Shown piece by piece: positions 1 to 64,000 of a DNA stretch of 64,000 nucleotides; position 1 is the first letter of the stretch; every line of letters starts with the position of its first letter. Position numbers and translations under genes: made by a program. The DNA is taken from positions 124,001 through 188,000 of the forward strand of contig CP142726.1 in the NCBI GenBank assembly GCA_036630325.1, given 5' to 3'. Under the pieces are notes generated by a model. That model was not told the DNA's origin. It was given only the letters and a program-made list of their open reading frames with translations, and searched no databases. This stretch comes from Vairimorpha necatrix. Its lineage: Eukaryota.

Positions 1-269
1 TTTAAAATGACATTTTAATTTAAAACATATAAGCGGATTTATAATATTAGCCTGAAAAATGCTAACAACTAATAAAAAATTATTCATATGAGCTAATAAA
101 AATCTGTGTTAATATAATTTCTTTACAGATCAGTTCCATTTATTGCATCTTCAAAACTTAAAAAATTTGCATCGCATGATATATTATTTGAAAACAATAT
201 TGAACAAATATAAATAAAATTTTTTAATAATATAAAATAAGTAAATAATGAAATTATAACTATTTTAAT

Positions 270-506
270 TTAATAACCAGAACGGGAAGAAAAATTTCTG
301 TAACTACGCCTGAAACCACCAGAGGATGCAAGGTATGGATTGTCATTAAAAGTATTACTGACATTAAAGGGGCTTTCAGTCCCAACAGTTGTTCTGTCTG
401 GTATTTTTCTGTCCCACCATAGATCAGTTTTCTTTTGTTCATTAGAATTTGAATAGATTTTCATTACAAAAGTTATGAGAAGAACTGAGAGATTCTGTAG
501 ATTCAT
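270..506 (-). CDS. Small putative secreted protein (78 aa), paralog of 3913..4188
   Basis: Hydrophobic N-terminus; shares SNE..KK..LW(W)DR...VG.E..PFNV and a Ser/Arg-rich tail with the 91-aa ORF. Confidence 0.7.
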   Translation of the reverse strand: MNLQNLSVLLITFVMKIYSNSNEQKKTDLWWDRKIPDRTTVGTESPFNVSNTFNDNPYLASSGGFRRSYRNFSSRSGY

Positions 507-2150
507 TAAGTTTCGGAAAAAAAATTCTATTTATAATAACTTTAAAACAAATCAATATACCGACAAATTAAAATAATTTTATGATATAAATATTTTGTTT
601 CAAAATTATAAAAATTACTAACTAAATTCATTTTTTATTAATTAGTATTTATTGTTGTACTTATCAAAATAAAAAAAAATTTGAAGTATTTGATATCATT
701 ATTTGTTATAGGACTCATGTTTTATTTTTACAAGTTTGTGATGAAATAGATTTACATATTTTTTGTTTTTAAAAACAAAATTGTAACACAACAAATTTAT
801 GACTACATTGTATTTTTAAAAATTCCCAAAATTTAAAAAAAAATTACTTGTCAATTTTTTTGAACAAATTATCAATTTAATAAAATTTACATACATTAGT
901 CAATAAAGCACAAACTTTGCAAATATAAACTAAAAATATTTATCATATAAGTTGAAGTTAATTTCATCAATATCTAAAAAAATATTTTATTCAAATAAAA
1001 TTTGATTTTTCTGTTCCTTTCAAGAAAATGATTTATAAATTGTATTTTACATAGAATAAAATTATATTTAGGTTAATTTTTCAATATTTCCGAATAATGT
1101 ACTCTAAATTTAATTCATTTTTGCCATCAAATATTTGTAAAATTGGGACTTAAATAGTTATATTATCGATTTCGCATTAAATAAGCCTATTGTATAGCTT
1201 ATTGAAGAAATAAAATTCATTTGTTTTTTTATGTTTTGGAATTTGTTAAATGAATTTATAATTCTAATGCCAGTTCTCAATATTACTACTACAATATGTT
1301 ATTAGACTGAACAAACACTTATGATTATATGCGAAATTATGAGAATTACTTGATACAGTATGTGGTGAGGGCAATGCTGTGAAATTAAAAAGAAAATTAA
1401 ATTTATAGGGAGCCTAACGCATATCAAATATAAAAATGTCAATTTCGAGACATTAGACATGATGTTCTCAAAATATTCGAAATCAACAACTCCATTTTAT
1501 ATTCCAACAAAGTAGACCATAATATTTTCATTTAGGTGAAGAAAAGATATGATTTTTACCTATAATTATAAAAAAAACAAAAATTATGAGTATATTTGTG
1601 ATTGAAAGCACAATCATAATACGCGGCATATATTTTAAAAAAAAGTTTTAATTTAAAAAAAAATTATCTTTGGGTGGTTCGGATAATAAAAAAAAATCAA
1701 TTTATCTTTTATAAAGCAATCAATTATCAAATTTGAAAAAACAATCCGTACAATAACGCTATATATGGTATTAAATATTATAAACAACTTAAAGGCAAGT
1801 TTTTTTCCATTATTTTGGCATAAAGTAGACAGTAAGAAAAAGCAATAAAACATGTAGTTAAACGTATATACAGCAAGATAAAAAAATGTATCTTTACTTT
1901 TTTTTAATATTTATATTTAATATTCTTTACATAATGTTTCCATATGTTTGGTAATAAATCTAAAATACGTTACCTTCACTTACAAAATAAAAATCAACCG
2001 CTAGATATTCATTAAAATATAAAGAGTATTTTTAGCATTTAATTTATTTCAATATAAAAATCCTATTAAAATAAATTTAAATTTCAATATAAAATTAATT
2101 ATAATTTTTCGGCATGGTATAATAAAATAATGTACAATACTTTTTTATAT

Positions 2151-2506
2151 TGTCACACGACATCCCTCAGAACCATTAGAGATAACAGAGGAGTTATGGA
2201 TACTAATCCCTCGGTCAAAACTGTCAAATGACTATGATGCCATTTGTTTACAATGACTTATCGTAAACAATCAATGAACAGAATACAAAGTATTTAGAAA
2301 AGCTAAAACACTCAAAATATGCTTACACCTATAACTTCATTATATCCCATCTTTTCTTGAAAGATGAAAGAGCAGGAAAATAAAACTATGAAAGGAATTA
2401 TTTTTAACCCCACACTGAGTTATGAGGGAACAGAACTACAATAAACAATTTAATAAAAATTCATATTTAGACACACCGAGCAGCAAGGGAGGCAGCACAT
2501 GTCACA
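2151..2506. mobile_element. Solo LTR (356 bp)
   Basis: TGTCAC...GTCACA termini; 5-bp TSD TATAT at 2146-2150 and 2507-2511; GC higher than flanks. Confidence 0.7.
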
Positions 2507-3912
2507 TATATAAAATATATCTATAAAATTAATATTTACGATTTTACTGGAAATATCTTGCACACAGTCATATTGAAAGTCAAATTTTCAGAAATGTCAA
2601 TTCGGAGAATGCTAAAAAAAATTGTTTTATAGACATTTAAGAACAAAAAAATATCTTAAAGCATAGTTTTGTTTATTTTTAAGAGAAAAACAAAATCTGA
2701 TACCTAAAAATATCTCTCTAAAAATTTTATAAATATGCAGTGATGACAATTAATTACGTTTTATTGTATTTAGAATATATAATTTACAATATCTTATCAG
2801 TCTTAGTCAAACATATTATATAATTCAATTTTTGTTAGATCTAGAATTTTCGACTCCGTCGTCTTAAATCTACAATTTAGCGTGCCATATTTATACTGAT
2901 ATTTTTTTGTGTTAGTTTCTAGCTTTAGAATTAACAAAACGAAACAAAAAATTATTTTTATGAAGCAATAATGCATTTTTTGCGCAAAAATTACTTTAAG
3001 AAATTAAAAAGAAAGAAAGTGAAAAAAAACATAACATCTTTTTGTAGTAGATTTTATCGATTTTATAAAAAATTGTTCAAATATTTTTTCATAATGTTTT
3101 TTATCATAAAGTCAAACTCGCCTTTACTTTTGAATATATTACTTGAATAATATTAGCATTTACAGAACTTAGTTTTAAAAGATGCTTATTGTTTACATAG
3201 ATATTAAACAAATATATAAAGTTTTTTAAAGTATTTTTTAGCTTTTATTGTTTTATCTAAAAATATTTGCAAATCAAAACACCAAGCAAATACATTTTAA
3301 GACCATTGGTTGAATAGAATACACTCATTACGTGGGTTTTGAACAATTTCATTAAATTTAATTTAAACAAGGCTCTTTTTTAAGCTATTGCACATTTTAA
3401 TTTATTTTTATTCTTAAAATTTTTATTGTTATAATTTTAAATAGTTAATTTTGAGAAACTTTTTACTGCATTATATTAATAATTACATTTACACATTATG
3501 ACAATGTGTTTAGCTATAACGAACGATAGCTATATAAGTCACAAATTAGAGTGATATTAAATTTGTGCTCTTCCTTTTTTTCTCTCACGATTTACTGGTT
3601 TATCAATATGTCACATATTTTCAGTTTCATCTTATAAGCAAACCATTCTACGGGCTAGACAGATGTTAATATAAGTAAATAAATTTTTAATCCACAAGTT
3701 TTTTTTTGTAAAACTTAAATCTTTTCTCTGTTATAAATAAAAATTTTATAAGGTAAAATCATTAAAAGATTTTAACATCAATACACTAATTACATATGTT
3801 TCATTTATTGTTTTACTTTATTCGTATGTTTTGTTTATTTCATAAATTGTTGTAGTTATAAATGTTTGAAAAAATGAATAACAAAAAAAAAGTACGTGGC
3901 TAACAGTATTTA

Positions 3913-4188
3913 TTATATTTGTGCAGTAGGATTGATTGAACTGCTGCTAGAAGTCCTACTAAATCTTCTGCTATATGAAGAACCTGAGTATCCCGCATTC
4001 ACATTAAAAGGATCATTTTCATTCCCAACCGGCTCAATAGAAGATGGATATGGATAATCGGCTCTCCACGGTCTTGTAAACCTATCCCATAATCCCCAAT
4101 TCGATTTTTTCAAATTTGATGATGCTTCGTTTGAATTCAAGGCAATGATAGATACTGAAAAGCTTAAGATTGTATTTAATAATTTCAT
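3913..4188 (-). CDS. Small putative secreted protein (91 aa), paralog of 270..506
   Basis: Signal-peptide-like MKLLNTILSFSVSIIA; WGLWDR and PVGNENDPFNV motifs shared with paralog. Confidence 0.75.
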   Translation of the reverse strand: MKLLNTILSFSVSIIALNSNEASSNLKKSNWGLWDRFTRPWRADYPYPSSIEPVGNENDPFNVNAGYSGSSYSRRFSRTSSSSSINPTAQI

Positions 4189-4739
4189 GTGTTTTTTTCA
4201 CAAAAAAAAAATATTTATATTTTAAGTGAAACACTATGTTTCAAAGATTACCCATACATTATAGAAAATGTAAACTGTTCGTCTTGATTTAACTAATCAA
4301 TGCTACTTTATATAAAAGTGAAACGTTTTAAAGTTCATCATAACTAGTATGATATTTTTTTGTAATTTAAAATTTTTTATTTCTAATAAATCATAAATAG
4401 ATAGATCCTGTCCTGATTATGGAACTTATTTTTTCCTTTTTATAATGTACAATTCAGAAGAGTTTAATATCAAAGTACTATGTGTCATATATTGAAACAT
4501 AGGCTTAAATAAATAAATAATAAAACAAAATATTATTGCCAAGTACTAAAAGTTTTTTAAAGAATAAAAATGTAGTCAATGCATACTTTCATCTTTGTAA
4601 TTTGTTTTTAAAAATTTTTTTTAGTTAAAATTTATTGACAGAAAATAAAAAACATTATATTAAATACTTTTTAGAATTTTTGCGTAGATAAAAAACAATG
4701 GAAGTAATTTCTAATTTATAACAAAAAAATTGAGAAAAT

Positions 4740-4811
4740 AGGGCCCAGCAGGGATTGAACCTGCGACCTACCGCTTTGCAGGCGACTGTTCTACCACTGA
4801 ACTATGGACCC
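4740..4811 (-). tRNA. tRNA-Cys(GCA)
   Basis: Reverse complement GGGTCCATAGTTCAGTGGTAGAACAGTCGCCTGCAAAGCGGTAGGTCGCAGGTTCAATCCCTGCTGGGCCCT folds as a cloverleaf with loop CT-GCA-AA. Confidence 0.95.
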
Positions 4812-5787
4812 ACAAGAAAGTTTGTTTTTTACATATTTTAAATGTTGTGTTTTTTTTTTTCATTAACTCATTAAAAATTTGAAATCACCATATGAAGTAC
4901 AATAATAAATCTTTGAAGAAGACAATTATGAAAGAAAAAATTTGTAAAACATACAAGGATTATATAAACCTATACACAAGTCAATATAAAAAATATACAA
5001 CTATCAGCCAAAGAAATCATCTGGCGCTCTGAATATAAGAAACAATTTAACTATTCAAAAGCCAAGAATAAACAAATCGAAATAATTTACATATGAAGAC
5101 CGATAAGCAAATAAACGAATAAAGTAAATAAGAAGACATTGGCAAAAAGAGCTAATAGAAGCATAAAATTCGATTCTCTGTTCCATACACTTAGTTTAAA
5201 GAATTGGACTGTGATTAAAAAAATATAAAAAAATTATTAGCTGGGCAATATTAAGCTTTGAATATTGTAAAGCCATGTAATTATAAATGAATAATACATA
5301 AAAGTAAATATAATAAAATGGTTGATTTCAAATAAAAGTTGGGTGCGATATTAACAATGTTTATTTAATATATACAACAGGCTATATAAATTAAATATCC
5401 TCACATTTTAATATGATTTTTTTTATTATTGTTTAATGGTTCATAATGTAAAGGTATCCACAAAACTTCAAAAAAGGAGAAAAAGTTAAAAATCGACTTT
5501 ATTTATCAGAAAAAACATAAAGTTAATTTAACATAAAAAATTATCCCCAATTAATTGTATTTTTATATTGATCAAAGATCAATAAAATCAGTAAAAATTT
5601 CATAGAAAAAAAAGTAGTTTTAAGGATTAAGTTTTGATTTTTATAACAAAATAATAACTTTACATTTTTAATGTTTAAAATTTCTATTTGTTCCTTCAAA
5701 CAACATTTTCGAAGTTAACAAATAAAAATTTTAATTGAAACCTGAGTTTTAAAAAAAAATATAAAAGATCATTTTTCTTTTCAAAAC

Positions 5788-6456
5788 ATGTTGAGCTTTT
5801 TCATTGCAAATATCATGGCCGGAGTTGAAGGTAAAGCAGGATCTCCTGGTGCAGCAACTTCAGAAAGTACTCCATTGTCAGGTCCTTTAGCTCAAATTCT
5901 ATATATCTTTATCCTTGTTGATCTTGTATTTCTATTGTATGTTGTATTCTTTCCTGAAAACAAATTTAGAGAATATACACGATTCCTACTTCTAACACAC
6001 GGCTCCTTTATATCAATATATAAGATCTTGGATTATTTTAAATTTTCCAACCAGTACGCTTATTTAGCTGTTCTTGTCCTTATTTTGATCGCCTACTATT
6101 TCCTGTGTAAAAATGATTTGTTTGTACAGATCATCACGATTGTAAATTGTTGTACATTATTAAGTACATTTGTATACAGTCTTCTTGGTGGAACATCTTA
6201 CCAATATATTGCTTCGGGAACAAGCACACTTGTATTTGCGGCATTGTTTATTTTCCTTGGAATTACAAGATTTGAAGTCTTATTCAAAATTCATACGATA
6301 ATGATATGTTATTTGGTGATTGTATTCCTTGTAGAAAAATTCACCGGATTCCCAGTTTTCCGCGGAGAAAACAAGGACGTGAAATCTTTATCTTTGAATT
6401 TACTACTTGGCGTTATCATCTTCGGTACATTGACTTACGTACTGTTCTTTAAATAA
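5788..6456 (+). CDS. Multi-pass membrane protein (about 6 TM), family member 1
   Basis: 222-aa ORF, alternating hydrophobic segments; aligns to the next gene (DLVFLLYV..FLLLTHG, FKIHT). Confidence 0.85.
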   Translation: MLSFFIANIMAGVEGKAGSPGAATSESTPLSGPLAQILYIFILVDLVFLLYVVFFPENKFREYTRFLLLTHGSFISIYKILDYFKFSNQYAYLAVLVLILIAYYFLCKNDLFVQIITIVNCCTLLSTFVYSLLGGTSYQYIASGTSTLVFAALFIFLGITRFEVLFKIHTIMICYLVIVFLVEKFTGFPVFRGENKDVKSLSLNLLLGVIIFGTLTYVLFFK

Positions 6457-6697
6457 AAGGATTTGAAGTTTAACTTTCTTTATAGTATCATTAAAAAAAT
6501 ACCCTCATAATTAATATAAAATTTTTTAAGTTTAATAATTTAATAGGAAATTTTAGTATTTTTATAAAGTAAATATAAAAATGGTTTTTTATTATAATTT
6601 TGATATATTTTTTCAATTGTACACTATTTTAAACCTGATGCAAAATTATGAAACACATATTTTGTTTCGTTATATAAACAAATTAATATTTATCTAT

Positions 6698-7318
6698 ATG
6701 ATTTTATTACTTTTGAATTACATATACTGCACAGAAGAACAAGTATCGACCTCTAGTTCTTATTTATATAGCGTACTTATATTTCTAGATTTAATTTTCT
6801 TATTATTTGTCGCTCATAGTAAAAATAAGACTCTTAAGAAACACACATCATTTATTCTTATGTCTCATGGGACAGTCTTGGCATTAAAAGAGATATTTGG
6901 ATTAGGCTTGTATCTTTTTGTAGCTGTAGCATTATTTATCGCTATAATTTATTATAATATATCTAGTAATAATGTGCTTCTTAGATTAATATACTTAGTA
7001 AATAGTGGTTTATTAACTGGCGTTATATTTTACAATATATCTGATAGCAGATCAGTTAGTCCTACGTTTAGTTTACAAATAATATTAATTTTGTGTGGAT
7101 TTTATCTTCTATTTGCTGTTATAAGGGTAAACATTCTGGTGAAGATACACACTGTTGTTGTAGGCTATTTACTGTGTTGTTATTTTCTGTATGGAATGTT
7201 CAATATAAGTTTATTGAATGAACTAAAAGAAAATAATGTGCATACTGGAAGAGTCAGTAAGACATTTTTCAACTTGTTCATCATCCTGACACTGTCATAT
7301 ATTGAATTCGCATTTTGA
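6698..7318 (+). CDS. Multi-pass membrane protein, tandem paralog (ORF open from 6581; probable start 6698)
   Basis: DLIFLLFV..FILMSHG and VKIHT match the 5788 protein; MILLLLNYIYC looks like a signal peptide. Confidence 0.8.
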   Translation: MILLLLNYIYCTEEQVSTSSSYLYSVLIFLDLIFLLFVAHSKNKTLKKHTSFILMSHGTVLALKEIFGLGLYLFVAVALFIAIIYYNISSNNVLLRLIYLVNSGLLTGVIFYNISDSRSVSPTFSLQIILILCGFYLLFAVIRVNILVKIHTVVVGYLLCCYFLYGMFNISLLNELKENNVHTGRVSKTFFNLFIILTLSYIEFAF

Positions 7319-7643
7319 TGTTTTATTAAAATGATTTCTAGCTAATTTTGAACTTTATTTTACATTTCATAATACTTTTTTAAATAGACAGTAATTGTTT
7401 GATATAAGTTCCAACCAAATTTAAAATTTTTCTTGTAACTTTTATATTTGTTATGAGTTTTAAGATCAATTATAAAATATAATTAATTAAAAACGGTCGA
7501 CTTATTTATTGAAATTTTTGTTTTCGGCTAATATGATTAAATTCATCAAGAAACTCTTTTTTCTCAACAAATAGCTTTTAAATGCAATCCATATCAAGAC
7601 AGACATTTTTGAATAATAAACACTTTGTTTTTTGCCCTCTAGT

Positions 7644-7940
7644 ATGGAAAGTTCAAATTTGGAATATAAAAAATCCATTTTAGTTTCACATTTCAAATCT
7701 TTAGGATTTCAAGTTCAAGATGGTATCAAATACGGCATTGATTTTTTGTTGTACACTGATAATCCAGAAAATGTACATTCAAAATACGGAGTCCTCGTAG
7801 AAAACGGTCAATCTTTTTTTGATTTAATGAGTGTACAACGAGTGTGTAATACTGTCAAAAAAGAGTTGATAGTGGTGGTTTTTAGAAACAGTACAATTTT
7901 TGATATATTTTCTGTGGAAAGATTTTTAACTACTCAATAG
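7644..7940 (+). CDS. tRNA-splicing endonuclease catalytic subunit (Sen2/Sen34-like), minimal
   Basis: GFQVQDGIKYGIDFLLYTDNPENVHSKY and RVCNTVKK carry the Tyr-His-Lys triad motifs; ATG at 7644 preceded by CCC. Confidence 0.85.
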   Translation: MESSNLEYKKSILVSHFKSLGFQVQDGIKYGIDFLLYTDNPENVHSKYGVLVENGQSFFDLMSVQRVCNTVKKELIVVVFRNSTIFDIFSVERFLTTQ

Positions 7941-8050
7941 ACCAATTATAACGGTAAATTGAAAAATGAAATTTAAAAATGTATTTATCTTAACTACTTT
8001 ATAGAATAACTTAAAAAAATGTTGAAATAAATGCTTTTATAATATTTATT

Positions 8051-8809
8051 TTAGGCGGATGCAGGTGTTTCTTTTTTGACTGCATTCTTTGTAGCTGTTT
8101 CAATCTTATTTGCTTTTTCTTCTGCCCAATCCGAATAAAAAGTAAATGAAACAAAATATATTCCTACAATTGATAGGACCACTCCACTTATACCAAAATA
8201 TATAATTTTTTTAACCACGCTTTCCTGACTAGTTCCATGGATTCCCTTAAAAATATTTATCAGATTGGTCATTTGTATAATTGATAAAACTGAAATAGTG
8301 ACAGTAAAAGTTTTTGCAAAGCACAGCTGCGCCTTGGCTGTCCCATTGTACAATAATATCAATAATAAATATAATACAATACCCAATACTCCGAGTTTTA
8401 TAGTACTAGAAACTCTAAAAATGACAGCTGAAAGGTAGCATATTCCAAATGAATTGACCATACATAAGAATATTCTAAGAAATTTATCATTGACGCTTAT
8501 AATTGCGCAGACTGGTGCTGTTATTATAGCAATTAGCCAATAGAATAAACCAAACCATTTTATACCAAAAGACTCTAAAACAACTTCAATACCAAAAAAC
8601 ATTCCTTGTAAAATAATGGCCTGTTGTTGTAAACCAATAAAAAGGCTTTTACGGCGCATTATGAAAATAATAAAAAAACAAAGTAGTACTGAATAAATAA
8701 TTCTATATAATATTCCTGTATTTTCTTTAGCAACAGAAGGGATTTGTATGCCTATAGTATTTACAAATTCATTTTTAGTTGCATTTATAAATCTTATAAG
8801 GATTATCAT
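8051..8809 (-). CDS. Multi-pass membrane protein, possible distant member of the 5788/6698 family
   Basis: About 252 aa, 6-7 hydrophobic segments of similar layout; first in-frame ATG at 8809. Confidence 0.8.
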   Translation of the reverse strand: MIILIRFINATKNEFVNTIGIQIPSVAKENTGILYRIIYSVLLCFFIIFIMRRKSLFIGLQQQAIILQGMFFGIEVVLESFGIKWFGLFYWLIAIITAPVCAIISVNDKFLRIFLCMVNSFGICYLSAVIFRVSSTIKLGVLGIVLYLLLILLYNGTAKAQLCFAKTFTVTISVLSIIQMTNLINIFKGIHGTSQESVVKKIIYFGISGVVLSIVGIYFVSFTFYSDWAEEKANKIETATKNAVKKETPASA

Positions 8810-9009
8810 GTACAAGTATCATATATATAAAAGAATTTTATTTAATTTTTTACCCCTAAAACTCAAAAAAAGAGAAAATTTAAAATGATATAATTTTTGT
8901 TTTAAAACAAAATTAAATGCTTTCACTGTATTTTATAGACAATTTTAGACCAGATACGTTATTTACATTTTATTTATAAATCATTTTCGAAATGCTTAGA
9001 AATATGATT

Positions 9010-9410
9010 TTCTCCCTTTTAATTTCTTCCTTTTAGAGAATGAAAACAAAAACAATATGAAACAAAATGTAGAAAAAATTTGTTACTAATGTGTGAAATT
9101 AACTCAATTGGATTAAAATTTGTTACTGAATTAACGTTACCACTGCTATGTTGATTCAATAATAATACTTAACTTCTAAAAATCACATTTGCTCCTTTTT
9201 AATTCTTCCTACCAGAAATGGAAAATCAAAAATCAAAAATCAAAACAAGAAACAAACACTAAAAAGATGATTTACAAACATTAGAAATTTATCAACTGAA
9301 TAACAAACTCAATTAATTTTTATTTAGACTAATATCAATGCTATTTATTAAAAAATCATAGTCTCATTTTTGTTTTCTTCTTTCCCAAAATGGAATTTCA
9401 AAAACTATAA
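9010..9410 (+). repeat. Three degenerate ~180-bp subterminal repeats of the Helitron
   Basis: Recurring pyrimidine tract plus (g)aaatggaa..caaaaa unit near 9010, 9192 and 9365. Confidence 0.5.
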
Positions 9411-9437
9411 ATAAATTTTTTTTCTTTACCCCTCATT

Positions 9438-12400
9438 ATGTTTATGAAAAATCAAGCAAACAACGATTTGAATAAACAACCCAAAGCAACTGTTACTATC
9501 TCTCAGGAGATATGTAGTAATACAGAAAATAACAATGTTATTTTCTATGAGGCCAACACCTCTGTATATAATCAAAAAAATAAAAAAACAAATGCTGGAG
9601 AAACAAAAAAAAGGAATTCTATATTCAGTTTCTCTAGCGACAACAAAACACCAAGCAAACCAATAAACAACAAAAAAGAATTAGATGACTTAAAAGATAA
9701 CAGAATAATAGAAGCTCTTACGGAAAGATTAGATTTAGCATGTAGAATCACAAGCAGAAACCATGCTGAACATTATTGTGGAGATCTGAAAGAAGAATGT
9801 GCCTTTTGTGGTGCATTACATTTTGCTGGAGAAGCAAGCAGCAATGGATTATACAAAAGCTGCTGTCATTTTGGGAAAGTTAAATTACAAAGAACAAGAG
9901 ACTTCCCAGATGACATTAAGAATTTATATATAGGAAAAAATAAAGATGCAAAAAACTTCAGAGATAATATTAGATCCTACAATGCTGCTCTTTCTTTTGC
10001 TTCTCTTGGTGCTCAAATAGAAACTGTATCCAATGGACCGTATGTATTTAAAATACATGGTCAAGTGTATCATAACACTTATAATGTAAATAATATGGAC
10101 TCTAATGCACCAAAGAAGTATGCTCAATTATATGTAGTAGATAGTGATATGGCAAATGTTCAAAGAATGATGAATCCATCTAATAGAAATTGTGATATAT
10201 ATATCATGAGCAAATTAGATGGATTTATAAGATCTGCCAATCCATATTCCAATGCATACAAGAATATGTCTGAAGTAATAAAGGAGCAAAAGGAGATGGG
10301 AAAAGAAGTTAAAGACATTTCTATGGTCTTTAATAAGAATTTAGAAAGAGATCAGAGAAGATATAATGCTCCCTCTACAAGTGAAATCGCAATGATTTTT
10401 ACTGATCCAAATGGAGAACCACCATTTGAAAGGGACATTAAAGTATATAGCAAGGGTCTTAGTTCTGATAATTTACATTTGGATATTTTAAGTCCACATT
10501 TAGATCCAATGACGTATACTTTGTTCTATCCACATGGCGAAGCTGGATGGAACGCAAATTTAAGGATTGAGTCTTATCATGGGGAATCACAGAAGATATC
10601 TTTACTACAATATAAAGTAGCACAAATATCTATAAGAAAAGATAAGTTCAATCCTTTACTCTATGGAGGAAAGTTATTTCAACAATGGATTGTAGATTCA
10701 TATCTACAAGTCGAAGCAAATAACTTAAACTTCATAAAGTTAAATCAGAAGAAGTTGAGGGTAGATCTTTACAAAGGCTTAGTAGATTATGTGAACAATG
10801 GAATAGAAAGTAATGCTAAGCCTGTAATTTTACCATCAAGCTTCCAGGGATCTCCAAGAAATATGAGGGAAAGATACCACGATGCAATGTCTATCGTAAG
10901 AAATTTCGGCAAGCCCGATCTTTTCATTACTATGACTTGCAATCCAAATTGGAAGGAGATAAAGGAGAATCTATTTGAGGGACAAACTGCAGTTGATAGG
11001 CCTGATTTGGTAGCAAAGGTCTTCAACTTGAAATTAAAAAGCATGATGGGGGAGATTTTGTCAGGAAGAGTATTTGGGGAAGTTGTGGCTCATGTCTATT
11101 CTATTGAGTTCCAAAAACGTGGACTTCCCCATGCTCACATATTGATAATGTTAAAGGATAAGATTCGGGATGAAGAAAGAATAGATAAGTTTGTAAGTGC
11201 AGAAATACCATCGCCCATGGAAAATGAAGTGTTACACACCTGTGTAACAAAACATATGATTCATGGACCATGTGGACTAAATAACTTGACAAGTCCATGT
11301 ATGGAAAATGGTCTCTGCACCAAGGAATATCCTAAGGAACATAATACTGAAACAAGGATCAATAAAGACGGATATCCTGAGTACAGACGATCTAGAGGGG
11401 CCGAGTACAATGTAAGGGGCAACATTGTTACTAATGCTAACGTGGTCCCTTATAATGCTTATCTACTTGAAAAATACAATTGTCATATCAATGTAGAAGT
11501 TTGTACTTCTATCAAGTCAGTAAAGTATATTTTCAAGTATATTTACAAGGGATTTGATTGTGCTGAAATGAGAATAACTGACAACAATGAAATTGATCAT
11601 TTTGTGAATTCCAGATATGTCTCAGCACCAGAGGCTACCTGGAGATTAATGGAATACAAGATGCATGGAAGATCTCATAAGATCCATAGACTTCCTGTGC
11701 ATCTTCCACAAGAACAATTGATCACTTTCGAAGAAGGCAGAGAAGAGGAAGCCGTTAGATTGTCCGATCTTAGACAGACTCCTCTTTTAGCCTACTTCAA
11801 ATTGAATGAAGTTGATGAAGGAGCACATCGATTTTCGTATAGTGAGATACCCTATCACTATACATATAAAAGGGGAGAATGGATTAGGAGAAAGAATAAG
11901 TATAGTAAGATAATTACTAGACTTTATTCTGTATCTCCAATAGAGAAGGAAAGATTTAGCCTCAGAGTTCTATTGATCAATGTAAAGGGGGCTAAGTCAT
12001 ATGAGGATTTGAGAACTGTAAATGGTGTAGTTTACAGTTCTTTCGCAGAGGCGGTGGAAGAAAGAGGACTTCTTCAAGATGATAAAGAATGGGAAAGGGC
12101 TTTGGATGAGGCCGTATCGACCGAGTCCCCATCAATAATAAGAGCATTGTTTGGATATATTTGTGCTTTCAATAAGCCTAAAAATACCAAAGAACTCTTT
12201 GAGAAGTATCTTGGAGATATGTCTGAAGATCTAGATCAGAATAGTAGAGACGAAATATTAAGTAGATTAAAAGATATAGTTAATGCTCATGGATGGAGCT
12301 TAAATGCTCTGGGTTTAGATGAGCCGATTAACTATATCAAGAATGAAAGAGCCGTCTCTGGCATTGAACATGATCTAGATCAGATGATATCCTCTTTGAA

Positions 12401-13742
12401 CGAAAAACAGAGAAATGCATTTAATACAATAACAGATAGTATAGATGAAAAAGGCAATTTATTCTTTTTAGATGGACCAGCTGGATCAGGAAAGACATAT
12501 CTATACAATGTCCTGATTGAATATCTAAATAAGAATAAAAAATCTTCAATACAGATGGCCACTACAGGAATTGCTGCAGATCTATTAAAAGATGGAAGAA
12601 CAATGCATAGTTGTATGAAACTTCCTGTTCCTTTGACAGAGACCAGCGTATCTAGACTAAAGCAAAATACTCCAGAAGCAGAGAGAATAATAAAGGCCTC
12701 TTTATTGCTAATAGATGAAGTTTCGATGATGTCAAAACATGCATTGAACGCAATAGATGAGGTGCTTAAAAGACTCTGTGACAATGATGATATCTTTGGA
12801 GGGAAAACTCTATTGTTGGGTGGTGACTTTAGACAGACATCAACCATTGTAATGAAGGGTACTCCAAATGATATCATCGAGAACTCATTAATTAGTTCAA
12901 GACTTTGGGTACATGTCTGTGTACTAAAGCTTGAAACGAACATGAGATCATATAATCAATTGGAGTTTAATAAGTGGTTGTTAGATATAGGCGAGGGGCG
13001 TACTAGAGATAGTAAAGGATGTGTGGAGATACCCAAAGAATATCTTGAAGAAGGGGACATAGTCGATAGCATTTTTGGAACAATCAAAATTGAAGCAGGT
13101 GATGATTCTTTGTTTGATAAGATTATCTTAACGAGCAAAAATGAACATGCAAATGAATTGAATGCCAAAGTGTTAAACCTACTTAATGGATCTTCGAGGG
13201 TATATGTGAGTTCTGATGCTATAGAATCAGAGGATATCGAAGAACAACTGAGATTTCCTCTTGAGTTCTTGAACATGCAACAGCCATCAGGACTTCCTCC
13301 ACATAAGTTAGTATTGAAGATAGGGGCAATAGTGATGTTGTTACGCAATATTGATCCTAAGAATGGATTATTAAATGGGACCAGATTGAAGATAAAAGGT
13401 CTTAAAGATAATTACATCTTAGGTGAAATAATAACAGGAAGGGGAAGGGGCACCCTTGCTGTTATACCAAAGATAGACATGATGCCAAGTGACACTCTTC
13501 TTCCGTTTGTACTTAAAAGAAGACAGTTTCCTGTGGTATTGTCATATGCGACGACAATACATAAAGCACAGGGACAGTCTTTTGACAAAGTGGGAGTGTA
13601 TTTGCCTGAGGATGTATTTTCTCATGGTCAATTATACGTAGCTTTGTCAAGAGTGAAGAAGAGTGAAAACTTGAGAGTCAAGTTGGGGACAAGAGGAAGC
13701 AATACTAAAAATGTAGTTCTACGTGAACTAATTGGCCCATAA
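9438..13742 (+). CDS. Helitron Rep/Helicase (HUH endonuclease plus Pif1-type SF1 helicase)
   Basis: PDLFITMTCNP, EFQKRGLPHAH, YIFKYIYKG; DGPAGSGKT, IDEVSM, GGDFRQ, HKAQGQS, HGQLYVALSRV; uninterrupted 1434 aa. Confidence 0.97.
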   Translation: MFMKNQANNDLNKQPKATVTISQEICSNTENNNVIFYEANTSVYNQKNKKTNAGETKKRNSIFSFSSDNKTPSKPINNKKELDDLKDNRIIEALTERLDLACRITSRNHAEHYCGDLKEECAFCGALHFAGEASSNGLYKSCCHFGKVKLQRTRDFPDDIKNLYIGKNKDAKNFRDNIRSYNAALSFASLGAQIETVSNGPYVFKIHGQVYHNTYNVNNMDSNAPKKYAQLYVVDSDMANVQRMMNPSNRNCDIYIMSKLDGFIRSANPYSNAYKNMSEVIKEQKEMGKEVKDISMVFNKNLERDQRRYNAPSTSEIAMIFTDPNGEPPFERDIKVYSKGLSSDNLHLDILSPHLDPMTYTLFYPHGEAGWNANLRIESYHGESQKISLLQYKVAQISIRKDKFNPLLYGGKLFQQWIVDSYLQVEANNLNFIKLNQKKLRVDLYKGLVDYVNNGIESNAKPVILPSSFQGSPRNMRERYHDAMSIVRNFGKPDLFITMTCNPNWKEIKENLFEGQTAVDRPDLVAKVFNLKLKSMMGEILSGRVFGEVVAHVYSIEFQKRGLPHAHILIMLKDKIRDEERIDKFVSAEIPSPMENEVLHTCVTKHMIHGPCGLNNLTSPCMENGLCTKEYPKEHNTETRINKDGYPEYRRSRGAEYNVRGNIVTNANVVPYNAYLLEKYNCHINVEVCTSIKSVKYIFKYIYKGFDCAEMRITDNNEIDHFVNSRYVSAPEATWRLMEYKMHGRSHKIHRLPVHLPQEQLITFEEGREEEAVRLSDLRQTPLLAYFKLNEVDEGAHRFSYSEIPYHYTYKRGEWIRRKNKYSKIITRLYSVSPIEKERFSLRVLLINVKGAKSYEDLRTVNGVVYSSFAEAVEERGLLQDDKEWERALDEAVSTESPSIIRALFGYICAFNKPKNTKELFEKYLGDMSEDLDQNSRDEILSRLKDIVNAHGWSLNALGLDEPINYIKNERAVSGIEHDLDQMISSLNEKQRNAFNTITDSIDEKGNLFFLDGPAGSGKTYLYNVLIEYLNKNKKSSIQMATTGIAADLLKDGRTMHSCMKLPVPLTETSVSRLKQNTPEAERIIKASLLLIDEVSMMSKHALNAIDEVLKRLCDNDDIFGGKTLLLGGDFRQTSTIVMKGTPNDIIENSLISSRLWVHVCVLKLETNMRSYNQLEFNKWLLDIGEGRTRDSKGCVEIPKEYLEEGDIVDSIFGTIKIEAGDDSLFDKIILTSKNEHANELNAKVLNLLNGSSRVYVSSDAIESEDIEEQLRFPLEFLNMQQPSGLPPHKLVLKIGAIVMLLRNIDPKNGLLNGTRLKIKGLKDNYILGEIITGRGRGTLAVIPKIDMMPSDTLLPFVLKRRQFPVVLSYATTIHKAQGQSFDKVGVYLPEDVFSHGQLYVALSRVKKSENLRVKLGTRGSNTKNVVLRELIGP

Positions 13743-13750
13743 GAGCCAAG

Positions 13751-13863
13751 AGATGAAGAAATGCGCGTGAGCGTACAAGCACTATGCCATTTTTCTTCCA
13801 ATAAGGATGAGATAAAAGATGATAAAATGCGCCGTGAGCGTACAAAAACTATGCCATTTTTTT
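13751..13863 (+). repeat. Two-copy direct repeat in the Helitron 3' UTR
   Basis: agatga..aaatgcgc(c)gtgagcgtacaa..actatgccatttt at ~13751 and ~13817. Confidence 0.85.
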
Positions 13864-14360
13864 AAAGAATAAATATAATGTGATAAAATTAAAACATGTA
13901 CCCATGCAAACACAAACAACCCGTTCTCAGAACGGGTGTGCATACGCTAGTCTTTTTATAATGGAAAGAGTCTTTTTCATAAAATCAAATCCGAAAAGTT
14001 CTCTTATATTAGAAAAGGGGCTAACTGACAAATAAGAACATTTCTATTTTAGTAATTAAAAAGGGGTAAACAAATGTAAAAGAACAAAAAAAGGGTTATT
14101 CAATCTCCTTATATATGAAAAAAGACAAGCTTTTCTATTTTTCGAAAAAAGAATCATTTTACACTTTGATAGGGATTTTATATGTGTCAGTTACAGTTAT
14201 AAAAAAGATAATTAAAAAATAATTAAAATTCTTTCCAATATTCAAATGAAATTTGTAGTTCAAATCCTAGAGTAAAATATGATATTGATTTATAAAAATT
14301 TTATTTTTTGACGGTTAAAAATTAATATTTTCTAATACTTTAAGATTTTCACCCTTTCAT

Positions 14361-15989
14361 ATGCCAACATACATTTACGGGAAACTTACTAAATCAAAAT
14401 TTTATACTCCTCATAGAACATATTCCCATAAAACATCTTTTCCTCAAAAAATGCATATAAATAAATATCTTCCTTGTGTCCTTGACGACTCTAACAATTT
14501 ACAAGTTTTTTATAATTCAGCAGTTTTTAATAGTTTTTTAACGATAGAAGAAGAAGAAGTTTACAAATTATTTTCTAAGGACAATAAAACTACAATTACG
14601 AAAACAAAAATAGAGCCAAACACACTTTACACGTTTAAAGTAATAGAAGAAACTAATTCGCTACGTATTTGTGAAATATTTAAATATGATATTAACTGGG
14701 TTGGTAAACACACTACTGGAAAAATAAAACATCAAAAGAAAAAAAATGAAATTATTACTCCTATTGGTAAAGGCGAATGTGTCTTGCAAAATAATAAACA
14801 CAACAAACAAGTTTCGGCTATTTTATGGAAGATAAAAGATGACAAGATGTTTTTTGTTGAGATTGATAATCCCGTGAAAGACGCAATTGAAGTTACAGTG
14901 GACACGGTGCGTGAAAATTTTTTAATGGTCTCAAATGAAAATATTAAAGGAATTGTATTTACAAATGAAATAAACGAGTACGACGATATAAAAAGGAAAA
15001 AGAAGACAATTAAAGTCTATGTAAAAGAAGAACTTCTAGGGTTTTACATTTTTGAAATACTTTCCGCAATTAACATTAATGATTATATTGAAGCTAAAGT
15101 AGTTAAAAAATTAGATAATAAATACACACTCGAGTATCAAACATATAGCGGATTTATTAATACTACGAATATGGACCAATTTATGTCTAATAACAATAAG
15201 GCCATGACTATAAAAGGACGTATAATTAATATAAAAGATGGCGAATTTGAATTATCGCAGGTACAAAATATCAGCGTGCCATTTGATGCAGTCGTCAGCG
15301 AAAGCGAAGAAATAGAAGAAGACGAAGAGCTTGAATGTAGCGGCACACTTATGGATTTATTAGCTTCTATCAAAAGATATACAGAGGATAAAAAATATAA
15401 AGAGGTTAGGGAATTATATTATAAACATATAAATACACTAAATTCAACTGATAAAGATAATCTAAGTCTTGTGTATTGTAATTTTTTACAATATACAACT
15501 AGTGACACAACTGATTTGATTAAAGAAATGAAGAAAGTTGTAGGACATTGCAGCGATAAATTCCTCGATAAAGTTGGTAGTGTATCAGACAATTTTGAAG
15601 TTATAGAATTTTGCTATAAGAAAAAATTAAGCAGAGAACTGTACACTAAATACATTGATATGTGTTATAAATTGGGAAAGAAAATAACTGATTACAATTA
15701 TATGGACGTGGCCGTTGACTACATTTACAAATACGAAGATACACCTCGTATAAAAACAGAAAAGATTATTGGCAATATTAAACCTGGTTGGATTAAATAC
15801 ATAGAAAACGAAACACAAGACTATAAAAGAATTTTATTTCGTAGAGTTGTCAATATGGACTGGAAGGTTGGTGATATGAAAGAATGGTACAGGATGTGGA
15901 TGCAATATGAAAAAGAAAATAATGGGAATGTAGATGAAGTTAGAACACGAGCCAAAGAGTTTGTTGAAAGTATTAAAAACAAACAATAA
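14361..15989 (+). CDS. RRP5: Reduced rRNA biogenesis protein Rrp5-like (S1 repeats plus C-terminal HAT/TPR)
   Basis: Beta-rich S1-like N-terminal half, acidic linker, C-terminus MKEWYRMWMQYEKENNGNVDEVRTRAKEFVES typical of Rrp5. Confidence 0.75.
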   Translation: MPTYIYGKLTKSKFYTPHRTYSHKTSFPQKMHINKYLPCVLDDSNNLQVFYNSAVFNSFLTIEEEEVYKLFSKDNKTTITKTKIEPNTLYTFKVIEETNSLRICEIFKYDINWVGKHTTGKIKHQKKKNEIITPIGKGECVLQNNKHNKQVSAILWKIKDDKMFFVEIDNPVKDAIEVTVDTVRENFLMVSNENIKGIVFTNEINEYDDIKRKKKTIKVYVKEELLGFYIFEILSAININDYIEAKVVKKLDNKYTLEYQTYSGFINTTNMDQFMSNNNKAMTIKGRIINIKDGEFELSQVQNISVPFDAVVSESEEIEEDEELECSGTLMDLLASIKRYTEDKKYKEVRELYYKHINTLNSTDKDNLSLVYCNFLQYTTSDTTDLIKEMKKVVGHCSDKFLDKVGSVSDNFEVIEFCYKKKLSRELYTKYIDMCYKLGKKITDYNYMDVAVDYIYKYEDTPRIKTEKIIGNIKPGWIKYIENETQDYKRILFRRVVNMDWKVGDMKEWYRMWMQYEKENNGNVDEVRTRAKEFVESIKNKQ

Positions 15990-16997
15990 ATCTATAATAA
16001 AGTTTTATTTATAAAGAATTAATTAATTATATTTAAAGATTTTTTAGAAGTTGTTAGTACATACATTCTCATCCTAATTTGTGGGAAAGAGTCTTAAATT
16101 TTTTATAAGAAAAAAAAAATCTAAACAGAATCTCTGAGAACACAACATAAGGCATTTAAAAAAATATAATTCAAAAATATTTAATCTGAAAAAATTCGAC
16201 TTAAATTTGAAATGCCTGAAATATTTTTATTGCGTAAACTTGACCCAAAAACTAGTACTAAAGGCAACATAACTCAATTTAACCTGTCATTCTCACATTA
16301 TCTTAACAACAATTCACCTATATAAAAAATCATCATAGATTTGCCTTCAATCAAAAAAAAAATTACATTATCAATACCTAAATTCTGCAAGAAACTTCGC
16401 TAATCAAGACAAAGATTTTTACCAACTATGTTTTAACATCACAAACTTAACAACCGCCAATATGTTATCCAATATAGGAGCATCTTGCTTGTGGTCTGTT
16501 TGTATGATTTATCGAATTGACACAGAAGAAGTTTTTAAAGCTATAAACAACATCTGCTAAGTTTTTTAAAACATACAAATTTCAACCTAGTAGTTTTTGC
16601 TACTAAAGAGTTGGTAGTCATTTTGCACTTCAAGACAATAAAAGCTTTAGTAGGCATTATGGCAGAACTATTATATGATGTTGATTGTGTATAATTTGTG
16701 ATAAATAATATTTTTATAAAAATTACTTGAGAATTATTCCTATATTTTTGCCTTTTGGCGCTTTGCATCATCACAACTATTGACAATAAACCATTAAAAA
16801 CTTTAATACACTTCATAACAAATTGTAAAATTTCTACAATAAAGATTTTTAGAGGATTTTAATCGAAAAAATTTTTAATTACCTATTTTAATGACGATTT
16901 TTTTTACAAAAAATGATTTCAAACTATATAAGAAAGTAGTGGTAATTTAGATTAAATTTCTATGGATGTTTAATTTAAAAAGAAAAATAAATTTTTA

Positions 16998-17897
16998 TTA
17001 GATAAAAAATTCTGCTATTATGCGTATAATTTTTTCGCAGAATGTTTCATGTATCCCATTCAATATTTCGTATTCATAAAGATCTCTTATTTGAATATTG
17101 TCTTCTTTGCCAAAAAGCTCTATCAATCTATTATTTCGCTTTTGTGTTATATTTTCTTCTCCATCTTCTTGGTCGTTGTTATTATTATAGCCTTGTCCTA
17201 AATCAATAGATTCCGTACTAATTATCTTGTTTTCATCTTCATCGTCATCAATGTAAATTGTTACATAATCTAGCTCTATATCATTAGATAATGTGCTCAT
17301 TGCGTCATTATCGCATTTTTGTTTGTAATTTTCAGCTAAATATTTTTGATTTGATTTTTTGGCTATAAAAAAATTATATGGCGTTGATGGTAGAACATTT
17401 CTCAATTCATCATAATCCTTTTTAGACAGTCTAAATCGTATGTGATCATGATATCTTATATCTTGTAAATAATAAAAAAAAGAATTACACGGAGTTTGCA
17501 TGCTTTTATTATTTGTTGAAGATACTTCTGTCGTAAAATATTTTTTAGATGCTTTAAAATTAATTTCGGATTTTAAAAATGTTCTACAAGCCATAAAATT
17601 CATTTTATCATTGTTTCTAGTTAATGTCATTTCTAAAATTGATAATAATTCTGCGTCATATTTGCATTTAATAAAATTGAATGTTTCGAATGACGAATTA
17701 GTGCAAGCTTCATTCACTTTCTGTGAATAAAAATCTGTTGAAGAAAGAACTATCTTATACTTGTGATGTTCAAATGGTTCTAGACCATAGTTTAATCCTA
17801 AATAAAATGTGCAGACATTTTTATTTATAGATAAAAATATCATATGTTGTTTAGTAGCGGCAAAAGCAAATATAAAAATTATAATTGACACAAACAT
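16998..17897 (-). CDS. Hypothetical secreted protein (299 aa)
   Basis: Signal peptide MFVSIIIFIFAFA; CCCC immediately before ATG. Confidence 0.75.
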   Translation of the reverse strand: MFVSIIIFIFAFAATKQHMIFLSINKNVCTFYLGLNYGLEPFEHHKYKIVLSSTDFYSQKVNEACTNSSFETFNFIKCKYDAELLSILEMTLTRNNDKMNFMACRTFLKSEINFKASKKYFTTEVSSTNNKSMQTPCNSFFYYLQDIRYHDHIRFRLSKKDYDELRNVLPSTPYNFFIAKKSNQKYLAENYKQKCDNDAMSTLSNDIELDYVTIYIDDDEDENKIISTESIDLGQGYNNNNDQEDGEENITQKRNNRLIELFGKEDNIQIRDLYEYEILNGIHETFCEKIIRIIAEFFI

Positions 17898-18999
17898 GGG
17901 GTAATTTTATTGGAAAATAAATATTTTTTAAAAATAATATATATTGAATAACTTGGCTTAAAAAACAAATATATATTCTATTTGTCTTGTTTAAACGTAA
18001 AATTAAATAGATTAGTATGCTTTATTTAATTTAGAAAGTACATCAATATAAAAATAAATATAATTAGACAAATTAAGGAATTAATTTTAACAAGAATGTA
18101 AACTGCAATTATTTTTTTGATAAATTGTTTTCCTTTTTCCTTTTTTTAGAACAAATATTTACCAATTATTTTGTCTTTAAAGTATTTTATTTTTATGAAT
18201 TTGTATTAATTAGTTATTCTTATTTAATTTGTACAAATTCATATTAGAACAGAAAAACAAAACATTCAAATTTCTAAAAAGCAGGGAATTGGCGGATGTT
18301 TACGTCATACAATGAGCATTAAAAGATGACTTTACTCGTAAATTAAAATAAAAATTTTTTTATCTACCATATTATCTTAAGCAATCATGTTTAAAATTTC
18401 AAAATGAGTTTAATTTAGTTAGTTTTTATGTAATAATAAAAATTTAAAAAAAAAACGTAGATTTTATTCAGAAAAATATCTACACAAGTAGTAGAATTCT
18501 ATCTATTAATAAATTTATAATCTAATTATATCATCATAAAGATATTCAAGTAATTATTTTAGGTTTTCTATTTTTGCTTAAGAGATAAAAAATTAAATAA
18601 ATTCTTATATAAAGTAGTCGGGTAATCATTTCTCATTTTTTAGCTTAATGCGTATTCTTTTGTGTACAATACTATCTTATAATTACCGAATTTTATATCG
18701 AAAATTAATTGAATTTAAAATGTAGCCCTATATTCTAACTTCTTACATATAATAAATAATTTACGTATAGTATATAATCACATAAATTTATAAATGGTTT
18801 AATAGCAAATTATTCGTATGCATTTTCAATTTTTATTTATACGTATAAAAAATAAGCTAAAAATTTTATAGGTGTGGGCTGTGATATCATATATATAAAA
18901 AGTACTAGTGTAGCAATGAATAAATAGAAAGATAATTGCATATACGTGCTTTATATCTTAATTTGAAAATTACAAACAAAAGTACAAGGTTGAATTAAA

Positions 19000-21900
19000 T
19001 ATAAATTCTTTCCTTGTGAAAACATGCAAAAATACTTACAGAAAAATTTATAAAATATATTTTAGATTTTTAGAAAACTTTCTTGTCAATATCTTCCGAT
19101 AATTCGTAACATTAGGGCATATTGCGACTGAATCAAATATAAATTACATTTTTGCAATATGATATCCTATGTTGATGTTTATATCAATAAGGGGTACACA
19201 AGTCAAAAAAGCATTTGTTATGAACAACGAAGAACCACATAAGTTTTGTTCTGGAACTTATAATATAATGTAAGTAACCTATTTCAGGATTATAATAGTG
19301 TATGAACATGGAAGAAACTAAAACAAGAGTTTTATTTAATGATATCTTTTGAGTATTAAAGTATCAAATATTATTCTCTTAGGTCCAGTTCAATGTAGCT
19401 TTTTTTATACAAATAACACAAAGTTATTTATATTTTTTTTTTAGAATTTGATTCAATTAATGTAAATAAATTCGCGTATTACATTACATTATGGTAAATA
19501 CCATAAAATTATGTTTATACTTCTGATAATTATTACCTATTAAGCAATTTGTCAAAATAAATAATTTAATAAAGTTCTCAAACAAAATATCACGCGAATA
19601 CTGTTTGTGACATTTATGTGGTAAATTTCTATAATTTTCAATAGTTTTTTATTTTGACTGCAATATTTTGTATAAAACATTTGTTTATATTTTTTATAGA
19701 AAAAAAAATTAGTTCGCCAAAATGAAAATAATATGTTATTATATTCTACTATCACTGATATGACATTGTTTCCAATTTCTGTCAGAACTTGAACTATCGA
19801 TTCGGATCTAACGTAATTAAAGCACAAATAAATTGCTTTTCAGTTGTTGAGTTATTAAAAATAAAAGTCTTTAGAATGATGCCTTTGATTATAGATAGTA
19901 ATTTGGAAGACCAAAATTTTTAATCCAAAGTTCAAAACTATCTTAGAGAGAAAATTTGACCGTAATTTTTGTTAATAGAAAAAGAATTTGGAAATAATAA
20001 TTAACATTATTAAGAAAAATTAATAAGGTAAAAAAATTGCAGCCAAATACTTTAGCACAACAAGAATATTATTTTGCTCAAAGAATATTACATAGAACAT
20101 TAGAAACTCTCAAATTTTGATTTTTTTTTACAAGGATAGATCGAGACATACGAGACAGTACAAAGAAAAAAGTATGAATATCTCAAATAAAAATCATGTT
20201 ATAAATATAACGATATAAAAAAAATATCCTCTGTAGTTATAAGTAGTGTGACGGGATGGTTGTTGATATAGAGAAATCATAGGCCGGAATAAGAGGTTTA
20301 TTGTCTAGATAAGTTTTAAAACCAACAAAAATGTATTTTTGTTGTAAGTAAAAATAATTACTATTCTTTTCAGGACTTGAGTCCTGATGTTGGCAATTTG
20401 GTAGACACTTTCAATCACATTATAAAAGGTGGGATGATGAAAGTTTAAAAAAATTTCTTCAATACTCATTGTGATTAGACACGAGGTCTGATTTGAAATA
20501 GAAGACGAAGTATTCAAAATAGATTTATTTGAATTATGATTTAGACATATCATTAAGGGTAAGGTCTAGAAAATAAATAGGAAATATTTGGAATAGACCA
20601 TTTCGGGGTCTATTCCGTATAGAACAAATTGCTAAAGTAAAATTAACACTTCTAATGCTCATGGTCAATATTATTTAATCGCCTACCACATATATCATCC
20701 TTCGCATGTATATTAAATGAGAATTAAGAATCCAATATAAGCCGAGTAAGGCTTTCTTTATATTTGTGATGCATATTTGCAAATATTCTGCATTATTTAA
20801 AATTAATGATAATTTTGATCCACAATTTAAAAATATAAAAAATTTTTTTTTTTGCAAAGGAAATCAACACATATTCGTTGCACAATGACACTATTCATCT
20901 TTTCTTATAAAAGTATGTTTGTTTTTATAGGGTAAAACATATTCATGAAATGGGTACTAATAATTTATCTATATTCACAAATTTAATTCAATTTAGTATC
21001 TCTAATTCTCAAAATAAATCAATATGATGGATCTATATGGATTTATGGCCCCTATATAGAAGAAAAAGAGAATTAAATGAGAATATATAAGACTGTATTT
21101 TATCAATGGCATCATAGCTGTCAAATACAGAAAAATTCTTGCGTCTAAAAGATAAAGAATTATATAAATTTAGTAAATATGAGTTGTGTGAAGAATATTA
21201 ATAAAATAATTAAGACTACTGTATAATTGATAATTATTTTAGACAAAAAATATAATAAAAGCTAGAAGAAAAGAAGGGTTTTACAGGCAAAAGTTTAGAT
21301 TAAGACTAAAATTTAAGAAAGTTGTAATTATGAAATGTAAGAACATCGTGTTAAAGTAGTCGATTAATTTTACACTAAAAACATATGGAATGAAGAACAA
21401 TTATTAAATTTATAATCAAATTTGATAAATCATTAATTTATTAATTAAAAATAGCTTTTCGTCCGCCAAAATACAAGATTTAGAAGTTAATTGAAAATGT
21501 CTATGTATAAATTTAATTCAAAAGCTACATATAATGTGGAAGAACATATTAATAAATTGGAAAAGGGTCTGTATTAATATTTATTAGCCGAGTATACAGC
21601 TATATTTACAAAGGATTTATATAATACTTAAAAATTTTGGAGATAAAAGTAAACAGAAAATTTTCTAGAAACTAAAATTTAGTTTTTTTAAAATCTTGAA
21701 CATATATTAAAGAATGGAAGAGAAGAATATAAGTGTGAAAAGAAAATTAAAATATTTAATCAAAAATTGAGAATGATGGCATAATTAAATACTTTTTAAA
21801 GAAACAATCAGCTATAGAATTTCACGATAAATTTGTAGAAAGTTTAAAACAAAAACAATACAGCGTAAAATTATTTTAAAAAAAATTTGCTTTTAATTAA
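19000..21900 (+). pseudogene. Decayed paralog of the 725-aa gene at 54021..56198 (limits approximate)
   Basis: 21073-21198 translates LNENI*DCILSMAS*LSNTEKFLRLKDKELYKFSKYELCEEY, gaplessly colinear with FNMNVKRYLLPILSSFTDSESFPPIEDMANPIFSEYKFLEEL. Confidence 0.55.
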
Positions 21901-22426
21901 CGGCATTATTGTTTTGTAAATAAAAACAGTGACTTTCATCCTGAGGATATCACAAGATTGTTTTTCGAAGTCGGAAATGCTTCACTTTGTTTGTTTGATT
22001 TTATACAAAAAAAAACTGAAAAATTTCGCCTGGAAGTTTTATTTATAATAATTTTAGTTTTTTTCGGCAGTGGTTTATGTTAAATTATCTAAAAGCTATA
22101 TTGTGTGATACAAAAAAAAGTCTTTCTGCTTTTACTTCAAAATTATATGTCGTATATCCCCATATATGACATAAATATCTTCATAATCCGTTTAAAATAA
22201 TTTGATTAAAAATTTTCTTAATATAATTAAAGCGTGTATGAATGAAATTTTCATGTCTTACATCAGTTTTGCACTTTTAAATATAAAACTGATCCTAAAA
22301 GATTTATAGTTTTCTAATATATAAAACAAAAGCAAGTATATATGTTTTTTGACGTAATCGATAAATCAAGTAAGAATATAAAATTGTATAATACATTTTA
22401 TATTGGATGAATATCGCCACAAATAG

Positions 22427-22532
22427 TGTTATGGATTGTCATAATTTGCATCATTTGCTATCATAAATGTCTATAACCCTTTGTTTATTTAAGTAAAATA
22501 AAATAAATAAGTATAGACTAAGGCCAATAACA
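22427..22532 (-). mobile_element. Candidate orphan 3' LTR of a truncated element
   Basis: TGTTATGG...CCAATAACA inverted termini followed by CCCCC (PPT-like on minus strand). Confidence 0.4.
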
Positions 22533-22857
22533 CCCCCTAACTGTAAATTCATCTGAAAAAAGTACTTCTGAAAGTTATAATAACAATTCTTGTTTTGTAG
22601 ATCATGGTTCACAAATGAATACGTAAAGACATTCAAGAGACAAGACCTTATATATAGTAGAAGGCTATAATAATTAGCTAATTGTACCTATTATATAGAT
22701 ATTACATATAAGAACTTTATAACTGCGTAAATAGTAGTTCAAAAAAACCTTGAACATATAGAACCATGATCCTACTGAAATCTAATATTATGGCTGTTGA
22801 TTGATGCTATCATGTATGATCAAATATTGTTTTAATCTTATTAGAAGGCAATAAAGT

Positions 22858-25800
22858 TGTAGGAATATATGTCAATGTCAAATATATAATCAAGTTGATA
22901 TATTTGACATCTGATCTTTTAAATAATTTTATAAAAATAAACCCATGTTTTGTTCCAACAATTTGGCGACAAGCGACAAAAATATTCTTCTCATCTTCAG
23001 AAATGAAGAGAAAGACGACCCACAACAGTTCATAGAGGACTTGATGGAAGTGGGCAGGTTGAATGAGTACAGCGAGGGTAAGCTGTTACTTACATTCAAG
23101 ATGTCTCTTAGGGAAGAAGCAAAAGATTGAATAATGGCCCAACCAGTAGAGCTAGACTTGGGTGAACTAATAGATAGATTCAGGGAGAGATTTGTCAGTA
23201 ATATGATTCTGAAGATTAGTTTGGAAAAGCTTGCAGCATTGAAGTATACAGGTGGATCTATTCTGAACTATCTCGATAGAATGGGTGCCATAGCGAGGAA
23301 AGGAAATGTACCAGAACAAGTCCTGGTAGCGTTTACATTGAATGGTCTGCCGAATAATCTAGCTAACATCGTGCTTATTAACAACAAAGAGGGCCTTGCG
23401 TGGAAATACATCTATGATTCATTAAAGAATATTAAGGATACGAGAGAGACCGAGCGAAACCAGATAGCATCCTCATACGGTCAAGAAGTTAAAGTCGAAG
23501 CAATAAGAAACAAAGTTAATAGTAAAAAATCAAGCTATTCAAAAATTAGATGTTTGATCTGTAGCGAGCAAGGACATGTGGTCTCTCAATGTCGTTTTAA
23601 CAGTTTAAGGAAAAGCTCTAAGGTGAAAAAACAAGTTAGAGAGGTTAGTATACCACAAGGGAATGATGAGATAGATGTGGAAGAAGAAGACTTGAATAAA
23701 TTTATTTTTAATTATAGGTTATTAAATAGCAGAAGTAATCGATCCACTGTTAAGTTGGCTACACTTGAGAACAGTAAACGACCGTTTAAGGTATTATTAG
23801 ATACAGGTGCAGAAGTTAATTTGATTAGGCCGGAACACCTTGAAGACAAAACAAGATTGACTAGAGATAATCTTCAATTACAGGCGGCCAACGGGTCACA
23901 GATAAGAATCATAGGGAAAACGATGCTGAAAATAAAAATAGAAGGATACATATTTGAAGACGAATTTATTGTAACACGGGACATCACCATGCCGTGCATA
24001 GTAGGATGGACATTATTGGACAAATATGAAGTTGACCTAAGATTTGGAAATGGAAAGGTCAACATGGAGTCGGGACAAATCCTTAAAGGAAATGCAATTG
24101 GATATCATAGGATTAACACGGGAGATAGTGAGCCAGTCATGGCTCAGCTATATAAATTAGGCGGAACGAAAGAAAAGGAGGCATCTAAAATAATAAAAGA
24201 ATACCTTGAGCTGGGGGTGATACGGCCAAGTGAGAGTGCTTGGCGAAGTCCAGTGATTGTAGTACCAAAAAAAAGATGGAGGATATAGATTGTGTATAGA
24301 TTACAGGCGGCTTAATGATATTACGATTAAGGATGCATACCCCATGCCTAGAGTGGATGAGTTTATTGATGCACTAGAGGGTGCAAGTTATTTTACTAAG
24401 ATGGATGCAGAATCGGGATATCACCAGATCAATATGCCTCCAAAGGATATTGAGAAGACTGCCTTTGCATGCAGAGAAGGACTTTTTGAATTTGTAAAGA
24501 TGCCTTTCGGCCTAGTAAACGGGCCAGCCACATTTCAGAGAGCAATGAATAACATACTGAGAGAGTTTTTATACAAATTTGTGGTTGTTTATTTGGATGA
24601 TATCTTGGTCTATAGTAGAACGTTCGAGGAACATCAAGCGCATGTTAGGCTGGTTATGGAGAAGTTGGTAAATGCTGGAGTAAAGCTGAATGAGAAAAAG
24701 TGTGAATTTAATAAGAAAGAACTTAAAATCTTGGGGCATGTGATCTCGAAGGAAGGAGTTAGGATCGACACAGAAAGGATAAAGAGTATTGAGGAATTGC
24801 CGATTCCAAAAAACAAAAAGAAATTGCAATCATTGTTGGGGCTATATAATTACATTTCGAAATTTATAAAAGACAGTCATAAGATAGTAAGCCCATTGTA
24901 TAGGATCATTAAGTTGAAAAAGGAAGAGGAAATCAAATTTTGGAAAAGGGCATCAGAAAACAGGCAGTTTATCGAAGCCATAGAAGCGTTAAAGGCAGCT
25001 GTGAATAAAGCGACATTATTGACTATCCCAAATACGAGAGATAAATTCATTTTGACGACGGACGCGTCAAATGAAGGAAGTGGAGCCATGCTATCCCAGG
25101 TAATAGAAGGAGAGGAAAAAATGGTAGCATACTTTAGTTCTTTGCACACGAAAGCGGAAAAAAATTATTCTACAACAGAACAGGAGCTGTTGGCGGTAGT
25201 CAAAGCATTTCAACACTTCAGAGAATATCTACTGTTGGGAAAGTTTACCTTAAGAACGGACCATCAGGCTTTAAAGTATCTTTTTAAGTCAAGGAATATT
25301 AAGGCAAGGTTAGCGAGATGGTCGCTCCTCCTTCAGGAATATGATTTTGAAATTGAGTATATTGCGGGACCCTCAAACTATGTAGACCATTTAAGTAGAG
25401 ACTTTAAAATAGAGATGAAGAAAATTGAAACAGTAAGCACTGCTGAAGAAAGGAAAGTTATAAACAGGGAAAGGGGACTTGAACTGGTCAGATTTTACCA
25501 CGATATGTTGGGCCATGGCTCAAAGAAAAATATGAAATATAACATGAGACGTAAATATGAATGGAAGGAAATTAACAAAGATATAGATCAGTTTGTAGAG
25601 AACTGCGAAATCTGCCAACAGGAAAGAGAACAAAAACAATTCAAAGATATTGTACCATTGGTGGCAAACAACATTGGTGAGATTTGGGAAATTGACATAG
25701 TAGGACCATTCAAGGAGAGTGAGGACGGGTACAGGTATCTACTGACAATGGTAGATCATTTCTCAAAAACGGGGGAGATTATCCCGATCCATACAAAAGA

Positions 25801-26567
25801 CATGAACACAATAGTGCATTTAGTGGACAGATACATCATAAAGAAATATGGAATTCCGAAGGCAATTTTAACAGATAATGGACGAGAGTTTAAAAATCGA
25901 ATCTGTGAGGATTATGCAAAAGAGAAACAGTTTACTTGGAAATACGGATCACCATACAGTCCGACCACCACAGGATTAATAGAGAGATTTAACAGAACAA
26001 TAGGAATTAAACTGAGGAAGCTCACGGAATTTGGCAAGTTCGATTGGGCCAAATGTGCAAAAAAAGTAAATAAAGCCTATATGCAGTCCTATCACCGTGC
26101 CATAGGCTGTGCGCCCATAGAATTGCACCAAGGATTAGTTCTTAATCATATGGATCTGCAGGAGGGAATTAATATTAGAATGGATAGAACAGACTTTAGG
26201 ACTAGAGCGAAGGAGAATTTAGAACGATACAGAGGGGAGTATGCAACACATGAGAAAACGGGTGCGCCCCAATTGGAAGAAATAAAGGTAGGTGACAGGG
26301 TATGGTACAGACTAATTTTGCCCCAAGGAGGGAAACTGGAACCAAAATGGCAAGATAAAGGAACGGTCTTGGATAAAAGGTTTAAATCGTATAGTGTTTT
26401 ACTTGACGACGGAAGAACGATTACAGCGAATCGAAATCATGTAAAACTTTTAAAGGGGAAGTAGTGTAGGAATATATGTCAATGTCAAATATATAATCAA
26501 GTTGATATATTTGACATCTGATCTTTTAAATAATTTTATAAAAATAAACCCATGTTTTGTTCCAACA
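22858..26567 (+). mobile_element. Ty3/gypsy LTR retrotransposon, full length, 3710 bp
   Basis: Identical 103-bp LTRs 22858-22960 and 26465-26567 (TG..CA); TSD AAAGT; PBS-like TGGCGAC after the 5' LTR; PPT AAAGGGGAAGTAG. Confidence 0.97.
22945..26464 (+). pseudogene. gag-pol polyprotein (CCHC, PR, RT, RNase H, IN) with one stop and one frameshift
   Basis: CLICSEQGHVVSQC, LLDTGA, YLDD, TDAS, HHCC plus DDE integrase; TGA at 23128-23130 (AKD*IMAQ); A8 instead of A7 near 24266-24273 breaks VPKKDGGYRLC. Confidence 0.92.
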
Positions 26568-27533
26568 AAAGTAATTAGTTTTTTCTCTTTTTATCGTATA
26601 AAATTGTTATACAAATTTAAAAAAAGATACACAGGCACATAGTACAGGGCATCATACGAAAGACGATCTGAAAAAAGAATAAGAAAAATATCTAAAAATT
26701 CACATACGCGCCGAAACAAGCTTATTATTCTTGTCTACAAGAAAAAAAACATGGCCATCAATATTTGAAGTTATTATGATCACCAATACTAGTATACTAT
26801 GGTAGAAAATATAAAGATTAAAGAAAAATCATATAAAATTTCTGTTTTTAATGTATAAAACAATAAACCCGTGTTATTAAACGAGATGATCTTGCGATCA
26901 AACATTTCAGAAAGTATATTTAGAATTTAAAATCCCATTTATTGTGAAAAAAGACTTTAGAATGTATTCTTTTGATCAAAGAAAAATGGAAGAATGGCCA
27001 GATAGAGCTCGAATCACTAAATGTAAAATTAGATGTAAAGAAGAGATGCATGCATGAGGCTGATAGATTTTTAGTTACGAAAATACTATATTCAATATCT
27101 AAACCCCGTATTATGCTAACTTTCATAAGTATACAAAATAATGTGTGCTTATAATATGAAGAATATTGTTACAAACCATTGTTTTATTATATTAAAAAAT
27201 ATCAAACATACAGATCCATAGAAGATACATTAAAAAGTATTTGCGCTATTATATTATTCTTTGTTTATTTTTTTGATGTAAAATAAGAATAATTATGATA
27301 AATTAAAAAATTTTTATCAAGTTAGGGATTCGAATGCGATTTGTTTCTAACTATCTTCTATTATATTGAAAACATTACTATTTAATTAAGAATTAAGTTA
27401 GGAATAATAAAAATCGAATATATATGTCTTTTTTTTCGGTGCGATCAGAAGTTGTGGTATCTTCGTTGAGTTAATAAGATTTAGACGATTATTTTATATT
27501 TATTACAAAATAAAAATTTTAAGACCCATTAAA

Positions 27534-28541
27534 ATGAGTTTAAAATTTCTCCCATTCCAACTGCTAAAAGAAATTATTACTAAAATGATAACTGGAAAAT
27601 ACATAAACGTTGGTTCTACGAAACTTCTATACATATATCATTATGATAGCTGCTTTTTTGTTGATTGGCTTTTATATTATAATAAACAACGATTTAATAC
27701 TGTTTTTGTTATCAAAAAACGAATTATAGATGACAAAGATGAAGATATAAAGTTTTTTGATTTTTCCGAAAGAATATTTTTTTGCATTTATAATATAAAT
27801 ATTAGAAATAACGCTGGTTTAGAACATAAATACATTTTAGATATGTATTATTTGGATATTCATCAGACATATAAAAATATTAACAGATATAACTCGAAAC
27901 AAACAAAAAAAATTTATAGGTATATAATTTATTCAAGACCTTTTTATATCATCTGGTCTACAAATTTTTCTTTAGAAGATAGTTTGCAAGTTTATGGCTC
28001 TTTATGCGAAATATTCAAACAGATACAAAAAGAAAATTTGTGTTGTGAATCCGAAGTTCCTTTATGCAGGTTTCCTATTCATTATAAGTGGTGCGAAAAT
28101 AGGGTACGAAAATTTAATAAATATACAAATACGAATAAGAGACATCTCTATTTATATAAACTGATTTACAATATGCAGAACGTACTATTCTCAAAAAGTA
28201 CAAATAATTATTACAACAATAAGAATATGAACCCGTATGTAATTAATTTTAAAACAATTAATGATAGAGATCTTTTTTTAAATTTCTCGATTTATGATAA
28301 TTGTCGAAATTATCATCATTATGCTTTTAATATGTATTATTGTTTTAATCAGCATATTAACATTCGGTTTAATCATCAGCTTAATCATCATTTAGACCAA
28401 CAGTTAAATCATCCTTTAAACCACCCTGTTAACCGCCGAATTTATAATTCTACAAATCATCAGTTAAATCATTATTTAGCCACAATTTTGATGATCCTTC
28501 TACTATCAATATTTATCCTTGTAATATTCCCGTTATTTTGA
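27534..28541 (+). CDS. Divergent member of the Cys-rich membrane-anchored family, with NH(Q/P/H)L repeats
   Basis: CFF, STNFS, ENLCCES, YKWCE, KNMNP align with the 31379 and 46835 proteins; C-terminal TM; CCC before ATG. Confidence 0.8.
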   Translation: MSLKFLPFQLLKEIITKMITGKYINVGSTKLLYIYHYDSCFFVDWLLYYNKQRFNTVFVIKKRIIDDKDEDIKFFDFSERIFFCIYNINIRNNAGLEHKYILDMYYLDIHQTYKNINRYNSKQTKKIYRYIIYSRPFYIIWSTNFSLEDSLQVYGSLCEIFKQIQKENLCCESEVPLCRFPIHYKWCENRVRKFNKYTNTNKRHLYLYKLIYNMQNVLFSKSTNNYYNNKNMNPYVINFKTINDRDLFLNFSIYDNCRNYHHYAFNMYYCFNQHINIRFNHQLNHHLDQQLNHPLNHPVNRRIYNSTNHQLNHYLATILMILLLSIFILVIFPLF

Positions 28542-29785
28542 TTTTTGTAATTGTTTTTACACTTTAAGAGCACAAAAATATCGATATTTGTAATATAGAC
28601 TCTAACTGCGTTTTTGTAAACAAATCCTGTGTAGTCACACAAAAATTTTGTATTTCAAATTTTTATTATAGACTCGAAATACATTTCAGTTCAATATTGA
28701 TAAACGTAAAATTAAAAGTATATTAACAGTATTTTTTTTAATATTTATTATATTCATATATATTTTTTTCATGAATGAAAAGTTAAGGAAATTGATATTG
28801 CAATTTTTTTTTGAATATGTAATTATTGTTACTACGAAATAATCAGATTCAAACTAACTGGTATCTGAAAATCAACATACTTTTTACCCTTATTTTTATA
28901 GGTTTGAATTAAGTAAAGCCGAGATTAAATTTTAATCCGTATCTGGAAAGAATAATTAAATATAATTTTTTTTAAATGTTTTGTAAAACACTGAAAGTAA
29001 GTATAGTTCATTTAAAAAGCTTCAAATGTTCTTTAAACCACAATATGTAAAAAAATAGAAAAACTACATTTAGTGTGTCCAAAACCTCTAGTATAATGAT
29101 TTATTAAGATAAAACAACCTCTTAATGCTGTTTTTTTTTTGTTTTTTATATTATAATTTCGCATATCAGACAGTTACTTTAGCATTTCAAAAAAAAACTA
29201 AGAAAAAAGTTAATAAATTATAAGTATTTACTATAGAAAAAAAACGCTAAAATATTTGCCGTAAAGTTTCTGAAAGCAAAAAAGATAGAAAAATAATATA
29301 ATGTACAGATCTTTTTAAGTTTGTGACACAGAAACTGTTGAAAAAACAATAGAATGAAAATGTATAATACTATACCTGAAAAAAAAATTAATATAAGACA
29401 TAAAAATAAAATTTGCTAAAAAAATGCTGTCCTTTGTGCAGGTGTATGAAAATGCCAGATCGAGAATAATATAGCTGTATCCATAAATTAGTTATCATTT
29501 ATAATATTTTTGGACCCGCAAGTTTATTTTATACAAATTTTATAATAGGAGCTATGTCAGAAATACAAGAAATTACCGACTACATGCAAAACACCACACA
29601 TATAATTCAAATAAAAAAGTTTTTTTTTTTGCAAATAAAAAATAGAATAGCCGATTATTACTGTAAATAAAATTATAAAAAATAATCTTTAATAAAACTA
29701 TTTTGAAGTTTGTAATTTAATCACGTTGAAATTAATTTAAAAAAGTTTAACTATTTTCAAACATCCTATGTTAAAGTAGTATGTA

Positions 29786-30566
29786 AAACCCTTGGCGCAT
29801 TGGTAGAAGACAGGGTTTAAATTGAGCATGGCTGTGTCCGAAGCCCATACACAAAATAATTCTAAATTCTATGATGCAGTTGGAACAACTCTGAAATAAA
29901 AATGTTTAGGATAATCATATAGTCGTATCAATGATACTTATGTGTGTACAGCCACAAGGGGATTAGCATCAAGTGTATAAACGCACATCGAGGCCGAAAA
30001 ACAGTGTCTTCTTCGTAAGGACTTATTGATATATATAAGTGTTTGATGAAAATGGCCTAGTTGAAGCCCACGGCTGGTGCACTCCAGGGTAAGATCTTAG
30101 AGCTAACTAAGAGACTAGACGAAGTAGGGCAATATAAGGTCTCGTGGACCCTATCCTACAAGATTCTGTAACACGGTGGCCGAAACTAGTGGGAGCTGGT
30201 GGTCAACGCAGCCCAATAAAAACGCCGGGCTGGTGATGTGGCCGTGTAAGGAGCCGTGTGTACAATCAGATAATTTTAGGGATCTTTGAGTCAGTACGAT
30301 GATGTCTCTCCTCGGGCTATAGATAACCATGCCCGTTAAGTATATTCGCTGTGAGGTTACTCTGGACGCGATTTGAGGTATAAATGGAATGTGTTCTCCT
30401 GGAGCCAAAGTCCAATGGATACGGCGGAGCTTGCTGCGCCGGCAAGTTGTATGGAGGGAGTTTTAGTGAGTAAGAATCTCACAGTACAGTTAGATGAGGA
30501 TCACAGCCAAATCCCTCTGGTCCCTATGTAAGGTTTCTCCCTACCTCTTACTTGCAAGAAAAAAAA
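29786..30566 (+). mobile_element. tRNA-headed SINE-like/structured ncRNA element, copy 1 (head decayed)
   Basis: Colinear over ~775 bp with the reverse complement of 51082..51857; A-box TGGCGCATTGG retained, B-box degenerate; ends in an A-run. Confidence 0.85.
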
Positions 30567-30595
30567 CTTAAAATATATTTACTATTTTATTTGTT

Positions 30596-30929
30596 TCACA
30601 AGAAAATCTACAGCAAGTATAAAACGATAAGTTAAGAAAGTATGATGCCCTTGCAAACGAACTGGGCTTAATATATAATTTTAAAACTGAAATAATTCCT
30701 TACTCATCACTTAGGATGGCTAAGTGACTAAGTTTTACAAATCTTATACCACAAGAGTCCAAATCCTTAAGAAGGTAGAAGCGTACATCCAGATTATCCC
30801 AGCTCCGAAGACGCTAGAAAGCACTCTCTAGACTACCGAAGGAAAGGAGATGAAGCTGGAAGCTATCTACAAGCAGGAGACGCTAACGCGGAACCTTTTG
30901 TTGTTAAATTAGAATATAAACTACACTAA
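30596..30929 (+). pseudogene. 3' fragment of an RLE-type (R2/R4-like) non-LTR retrotransposon
   Basis: SQENLQQV*NDKLRKYDALANELGLIYNFKTEIIPY...VTKFYK...VEAYIQ...KTLES is the K..KY..L restriction-like endonuclease end; AATAAA follows. Confidence 0.8.
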
Positions 30930-30970
30930 GCATGTCGTAATAAAATTATTCCCTTAAATTTTTTAATTCA

Positions 30971-31133
30971 TGAAATCTTGGCCCTTGTCCTGGTCTAGGC
31001 CTATCTTGATTACTCTCTATTTTTCTCATTTCTTTAAAAAGTTTTTTAAAATATTTTTTGATTAGAACTGATTGTTAATTTTTGATAAAAATTTAAATAT
31101 CAAACATTTTAATCATAGCATCAGGCTATGACA
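30971..31133 (-). repeat. ~165-bp dispersed repeat, inverted copy of 37907..38079
   Basis: ATCTTGGCCCTTGTCCTGGTCTAGGCCTATCTTGA...CATCAGGCTATGACA; TG..CA ends. Confidence 0.85.
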
Positions 31134-31378
31134 CTTTAAATGCAAATATAAAAAAGGGACATTAATGGTGCACATTTTTTTTGGGCAAATTCTAAGTTTA
31201 GAATTTTTATCATTTACACAGTCAACAGACTGAAAAAGCAGTGTTTTAGTATCTAAGTCCTCATTGTTTCAGATAAAATATATATCTATGAACTTATATA
31301 CGACTTTGTTATTAAATTATTTTATTATTTGTTTAGTATCATAAAAAAAATCTTTTTTACCCCCAATCACAAAAAAAA

Positions 31379-32563
31379 ATGGTATCAAACTTTCTTTTCT
31401 TTCATATTTTATCAATACTGGCAATTAAATTGAAATCTAGTAAAAGAGATCGTCTATTAATTAACAATCCACTTTTCTCAGAATCAGAAAATACTTGCTT
31501 TTTATTTGATGACTTACTAGACACAGACAAACTACCACAAAAGACTGCTTTTGTTATGGGAGAATCTATTTGGAAAAATATAGTAAGTAATCCAAAGTTC
31601 AACGATATTTTAAAAAAAGATAATATAACGATGGTTTTTGAAAAAAATAAAAAATTGTATGAAGTTTCATATTTTCATATATTGAGGTGGAATTATTTGA
31701 TTAATTTCTATCTAGATATAAGTTCAAAAACAGTTGATGTGACAAAGTTGGGGTTTGATTTTAGTTGTAAAATCTATTACATGACTTTTGATATTTTGAG
31801 ATCATTGAACTTTTGTTATAAAGATAGAATGCTAAATTCGAAAATCCGCGAAGAAGAATTACAAAAGATACTCGATGAAAATTTATGTTTTAAATCTAAC
31901 GGTATGAACAATTGGCCATCTGTCTATTTTAAATGCTGTGAAGGGATTGTGTTGAATATAGATAAATGTATTGAGCAAGATAAGAGATTTTATTATATTG
32001 AAAAGCTTAAAACTAATCAAAAGAATATACTATGTTCTGAGTGTAGCAGTGATTTTTACGACTTTAAAAACATAACCCCGAATGTTTCTGATCTAAATAA
32101 CACTAATGATAATGCGGAAATTTATTGGGACGGCGAAAGCTTAAAAAATTTCTGTAGACCAACTACGTCTTTCAGTACTACGAGAAATATGACTTACAAT
32201 TACATAAATGAAATTTCTAATAATACTGGCTTTGATTATACTAGCCTCCTTAGTACTTTTTCTAACGAGACTCAAATGAATGATAAAGACAATTCTATAA
32301 TTTCTACCACTTCTGATAGGAATGGCACATATTATGATTTATATACCAGTAGTGCAAATAATGCTTATATAATTATTTTATGTATGATTTTCTTGCCGCT
32401 TATCCTTATTGGGTCGTTTTACTGCTTTTATAGATATAGAAAATATAGTATAAAAAAGGCGATCAAAAAATCCAATAGTGTTTTTTATGAACCAGTGCAA
32501 GCAGAGGAAAACATAAACGATGACAAAGATGCATATTTGTATGAAATTGAAAAAATATATTAA
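31379..32563 (+). CDS. Type I membrane protein (signal peptide, Cys-rich ectodomain, N/S/T stalk, TM, short tail)
   Basis: Strong similarity to 46835..48082 (TFDILRSLNFCYK, ENLCFKSNG, CEGIVLNIDKCI, NQKNILCSEC). Confidence 0.9.
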   Translation: MVSNFLFFHILSILAIKLKSSKRDRLLINNPLFSESENTCFLFDDLLDTDKLPQKTAFVMGESIWKNIVSNPKFNDILKKDNITMVFEKNKKLYEVSYFHILRWNYLINFYLDISSKTVDVTKLGFDFSCKIYYMTFDILRSLNFCYKDRMLNSKIREEELQKILDENLCFKSNGMNNWPSVYFKCCEGIVLNIDKCIEQDKRFYYIEKLKTNQKNILCSECSSDFYDFKNITPNVSDLNNTNDNAEIYWDGESLKNFCRPTTSFSTTRNMTYNYINEISNNTGFDYTSLLSTFSNETQMNDKDNSIISTTSDRNGTYYDLYTSSANNAYIIILCMIFLPLILIGSFYCFYRYRKYSIKKAIKKSNSVFYEPVQAEENINDDKDAYLYEIEKIY

Positions 32564-32755
32564 AAAGCGTGTTTTATTTACTATCTTATTATGTAGCAAT
32601 AAAATAGCATGATTCTGTTTATATAATTTTTAATAATTTATTTTTTTTTTGCAAGCCCTTTTTGTACTATTAATTATAAATGTAGTGTTTTTTTCATTTG
32701 TATATGGCTGTTGACTAGATACGATCATAATTTTTCATTAAATTTAGAAAAAAAA

Positions 32756-33373
32756 GGTATATGACCGTTTGGAACCCGCTTTGAAAATTTTAATGACCCC
32801 CTTATTCAAACAATGACAAAATTGGCAAAACTAATGTTTGTTGAGGCAGATGAGCTTTTTAGTGATGAAATAGATTTAATAAAAATTAATGAAAGGTTTA
32901 TTTTGAAAACATTTGATGCTGAATCGGCGTGTGCTTTGCTCGGTTCTATAACTTAGAAATACAATTATTTTCCTGAGGTAATACAAGATAATGTATAACC
33001 TGTTTCTATTATGATCACTAATCAAAGGGTAGCATATGAGGACACATGCGACAATCAAAGGGATGGAGCACAGGACTGTGAATCATTCCAATAATACAGT
33101 AGCCCCCAGGGATTCTGAGACACAATATAAAATAATTTAGTTGGTTTTGGCTCATTTTAAATTGAAAGGTTCGATCTAGACATGGAATAAACCAGGACAA
33201 ACTTTATGAGTACCTTTTAAAAAATCCTCTGGGCTTTCCAAATCCCCCAAAATCTACGGATTAATCGTCTCTTTCATTATTAAAAATAAATTGTTAAGTC
33301 TCTTTTTTATATTTTTTTTTATTTTCCCTTTCTTTTTAAAATTTTAGAAGCGGGTTCCAAACGGTCATGTAAT
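32756..33373 (-). mobile_element. Non-autonomous DNA transposon, probably internally deleted Merlin-like
   Basis: TIR ATGACCGTTTGGAACCCGCTT (32761) / AAGCGGGTTCCAAACGGTCAT (ends 33368), extending imperfectly; internal CRMC zinc-ribbon-like remnant. Confidence 0.8.
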
Positions 33374-33724
33374 AAAATAAAAGGTCTTTATATGTTTTAC
33401 TAATAATACTCTAGCTCCCCTGCAAATTAAAAATTCATTGTGCCCCTATTTTCTAAAGTTGAAGCGTCGAGAACGGAAAGAAAAAAAATTTTTTACATAA
33501 GGCAATAATGATATTATTTAGAAACATGATTATAAAATATGCAATAAATTCTTTTAATGATTTATTTTTATAAAAATATGCGTTTAAAGAAGTTTAAATT
33601 TATAATAATATTTGTATGTTTTCTCTACTATTTTGTCATTACAATTATTTTTTGTTACTTTTAAATATGTTTTCAATCATTTAGTTTTTTAAAACAAATT
33701 TTGGGTATGGTTATTATTATTTTG

Positions 33725-34741
33725 GGCTAAATTAACCTTTAGTACACAATTTTCGATATAGGGATTTTTTTGTTTTTTTTGCCCCTTTTTTTCAAAAATG
33801 GAAGAAAGAATTTGGACAAGAGATGAACTGAAGCGATGTATAATGAATTATCAATAAAAAGACAACCTACTGTTTGTGATAATTGTACATCTAGGATTCG
33901 AGTACAACGTAAAGGGAAAGGCTTATTTATATTTACTTGGAAGGATTGCAAAAAGTCATTTTCTATATGGAAAGATTCTTTCTTTATAAGTTCTCACCTT
34001 AATCATATAACAATATTACAAATACTTAATCTGTGGATTCTTGGTTATCCACGTAAATATATTTGTCAAATGTTAGGTTGTACCAAAAAGTCTGTGTCCT
34101 TTATATTAACAAAATTAAAAGAAATAACCATTTATGACAAATATTTATCTTCTTTTAGTAAGATAGGCGGGGAAGATGTTGTTGTAGAAATTGATGAAAC
34201 TAAAATAGGAAAGAATAAACATAACAGAGGAAAATTAGTGAAGGGATTTTGGTGTTTCGGTATTATAGAACGTACCATCAAACGTAGAATTTTAGTGTTA
34301 TATATTAAAAAAAGAGATAAAGAAACTCTTACGGGTCATTTATTAAAATTTGTAAGTACAAAAAGTACTATACATAGTGATATGTGGAAGGCTTATCATT
34401 CTTTAAGGACCATATTTAAAAAACACCATATGGTTAACCACTCGTTGCACTTTCGAGATCCCAATACTGGTGTTCATACCAATACCATCGAAGGTAATTG
34501 GCGTCCCCTCAAAAATGCTATTTTTAATAGAAATAGGTCATCATGCAGTGCCAAGCTTTATTTATTTATTTAGGTACATGATTCAAAGAAATTCTTCTAG
34601 TTCTGTGTTTGAAGCATTAATAAATTTATTGTTTTAATTTTTATTTTTGTTTCTTCCTCCACATTTTCTTTCTTCCATTTTTGAAAAAAAGGGGCAAAAA
34701 AACCCTATATCGAAAATTGTGTGCTAAAGGTTACTTTAGCC
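33725..34741 (+). mobile_element. Merlin (IS1595/IS1016-like) DNA transposon
   Basis: ~80-bp TIRs starting GGCTAAA.TAACCTTTAG; exact 8-bp TSD TTATTTTG at 33717-33724 and 34742-34749. Confidence 0.95.
33798..34637 (+). pseudogene. Merlin DDE transposase, frameshifted near both ends (main ORF 33836..34573)
   Basis: VEIDETK, IHSDMWKAY, VNHS, HTNTIEGNW motifs; removing one ATTT near 34565 restores LYLFRYMIQRN..LLF*; CCC-associated ATG at 33798 is out of frame. Confidence 0.88.
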
Positions 34742-35650
34742 TTATTTTGATAGTGAATACATACATTTATCCTTTTTGGACATTCTTAGAAGTTAAAGAC
34801 AATATAAAATAAAAATGTATTCTAAATTTTTTTTTGTATTCTTAAATCATACATAACATCAATTCTATAATATATGTTGTGTTTTTCTCGAAAAATGAAA
34901 TATTATTCATTAAACTGTCTATTTATTTGATAATTTCGTCTATAACATTGTGATTTGCTTTTAAAATTTTGTTTATATAGTGATGATTCAAGAATAATTA
35001 TTTTTAGACAGCGCAATGTATAGTAAAAAAAAGTCCTGATCAAATGAGGAGAAGAAAGCAATACTAATAAGTTGTGAAAAGAAATTTTGAATAATTTTTT
35101 GGCCATTATTCTATGTTATTGGAACTTTATTTTGTTGGTTTTTGATCCTCCACATTTTTTCCGCTTCGACTTTCAAAAAAACAAGAGTTAAATGGAAAAT
35201 TTTTTATTGCAAGGGCCAGCTGGAGCAAGAATGTACTCTATTTTTTCATTTTTTAAAAATTTCTATCGTCCGTTGTATCATACACTTTCCGTTTTTGTAC
35301 TCTTCCTTTCAAGCCAAAAAATAATACAAAAATCAAAAATTTGCATTTTAGTATCCTTCCTTTTGTAAGTTAAATACGATTAAAAAGAATATTTTTTACA
35401 AATTAGTAAGGACATACTCATTTCGTTTTTTAAAAACGGATATTATATGCAGATTTATATAAATTATACTTTTTTGTATTAAAATTATCATTTAATATCA
35501 TACATTAAGATTTTCTAAAAGAGATTTAACTTCTTTACTAAAAAAATGAGATTTTATAAAAATTTTAACCCTATATTTTTTTAAACTAATGCTCTTTCGG
35601 GACATTTGATTGGCTACTAAAAGTATTTAAAACGATTATGCTAAGAGGGG

Positions 35651-35944
35651 ATGGAAAATTACAATAGCACCATTGCTAATATAAATAATTTTACTGAATC
35701 TATTCTTTCCAGTATAAATGAGCATAGAGGCGTTTCTCATAATAGTACAACATTTACTAGTGTTCTTAAAAAGATAGCTTTTTCTTTGATTGGATTCGTA
35801 ATTTTTGCAGTTGGGGCGTTCTGTTTGTTTTCATGTATTTGCTTGTACATTAGAATTTCAGACTGGAGAACCAAAAGAGAAAAAAAAAGCGGTTATAATA
35901 CAGTGACTTATAAAGAAAACAAAGATAATGATTATGATCCATAA
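35651..35944 (+). CDS. Small single-pass membrane protein (glycosylation sequons, TM, tail)
   Basis: 97 aa, GGGG before ATG, several NxS/T sequons, tail YNTVTY resembles tails of the type I family. Confidence 0.65.
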   Translation: MENYNSTIANINNFTESILSSINEHRGVSHNSTTFTSVLKKIAFSLIGFVIFAVGAFCLFSCICLYIRISDWRTKREKKSGYNTVTYKENKDNDYDP

Positions 35945-37069
35945 TTAAATTTATTTACATACAAATTGCAAATTTTATTATAACAACAATTTTAAAGTTT
36001 TACATTTCGCCAAATTTTTGACAACAGAAAAAGTAATGCTGCATATGAAGATTTAACAATGCTTTTATAATTTTAGTTTGCAAATTGCATACTATAGGTT
36101 AATGATATTCATTTGTTTTTATAAATGTTCCATTATTCATTCATCTTAGTTTTGTATACACATTAATCACAAGACCATAACTTTCATATGAGATTAGTAA
36201 AATATTTTTTACATAGAAATTATCAAACTCCATACCTTGAAGTTTGGCAAAGCATAGATTAGTTAAATATCTCAATTGTTATTATAACTTAATATTTTTA
36301 AATAGCATGGGTAAGACTCTATTTATAATAGTTCTAGATCGAATATCTTTAATTAAGTTAACACAATATAATGCTAGTATATCAAAATACCTTACTTGTT
36401 TGTTATTAGATTTGAGCTTTTAAACCCATATATTTTACTGGAAAAAAATTTCGTTTTTTGTAAAACATCAAAAACAGAGTGTAGTTTATGTGGATTTATG
36501 CACTTCTCCGGTTTGAAAATCTCAATTTAAATTTTTATCCTCAGATGTAGTCTTCTTTATATGCATAAAACCCATTATGTATATATGTTTTGTGACAGCG
36601 TGATTCATATTGCCTGCCTAGACCTATTTTTTTTATTTATCAAGGCACTTCTATGTTCTTTTACATTAGCTCAAAAAGTCGAAAAGAAGACTTTATAACA
36701 TTGATTCTTTTTGTTGTATCAATTAAGATTCTAGTAAGGATTTCTTTTAGCAGAAATATGAAAAAACATACATTCGATACCATCGAATTATCAAAAAAAA
36801 ATTGATCATGATTGTTATATGCAGTTTTAATAAATATTTTCGTTTATTTATATAATACTATTTTTTTAAGTGAAACAGATAACAATATTAGGCAAAATTA
36901 AGTTGTTTTTTGAGACAAGTAACGTGCAGCGGAATTATAAGTCTGTTCTATTTAATACAACAAAGTATTGATTATTTCATCTACTTTACATAAAGTCTCT
37001 TTCAAGCATGAATTATCTCAGATTGATCATTGATAAAGTTAAATATCACCATTTTTAATAATTGTCATA

Positions 37070-37904
37070 GGAGCTGGGATACTTACAGCCCCCGCATTTG
37101 AGGCGCTACGATTTTTTTTTTCAAACCCCCAAAATGAAGTGTAAAAAAAGGAAGAGCCAAGAAGAGACGAAAATTACTAGGCACTTATGATATTAAAAAT
37201 ACTAAATAAATATATGCTTTTATACAAAAATTAATTTTAGATTTAGTTATAATAAAATTTATAGTATTGTGTCCTTTTTCACCTCTTATTTTTTCAATTT
37301 TTTTTAATTGTTGGTTTATTATGAAAGTAGATTTTCTTCAAAAATCTACTTTATTAATAAACCAACAATTAAAATTGTAAATATTATTTATATAAGAAAA
37401 TTTAAATAAATGTTCAACGATCTATACAGATTGTTAAATCAAAAAATTTAATTTAAATATGTTAAGTTATTTAAAATTATATAGTTTTATGGTTATATTC
37501 TTTTTTTAAAATTAAATTTCGTATAAGAATATATATTCATTTGGTATTTTTATTGTTTGAAGATGCAAGTAATTTGAGTACTAATGATTGCTTATCCTTT
37601 ATTTTGCACTTCGTTTTTGGGGTTCAAAATAATAAAGTGAACACCCTTAGAGGGGTGCGTTTTTGTCCCCAATTCTAAAAAATCAGAAGGGCAAAAAATG
37701 CTTAGTGGTTTATATTATTGTAAAAACTTGTATTAAAATATAATTGTGTACATAAATATATATTTATTTAGTATTTTTAATATCATAAGTGCCTAGTAAT
37801 TTTCGTCTCTTCTTTGCTCCTCCTTTTTTTAACACTTCAATTTTGGGGTTCGGAAAAAAAAATCGTAGCGCCTCAAATGCGGGGGCTGTAAGTTCTCTTT
37901 AGCC
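37070..37904. mobile_element. MITE/foldback element with ~145-bp TIRs
   Basis: ACTTACAGCCCCCGCATTTGAGGCGCTACGA... inverted at both ends; GG termini; 9-bp TSD ATTGTCATA at 37061-37069 and 37905-37913; internal palindrome ~37303-37374. Confidence 0.92.
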
Positions 37905-37906
37905 AT

Positions 37907-38079
37907 TGTCATAGCCTGATGCCATGTTAAGAATGTTTGATCGTTTTCTTATTATAAAAAATCAACAATTAATTTTTATCAAAAAATATTTAGATAAAAA
38001 TTTTATAAAAAGGGCAAGAAAAAATGAGAAGAGGAGAAATAAATCAAGATAGGCCTAGACAAGGACAAGGGCCAAGATA
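37907..38079 (+). repeat. ~170-bp dispersed repeat, inverted copy of 30971..31133
   Basis: TGTCATAGCCTGATG...TCAAGATAGGCCTAGACAAGGACAAGGGCCAAGAT. Confidence 0.85.
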
Positions 38080-39929
38080 TCTAGAAATAAACATCTTTGA
38101 TAATAAATATATTATAAGTATCGTTGAAAGATACTCTAAAGACGGGTCTTATCCCCGTGGGATGACAATCAATAAATTTTATTTAAACTTTACGACGTTT
38201 ATTAACGAAAAAATATTATTTTACCTTATCTATAAAATTAAACCTCTAAAAAATCTTTCTAGTTCATTTTTTCTTTTACTCTTAGTTTTACCTATAATCA
38301 ATATTTGTGGAAGGAAGAAGAGTAAAATTTTGTCATATATTATATATTCATTATGAACGAATACAGCGACTTACATGTTAAATACCCGTTAACAACTACT
38401 AATAAAATAAAGATTGGAGCATAAAATGTTTTTACAAATTGTCGACTTTGAGATTCCACATAAAATTTTATGGAGGAATCAACACATATATTAATTTAGA
38501 CAATTTTTTGGAGAAACGTCGAATTTATAATTTTTTCTTTTTTCAATTTTCACTAATCCATTTCTACAAAAAAAAAAAAACTTCGAAAGCTTTATTAATC
38601 AGTAAAGTATTAAAAAAAATCTTTGTTTTAAATTTTAAATCAAATCATTCTTGGTTTTATATTTGTCACACTTCATAATCATATTTCTTTTTTTGTTGTA
38701 GTAGCATAAAGAACATGTATAGTTTTTATTTTTTTATAAGTTATGAAGTTATGTGGATGATTTGTTTTTATCAAAATCAATAGTAAATTCATTTTTAAAT
38801 TAGTAATTTTGCCATTTTGATTTTATAATTTTTATGTTTATAATAAAAAAAAATATCTATGTATGCTTTTGTAAAAAAATACACAAAAATCTTAAAAGTG
38901 TCTATAGATTGTAATACAGAGGGATCTTATAGGATTTTGATAAAAAAAACATTTTTTCAAAGTCAATGGCTTGAACAAAAAAAAACAAATAACTTTATTA
39001 CATTGTGATCGGATTATATATACCTATAGCGAATCATACTGATTGCATGTATAGGTTAAAATAAAAATTTTCACGTATTACTACGTCGAAAATATAGAAT
39101 TTCCCCACAAATAGGGTTGGCTGTAGGTTTCATATGCTCCATATAAGTTAAAATAAACTGTAACCCATTAAAAAGTATATCATTTCCTATGCATAAAAAT
39201 TATTTTATCCTAAATTGTTATATAAAGTAATTAAAGCTTCAGATTTTTTAGCCTGTGGATAAACATGACTCACAACTAGACATTACCAAAATAACTAATA
39301 TAGTGTGTACATATTATATATTAAAGTTCAAATTGAGCAAAATGATTTGTTAACAAATTAGTATAATTTTGAGTCTGTAATTATGTTGTTTCATTTTTAA
39401 ATAACAACCTTTAGAAAAATATAATTATATCTGCTTTATATCCCCTTAGATGCATAATAAGTATAACTTATAACCTCAAGTCTAGTTCGCAATTATAAAA
39501 CACGAAATTCTTTTATGTTAGATAATTCAATGGAATAGCTTTATCCAGTAAAAATACAGTAATTGCCGAAAGATGAAAACAGTCTCAAGTTCTTATGTGT
39601 AGATCTCGTAATTGTTTTTACATGAATAAACAAATAATAAGATTATAATCAAAAAGTAAAAATTTTCTAAATGGCCATTCATTGATATCACCTATATAAA
39701 AAATCTATTGATGTAATATTTGGCAAATCAATTCTTTGAATATTCAGATTGTGTTTGTATTATCTTATTTTGTTTTGATAACACATTAGATCAAATTTGT
39801 AGTTTATTCAGCTATTCGAATAGTATATATAGTTATATTTATTTTTCTACTTTTAGTAATTCTAACTTACATTTATATATATATTTCAGACATATAGTCT
39901 ATCTATAATACTTATATGAGTATAGTGGC

Positions 39930-40812
39930 ATGCTTTATAGAATTGCGGCTTGTACTAAAGTAATATTCTAATAAGCTTTAATATTTGTAATTATCGTCTG
40001 TTATTGGTTGCCTTTTTGTAGTATTTTATTTTGATGATAAAAAATTGTTTCCTTTTCATCTGGTAAGGAATAGGCACAAATAATTTTTTTTCAATAGAAT
40101 TGTCGTTTTTTATCAACTTGAAACGATAATTTCCGTTCAAAAACAACAATAGACATGTTGTCATAATACTCTTGATAAACTGCAATCGTATATTTTATAT
40201 ACATATTATTTACAAGTTATAGACACTTTATATTGTAACTCATTGTGGTGTTACCACCAGATAGGCGGCCTGTTTGTAAATAGCACTTGATGGTTTTCCT
40301 CCCTGCAATTTTTGTAGTTATTATATATTTAATTTTATTGTTAGTTCTTAAAGACTCCTCGTTTGTTCTTCTCATCTTTATCAAAAATTGTATGGGTAAA
40401 ATAAAGGGAAAATATTTTCAAGAAAATTGATTTTGGGGGAAAATAAAATAAAAAGAAATAATGTGGTAGATAATTCCATACTCATCGTATTTTATGAACT
40501 TGACAAGTTTTTGTTTTTAAATGTTAGTTCGTACAAATCTCCGCCTTTTTATTTGTTTATATATTTTTTAACATTATGATTAAATATAAAACCAAAAGAT
40601 TGCTTAAAATGAATTGTACTTGGTTTGACAATTTGATTTACTTTAAATAATATTTTTATAAAAATCTTTGTGGGCCTAAGAAAGTTATATTCCATTGTCT
40701 TTCCTTTATTATCATTTCTTGCATAGACCTTGTAGATCTTTTCGAAATGAATCAATTGAATTAATTTTTTTATATTTTTTCCATTTGCCATGTTTATTTT
40801 AAAAAAAGGCAT
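39930..40812 (-). pseudogene. Fragmented gene of unrecognised family
   Basis: Consecutive protein-like fragments (40549..40812, KLQGGKPSSAIYKQAAYLVVTPQ, 39991..40185) separated by stops and frameshifts. Confidence 0.35.
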
Positions 40813-41429
40813 TTTGTGGTACTTTTTATACTTTCTATATTACAGACTCAAATATTTTTTTAAATATTCTTATACTTATGATAGTCTTTGTATATTACAT
40901 ACTAAAACTTGTATTAAATGTCAGGGGTTTCTTTAATTGATTATTGCCACTTTCCAAATATTTGTATATACTGAATTCATCTACCTTTCTTTATATTTTA
41001 TAATTTGTTTGTTTGTTAAATTACATCAATATTAATATATATTTGACACTTTTCTGACAATGAATGACACAGTGATGTTGATCATCAAAGCATAAGTTTA
41101 TAATTAAATGTTCACTTATCAATTAAATATTACAATAAAACATTAATATCCACCATATACATGTATCCAAACTTTTTATATCCTTGATTTGTTTTCAAGT
41201 GTCTAATTAATATTTAATAGTGTCCTAATTTTTTTTTAAATTGTTAGAATATTTTTACAAAATATTTTTACTTTACATATTTTACAAGTTTATACAAATT
41301 TTATGTGTTTTTTAATTCTTTACACTACACAAAACACATGTACTTTATTCTGCTAAAATTTTTATCTTTGTTTTATTTTTTTAAAATTTTTTAAAACATA
41401 GTCATATGCTATTAATAAGATATTTGATT

Positions 41430-42287
41430 TTATTTATTGTTTGTTTTTCTTTTCTTAATATGTTTTGGTGTCACCTTCGTGTCAAGTATCTTCTCCTTCA
41501 CATTCAGTATTACATATTCATTATTAGAGATACAACACACTATTTTATTCTTTAGATTCAATAACATGTCTTTTATCTTGACATATTTGTTTATAAATAA
41601 TATATCAGACAAAGGCTTGTCTTTAGTCCTACTAAAGTTAGTTTTACAATGGTACACTTTAAACTGTAAATAGTCCAGTAAATTTATCTCTGAGCTTGTT
41701 TTACTTTGACTCTTCAGATAATTAGAGTTATTGTCTACAGCCGGAAAAGAAATAGAGAAATTATTAAATTCTTCAATAATATTAAAAAGAGTATATAAAT
41801 TCGACTTAGGTAGAACAGGAACAGGAGGAATTGAAGGATTGACAATGAAATCATCAAACTTTCTAAAATATGTTTCATGTTTTAATAGTTTTTCACTTAG
41901 ATTTTGAAACAAGCCCATCTCTTTATTGTTCAATTTATTAGGAGCTTCTCTTAAGATTTCTTCCCAGTCTATTACTGCAGCATTCTTTAGTATGAATTTG
42001 TCAATGATGTACTTGTTAGAAGATAACATTTCAGTGTACAAATGTCTATTAAAAGGAATAATGAGAGACAAATCTACGCCATCTCTGAGTAGATTGTATC
42101 TTGACTTCATATCGAAATAAGCCTTTATAAAAGGAGGATAGTCTTTTCTCATGTCACTACTTATGACATGAAATAGTTCATGTAATTCAAAGAACAAAAT
42201 CTTATCAAACTTTATACCGTAGTGTCTAAAGGAATTTGTATTTTGATTTAAAGGAACATAAAGATTATAATACTTGATAATAATCAT
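41430..42287 (-). CDS. Hypothetical protein (285 aa), divergent from Argonaute
   Basis: Long ORF, CCCTC before ATG, basic NLS-like end KHIKKRK; no recognised domain. Confidence 0.8.
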   Translation of the reverse strand: MIIIKYYNLYVPLNQNTNSFRHYGIKFDKILFFELHELFHVISSDMRKDYPPFIKAYFDMKSRYNLLRDGVDLSLIIPFNRHLYTEMLSSNKYIIDKFILKNAAVIDWEEILREAPNKLNNKEMGLFQNLSEKLLKHETYFRKFDDFIVNPSIPPVPVLPKSNLYTLFNIIEEFNNFSISFPAVDNNSNYLKSQSKTSSEINLLDYLQFKVYHCKTNFSRTKDKPLSDILFINKYVKIKDMLLNLKNKIVCCISNNEYVILNVKEKILDTKVTPKHIKKRKTNNK

Positions 42288-42976
42288 GAGGGATAAAAAA
42301 AGAAGGCCATCAATTCAATTGCTTTATTGGAAACAGAAAGAAAATAAAATATGCTGGAGAAGTAGAGAACACATTAAAGAAATGTGAAGCAGAGTTGAAA
42401 ACAAGTGCAGAAATGGAACAAGCAGAAGATTTACAGAAATGCAAGCAGCTTAGAATATTTAACGAAATTTACCCTCTACTTATGGTTATTTTTTTACGCA
42501 AACAAGGGCACGGCATTTGAAGGACGAATGAAATTATTTCCCAGGCTTAGATAAACAAATAAAAAAAATAATTATAATATGTTTACATAAAACAATAATA
42601 ATACAATATTACATTTTAACAAGAACTTAACATGCATTATCAACATAATGCCTTTTCTTTTCTACATTCTAAATATTTTCATATTTAAATAAATTATGTA
42701 TTTCTTAGTAAACAAAGTATCCTAAAATAAACATTAAATAATTTGATGCTTATTTTCAAGGGAATCAAAATTCCATAAATTGTATCATAAATATTTATGA
42801 TAAATCTTAATTAATTTGGTTATAGAATAAAGCAATTTATTTTGTTTATATTCTTAATACAGAAACAATTATACCAGAAATCATTCTAAATATCATTTCT
42901 GAAACAAACAAATTTGAGAAATTTGTTTGTCAAATTTCAGTTGGTTTGTTTGTTTTATTTTTTATGCAAAAAAACT

Positions 42977-43004
42977 ATAAATAGGAAAATTTTCTTGCCC
43001 CCTA
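42977..43004 (+). promoter_or_regulatory. TATA-like element, AAATTT and CCC motif upstream of Argonaute
   Basis: TATAAATAGGAAAATTTTCTTGCCCCCTAATG; the CCC/GGG motif also precedes ATGs at 7644, 9438, 14361, 17897, 27534, 31379, 35651, 42287, 48082 and 56198. Confidence 0.75.
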
Positions 43005-45425
43005 ATGGAGTTGAGCAATTACCCAGCGGAAAGGCCCAAAACCGAAACTAGTACTTCGAGGACTCTAGACCTGGAAACCAACATGTTCAAGTACACAGGG
43101 ACTTTGTCTAGCATACATCATTACGATGTACGATTTACTCCTGAAATTAACAGGAAGTTTGTATTTGAGACATTTATGCGCGCTTATAGTGAGCACAAAG
43201 ACGAGTTCCCAGAAATAGCTTTTGATGGAGTAAACACTTTAGTGTCTACTTCCCAGTTTCAGAATAAGACCCTGAAATTGGGGAAAGAGAAGGTTGTTAC
43301 TATTGATATTATGTATAAGAATACATACGATATGGATGATTTGAGAAAAGGAAGTGATGTGAGTCAACACATACAGTGTTTAGAAGTAGTCACCAGATAC
43401 TGGCAGAAATTGAATAGCATAAGTGACAGGCACAGAGTCTTTGGTGAACAGAGTGATGGAACATTGAGTTCTGTAATAGAATTGAGAATAGGACTGGCTC
43501 ATAATATAAAATTGACAGCTAGTGGATTTTATTTGAATGTTGATACTGCTTTCTCTGGATTTTATAAGAGCATGCCTCTTCTTGAAGTAATTCAGAATTT
43601 GATATCTGAGACGAGAAGACAAGGACAAAGATTTGACAGGCGAGACAATACTCAGAATAAAAGAAGAGACGAGTCAGTAGATTTAGCCAGAGAAAACTTA
43701 GGAAGGGATTTCTGGTATAATTTTGAGAAATTTATTAAGAATATAAAAGTCAAGACTAATCACAGAGGACCTAAACAGAAAGAACTGAGTTTCAAGGCAT
43801 CAGGCATTTTACAGGAACCCGCTTCCTCATGTAAATTTGAAATGGACGGGAAGTCGTATACTGTCGCTGAATATTTTGCCCAGACTTATGGACCCTTGAA
43901 ATTTCCAAATTTACCAGTAGTTTTGATCAAGAAAAGAGGCATGGAGTTATATTTCCCCATAGAAGTATTGGATGTTCATGGAGGCCAGAGATATATTAAG
44001 AAACTAGACGAACAACAAACTTCTACTCTTATAAAATACGCAGCGAAGCCACCAATTGACAGATTCAGGATTATCCAAGATAAATTAAGAGATTTACCAA
44101 TCTTGAATAATAATAAGTCAGATTCTTTTGGAGTGGTCTTCGAGTCAAATTTCACTAAATGTACAGGGAAATTATTACAGGCCCCTAAGATTCTCTTCGG
44201 GAAAAATGCCACTATGGATGTGAGAAGAGGAGGATGGAATTTAATGGGCGTGTCTGCCTACAATCCTGCCAAAGTGCACTCTTGTAATGTGTTCCTCTTT
44301 AGAGAGCCAAGAAATGTCGATATAAGAAGATGTATTCACTCTCTAGTAGATTTAGCCAGGAAATATGGCGTCATTTTTGAAAAAGATCCCAATGTGATTT
44401 TTGTTAAGACAGTCGACGATATTATCAGACAAGCGAATGCAGAAATATCTCTGGTAGTATTACCAGACAAGAGTACTTCGAGATATGAAGAAGTCAAGAG
44501 AAGGACAGAGACTGAGACCAGAATGGTCACTCAGTGTCTATTAGAGAAGAATTTTGGGAATTTACAGAAACCTCCTTTTGTTGGGAATTTGTTGTTGAAA
44601 ATTAACTCTAAGTTAGGTGGAGAAAATTCTGTGATTTCTAAGAGTTCTGTGATTTTGTCCAAGCCGACTTTAGTCCTCGGGATTGATGTAAATCATCCTG
44701 GTATCGGTGACTTAAATAGTCCAAGTATAGTGGCCATAGTAGGAGGAATGAATAAGAATTTGACTTCTTTCAAGACTATTATCAAGCAGCAAGACAGGAG
44801 ACATGAAATAGTAGAGAAATTTGACGAGGACATTGTCACTATGTTAAAGTCTTTCTATATGAAGTCTAAGGTCAAGCCTGAGCAGATAGTTGTCTTCAGA
44901 GATGGTGTGGGCGATACGATGTTCCAAGAAGTTTTCCATAAGGAAATTATAGCCATCAAGGAAGCTTGCAATAGGATCGAGTCAGGTTACACCCCTAAAA
45001 TTACTTTCATTGTGGCTCAGAAGAGACACTCAGTCAGATTTAATAATCCTGCCGCGAATAATTTCAAGGCTGGTGAAAATGGTAATGTCCCCCCTGGTAC
45101 AGTTGTGGAAGATATTGGGCATCCTACCTTGTTCGATTTCTATTTAGTCTCTCATCATGCCTTACAAGGCACAGCCAGACCTGTTAGGTATTTAGTCTTA
45201 TTGAATGAGTCAGGTTTCAAGTCTGAAGAGCTTTATGATTTCGTGTACGGTATCTGTCATAATTACGCCAGAGCTACTAAGGCAGTGTCAGTTGTGCCAC
45301 CAATTTATTATGCTCATTTGGCGGCATTCAGAGGAAAAGCGTATCTTGAGAAAGATCATAAGTCGGATAAGATCAGTATGAAGCAACATAATCCATCACT
45401 TGATGAAAAATTATTTTACGTATGA
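43005..45425 (+). CDS. AGO1: Eukaryotic Argonaute (N-PAZ-MID-PIWI)
   Basis: TVAEYF and FPIE (PAZ); YEEVK, TQC, NLLLKINSKLGG (MID); GIDVNH, HEIVE, FRDGV, QKRH, QGTARP, YYAHLAA (PIWI, DEDH). Confidence 0.97.
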   Translation: MELSNYPAERPKTETSTSRTLDLETNMFKYTGTLSSIHHYDVRFTPEINRKFVFETFMRAYSEHKDEFPEIAFDGVNTLVSTSQFQNKTLKLGKEKVVTIDIMYKNTYDMDDLRKGSDVSQHIQCLEVVTRYWQKLNSISDRHRVFGEQSDGTLSSVIELRIGLAHNIKLTASGFYLNVDTAFSGFYKSMPLLEVIQNLISETRRQGQRFDRRDNTQNKRRDESVDLARENLGRDFWYNFEKFIKNIKVKTNHRGPKQKELSFKASGILQEPASSCKFEMDGKSYTVAEYFAQTYGPLKFPNLPVVLIKKRGMELYFPIEVLDVHGGQRYIKKLDEQQTSTLIKYAAKPPIDRFRIIQDKLRDLPILNNNKSDSFGVVFESNFTKCTGKLLQAPKILFGKNATMDVRRGGWNLMGVSAYNPAKVHSCNVFLFREPRNVDIRRCIHSLVDLARKYGVIFEKDPNVIFVKTVDDIIRQANAEISLVVLPDKSTSRYEEVKRRTETETRMVTQCLLEKNFGNLQKPPFVGNLLLKINSKLGGENSVISKSSVILSKPTLVLGIDVNHPGIGDLNSPSIVAIVGGMNKNLTSFKTIIKQQDRRHEIVEKFDEDIVTMLKSFYMKSKVKPEQIVVFRDGVGDTMFQEVFHKEIIAIKEACNRIESGYTPKITFIVAQKRHSVRFNNPAANNFKAGENGNVPPGTVVEDIGHPTLFDFYLVSHHALQGTARPVRYLVLLNESGFKSEELYDFVYGICHNYARATKAVSVVPPIYYAHLAAFRGKAYLEKDHKSDKISMKQHNPSLDEKLFYV

Positions 45426-46834
45426 AGAAATAAAAGTCTTATTTTATATTGTGACATTATATGTGCATTTATTATTTCATGTGCTATTGTATAGATATCT
45501 ACAACGTTTTTTTTTAAGAAATCTAAATATAATGATTATTAAAATATCATAAATTAAGGTCTTGATCTAATATAACTAGATGACATAAGAATAGTGCTGA
45601 TACAAATTTTAATGATATTGTATCAAACAAAATGTAAATAAAAAAATATATTTTGCTTACATGTACTATGGACATTAGATCTTGAGTTCCTGGATTTACG
45701 GTTATATAAAAAAAAAAGATCCGTGATCATTGGCTCGTAAAATGCTATTACGAGTACAAATTTAATTACAAAAGTAGCATTTTATTAGTTTTAATTAGTA
45801 TGCTGGCCTGAATATGTAAAGATTATGAAAATGATATTTTTAACAAAAGACCCGCGTTTAATGTCTTACTTATGATGTATTTATAAGATCTGCTTCGTTT
45901 TTATATGCCATGTTATACTACTGTGGTGTGCTTAATAATAAAAATTAATGATTTTATAAGTTACTTTTATGTCTATTTATAATATTAAGTACAAATGTCG
46001 TTTACAATTTAATCTACAATTAACTGTATAAGAAACATCTACTGGCTTTTAGGTCAAACCGCTCTACATCAAAGTCGCAAGTCTTGATGTAAACTAAAAA
46101 AAATAATCTCGAGCGGTCTATTGTATACAATTTTATTAAATGCAATATAAACCCCAATCTGTATTTCGTTTGTTATTGTGTTACTCGTAGAATTATGTTA
46201 ATTTGCCACTCATTTCATTAGACGAAATTATTGTACAATTATACTGCGACAAAATATTTTAATCGGCAAATAAGCATAACTAGCTTATTTCTGTTCATGT
46301 ATCTTTTTTTATACCTGCTTTTATACTTATAAAATAATTTCTAAATCTCTATTATCAATAAAAATTAAAGCGGCTAGATTGTGCTTTATTGCGATTGATA
46401 CCTGTGCAAAATCATTAAGTATTAACTTTAAAAAATATATTTACATATGCTTCTTAGACATATGGCTTATTAGTTTTTCATACTGTTAGTTCCATACCTG
46501 TTAAAACTCATGCGATTTCACTTAAGTGCCTTGATGATCTTCTTCAATAATCAGAAGAAGAGTAATCTCTACATATACATTCTGATTCTGAATGTATGGC
46601 TTAAAGACTACTTCTATCTAAATTTATTAGAAAGTTGACACTTTATTCGCAACTTTTCATTATATAAAAAGTTACATTTTTTTTCGTAATTATACAAAAA
46701 TATAGAAATAATGTCATAAACATACTTCATAATTATTTAAACATAATAAGAAATTATTAACTTCACATTCAATTTTATATAAAAAAGAGATTATGGTACC
46801 CATTTTTTTTAAAAAATAACTTTTTATTTATGAC

Positions 46835-48082
46835 TTACAAGTCGTTAGTATCTTTTTTGTTTGCTTCAGCTTTAGCTAAATCATAAACTACATTTTTAAA
46901 GCGTCTTTTGTGGTTGCATTTCTTATATTTATATAACATGTAATACAAACCACCTAAAATAATGATCGCAACAACACAACATATAGATATTATCCCCGAA
47001 TGATTTGTATCATTAGTAAATATATCATTTAGATCTAAACCATGAACATTGTCGATAGTGTCATTAGTGGCAAAATCCGATATATTAATATGAGCATCGC
47101 GGATAGCTGCCTCACTATTATTAGTAGAATTTGATTTAGGAAAGGAAATGTCGGAAGTAAAATTATGAGAAGTCTTAGTAGTTGCATTTCTGAAATCGGC
47201 AGAATCGTGTGTATAAATTGTATCGACGGTAGAAGAATTTCCAGAATTGTCACTTGTAAAATTAATATTAGATAACGAAATATTATCTATACAATAATCA
47301 TTCAAACTAACTTCTGTCCAATTTTTATCAGTATTATTAATAGATTCCTTTAAACTTGCAACATCAGGATTCATATTCGCAAAATAATAATAATTATCAC
47401 CACATTCAGAACACAGTATCTCCTTTTGGTTATATCTAAGTTCAAGAAGGTACTGACTTTTATATTTCTCTTTTATACATTTATCTAAATTCAATACAAT
47501 ACCTTCACACCATTTATAATAAACATTTGGTAAATTATTTTTCCCATTAGATTCAAAACATAAATTTTCTTTAAATATCTCTCGAATTTCTTTCTGCTGA
47601 AAATTCGCAACAATTATTCTCTCTTTATAACAAAAATTTAATGATCTTATGATATCAAATGTTTTGAAATATATATTATAAAAAAAACTATAATCAAAGT
47701 CGGGGACCTCCTTATAACTAGCACTATTTTCTGCTTTATAAATAGTACTTTCTTCAAGCCTGGGATAATTATCTTCTAATATGCTTAAAAAAATCTTTTT
47801 TAGTACCTTACGATATTTTTTGAAAAAGACTTCCAAATTATCTTTTTTTGAAATATCGCGAAACTCCGGAGCCAAAGTGATGGCTTTCCAAATTACTTCT
47901 CCAACTGCCAGAATAGTACTTTTTGATAAGCTAGCTTTGTTTGAATGGCTCTCAAATAAAAAACAGGCATTATCGAATTTTGGGAATAAAATATTCTGAA
48001 ATTCAAGCGAAGAATTTCCACTGTTTATATCTTTAAAGATGATGGCTACTAAGAGTTTAAGATAAAGAAATTTAGAAAACAT
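46835..48082 (-). CDS. Type I membrane protein, paralog of 31379..32563
   Basis: Signal peptide, same Cys pattern, longer sequon-rich stalk, TM IISICCVVAIIILGGLYYML, basic tail. Confidence 0.9.
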   Translation of the reverse strand: MFSKFLYLKLLVAIIFKDINSGNSSLEFQNILFPKFDNACFLFESHSNKASLSKSTILAVGEVIWKAITLAPEFRDISKKDNLEVFFKKYRKVLKKIFLSILEDNYPRLEESTIYKAENSASYKEVPDFDYSFFYNIYFKTFDIIRSLNFCYKERIIVANFQQKEIREIFKENLCFESNGKNNLPNVYYKWCEGIVLNLDKCIKEKYKSQYLLELRYNQKEILCSECGDNYYYFANMNPDVASLKESINNTDKNWTEVSLNDYCIDNISLSNINFTSDNSGNSSTVDTIYTHDSADFRNATTKTSHNFTSDISFPKSNSTNNSEAAIRDAHINISDFATNDTIDNVHGLDLNDIFTNDTNHSGIISICCVVAIIILGGLYYMLYKYKKCNHKRRFKNVVYDLAKAEANKKDTNDL

Positions 48083-51081
48083 TTTTATGGGGTGTTAAAA
48101 TTTTTTATCAATAAAAATGATCAACAAATGTATTCAAATGTATGAGGTTAAAAAATAATATACCTTGATGTTTTTGAACACAATAGGTATTATTTCGTTA
48201 TTTATAAATTCTATAAGTGATTATATATTGTTCAACATTATTTTTCTAATATAGTAAAAACGAAGCAAAAGATTAAAATGTATGTCTTGAGAATGTTATC
48301 AAAGTTACATCATTTTAGCATTTGGTTTATTCGAATTTTAAGCATAGAAAGGCATGAAATTCGGCAAAAGTAGCTTTAAAACATATTGATTTTATAAAAA
48401 AAATTAATCATGATAAAGAAAAACAATAAATTAAAAATATAGTACGGATAAAAGGTTCAAAGTCTTAATGCGAGAAGATTAAATTAAATAAAATACTAGT
48501 ATTTTTATTTCTTTATAATTCTTTTATTCCAATTTATATATACAAAACACGTAAATACTTTAGCATTTATACCTAGAGTTACAGAAACAATTTTAAGTTC
48601 CATAATTGTATGCCACCAATTCTTAACATCACTTTTATTTTCAGGAGCATTGCATATTTCGAATTATAATAAGCTCTATGCTTCAATATGTAATGTTGAT
48701 GCCTTTAATTAACATATATGACGCAATGTTTTTACATAAAAAAAAAGTAATAATATATTTTATGTAGACAATTAAACTTCTACTGTGAAGTAATTTTTTA
48801 TGTTTATTTTTTTAGCGTTTTGTAAGTCGTTAGGTCTAGTAAAGCCAAATTTAGAAATGAAATTATCTTAATTTTTTTGTTGAGTTTTCTATGACAATAC
48901 AAATACTTATATGTGCGTTACTTAAATTTTGCATAATAACGAAATTACTGGTCTATCCTTTAAAAAAGACTCACATCGATATTTGGTTTAAAATTACAGT
49001 CCACACAACTTTATATACGTGCAACATTTCTTCTTTTAAAATAGGTCTAACGTTTTTGTTACAAATCTAAAGCTTAGAAATCATATGTGTTTTTGCTAAA
49101 AATGAATAGTTATCATAATCCTACAACCCTCATGAACTGTTTGTGCATAATGTTAATTACACTTTTTTTATCTCTGATTAAAAAATATTTTTACAAAATC
49201 TTAGATTCATTTGATATCAAATATGTAAGATATTTTGCAGTAATGCAATAACTATCTATTCTTCTTACTGTTGAAGACAATTGAATATTGTAAATGATAA
49301 TTTTGAGATTTGAGTGTGGTTCATATTTCATTGCGAAAATTTATCATCAATAAAAAAACAAAATTTTAATTTTTTATAATAATACTAGATAGAAGTGCGC
49401 TAAATATCGAAAATTCGCAAAACATTTAGCAACAGGAATGGTATAAAGCTTCTCAAAAAAATGGTCGAATGGAAGCGGGATTCATTTATTATGTAATATT
49501 TAAACAAACGAGTAGGCAAAAATTTCAAACCTAGCCACGAAATATTTGACACTAGTAGTTCTTCATCGCCCTTTATTCCGCTTTCAAAGATTGAAGTGAG
49601 TAATCTAGTTGTAACCGCCTTTTCATTATCTATAAGGCTTTAAATTAATAAACTCCTTGTTCCATTGATAATCCAATTTCTTTACAGCGGGTTTGAGTTT
49701 TTCTTTGCATGAAAATTATAAATGATACTAGACTCCATCTCCTACTTTGTTGATATTCTTACTGTCCCGATTTTTCTTTTCACTTGAGTTACATTCACGT
49801 CTATGGTCTTCCAAACGTTTATTTGCTGCTTTTAAAACCTTATATTATTTTTTTTAAGACCGAGTTCTTTCTCTATGTCAATACTATCATACAAAATTCC
49901 TTAAGGGCCTACTTGGCATTTCCTTAAGCTCCGTGGTATGACGACATATAGGCTTTTGCCAATTTATGTACACATTTTTCCCAATCAAATTTCCCAGATT
50001 TTGTGTTTTTTTCAAACGTAGAGCCAATTATTACATATACCACACATGACTGGGGCGTAGATTAATATTGAAAATTACACTTCTGTTTAAAATTTTTACT
50101 TTTCGTATATTTTTGACAAATTCTATCTTGAAACCTCTCTTCAATTATCTGAAAAAATAGTCTTCAAAACACGGCATTTTCTGAATATATTTTTATCTAC
50201 CAAATAAGTAGCTTTTTCATATCCTTTGTATAAATAGACACTACTTTTGCAGTCTTTGAGAAAAGGTAAATCATTGTCATTATAAGTATAAATTTCTAAT
50301 CTTTATACACCCAAAGACCACATAATGTCTAATTATGTAGTCTCGCACAACGTAAATGCACCTAAAGGTATGAAATCTTCAATTTTTAAGGTTCTTCTTT
50401 TGGCAAATTCCAAACTTATATGTATAATTTTTTATCTCTATTCCTCTTCTTCTAAGTAGGGCAAGGTCCATAATTGTCTTACAATTCGTTTTTATTAAAA
50501 ATTAATAAATCGTAATAAGGGTTTATAGTGCTAAGTATACTTTTTTTTAAGTATTACCAGAACATTCTATCTTTTCTTATTGTATTCTGAGCCTAGCTAC
50601 TCTATATAGTTCATAGGTCCCAAGTTACAAACAAAATCAAAAACGTAGCCGTAGCATCAAAATTCATCTAGCCAACCTATTTTTAATATTCCATGACTTA
50701 AAATCTATTTTTATAGCTAGATAGTTCATTTAAATATATTTTTACTAGATAAGTATTTTCTGAATTGTTAAATAGGCTTTTACAGCAAAGATTTTTGTTC
50801 TGAGGTATAAAAATCTTTACGTCTTAGAGTGTAAATAGTTGTAAGAAGCATCAACATTTTCTTTTTTCATGATCGTTTGTTGCATGACAACATATCCTTC
50901 ATTTGATGCATTTGTGATGAATATAAATTTATCCTTCAAATTTGATGTGATCGCTAGGAACGTTCTCATCATGGCCTGTCTTACCTCTTCAATTTAATTA
51001 CATATTTACCGCTGTATTTCGCATTTTTCCAGAAACAATCTAAATTCTCATTCTTGTGCCTTGTTATATCAAATTTTTATT

Positions 51082-51857
51082 CTTTGCAAAAAAGAAGTAG
51101 GGAGAAACATTACAAAGGTCGAAGGGATTTGAGTATAATACTTGTCCAACTGTTACTGTGAGATCATTACTCGCTGTAACTTTCTAAACATAACTTGCCA
51201 ATACAACAAGCTTCGCCATACCCATGAACTTAGCTCTAAAATATTTTTTCATTTATATCTCGGGTCGCGTTCGGAGTGACCTCACAGCGGATATACTTAA
51301 CGGGCATGATTATCTATAACCCGAAGAGAGACATCATCGTACTGACTCAAAGGTCCCTACAATCATCCGTATTGCACACACGGCTCCTTACACGACCACA
51401 TCACCAGCCCGGCGTTTTTTATTAAGCTGCGTTGACCACCAGTCTCCCACTAATTTTGGCAACCGTGTTACAGAATTTTGTAGGATAGGGTCCACGAGAC
51501 CTTCTATTGCCCTACTTCGTCTAGTCTCTTAGTTAGCTCTAGGATCCCACTCTAGAGTGCACCAGCCATGGGCTCCAACTAGGCCGTACCCATTAGATAT
51601 TTTTATGTATCATCAAGTCCCCAAAGGCGATACTGCTTTTTGGCTTTGAGGTGTGTTTCTATACTAGATGCTAATCCCCTCGTGGCTGGACACACACAAG
51701 TTTCATTGAATCAACTTAATGATTATCGTGGACATTTTCATCATCTGAGTTGTTCCAACTGCATCATAGAAAGTAGAAACAATTTTGGTGCCCCTGGGAA
51801 TCGAACCCAGCCATTGCTCAATGGAAGCATTGCATTCTACCACTGTGCTAAGGGCAC
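51082..51857 (-). mobile_element. tRNA-headed SINE-like/structured ncRNA element, copy 2 (intact head)
   Basis: Cloverleaf-like head with A and B boxes, ~700-bp GC-rich body, ends in T6; interrupts the dead gypsy between RT and RNase H. Confidence 0.88.
51786..51857 (-). ncRNA. tRNA-like head with non-canonical anticodon loop
   Basis: GTGCCCTTAGCACAGTGGTAGAATGCAATGCTTCCATTGAGCAATGGCTGGGTTCGATTCCCAGGGGCACCA; loop TCCATTG lacks U33 and purine 37. Confidence 0.8.
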
Positions 51858-54020
51858 CTTATTAAGAGGGATTCTAAAAATTATTGGTTGAATATAATTA
51901 TATAAAAATCTAAATAATAATTTAATGTCTAAAAATTGTATATGAAGGGTTAACACATTTGTTATATGGCAAATAATTATTTATTTAGTATTATATTATT
52001 ATAAATTTGTGATTTTAGTTTATGGTGTTTCTTCAAGATGCTGTTTGTCCGTTTCGAAATTCATTTTTAAGGGCTATTTTTTTTCAAATTTTCTTTTAAA
52101 TTTTGGCGGACTTTCCACCAACCAAAATATAATCTAAAAATGATAAAAAAGTTCTTATAACTTTAAGAAATATATGTTTTTGTAATCATATTTTTTCTTC
52201 GTCTATATATATTCCCGTATTTTGTTGAACATCAAGAACAAAAATTTAATATCATTTCGTTTTCTTAAAATTAAATCCCACAAATTCGAGTTATTTTGAG
52301 CTTATTTCTAAATATTTGGATGATAATTATGTTTTACTACATATAAATATATCATATATGTATACTATACCAATCATAATTATGAATTGCCTTAAAACGT
52401 TTTGTAACAACCGTATTTTGTAGCCAAGACATTAACAAGTTTAAGCGACATTTTAATAGTTTGAATAACCTTCCCTAAATACAACAGACTATCTTTTCGA
52501 TATTAACATTGCTATATCCACTGTAAAAATAATTTGGGCCGTATAAGCAACTTTCTTTTGTGTATTGGGGATACTCATAATTCGATGTTGTTAAATATTT
52601 TTAATCGTCGCGAATTCAATTCACCCTAACCAAGCCATCTCCTATGATTTCCATTCTTTTACGCCATGATTATACTTTACATGCGCTTTCACTGGTCTGA
52701 TTTTACCAAAAAAGACTCTTTTCAGTTTTTGCAACACAAAACTTGTAATTGAGGTAATATTTGGTTTTGTTCTTTTTATAAACAAAATCCCCCTATAGTT
52801 TTGCCTTTTCCCGGACCCTTTTATACATTATCTCTAAATTTTAATTTTAAATTTTTTTTATCTAATAGATCATGTTTTTTGATACTTAAGATTGTGATCT
52901 CTCACGTTTTACAATTTATCTTTAAATATCATTCTCTTCTGTTTATAATTTCTGCTAAAGTTTTTCAATGATCTTTACCTCAATCTTTTGTCTGCTATAA
53001 GTTATTGTTTCGAAATATTAATAAGTTAGCATGTAGTAACATCTCTGGTCTTTTCAAACTCCAATCTGCACTTGTATAGTCAGCCATTTAAATTTTGCTT
53101 TAGGTATTTATACGGAATTTATAAATGAAATTTATTATTAGACCCAAAAAAAATAATGATTGAAAGTAAATTTTTATAGATCTTTCTTTTTATAGTATTA
53201 CTCTTTTATTCTACTTCCTAGCGTTTTCTCAGAAGTTATCAAATTTCAATTTTAAATTACATAGCGCCTTTTGTTCACAAAAACACATTTATTTGTTTCG
53301 TTCCTCTCGATCTCCAATTCTTCTTGTAGTTACCCTTTCCCCTAATTCCATCTACCCACATATCTGTCCATGTAGTATCACTGCTTATGATGTTTCTTTG
53401 TTAATTTAACATTATTATAGTTTGTGAAACAATCTATCAATATTTTTTTCTTCAATAAAACAATTGTTAAATTATTTGACATTCTTTCTATACTAAGGAA
53501 ATAATTATATTTAGAGTAAAAATTCTCTTGCTCCAATCTATCATTTATCCGAGTAATTTAGAACATAAACACATAAATATTTTGAGCCTCAAAGTTTATT
53601 AACGTTTATTTTTCAAACCACGCTATTATTATACCTCTCTTTTTAAGTCTTTGTTGACTTTTTTAGTGGAAGGTCAATTGGCAGTGGATACAAACAATCC
53701 CACGCCTTTTCTTTTCAAATATTTGAACAGAGGCATTATCTTACCCCATTACTTCTAACACGCTGTAAGAATGCGATGTATATCTTCTCTTGGTTCTTTA
53801 GGATACGAAAGTTTTTATAGTTCTTCGAAAAATTATCGAAATAAAACGTGGCTTTTATATTATTTTAGATAACTATATGCCTTATATTTTAAAACTTGGT
53901 TATGATATATTTAACGCGAGGTATTTTATAAAAAGATTCATTAATTTTTAAAACAATATAAAAAAAAAAAAATTTATATTGTGTAAAATGCCAAAAATTG
54001 ATATTAAAATGTTTTGAGTT

Positions 54021-56198
54021 TTATTTCGATTGTTTTAGGATTTCTACCAATGTATCATGCAACTCTAAATCTTTTTGCCCGTCAAAAAACAATTTTACTA
54101 TTTCGCTTTGCGTAAATTTTGATCTAATATCTTTGATTTTAGTTGCACATTTTTCGTCTTCCATTCCCGTCTCTATTATATTTTTAAAATTTATTATAAG
54201 TAAGTTTCTTAATTCATCGACGGTTTTCCTTTTGATTTTCTCTTTTATAATTTCTAATAATTTTTCGAATTCTGAATTTATTATATTGGTATACTTATTC
54301 AATAAATATTCGCATATGCCTTTTTCAAATTTATCTATATGCTCTTGCACATGACTTGTTATTGTTGGTTTATATTTTTGTAAAGCTAAATCTAATTCAA
54401 TTCGCAGAATCTGTATTTCTGCAGATTTAAAAACATTCTCTATTAGAAATCTACAGTGCTTTGTCAAATTTGCTTGAAGTAATCTCAATTCATCTTCATC
54501 AATTATATTATCAATACAACCCTCATTTATCACTTTATCACAAGACTCGTAACATTTTTTTAATATTTTATTTTCAAACTTCTTCCTAATAGTTATCGCC
54601 TGCATCCTATATTTTTCTTCATTCATTGATTCTAAAATATTTTTATCTAATATTTTAATCGACTCTTCGGCATTTTCCAATACTTTGTCAATGTCATAGC
54701 CCAACTCTTCAAGAAATTTATATTCACTAAAAATAGGATTTGCCATATCTTCTATTGGAGGAAAAGATTCCGAGTCTGTAAATGAGGATAATATTGGTAA
54801 CAAATACCTCTTAACATTCATATTAAACCCTCTTATTACTTTTATATAGGGATTTATATGCTCAAATAACTCCATTAAAGCAACGTATTTAGTATTCTTA
54901 AATTTAAATCTACTAATATTTACTAAAGAAGCAAATATGAACTCTTCTTTTCCTTCAGACTCATTGATGATTTTTTCTGCTTCAAAGAACAGACAAACTT
55001 TAATTAAGAAAAGATGAAAGTTATCTTCAATTAAAAGCTCTGATGTGATTCTCGTTGCTAAATTGATTTTTTCATTGTTATTTAATTCATGTTTGTTGAG
55101 ATCTTCATCTATTATAATCCCACAATATTTACTTATCTGAATTACCCAAATATTTAAAGCAGTACCCGGGCTATTGAGAATTCTTAAAATGATATCTTTG
55201 ACCTTATTTCTATTTTCCAACAATCTATAAAGTAATTCTACTCCTTGAAATTTTTTCTCTATAATTTTACAGATAAATTGTAAAAGTTTTTTAAATTCTT
55301 TGTGACATCTCTCATCGATGATATTCAAATCTATATTTGTATTATTTGAAAGTAGATAATAATCATGACGGAAAGCTTGTCTAAATAATATGCCGGTATC
55401 ATATATTTCAATTCTTAAACCACTATATTCAATTACAAATTCAGTATATATAGTTTCGAATATGTCATCTGCAAAGTATATTTTTATTTTTTCAATATCA
55501 ACAAATTTGTATAGTTCAATTAAAGATGTCATTATTTTATCGTCATAAACTTCTGGTGTTAGTATCGAAATAGAATCAAATACATCGCAATCGACTTCAA
55601 AGAAAAAATAATTTTTTTTTCTATTAATTACTAATCTTATATATTGCTTGTTATTTTTTCTAATCACGTAGTAAACTTTATTGGTCATAATTTGGCGCAA
55701 GTCATCAAATGAAATATTAAATTTTTGAATTAAAAAAGTTGGTTCTATATCTTCATCGTATTCTAAAATATATTCATAATATACTTCTTTGGATTTTTGG
55801 TTATTATCTTTTATATACTTAATAAGATTTTTCATCAAAAGATAATTTACTACATCATTTAATTCATAAACCAGAAAAATGGAATCTGTGAGAAATATTT
55901 GATTATTTTTTTGTATATTTTCTTCAATCTCCCTTGAAATCAATTCTATTGATTTATTATCACATTCAATAGTAAATGTATTTTCTATTTTTTGGTCATA
56001 ATAACTCACAATATCTTTATTTATTTTGCCTATTATTAAATTATCATCATTGTTGTAATGAACCCAAAGTCTCCAATATTTAAGATTGTTGTCAAGCGTG
56101 CAATAATCTTTGTTTATTATCTTATGTTTTAATGATTCAGTAAATGCATCGCAGAATGATTTAATGTTTTGTATAATAAAAAAATTTATAAATTTCAT
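54021..56198 (-). CDS. Hypothetical 725-aa protein, possibly secreted, helical C-terminus
   Basis: Long ORF, C-run before ATG, short hydrophobic N-terminus; decayed paralogs elsewhere in window. Confidence 0.85.
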   Translation of the reverse strand: MKFINFFIIQNIKSFCDAFTESLKHKIINKDYCTLDNNLKYWRLWVHYNNDDNLIIGKINKDIVSYYDQKIENTFTIECDNKSIELISREIEENIQKNNQIFLTDSIFLVYELNDVVNYLLMKNLIKYIKDNNQKSKEVYYEYILEYDEDIEPTFLIQKFNISFDDLRQIMTNKVYYVIRKNNKQYIRLVINRKKNYFFFEVDCDVFDSISILTPEVYDDKIMTSLIELYKFVDIEKIKIYFADDIFETIYTEFVIEYSGLRIEIYDTGILFRQAFRHDYYLLSNNTNIDLNIIDERCHKEFKKLLQFICKIIEKKFQGVELLYRLLENRNKVKDIILRILNSPGTALNIWVIQISKYCGIIIDEDLNKHELNNNEKINLATRITSELLIEDNFHLFLIKVCLFFEAEKIINESEGKEEFIFASLVNISRFKFKNTKYVALMELFEHINPYIKVIRGFNMNVKRYLLPILSSFTDSESFPPIEDMANPIFSEYKFLEELGYDIDKVLENAEESIKILDKNILESMNEEKYRMQAITIRKKFENKILKKCYESCDKVINEGCIDNIIDEDELRLLQANLTKHCRFLIENVFKSAEIQILRIELDLALQKYKPTITSHVQEHIDKFEKGICEYLLNKYTNIINSEFEKLLEIIKEKIKRKTVDELRNLLIINFKNIIETGMEDEKCATKIKDIRSKFTQSEIVKLFFDGQKDLELHDTLVEILKQSK

Positions 56199-57223
56199 GG
56201 GGGGTAAAAAAAAATTTATTTTTTACAATAAAGTAGTTGTTGACGTGGAAAAAATATTAAATTAGAGCCGTTTTGTTATATTTAAAAGTTGTTTAAGTTC
56301 TTAAAGTTTTTAATAGCCCAGAATTATAAATGTTGTCTGATGTTCTTGATTACTCACATCATTATCTTCTTATATGACAAAAAAATTATTTCTTCTAAAT
56401 TATCTATAAAACTAGAGACGAATTAAATATATTAAACATTAAATTTTATTTTTATTAATAAAAATTAATGTTAAATTTCATAGATTTTTTTTTTTATTTT
56501 TTGGTGTTCCAATAGAACATAAATTCAACTTTAAAAAGACTAGTTACATGTATTAAAACATACAACGTCAAAAAATCAATCTCGTAAACGATGACGTGTG
56601 AGATACTTGACATTAACTTACACGAAATGTAAAATTAAAATATGATTTGATCTAATGGGTTTGCTTACACAACAAATCGAATTAGAAGTTTATACTATTT
56701 GAATGTTATTTGCACATATTTTACCATTTAAAATTAAAATCTGCTTTAAAATAAGTGCGTATGTTTGAAATTATGTGTAAAGTTTTATTCTCTTGTCATA
56801 TTTAGGGAATAACATTGGATAAACCATGACCTTATCATATACTGCAAATTCCAAAGCATTGTTTTGTTTTAGTAATCCTTCTTTTTATAAACATCAAAAT
56901 CAATTCAATTTTAATTGGAAAATAAGTTTATAATACCAAGCCAGAGTTGTTTACGTCCAAAAGGAGATTTTGCTACTTGCGTCATCAGATTTAAAAGTTA
57001 AAACATACAGTATTATTAAAATTAAAACTCTTTTTCTCTGTAATCCACATAATATTTATAGTATAGAGAATTATATGCATATATATATATATATTGTCAA
57101 TAGTTTTATTCAAGTTTTCCCTCTCCTCTTTTGGAAATGATTATAAATAGTTTAAGATCCAATCAAAAACGTCCATTTGTCAAAAGATGATTGGCTGGAC
57201 TTGATGGACTGCGACATATATAA

Positions 57224-60200
57224 TGTATTTATTTATCATAATTGGGGATCAAAAATATAAGAATATATAACATCCCCCCTCTAAGACGGTTAGTCTCCTA
57301 CATCACCATTAACCCTAAGCAGATTTTTCAAGTCATAATGTCTCTTTTTAATATATCGCCCATTAGATAGCTTCACAACATACGAGTCCCCGGGGCATAC
57401 CACCATTATAATACCTTCGTCTAAAAACCTTCCCTTTTCATATTTATTACATACTTTGATGTTTTCTTTCTTAGCTATCCTTACTCGTTGTTCTTCAATA
57501 AACCGCTCTCTATATCTTCTAACGAATCTTTTACTGTAGTCTCCTTCTGGTCCATTTAATATCATCACTTTTCCCGTATTGTCTTTTGCCGCTTCATTAA
57601 GAGTACTTCTTATACCTTCATGGCAACTATTATTATAAATTTTAAAGCTTTCCATCACTATGTCTTCAAAACTCGCCATCTCTTTACTCATTTTCAATAT
57701 TAGCTCTCTAAGCGTTCCTATAACTCTTTCAACTCTACTATTGCTTCTATGAGACTCGACACTCACCTTATTATGGGTAATATCCAATTTTCTACACAAA
57801 TCCTTAAAGTCAACATTATCAAATTCCTTCCCATTATCCGTTATTATTTCCTTCGGCCTCCTGCCATTTCTACATAAGTTCTCAATAAACTGGGCCACAG
57901 AGGATCTCTTCTTATCGTATAATACACATCCCCACGCTATCCTCGTATGGTAATCTATCGCAACTAATACATATTTGCCCTTTATTTCTAAAATCAATCA
58001 AATCTTTCGCTACTTTTTCTAAATACCTGCTTGTAGCAACAAAATCACATCCTCCAGACTTTTTCCTATTGTAAATTAGACACTCCTCGCACCTTTTTAT
58101 CATTTTCCCTATATCTTCTTTTATTCCTGGCCAATAATAATCAAACTTCATGCCATAATACATGCTTCCTAGTCCTCTGTGTCCATGCTCTTCATGATAA
58201 CGTCTCATAAGCTCATCTCTTTCTTTTATTTTAGGAATCAATGCTTTCCTCCCCGAATCAAAATTCCAGTATTCTTTACCGTCTATTGTCTCGACGTGCT
58301 TCAACCATTTACCTTCAATTTGACGCTCACTTCTTTTTTTATCATTTCTTTTCTTGGATCAACCTCCTCGTGTATCCTACTCAAAGCATCCGCCACGACC
58401 ATATGTTCTGGTTTCCTAGAATCTATTTCAAAGTCAAATTCTTGGATCTTCTCAATCCATCGATTAATTCTATTATTATTAAAACACGGCCTTCTTCTTA
58501 TTTCCGCCAATGCTTTGTGATCCGTTTCTACTTTAAATTTTCGTCCTCTTAACTCGTACTCAAATTTCTTTATTGCCCAATATATGGCATACATTTCCTT
58601 TTCACTTATACCATATCTAGTTTCCGTCGGGGTGAATTTCTTCGATGCCCATTGTACTGGCACCCACTCTTCTTTATCATTCTTCTGCATGAGTACTGCG
58701 CCCATTCCTATATTGCTCGCGTCAGTTCTTAATAAAAATTCTTTGTCATAGTTTACAATTTTTAACTTACTCATACTTCTTAACGTTTCCTTCATTTTTT
58801 CGAACTCTTTATTTAAGTCATCAGTCCAATTCAATACTTTACTTTTACCTTTCAAACTTTCAGTCATATATAATGTCTTCTCCGCATAATTCTTAATAAA
58901 TCCTCGAAACCATCCACTCGGTCCTAAAAATCTTCTTATGTCAGACACATTCTGCGGCGTTGGAAACTCTAGTGCTTCGTTTTTCTTGATTTCAGACGGC
59001 ATCATATCATCTCCGTTTAATGTAACTCCCAATAACTTGACTTCCTTTTGGCAATACTGAATTTTCCTTGAATTTATCCGCATATTATTCCGTTCTAACA
59101 ATTTCATCGCTTCTACAAATAATTTATCATGTTCTTTTCTAGTCTTCGCATGAATCACTATATCATCCATGTACACTTCTATTTTACCACCCAAATGTTT
59201 TTCAAAAATCTTATTCATATTCTCTGCATGATCTGAGGCGAGTTTTTAAACCCCATGACCATACTATTCCATTCATATACTATCTTATCATACTCAAATG
59301 CAGTCTTATGCTTGTCTTGCTCTTCTATTTCGATTCCATAAAAAGCCTCCTTAAGGTCTATAACACTGAAAAACTTCGATCCTTGCGTGTTCCTTATGAT
59401 ATCCCTAATGTTCACTAATTCATAAGGGTCTTTCTCCACTAAACCATTTAATGCCATGAGATTGATAACCAGTCTTATACTTCCATCTGGCTTAATTAAA
59501 GCTTTAATCGGATTTCTCCATTCCGACGTCGATCTTCTTATGACATTCCTTGTCTCTAACCTCTGAATCTATTTTCTCAGCTCTTCTTTATGCGCTTGTG
59601 GCACCTGCTGACCTTTCCTTACAACTTTCTTACCTTCTTCAGTTCTGATTCTGAATTTTTCAATTTTACAATATCTTATTTTCTCTTCTTCGTTGTCTAT
59701 AACGTTCCTGAACCTCTTTCTCATGTCTTCTAATGTTAGACCGTTCTTTTCTACCTCATCATAACATCTTTTATTTCTTGTCTTCCATTCTTGTTTCTTT
59801 TGTCTTTTAGCATCCCATGTGTTCCTATAAGTCCTTTCACCACAGCTACTGCTACCTTCTTCTTTAATACTCTCACATTCGTCTTTATTCTTAACATTTC
59901 TATATCTATAATAACACATTTGACTCTTATGTCCCATTCTTGAACAATTATAACATCTCATTGTTCTTCTCTTCTCAAATATTCTTTCCTCTCTACTAAT
60001 ATTTCTAATCTCCTCTGCCACCATCTTTGTGACCTCCTCAATCATCCGTAATCTCATATCCTTTTCCTCCTGTACTTAAACCAATTCCTCTAATTTGGTT
60101 TCCATAACTTTCCAATGATCTCCAATCTTAATATTCTTAACCATAAATTCTTTCAACTCATCAGTTCCAAGATCAAAAATCTCCTTCTTTACATTCTTCT

Positions 60201-60366
60201 TAAAATCATAATCAGACAATACTAATCCATAAACAATCCTCTTAAACTCTTCTTTTAACCTTCTGGCCTCTTGACCACAGCCAACACTTGTTAACTCACG
60301 ATTCGGTATCGCCCCCATGTATTTATTTATCATAATTGGGGATCAAAAATATAAGAATATATAACA
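57224..60366 (-). mobile_element. Ty3/gypsy LTR retrotransposon, 3143 bp, with 49-bp LTRs
   Basis: Identical LTRs 57224-57272 and 60318-60366; TSD TATAA; PBS TGGGGGCG (tRNA-Pro-like); PPT AGAGGGGGGA. Confidence 0.95.
57290..60333 (-). pseudogene. gag-pol (CCHC, RT, RNase H, IN), 2 in-frame stops and 3 frameshifts, no protease seen
   Basis: CYNCSRMGHKSQMC, IDLKEAF, YMDD, TDAS, HEEHGH..CEEC, ITDNGKEF, VERVIGT spread over six ORF pieces. Confidence 0.9.
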
Positions 60367-60597
60367 TATAATTAAAACCCAACACTTTTAGTTTTAATTT
60401 CTAACATGTTATACATAACTATTAACGAAAAAATTTTAAGAAACTGGATAGTAAAACTTTTCTTGTGCGAGCAAACACGAGTAAAGCTTGGTACTTAAAA
60501 TGGAATTGTTCAATTTTCATAGTTTTTCATACAAGTCTTAATCTTATGACAAATCGAGTTTATTCGTTGTTGTAATTTACAGCAATTTATTTATGAT

Positions 60598-61339
60598 TGT
60601 TAAAGATAATTGTAAGTTTTGAGGTTCTTAATAAATATATATTCTCAACATCGCGCTAAATTTCGAACTGAGTGATGTAATATTCTTTACTACTTCCTAC
60701 GCCTACTACTTGGCTCTCAAAATAAAAGTGCATTTTTATGTTAACTGATCATGGCTGCGCTTTACTTTCCTGCGTCTTACTATCCCTGTTAGCCTAGTCT
60801 TCGCGATACTTTCTTTCCCTGTTATAATACATAAAGTCTATGGGCATGTGATTTTTCTTTACACAAGTCTTCCCAACAATGAAATCGAATTTTTTCCGTC
60901 TATCTCATTCTTCGACTATAACACAGTTTCTTTTTGATTTTCTTCTCTTTTTAAATCTCTCTGGATTTTTGAACACTATTGGTTCAACTATCTTGCCACG
61001 ATAGCTTTAATGTAAATAGTGGGATTACCACTGCACTCAATCTCGACAACTCTTAGCTGGATCTTATTACAGCCAATACTGTTTCTCCAAAGCTCTTTAT
61101 AGCTACTTTACGTCTTCACCTATCCGGGTCCCTCGGCTGATGCAAGCCATCACCTTCTCTTTTGTTAGACAACCAACCATCCCCATTCTAACCTAGACTG
61201 CATTTTTTTACGTCTCATGCTTCGACGGAACTTACGACCTCTTCTTTTGTTTTTGTTTAAGTTCAATAATTTTATTCTCCACCATGTTAAAGACAATTGT
61301 AAGTTAGGGGTTAAATTTATTAAATCTATATTCTCAACA
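60598..61339 (-). mobile_element. Short non-autonomous LTR element (TRIM-like), diverged 53/55-bp LTRs
   Basis: TGTTAAAGA.AATTGTAAGTT...ATATTCTCAACA at 60598-60650 and 61285-61339; PBS TGGTGGAGAAT (tRNA-Ala-like); no TSD match. Confidence 0.8.
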
Positions 61340-61483
61340 AATATTGTTAAAAAAATGGTTTAATTATAATTAGAATAATATTAAGTACTTACAATTTTTT
61401 CATTTTCGGAGAGTTGTTTTGTTATATATTTCTAAGAGAAACATTTTCTATCGTATTGTATTATATTAAAGTTTAATCTTTAA

Positions 61484-61555
61484 GCCCTGTTAGCTCAGTG
61501 GTAGAGCATTAGGCTTTTAACCTAAGGGTCGCGGGTTCGAGTCCCGCACAGGGTG
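61484..61555 (+). tRNA. tRNA-Lys(TTT)
   Basis: GCCCTGTTAGCTCAGTGGTAGAGCATTAGGCTTTTAACCTAAGGGTCGCGGGTTCGAGTCCCGCACAGGGTG followed by a T-run terminator. Confidence 0.97.
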
Positions 61556-61799
61556 TTTTTTACATAGTCCCATGACTATAAAATTATAAAAGGTATTTAG
61601 TTAACTTCATTTGCAATTCATAAATAGCAAAAATTTATTTACTTCATTAAATAAATTATTAAAATTTGTAGTAAAAATTACTTGTTTTTTAATTTACTGT
61701 GTATATTAGTGATTTTAAACTAAATATTATTTTAGTGTATAATTTAAGTTTATTTTTAATGTGATAAAAGTCTTTATTGATTTTGGATAAAAAATTTTT

Positions 61800-63250
61800 T
61801 TAGTGCACGTAAAAAGAATATCAATAAATGTGGTAAAAATTTTTTATCATACTGAGAATAGAAAAATTGTTTAAAAACAGATGACTACTACATGTACCAA
61901 CAACTTCATGGTCTGGTAAAATTCTTACTGTTGAGAATAGAAGACATAAGGTGTACTCAATAATAATATTGCAATTTTTAGCTATCTAACATAAAATGCT
62001 TATATTTTTACATAGGTGTTGAAATAAACTATTTTTTTTGAATATACAAGATTTTCGATTACTATTCGCGAAATCTGCATTAGTTTTGAGAACTTTATTC
62101 GATATATTCCACACGAAAATATTAGTTTTGACCATAATAATGCTAATAATTGTTGCTCTAAGTTGTTATGCAAAAATTTTTCTTATAAAGTAATTTTTAA
62201 AAGACGAGAAAAAAGCTTCAAGGGATTTGTATATTCTTTAAATTATTAATAAAGAATAATTTATTTAATTCGATATATTAAAAATTCTAAAACGGCCCGG
62301 TACTAGTTTAAATATAATAGTGATGTAATTTGCTAAATTTCTACTAATGATAAATCGATAATTTATAAAAATCTAGCAAAAAGTATTACTGAAGCGAATC
62401 GTTCGATTATAATATCTAATGTCATTTGATTACAGATTATTTTTAAAGGATGAAAACATCATCAAGTCAATGACGAACAATGTTTGTCAACCTACAGGAT
62501 GGAATAGATTAAAATTAAAATACAACGAATATATTGATTTAATGAAACTTAATATGACTACACCGCATATTAAAACCGAGATTAGATAGTAATATGGTTA
62601 AAGAATTTATCTTATCAATGGCATTTTTGTTTGAAACTTCAAAACATCTTTCAAAGATAAAAATTAGCAGACACATTGATTTTGTAAATCTGAACTATGC
62701 ACAGAGCTCGGATATAATCTTTATAAAAATAACTATAATAAAAAAATTTAAATGGCAATATATTGAAAGTCTACATTTGAAGAAAGTTACAAAGCTCAAA
62801 TATCACTAAAAAGAAAAAATTCTGAAAAAACATTGCCAATATATTCAAAATGTTTTTTAAAGTAACAATTTAAGTTTTTATTGAAAATATAATTGTATGA
62901 TGAATTAAAGAAATTTTGATTGAACATATAAAATTGTGTAAGTCACAATTAAAAAAATTATTATATCTTCTAGAGTGCAATTTCGAGTGTTTAATTGCAA
63001 TTAGTTCTAATATAATAAAAAGAAATAAAATAGTGCTGAATGATATATTGGCATTTTTAAGCGGAATTGATGAACATTTTACAGATAAGTATACACATTT
63101 AATAAATGAATATCATAAATATGGCTTCAATTCTGAGAGGAAGTAAAAAACAGAAATTTGTTGAGGAAATGAAAGAAAATCTAATAAAAAGTTTCAACTG
63201 CATATTTTAAAGATGAAGAATGAGAAAGAATATTGATGAGTATGGTCTTG
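61800..63250 (+). pseudogene. Decayed paralog of the 725-aa gene (limits approximate)
   Basis: 62281-62340 gives KILKRPGTSLNIIVM*FAKF versus RILNSPGTALNIWVIQISKY; KNLAKSITE versus INLATRITS; includes ORF pieces 62594..62809 and 62916..63146. Confidence 0.7.
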
Positions 63251-63335
63251 AATATTAGAGGAAGATATATAAAAAACTGTAGAAATTCCGGCGCAATAAA
63301 GATATATAACATAAAAAGTTTTTATAATAAGTTTT

Positions 63336-64000
63336 TTATTTAGATTTAAGAAGAGATTGAAGTGTTTCTACTTGCACCACCTCCTTTTCTTCAGTTTCTA
63401 TATTTATTAAGATGACACTGTCTTGTTCGAGTTCATTCTCCCCCAAAACTATTAAAAATTTTATATTTTTTTTTTGACAATATTTTTTATGTTCTGCTAC
63501 ATTGGCCCTCTTGGTGTAAAATGTTTCCACCTTGATATTGGCATCCCATAATATATTTTGAATACGTAATCTCTCTTCCAAAAAAATTTTACCAGAAGAA
63601 CTAATAAAAACATCCACTGAAGAATTGACGTTTCTATTTTTTATTAAATAAAATATTCTGGTTAGTCCTATGGAAAATCCTGCACATGGAACCTTGCTTT
63701 GTTTTGTGCCTATTAAGTTGTCGTATCGGCCTCCACCAGCAACAGAACCCATATCATGGCCAATATATCTTCCTTCTAAGATCATGCCCGTGTAATAATC
63801 AAGACCTCTAGCTAAACTTAAATCAATTAAGAGATTTTCTTCACAATTCATTATTTTACAATATCTTAGCAAAATAGATAATTCATCAATGGCTTCTTTG
63901 CAAATTTCATATACTTTACTAGACGCTAAAAAATCCAAGATATCTTCTTTACCAGACTTTTTTATGTATAGATTTAGGTTATTTATTTGTTCATCGTTAA
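63336..64000 (-). CDS. HTS1: Histidyl-tRNA synthetase, C-terminal part (runs off the window)
   Basis: SLARGLDYYTG, AGGGRYDNL, GFSIGLTRI and an anticodon-binding domain; frame open to the window edge. Confidence 0.95.
   Translation of the reverse strand, partial: NDEQINNLNLYIKKSGKEDILDFLASSKVYEICKEAIDELSILLRYCKIMNCEENLLIDLSLARGLDYYTGMILEGRYIGHDMGSVAGGGRYDNLIGTKQSKVPCAGFSIGLTRIFYLIKNRNVNSSVDVFISSSGKIFLEERLRIQNILWDANIKVETFYTKRANVAEHKKYCQKKNIKFLIVLGENELEQDSVILINIETEEKEVVQVETLQSLLKSK

Follow-up and report, generated by a model that had tools for sequence, protein, structure and literature searches.

Why does a tRNA-headed retroposon of Vairimorpha necatrix stand just ahead of, and on the same strand as, the endonuclease-coding end of a LINE? 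The arrangement might represent one mobile element, the product of one reverse transcription event, or two neighbouring insertions. In the searchable literature, microsporidian non-LTR elements have been counted and barely described: the searchable text of Parisot et al. 2014 (PMC4202319) gives numbers of LINE families, the word SINE being absent from it, and that of PMC11585130 and PMC13702014 gives RepeatMasker categories only. We analysed the 64,000-nt stretch of DNA that contains the locus, here called the window, together with relatives of both parts.

An AT-rich window crowded with transposons

The window is AT-rich (GC 22-38% across 2-kb bins) and contains long ORFs, no apparent introns and many transposons. 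The features surrounding the locus are as follows.

9411-13742, + strand: Helitron ORF, open over 1,443 aa, with Helitron_like_N, PIF1 helicase and Pif1 2B domains; intact-looking
22858-26568, + strand: Ty3/gypsy element, flanked by two 100% identical 104-nt direct repeats
30972-31155, no strand assigned: repeat unrelated to the SINE or the LINE, adjoining the LINE end (from inverted pairs and alignment)
33827-34573: DDE transposase
42981-45425: Argonaute gene
57290-60075, - strand: second gypsy element, broken

The Ty3/gypsy element at 22858-26568 has its gag-pol in two ORFs, of 385 and 733 aa, and appears to have inserted recently. The repeat at 30972-31155 begins about 20 bp past the LINE end and has an inverted copy 7 kb away, at 37907-38091; this third repeat shows the spot to be a pile-up of transposable elements. 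The copy at 37907-38091 itself abuts MITE-like inverted arms of about 160 nt (37081-37239 and 37734-37893), which lie 500-650 nt apart. The window also holds a gene family of unknown function with three members, at 27411-28541 (+), 31337-32563 (+) and 46835-48094 (-), two of which are 34% identical over 418 aligned positions. Each SINE copy lies upstream of, and on the same strand as, one member of this gene family, at distances of 0.8 kb and 3 kb.

An old tRNA-headed SINE copy

The upstream part of the locus is one of two copies of a SINE-like element, which lie 21 kb apart in opposite orientation.

29789-30566, + strand: SINE-like retroposon, copy 1, about 0.78 kb, GC 44%, about 5 bases short at the 5' end
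29789-29860, + strand: tRNA-like head of copy 1, decayed, with an A-box-like motif kept and a B box that is degenerate by eye
51080-51858, - strand: SINE-like retroposon, copy 2, with an intact-looking tRNA-like head at 51786-51858 and without a LINE tail

Alignment of the two copies gave 627 identical, 143 mismatched and 18 gapped columns (81%), and blastn gave 79.7% identity over 798 columns. The head of copy 2 was called as tRNA-Met(cat) by ARAGORN and scored 29.5 bits against the Rfam tRNA model, for which the gathering score is 29. The head of copy 1 aligns to it at 72% and received no tRNA call from either ARAGORN or Rfam. The body of the element, with a GC content of 44% against 22% in the 5' flank, is non-coding: its longest ORF (103 aa) had no homologue in a word-index protein search. 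No exact repeat of at least 7 bases, as expected of a target-site duplication, was found around either copy, both of which are old and lie in AT-rich DNA.

Contigs of two public sequencing runs, X1 and X2, were compared with window positions 28500-32500, and 456 (X1) and 210 (X2) contig pieces fell on this 4-kb stretch, with the depth concentrated on both repeats. A 669-nt X1 contig is 99% identical to the unique flank at 28910-29577, so X1 comes from the same or a close organism. We guessed X1 to be DNA; if it were RNA, the poly(A) ends and the depth rising towards the 3' end would be less telling about genomic copies. Two further runs, X3 and X4, gave short AT-rich matches only. At 30566 at least 40 X1 contigs exit into an A-rich or poly(A) consensus, and at least seven X2 contigs exit there into mixed flanks. 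Copy 1 itself terminates in A8 (30559-30566), and past 30566 its identity to copy 2 drops to 48%, the likeness stopping at the A-run. The collapse in identity and the X1 exits bear out the initial annotation, which had ended copy 1 at about 30566. The summed X1 depth, which is not a copy number, climbs along the SINE from 6,243 (29840-29973) to 143,064 (30510-30643), and at a likeness of at least 80% no X1 or X2 contig lay on 29706-29839. X1 contigs also show many internal skips within the SINE (29887-30406), and the left breakpoints recur at 29887-29891 (3 variants) and at 30195 (4 variants), which suggests internally deleted or modular SINE subfamilies.

The features that define a tRNA-derived SINE are present: a tRNA-related head with predicted internal Pol III boxes (called in copy 2, decayed in copy 1), a non-coding body, dispersed and multiple copies, and an A-rich 3' end. 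The SINE family is thus tRNA-headed, non-coding, poly(A)-ended and about 0.78 kb long, and copy 1 is an old, almost full-length member.

Several further candidates for this element were rejected. It had been described as a structured RNA, a view that folding does not sustain, since copy 2 folds at a z score of -0.65 and 6 of 20 shuffled sequences fold at least as well. At loose thresholds Rfam returned a weak R2 3'-UTR match at 30444-30548 (+), which scored 20.4 bits (E 0.13) where the gathering score is 38; this match is missing from copy 2 at E<=5 and was taken as probably due to chance. The two copies are not parts of an inverted segmental duplication, which could have put the events in order, because the neighbouring paralogous genes are just 34% identical in protein while the SINE DNA is 80% identical, and the arms are otherwise unalignable. 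Collections of metagenome, prokaryote-genome and viral contigs contained no exact match to a conserved 26-base pattern of the SINE.

A 5'-truncated LINE tail 29 bp downstream

Behind the A-run, the locus continues on the same strand with a short spacer and the end of a LINE.

30567-30595, no strand assigned: spacer, 29 bp, AT-rich (GC 10%), with TTTT at 30585-30588
30596-30929, + strand: C-terminal coding end of an RLE-type LINE, 5'-truncated and decayed, about 111 codons in three frames
30930-30950, + strand: short LINE 3' UTR with AATAAA at 30939-30944, exact 3' end uncertain, no poly(A) run

When the translation of 30596-30724, with one stop read as X, was searched with phmmer among 1.84 billion representatives, 51 proteins matched at E<=1e-3. 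The named matches come from Vairimorpha apis, Hamiltosporidium tvaerminnensis, H. magnivora, the wasp Polistes dominula and the moth Scirpophaga incertulas, and two proteins, P0006 (962 aa) and P0003 (943 aa), are near full-length. With P0006 as the query, tblastn matched 30560-30703 (frame 2) to residues 841-888, with true likeness judged by eye to begin at 30596, and 30715-30822 (frame 1) to residues 893-928; the third frame, 30771-30929, holds the '..YRR..' end of the family. The window fragment accordingly spans P0006 residues about 853-962. Of the 3,362 six-frame pieces of the window, a family profile of the C-terminal domain matched two, 30623-30724 (E 3.4e-12) and 30724-30828 (E 0.0036). 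These results agree with the earlier reading of a C-terminal, endonuclease-coding LINE end lying about 30 bp behind the SINE on the same strand, the gap being exactly 29 bp, and with its ending in TAA (30927-30929) and AATAAA. The absence of such a tail behind copy 2 likewise stands, the best family-profile score downstream of that copy being E 18.

The fragment starts right after the catalytic '..PD..IIEVGIT' core and covers the distal part of the nuclease domain only; owing to the truncation at 30596, the window copy lacks the catalytic PD and E positions, which would lie farther upstream. With in-frame stops at 30620 and twice within 30703-30725, and at least two frame changes, the fragment is, judged from its sequence, dead. 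Pfam returned nothing on four short window ORFs, and word-index protein searches were empty for a 52-aa ORF and a 43-aa read-through fragment. The 3' UTR at 30930-30950 has a loose likeness to the 3' ends of related tails in another locus (L002, described below). In other LINE copies, a different sequence precedes 30596; compared by eye, the spacer agrees with it at 8 of 30 positions. Taking the 5' flank, the SINE, the spacer and the LINE in turn, the GC content is 22%, 44%, 10% and 37%.

Assignment and distribution of the LINE family

In both near full-length proteins Pfam found RVT_1 alone, with no APE domain and no N-terminal zinc-finger or Myb domain, and the RT region matched L1 ORF2p and R2 chains at ~1e-15. 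The order of domains in the relatives is RT, a CCHC motif (C-x2-C..H-x4-C) and a PD-(D/E)xK nuclease, and the sequence after the CCHC motif reads '..KPDIFVLDK..IIEVGITSQENLQ..EKLRKYD..IIPYV.TWDG..AYIQS..KTLE.IS..YRR..'. The KPD and IIEVGIT motifs were read in P0006 and in the family alignment, that is, in relatives and not in the window fragment. By sequence, a profile of the nuclease domain found no solved chain, R2 included. An AlphaFold model of the C-terminal domain (pLDDT 71, pTM 0.68) gave 10 Foldseek matches at E<=0.001, six of which are R2 proteins (best 9dou_A, E 1.2e-5, TMq 0.55); the other four are chains of one viral PD-(D/E)xK-type endonuclease domain.

We assign the LINE to the RLE type because of the RT, CCHC and KPD nuclease motifs and the R2 structural matches; by RT homology and the modelled nuclease fold, the family is predicted to be of the R2 group. 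R2 and R4 elements in the strict sense are site-specific for 28S rDNA and carry N-terminal zinc-finger and Myb domains. Like R2, R4/Dong, NeSL and Hero, the full-length relatives possess RT, CCHC and a '..KPD..x14..E-V..' nuclease. The family differs from these elements in the lack of a sequence-level match to solved R2, in having no zinc-finger or Myb domain, and in a copy outside rRNA genes, as no rRNA match was found within the window at Rfam gathering scores. The former label 'R2/R4-like' is therefore right as to the RLE type and the top structural matches, and does not extend to strict R2/R4, since an rDNA site and zinc-finger/Myb domains are lacking.

P0006 had no relative in metagenome contigs, and the domain alignment had none in viral contigs. 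Two prokaryote MAG records, titled Clostridium sp. and Chlamydiales bacterium, gave 52 and 4 LINE matches, which lie on short AT-rich contigs (loci L001-L027, GC 29-39%); the LINE in these bins looks like eukaryotic contamination. The family is annotated in assemblies of both microsporidia (P0002 in Vairimorpha apis, and Hamiltosporidium) and insects (P0003 in Polistes dominula, P0004 in Scirpophaga incertulas), a distribution that could reflect either horizontal transfer or parasite DNA in the insect assemblies. In several microsporidian gene models, a LINE tail is fused to host coding sequence.

One of the MAG loci, L002, contains three truncated tails on the same strand, which begin at P0006 residues 822, 860 and 857. 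They fall, by eye, into two subfamilies, and each lies about 2 to 40 bases behind a shared 3'-UTR-like motif. Two or three tail stretches also occur in 5 of the 51 protein matches; in the other MAG record, no abutting same-strand tails were seen among the contigs inspected. Copies of this LINE family tend to be found immediately behind the 3' ends of older retroposons.

SINE and LINE as separate families

If the tRNA-headed RNA were the normal 5' UTR and promoter of the LINE, the locus would be an internally deleted LINE, and the same-strand order of head, body and tail, seen at this one locus only, would follow. The initial annotation had proposed such a Pol III-driven 5' UTR, and the other LINE copies speak against it. 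At least four X1 contigs extend upstream of 30596 into nuclease-coding sequence (the '..IIEIGVT' strand) rather than into the spacer or the SINE. The 3,180-nt contig on which P0006 lies leaves less than 300 nt for both UTRs. The 5' ends of related LINEs, whose inspection had been proposed with that reading, did not show a tRNA-like head: across the 35,731 bases of 20 related LINE loci, among them L008 with about 1.5 kb upstream of the ORF start, there was no tRNA-like or Rfam match, and the SINE is absent from the LINE-bearing loci of both MAG records. In addition, the X1 depth on the LINE tail is 3,644-5,566, so that the 3' part of the SINE is covered about 25 times as deeply as the tail. A 5' UTR origin of the SINE is hardly credible on this evidence.

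A further possibility is that head, body, spacer and LINE tail move together, as a SINE subfamily with a LINE-derived 3' end. Classical tRNA-SINEs do carry a LINE-derived tail, and the X1 depths of the SINE 5' part (6,243) and the LINE tail are similar in magnitude, as they would be for a composite unit, though depth is not copy number. Against this, two different junctions exist, and a copied unit would keep one. The second was found in one X1 contig (depth 29), in which the SINE end at 30566 is joined to the LINE near 30670 with no spacer; in an alignment made by eye, 27 of 35 letters match window positions 30670-30705. The join at about 30670 could be a deletion derivative of an old duplicate. 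Furthermore, the X1 exits described above end the SINE in poly(A), and copy 2 has no LINE tail. Pol III transcripts stop at T4 runs, and such runs occur at 30585, 30679, 30733 and 30896, between the SINE and LINE ends; they would terminate a Pol III transcript before the end of the LINE, which counts against the composite unit as well as the 5' UTR. Taken together, we regard a mobile composite as very improbable.

The 3' ends of the two elements are also unrelated. Local alignments of the SINE with the LINE tail scored 17-21, whereas shuffled controls had means of 20-21 and maxima of 28-29, so the SINE 3' end is not common to the LINE tail in the window, for either SINE copy. The suggestion that the junction identifies the mobilising partner of the SINE is not supported, as the two tails share no sequence above shuffled controls. 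The two parts have distinct identities and limits, and each family exists without the other; what stands at the locus is two different dead retroposons side by side.

Template switching or two insertions

Two dead retroposons may still have arrived in a single event. The reverse transcriptase of R2 is capable of end-to-end template jumping. Here, the LINE reverse transcriptase would have left a broken or abandoned LINE template at 30596, switched to a SINE RNA at its 3' end and read that RNA through to the 5' end, after which SINE and LINE tail would have been integrated as one piece. U6/L1, WEIRD/MGL and Mg-SINE/MGL chimeras were proposed to arise by such LINE template switching (Gogvadze et al. 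2007, PMC2104539), and the features listed in the accessible text of that paper are (i) a full-length 5' part, (ii) a truncated-LINE 3' part, (iii) varied truncation, (iv) a direct join in the same orientation and (v) direct repeats. Four of these five listed features fit the locus (PMC2104539): the SINE at the 5' side is nearly complete (short by about 5 bases), the LINE behind it is 5'-truncated, and the truncation point varies, being 30596 here and about 30670 in the X1 contig with the direct join. The fourth is half seen, with the same orientation and no direct join, and for the fifth no repeat of at least 6 bases was found in this AT-rich DNA. The TTTT at 30585-30588 in the spacer could represent the 3' trailer of a Pol III read-through transcript of the SINE, and the head-to-tail tail arrays of the LINE family would also be expected from serial template jumps.

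Other observations weigh against a single event. The parts are not directly joined here: 29 bp of background-like DNA lie between them, 7 bp of which are beyond the T run, and T4 runs are common in DNA of 75% A+T. No direct repeat of at least 7 bases flanks the composite, a point that is weak in AT-rich DNA. Moreover, the single SINE-LINE join stands against at least 47 contigs that leave the SINE 3' end elsewhere (40 from X1, 7 from X2). The template-switch chimera of the initial annotation thus retains the same strand, the near-full-length SINE, the truncated LINE and the second junction in its favour, and has the spacer and the lack of a direct repeat against it. We consider it a tentative alternative, less probable than two insertions.

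The reading that we favour, with a confidence that is evenly balanced, is two separate insertions, perhaps biased towards retroposon 3' ends. The SINE and the LINE are separate multi-copy families and the window is rich in transposons; the 29-bp spacer, with its background-like composition, fits two nearby insertions and not a direct RNA-to-RNA join. In this scenario, the SINE and the LINE would each have been inserted by target-primed reverse transcription, in one of the few intergenic spots of a compact genome that tolerate transposons. Earlier or later than the SINE, an abortively copied LINE cDNA would have been integrated 29 bp behind the A tail of the SINE, and a habit of the LINE to integrate just behind earlier retroposon 3' ends may have helped. 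We infer the order and the independence of these two events from the arrangement of the parts.

Four observations count against separate insertions. First, no target-site duplication marks either part. No direct repeat of at least 7 bases flanks the SINE, the LINE or the two together; the longest exact flank repeats are 6-mers, which are at chance level in AT-rich DNA, and no exact repeat of at least 6 bases is shared between the 30 bp before 29786 and 30915-30990. Second, coincidence alone would rarely produce the arrangement: with two SINE ends in 64 kb, the chance that a LINE tail starts on the same strand and no more than 30 bp away from one of them is, by rough estimate, about 0.05-0.1% per tail. 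Third, the one X1 contig with the direct join at about 30670 provides a second junction. Fourth, no empty-site allele appeared among the 15 contig joints listed (of 37), none of which skipped the SINE, the LINE tail or both.

The last idea of the initial annotation, that the LINE targets the end of the SINE, draws on the same strand and on this second junction at another LINE position, and is at odds with the 29-bp spacer and the missing direct repeat. In a broader form, the LINE would repeatedly join truncated cDNA to the 3' end of the SINE RNA, by template jumps or by integration behind tails, which we consider rather unlikely. The second junction and the head-to-tail tail arrays of the relatives may point to a non-random link between the SINE and the LINE. 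The likeliest account of the locus as it stands is a commonplace pile-up of two dead retroposons.

Discussion

The two parts of the locus, and their adjacency, each have counterparts among known elements. In Magnaporthe, Mg-SINE pairs with the LINE MGL. The SINE described here resembles tRNA-derived SINEs with a partner LINE, of which Mg-SINE is an example, in that a tRNA-like head containing A and B boxes is followed by a non-coding body and an A-rich end, and in its many dispersed, mostly old copies. Usual SINEs are shorter than 0.78 kb, and the present element differs from other tRNA SINEs in this length and in sharing no 3' sequence with the LINE beside it, such sharing being the usual proof of partnership.

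Zepp of Chlorella and HeT-A/TART of Drosophila form head-to-tail arrays of 5'-truncated LINEs. The LINE relatives are similar in their same-strand arrays of truncated tails, each behind the previous 3' end. The locus itself differs from these arrays in that the upstream neighbour is a SINE, and no telomere context was seen.

L1 and the Tad-type MGL carry an APE nuclease, whereas the LINE at the locus belongs to a family with a restriction-like nuclease. The locus further departs from U6/L1 and WEIRD/MGL in the 29-bp separation of its parts, the lack of flanking direct repeats and the two junctions now known. In the accessible description of U6/L1, WEIRD/MGL and Mg-SINE/MGL (PMC2104539), the likeness lies in a near-full-length copy of a small non-coding RNA followed by a 5'-truncated LINE in the same orientation, with truncation points that vary.

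Microsporidia are models of genome reduction, and the LINE family is common to Vairimorpha, Hamiltosporidium and some insects. A SINE-LINE junction, once verified, would offer a first means of learning which reverse transcriptase moves the SINE, and would show how the LINE builds its tail arrays. The value of the locus is as a pointer to a genome-wide census of such junctions. If the LINE does repeatedly join its truncated cDNA to the SINE, the joins at 30596 and about 30670 would be two of many, and they would give the first direct evidence on a SINE-handling LINE in microsporidia.

Follow-up and report, generated by a model that had tools for sequence, protein, structure and literature searches.

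SINEs are usually roughly 100-600 nt long, and a SINE tail that mimics the 3′ UTR of its LINE represents the classical partnership between the two. That a SINE superfamily can combine a conserved central domain with heads and tails that vary is an established pattern, according to passages of PMC4824008, PMC4758252 and PMC11481361. Parts of PMC6022598 describe Eg-R1, a long, non-autonomous, high-copy element that is classified as a SINE and comes from an obligate fungal parasite with a transposon-rich genome. Surveys of microsporidian transposons list LTR, LINE, Helitron, Merlin, piggyBac and Mariner elements, and a SINE family is described in none of the papers searched for the term, as far as the available portions of these papers go. 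The word "SINE" is absent from the microsporidian papers PMC4202319, PMC12449221, PMC8206274, PMC10759460, PMC11592040 and 10.1101/2025.05.12.652816; the supplementary transposable element lists of the first of these (table S1, file S1) may contain a related unclassified consensus. Among the microsporidian papers searched, the term turns up only in PMC3614468, where a line of a RepeatMasker table for Nosema bombycis reads "SINE 0.18%".

The window analyzed here is a 64-kb stretch of the Vairimorpha necatrix genome, and it contains two diverged copies of a non-coding repeat of about 780 nt on opposite strands. Copy A (777 nt) occupies 51082..51858 on the minus strand and copy B (781 nt) occupies 29786..30566 on the plus strand; the sense strand of the repeat is the one that carries the tRNA head. 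Two copies at these positions and on opposite strands had been noticed in a sequence-only reading, and the alignments bear this out. We found 79.7% identity across 798 nt by blastn (29789-30575 of copy B versus 51854-51065 of copy A), the MAFFT alignment is consistent with blastn, and a profile built from both copies recovers them with nhmmer at E 3e-287 (copy A) and E 1e-283 (copy B) and finds no third copy in the window. Similarity begins at the tRNA 5′ end and ends at ...TTGCAAG, followed by an A-rich run, and the flanks of the two copies are unrelated by blastn within the window. The description of the body as GC-rich is correct relative to the window (2-kb bins of 22-38%), but the absolute GC content of the element is just 43.5-44.2%. 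Exact-pattern scans of metagenome, genome and viral contig collections returned no match to a 22-mer of the core, and 2, 1 and 0 loci, respectively, for a 20-mer of the neck. We rejected these three loci as further copies and read them as chance, because the nhmmer profile match extends little beyond the word itself (21-37 profile positions, 5.5-11.3 bits).

We interpret both copies as old, diverged members of a dispersed, high-copy family of non-coding retroposons, in a microsporidian of the Vairimorpha/Nosema clade, with the architecture of a long tRNA-derived SINE, and assign this interpretation a probability of roughly 0.6. An unusually long SINE with a large folded domain had been proposed before. 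The SINE half of that proposal is the favored one, based on the non-coding sequence, the unrelated flanks, the high summed depth in related sequencing runs, the variable heads and tails and the A-rich end of copy B; the folded-domain half gains no support. In such a family, the tRNA-derived 5′ head would act through its A and B boxes as an internal promoter for RNA polymerase III; next would come a neck, a core of about 330 nt that is conserved between subfamilies, a 3′ region that varies and an A-rich end. Master copies would be transcribed from the head, and an autonomous non-LTR element, which may recognize the 3′ region or the A-rich end, would provide the reverse transcriptase that copies the RNA into DNA elsewhere in the genome. 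The core would be under selection in the master copies, and heads and tails would vary between subfamilies. Pol III transcription, RNA-mediated copying and a LINE partner are what we infer for this family; no non-LTR reverse transcriptase was found within the 64-kb window. The window is rich in transposons, including a Helitron, two Ty3/gypsy elements and a Merlin-like element. The genome encodes Argonaute.

Like tRNA-derived SINEs, the element begins with a head related to tRNA, in which copy A has both Pol III boxes, and may have an A-rich 3′ end; it is non-coding, is dispersed with differing flanks, reaches high summed depth and forms subfamilies. Unlike them, it measures about 780 nt, encodes CCA where head and body of copy A meet and lacks detected target-site duplications; a length that exceeds most SINEs counts against the SINE interpretation. 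Compared by description, Eg-R1 differs from the element, which has a clear tRNA-like head: according to parts of PMC6022598 it is without A and B boxes, has T stretches in its interior and is presumed to be a Pol II transcript. The large "unknown repeat" fraction of Nosema/Vairimorpha genomes would be explained in part by a high-copy retroposon with a tRNA head. The family would also offer a marker for strain and species typing and could be used to study why conservation persists in some SINE cores. Current thinking on microsporidian biology is unaffected unless the core proves functional.

Many contigs in related public sequencing runs carry the element. We aligned contigs of four runs to a 7-kb stretch around copy A (250 from X1, 297 from X2, 19 from X3 and 2 from X4). 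Runs X5-X13, from soil, rhizosphere, freshwater and bovine metagenomes with small shares of 0.04-0.11, lie outside this comparison and carry no information on habitat. Summed contig depth is 309-545 over the element versus 0-5.7 over the flanks in X1, 15,759-44,458 versus 0-70 in X2 and 4.7-11.7 versus 0-1.8 in X3, and the ratio of element to flank is roughly 100 to more than 1000 in X1 and X2; summed depth is not copy number, the runs may mix organisms, and the kind of X2 (DNA or RNA) is a guess. Cover is low over the last ~100 nt of the copy A tail in X1 and X2 (bin 50946-51179), an observation to which we give no weight. Four X2 contigs depart from the element at the tRNA 5′ end (51858) and run on into AT-rich sequence; these exits agree with one another at just 0.57 and therefore represent different flanks. 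Tails of the copy B type, beyond 51274 and 51246, are present in eight X1 contigs and one X3 contig, and comparison by eye shows the last 24 letters and all 30 letters to be identical to copy B. A third head variant, with one mismatch in the B box and without CCA, occurs in four X1 contigs, and X2 contains many internally deleted forms of the element. These contigs show that there are subfamilies with differing heads and tails.

The two copies need not be independent insertions if an old segmental duplication copied a block in which a membrane-protein gene accompanied a tRNA-like gene and conserved non-coding sequence. Paralogous ORFs do follow copies B and A downstream, at 31379-32563 (+) and 46835-48082 (-), each oriented alike relative to its copy; their proteins share 34% identity, and their DNA matches at 72.7% over 289 nt. 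However, the spacing between element and ORF is 0.8 kb in one case and 3.0 kb in the other, the intervening sequence is unlike, and the coding gene has diverged far more than the element. Together with the many contigs from other runs in which the element has unlike flanks, this leaves a block duplication with very little probability.

The tRNA-like head of copy A (51786..51858, minus strand) was identified by ARAGORN, Rfam and a box pattern; its anticodon is CAT, its CCA is encoded, and both its A box and its B box are exact. ARAGORN calls a tRNA-Met(CAT) at 51786-51858 (-). Considered as a genuine tRNA-Met gene, head A has a borderline score of 29.5 bits with the Rfam tRNA model (gathering score 29) versus 75.2 bits for tRNA-Lys and 68.3 bits for tRNA-Cys, the ordinary tRNA genes of the window; its D and anticodon stems are off, its CCA is encoded and it is continuous with the repeat. 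The family would flag false tRNA gene calls, copy A itself being called tRNA-Met. In the predicted fold, the acceptor and T arms form and the D and anticodon arms are imperfect, their standard stems not being formed; the folding z is -3.46 versus mononucleotide shuffles. The mascRNA model also matches the tRNA-like head, with 26.6 bits (Rfam, E ≤ 10). A pattern of A box and B box, built on what we take to be the consensus, matches only head A and the tRNA-Lys gene in the window, where the chance expectation is 0. Exact boxes in a head with a tRNA score of 29.5 bits fit selection for a promoter rather than for tRNA function. We looked for the parent tRNA among the tRNA-Cys and tRNA-Lys genes of the window and rejected both, as the alignment gives generic tRNA columns only.

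The head of copy B (29786..29856, plus strand) is homologous, with 64% identity to head A, but degenerate. It contains a 4-nt deletion in the 3′ acceptor strand and mismatched A and B boxes, and neither ARAGORN nor Rfam makes a tRNA call there, nor does the A/B-box pattern match. From its sequence, head B is too decayed for promoter activity, a point against the SINE interpretation. The head with Pol III boxes earlier attributed to the repeat is tRNA-like in copy A, where the boxes are exact and the score is borderline, and degenerate in copy B.

The encoded CCA of head A directly precedes the body. Heads that descend from a tRNA gene do not usually carry one, and its presence is consistent with descent from a mature tRNA. 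A strong-stop-DNA origin was reportedly proposed for tRNA-derived SINEs by Ohshima, Okada and colleagues in 1993. An element born from an LTR retrotransposon in this way would link a mature tRNA primer, CCA included, to a complementary copy of the LTR or leader (strong-stop-type DNA), and would later have been amplified, possibly still as a Pol III unit; in antisense, the order would be LTR, short spacer and a primer-binding site extended across the whole tRNA. The position of the CCA agrees with this, as does the end of the unit exactly at the tRNA 5′ end. The antisense junction ...AACA ATTT TGG... resembles ...AACA ATT TGG(PBS) in one of the gypsy elements of the window (gypsy-1), and the 10-mer TTGTTCCAAC occurs four times in the window versus 0.09 expected, at the 3′ ends of both gypsy-1 LTRs and in both copies of the repeat, about 30 nt before the tRNA complement. 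We nevertheless consider an LTR origin unlikely. Smith-Waterman scores of both gypsy LTRs with their primer-binding sites against both strands of both copies are within the nulls (22 to 285 of 300 shuffles reach at least the same score), and the gypsy LTRs of the window are 104 and 51 bp long versus a body of about 700 nt. The body is without TG...CA ends and without a polypurine tract, the gypsy primer-binding sites match other tRNAs, and the CCA is missing from copy B and from the third head variant. We also rejected the identification of the repeat as a solo LTR or an LTR with its primer-binding site, based on the same missing TG...CA ends and on a likeness to the two gypsy LTRs of the window that does not rise above shuffles.

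At the 3′ end, a T6 run had been claimed for the element. It is present near the end of copy A (51088..51093, minus strand), but copy B has CTTACTTG at this position, followed by A8. T runs of at least 6 occur about 3 times per kb in the window. Likeness between the copies stops in copy A at an A-rich end, AATAAAAA (51074..51081, minus strand), and in copy B exactly at the A8 tail (30559..30566, plus strand); A runs of at least 8 occur 0.83 times per kb in the window. Internal sense-strand T4 runs number 1-2 per copy versus 2.6-2.9 expected, and none is common to copies A and B. This depletion is not significant, and we rejected an argument from Pol III terminator logic. There is no target-site duplication above chance around either copy. 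The flanks of copy A share words of up to 6 nt and those of copy B one of 8 nt, which lies 36 nt from the boundary; such lengths are typical of random positions, as in 2000 random placements the longest shared word was 6 nt in 751 and 8 nt in 211. The copies are old and their flanks are AT-rich, so a decayed duplication is possible.

The missing target-site duplication, and the fact that no convincingly long poly(A) tail was found at either copy, would also suit a repeat that spreads as DNA, either as a non-autonomous member of another transposon class or as a composite with a captured tRNA-like piece. The window has Helitron and Merlin-type elements, and the internally deleted forms in X2 point in the same direction. 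Against this, there are no terminal inverted repeats within or around the copies, and the unit begins exactly at the tRNA 5′ end in several contigs. Helitron ends have the form TC...CTRR, and by eye the ends of the repeat are unlike it. On balance, spread as DNA seems quite improbable to us.

The body was said to have no credible ORF, and we agree. The longest stop-to-stop frames (102-103 aa) are antisense and at different positions in copies A and B, so no frame is conserved, and a protein search found no relatives of the longest antisense frame. Of 24 listed frames, 17, each at least 35 aa long, were submitted to Pfam and gave no match at E ≤ 0.1; the sole match listed up to E = 1 is TRAP-delta, with E 0.18. 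Substitutions between the copies have no period-3 pattern in the core. A coding remnant was rejected based on the 17 frames without a Pfam match at E ≤ 0.1.

The conserved core lies at 51261..51590 in copy A (minus strand; alignment columns 271-600) and at 30049..30375 in copy B (plus strand). Identity between the copies is 88.8% in the core versus 64% in the head, 77% in the neck and 70% in the tail (Fisher p 1e-8), in line with the earlier impression that the central body is better kept than the head. As described in passages on them, the CORE-, V-, Deu-, Ceph- and MetaSINEs and the bivalve HCD-SINEs similarly have variable heads and tails around a central stretch that is much better kept. 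The element differs from these animal superfamilies in the size of its core, about 330 nt; the likeness is by description, and conservation of the core is known from two copies and close relatives. Central domains of CORE-, V-, Deu-, Ceph- and MetaSINE-type superfamilies are much shorter than that. The core may be a functional RNA module selected across subfamilies with different tRNA-like heads and tails, a counterpart of animal SINE central domains on an unusually long Pol III transcript, with a role in reverse transcriptase recruitment or in the RNA biology of the parasite (small RNAs might arise from it or act on it, for instance, in a genome that has Argonaute). We regard this as doubtful; if true, it would make the element the first characterized SINE family of the phylum.

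The element was also thought to be highly structured, and folding does not confirm this. The whole-element z is -0.84 and -1.11 for the two copies, and the consensus fold has a z of about -1.4 versus column shuffles, with 8 compensatory pairs compared to 8.8+-2.6. On the sense strand, 0 of 14 windows of 150 columns have a significant consensus fold, and the core (z +0.64) folds no better than shuffles. The MFE folds of copies A and B differ. Seven helices named in the sequence-only reading are all present in both copies, but the idea that they persist through sequence change is within chance: 38 of their 41 pairs are invariant, 3 have one-sided changes and none is compensatory, in a covariation test that has little power with two sequences. 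An elaborate RNA fold of the element is not supported.

We predict a stem-enclosed 3′ domain at 51149..51296 in copy A (minus strand), in which a long-range stem, CGCUGUGAGGUCAC / ..AUCUCACAG, surrounds about 115 nt, and at 30340..30490 in copy B (plus strand; the fold of 30341-30490 has z -1.86). Both copies retain this stem, and one of its pairs has changed on both sides, from C-G to U-A at columns 583/700. The domain of copy A has a consensus-fold z of -4.06, in a window picked post hoc, and a single-sequence z of -2.01. In the scan of local windows, the best z of -3.62 is equalled by 2 of 11 shuffled alignments. As a significant structure the 3′ domain was rejected on scan-corrected nulls, in which 2 of 11 shuffled alignments are at least as extreme.

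These results bear on whether the copies could be genes of a functional, highly folded Pol III non-coding RNA (ribozyme, scaffold or IRES-like), the core being selected in genomic copies for RNA structure or activity. The long-range stem with its double change is consistent with such genes, as are the contrast between core and remainder (88.8% versus 64-77%), a GC content above that of the window bins and a consensus-fold energy that is lower in sense than in antisense (-144.8 versus -115.0 kcal/mol). However, the z scores of the whole element, the consensus and the core, the 0 of 14 significant windows, the 0 of 41 compensatory pairs and a best window equalled by shuffles all speak against it, as do the differing MFE folds, and a selfish repeat would better account for the hundredfold depth and the many deletion variants. 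No Rfam 15 family, rRNA included, reaches its gathering score on the body, and models of ribozymes (hammerhead, HDV-like), RNase P/MRP, SRP and telomerase have no match at E ≤ 10 in either copy, which agrees with the earlier failure to recognize these motifs by eye. We consider folded RNA genes very unlikely. The large folded domain, ribozyme, IRES-like element or reverse transcriptase-recruiting scaffold once suggested for the body likewise finds no support, given folding within shuffled controls, the lack of compensatory pairs and the lack of an Rfam family.

Other Rfam matches on the body at E ≤ 10 are scattered and at chance level, besides a weak, partial match to the R2 3′ UTR element (R2_retro_el, RF00524) in the tail of copy B at 30444-30548, which overlaps the 3′ stem domain. 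This match is below the gathering score (20.4 bits versus 38, E 0.03-0.11), and copy A has no match to the model at E ≤ 10. We treat it as a lead and not as membership in the R2 family. The tail of copy B fits positions 79-206 of the 212 in the model, with the closing helix and a hairpin in register.

The repeat element lies in the window at 51082-51858 on the reverse strand (copy A) and at 29786-30566 on the forward strand (copy B). The two copies on opposite strands are real homologues, as the sequence-only reading had held: blastn aligns them at 79.7% identity over 798 nt, and MAFFT pairs 777 nt of copy A with 781 nt of copy B. A search with a profile built from both found no third copy in the window. 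Similarity extends from the 5′ end of a tRNA-like sequence to ...TTGCAAG and an A-rich run, and the flanks are unrelated outside both limits. The T6 end proposed earlier is present in copy A, but copy B instead has A8 after the boundary; per kb of the window there are about 3 T runs of at least 6 and 0.83 A runs of at least 8. Identity between the copies is uneven (head 64%, neck 77%, tail 70%) and reaches 88.8% in the core, columns 271-600 of the MAFFT alignment (Fisher p 1e-8), which bears out the impression that the centre is better conserved than the head.

ARAGORN annotates the copy A head as tRNA-Met(CAT). Its Rfam tRNA score is 29.5 bits (gathering score 29), versus 75.2 bits for tRNA-Lys and 68.3 bits for tRNA-Cys in the window. 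The head encodes CCA. In the window, only this head and the real tRNA-Lys fit an A-box/B-box consensus pattern, with 0 matches expected by chance. The cloverleaf with A and B boxes described previously is partly upheld: the boxes in copy A are exact, but only the acceptor and T arms form, with flaws in the D and anticodon arms, and the tRNA score is borderline. The homologous copy B head is decayed, with a 4-nt deletion, and gives no tRNA call and no A/B-box match. Judged from sequence, the head keeps putative Pol III boxes while its tRNA quality declines.

The element has no coding signal, in agreement with the earlier statement that it holds no credible ORF. The longest stop-to-stop frames in the two copies (102-103 aa) are antisense to the tRNA-like head and differ in position between copies. 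A Pfam search with 17 of the 24 listed frames gave no match at E<=0.1, the longest antisense frame has no relatives in a collection of 5.8 billion proteins, and core substitutions between the copies lack a period of 3.

We found 13 public sequencing runs with the element, none recorded as RNA, and aligned the best 4 of the 13 (coded X1 to X4) to 46500-53500. Summed contig depth, which is not copy number and is read only as a sign that the element sits on very many contigs, is 309-545 on the element and 0-5.7 on the flanks in X1 (250 contigs over 7 kb), 15,759-44,458 and 0-70 in X2 (297 contigs), 4.7-11.7 and 0-1.8 in X3, a bat gut metagenome (19 contigs), and 0.2-1.3 and 0 in X4, a root metagenome (2 contigs). 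In X2, four contigs run out of the element into AT-rich DNA at precisely the tRNA 5′ end, 51858; their flanks differ, because the outside sequences agree with each other at only 0.57. A copy-B-type tail continues past 51274 in eight contigs of X1 and past 51246 in one of X3 (last 24 letters in X1 and all 30 in X3 identical to copy B, compared by eye), and a third version of the head is present in four contigs of X1. Therefore, the family consists of subfamilies with differing heads and tails around a common middle. X2 also contains many internally shortened forms and many internal “skip” joints. The X2 depth over 51180-51881 could mean that the element has expanded enormously in a relative, or that X2 is an RNA library, the kind of run being only a guess.

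We favor, at a probability of about 0.6, a long tRNA-derived SINE-like family, because the element has a tRNA-derived head, a non-coding body, an A-rich end, differing flanks, high summed depth, and subfamilies; the SINE half of the sequence-only reading is supported to that extent. Unlike most SINEs, it is ~780 nt long, has a ~330-nt core better kept than head and tail, and encodes CCA where the head joins the body. The conserved core is the most interesting feature of the family. The simplest explanation of the uneven conservation is that copies A and B come from separate master lineages, in which selection for retroposition competence would have kept the cores, and heads and tails would have diverged or been swapped. 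A conserved central domain with divergent or exchanged heads and tails is described for SINE superfamilies (PMC4824008, PMC4758252, PMC11481361). No target-site duplications above chance surround the two copies, and no LINE partner occurs in the window. With regard to the predicted Pol III read-through of 780 nt, the copies have no internal T4 run in common, but the depletion of such runs is not significant.

Such a family is apparently undescribed in the microsporidian phylum. A term search of passages and tables in the main texts of microsporidian genome and transposon papers did not find “SINE”; a Nosema bombycis repeat table has the entry “SINE 0.18%” with no description attached (PMC3614468). 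Blumeria, likewise an obligate fungal parasite, has long elements classified as SINEs, Eg-R1 and Egh24, and Pol II transcription is proposed for Eg-R1 (PMC6022598), which lacks A and B boxes, whereas the copy A head has both.

A structured RNA or ribozyme is very unlikely. The description “highly structured” finds no support in folding z, consensus fold or window scan, tests that rest on two sequences and so have low power. Whole-element folding energies against dinucleotide shuffles give z of -0.84 (copy A) and -1.11 (copy B), the minimum-energy folds of the copies disagree, and the core alone has z +0.64. RNAalifold gives a consensus energy of -144.8 kcal/mol versus -133.4±8.4 in 60 column shuffles keeping the conservation pattern, with 8 compensatory pairs versus 8.8±2.6; the antisense energy is -115.0, and G-U pairing by itself can account for such a gap. 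Fourteen 150-column windows on the sense strand range from z -0.77 to +1.42. All seven helices named earlier are found in both copies; 38 of their 41 pairs are invariant, 3 change on one side to G-U, and 0 change on both. An invariant base pair is neither support nor counter-evidence for structure. The domain at columns 565-716 is closed by a long-range stem, CTGTGAGGT/ATCTCACAG, that reaches 15 pairs, including one C-G to U-A double change. Its z is -4.06 (0 of 200 shuffles as low) with boundaries picked post hoc, and only -2.01 and -1.86 for the single sequences; when 160-column windows are scanned without bias in steps of 20, the minimum z is -3.62, equaled or exceeded in depth by 2 of 11 shuffled alignments. 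The suggested comparison with Rfam gave no family on the body at gathering score. The only suggestive match at E<=10 is a partial one of the copy B tail to the R2 3′ UTR element (20.4 bits, gathering score 38, E 0.03-0.11), with none in copy A at that threshold.

The encoded CCA also suggests an origin in LTR-element reverse transcription, with a tRNA primer joined to the complement of an LTR. The ...AACA ATT(T) TGG junction resembles that of the Ty3/gypsy element gypsy-1 (22858-26568, forward strand), which has very short, 100% identical 104-bp LTRs with TG..CA ends. In gypsy-1 the primer-binding site follows an ATT spacer, a polypurine tract precedes the 3′ LTR, and the ORFs encode gag-protease and RT-RNaseH-integrase. 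The 10-mer TTGTTCCAAC is confined in the window to the 3′ ends of both gypsy-1 LTRs (22950-22959 and 26557-26566) and to both element copies (29879-29888 and 51750-51759), antisense and ~30 nt before the tRNA complement; it occurs 4 times versus 0.09 by chance, and the wider alignment is not significant. However, when the two gypsy LTRs are aligned locally to the element, the scores fall within shuffled nulls, and these LTRs measure only 104 and 51 bp. The second Ty3/gypsy element (57223-60367, reverse strand; 51-bp LTRs 100% identical, primer-binding site immediately after the LTR) is probably decayed, because its pol is split over several frames.

Segmental duplication was suggested by paralogous membrane-protein ORFs at 31379-32563 (forward, 394 aa) and 46835-48082 (reverse, 415 aa), each downstream of one element copy in like relative orientation. 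They are 34% identical (E 5e-71), match no Pfam family, and have a hydrophobic stretch at the N terminus, a middle rich in cysteine, and a membrane span at the C terminus. However, the distance from element to ORF and the DNA in between are not alike for the two copies, and the element also abounds in the run contigs. A DNA-transposon derivative is disfavored in that the element has no terminal inverted repeats.

The window is AT-rich (GC 22-38% in 2-kb bins). Besides the two Ty3/gypsy elements, its transposons include an intact-looking Helitron Rep/Pif1-helicase ORF of 1434 aa (9438-13742, forward) and a Merlin/IS1595-like DDE transposase ORF (33827-34573) in a unit spanning 33725-34741, with inverted repeats of 86 nt on either side (33725-33810 and 34666-34741, 86% identical). 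Ordinary host genes between transposons encode a tRNA-splicing endonuclease catalytic domain (7620-7940, forward) and an Argonaute with PAZ and Piwi domains (43005-45425, forward). This Argonaute shares 81% identity with a protein assigned to Vairimorpha bombi and 67% with its counterparts in V. apis and Nosema granulosis, which places the host in the Vairimorpha/Nosema clade of microsporidia. Another ordinary host gene, for the C-terminal part of histidyl-tRNA synthetase (63336-63998, reverse), runs past the window end. A separate short repeat family occurs at 30962-31133, just downstream of copy B, and at 37081-37239 and 37734-38091, where 37081-37239 and 37734-37893 form an inverted pair, 90% alike.
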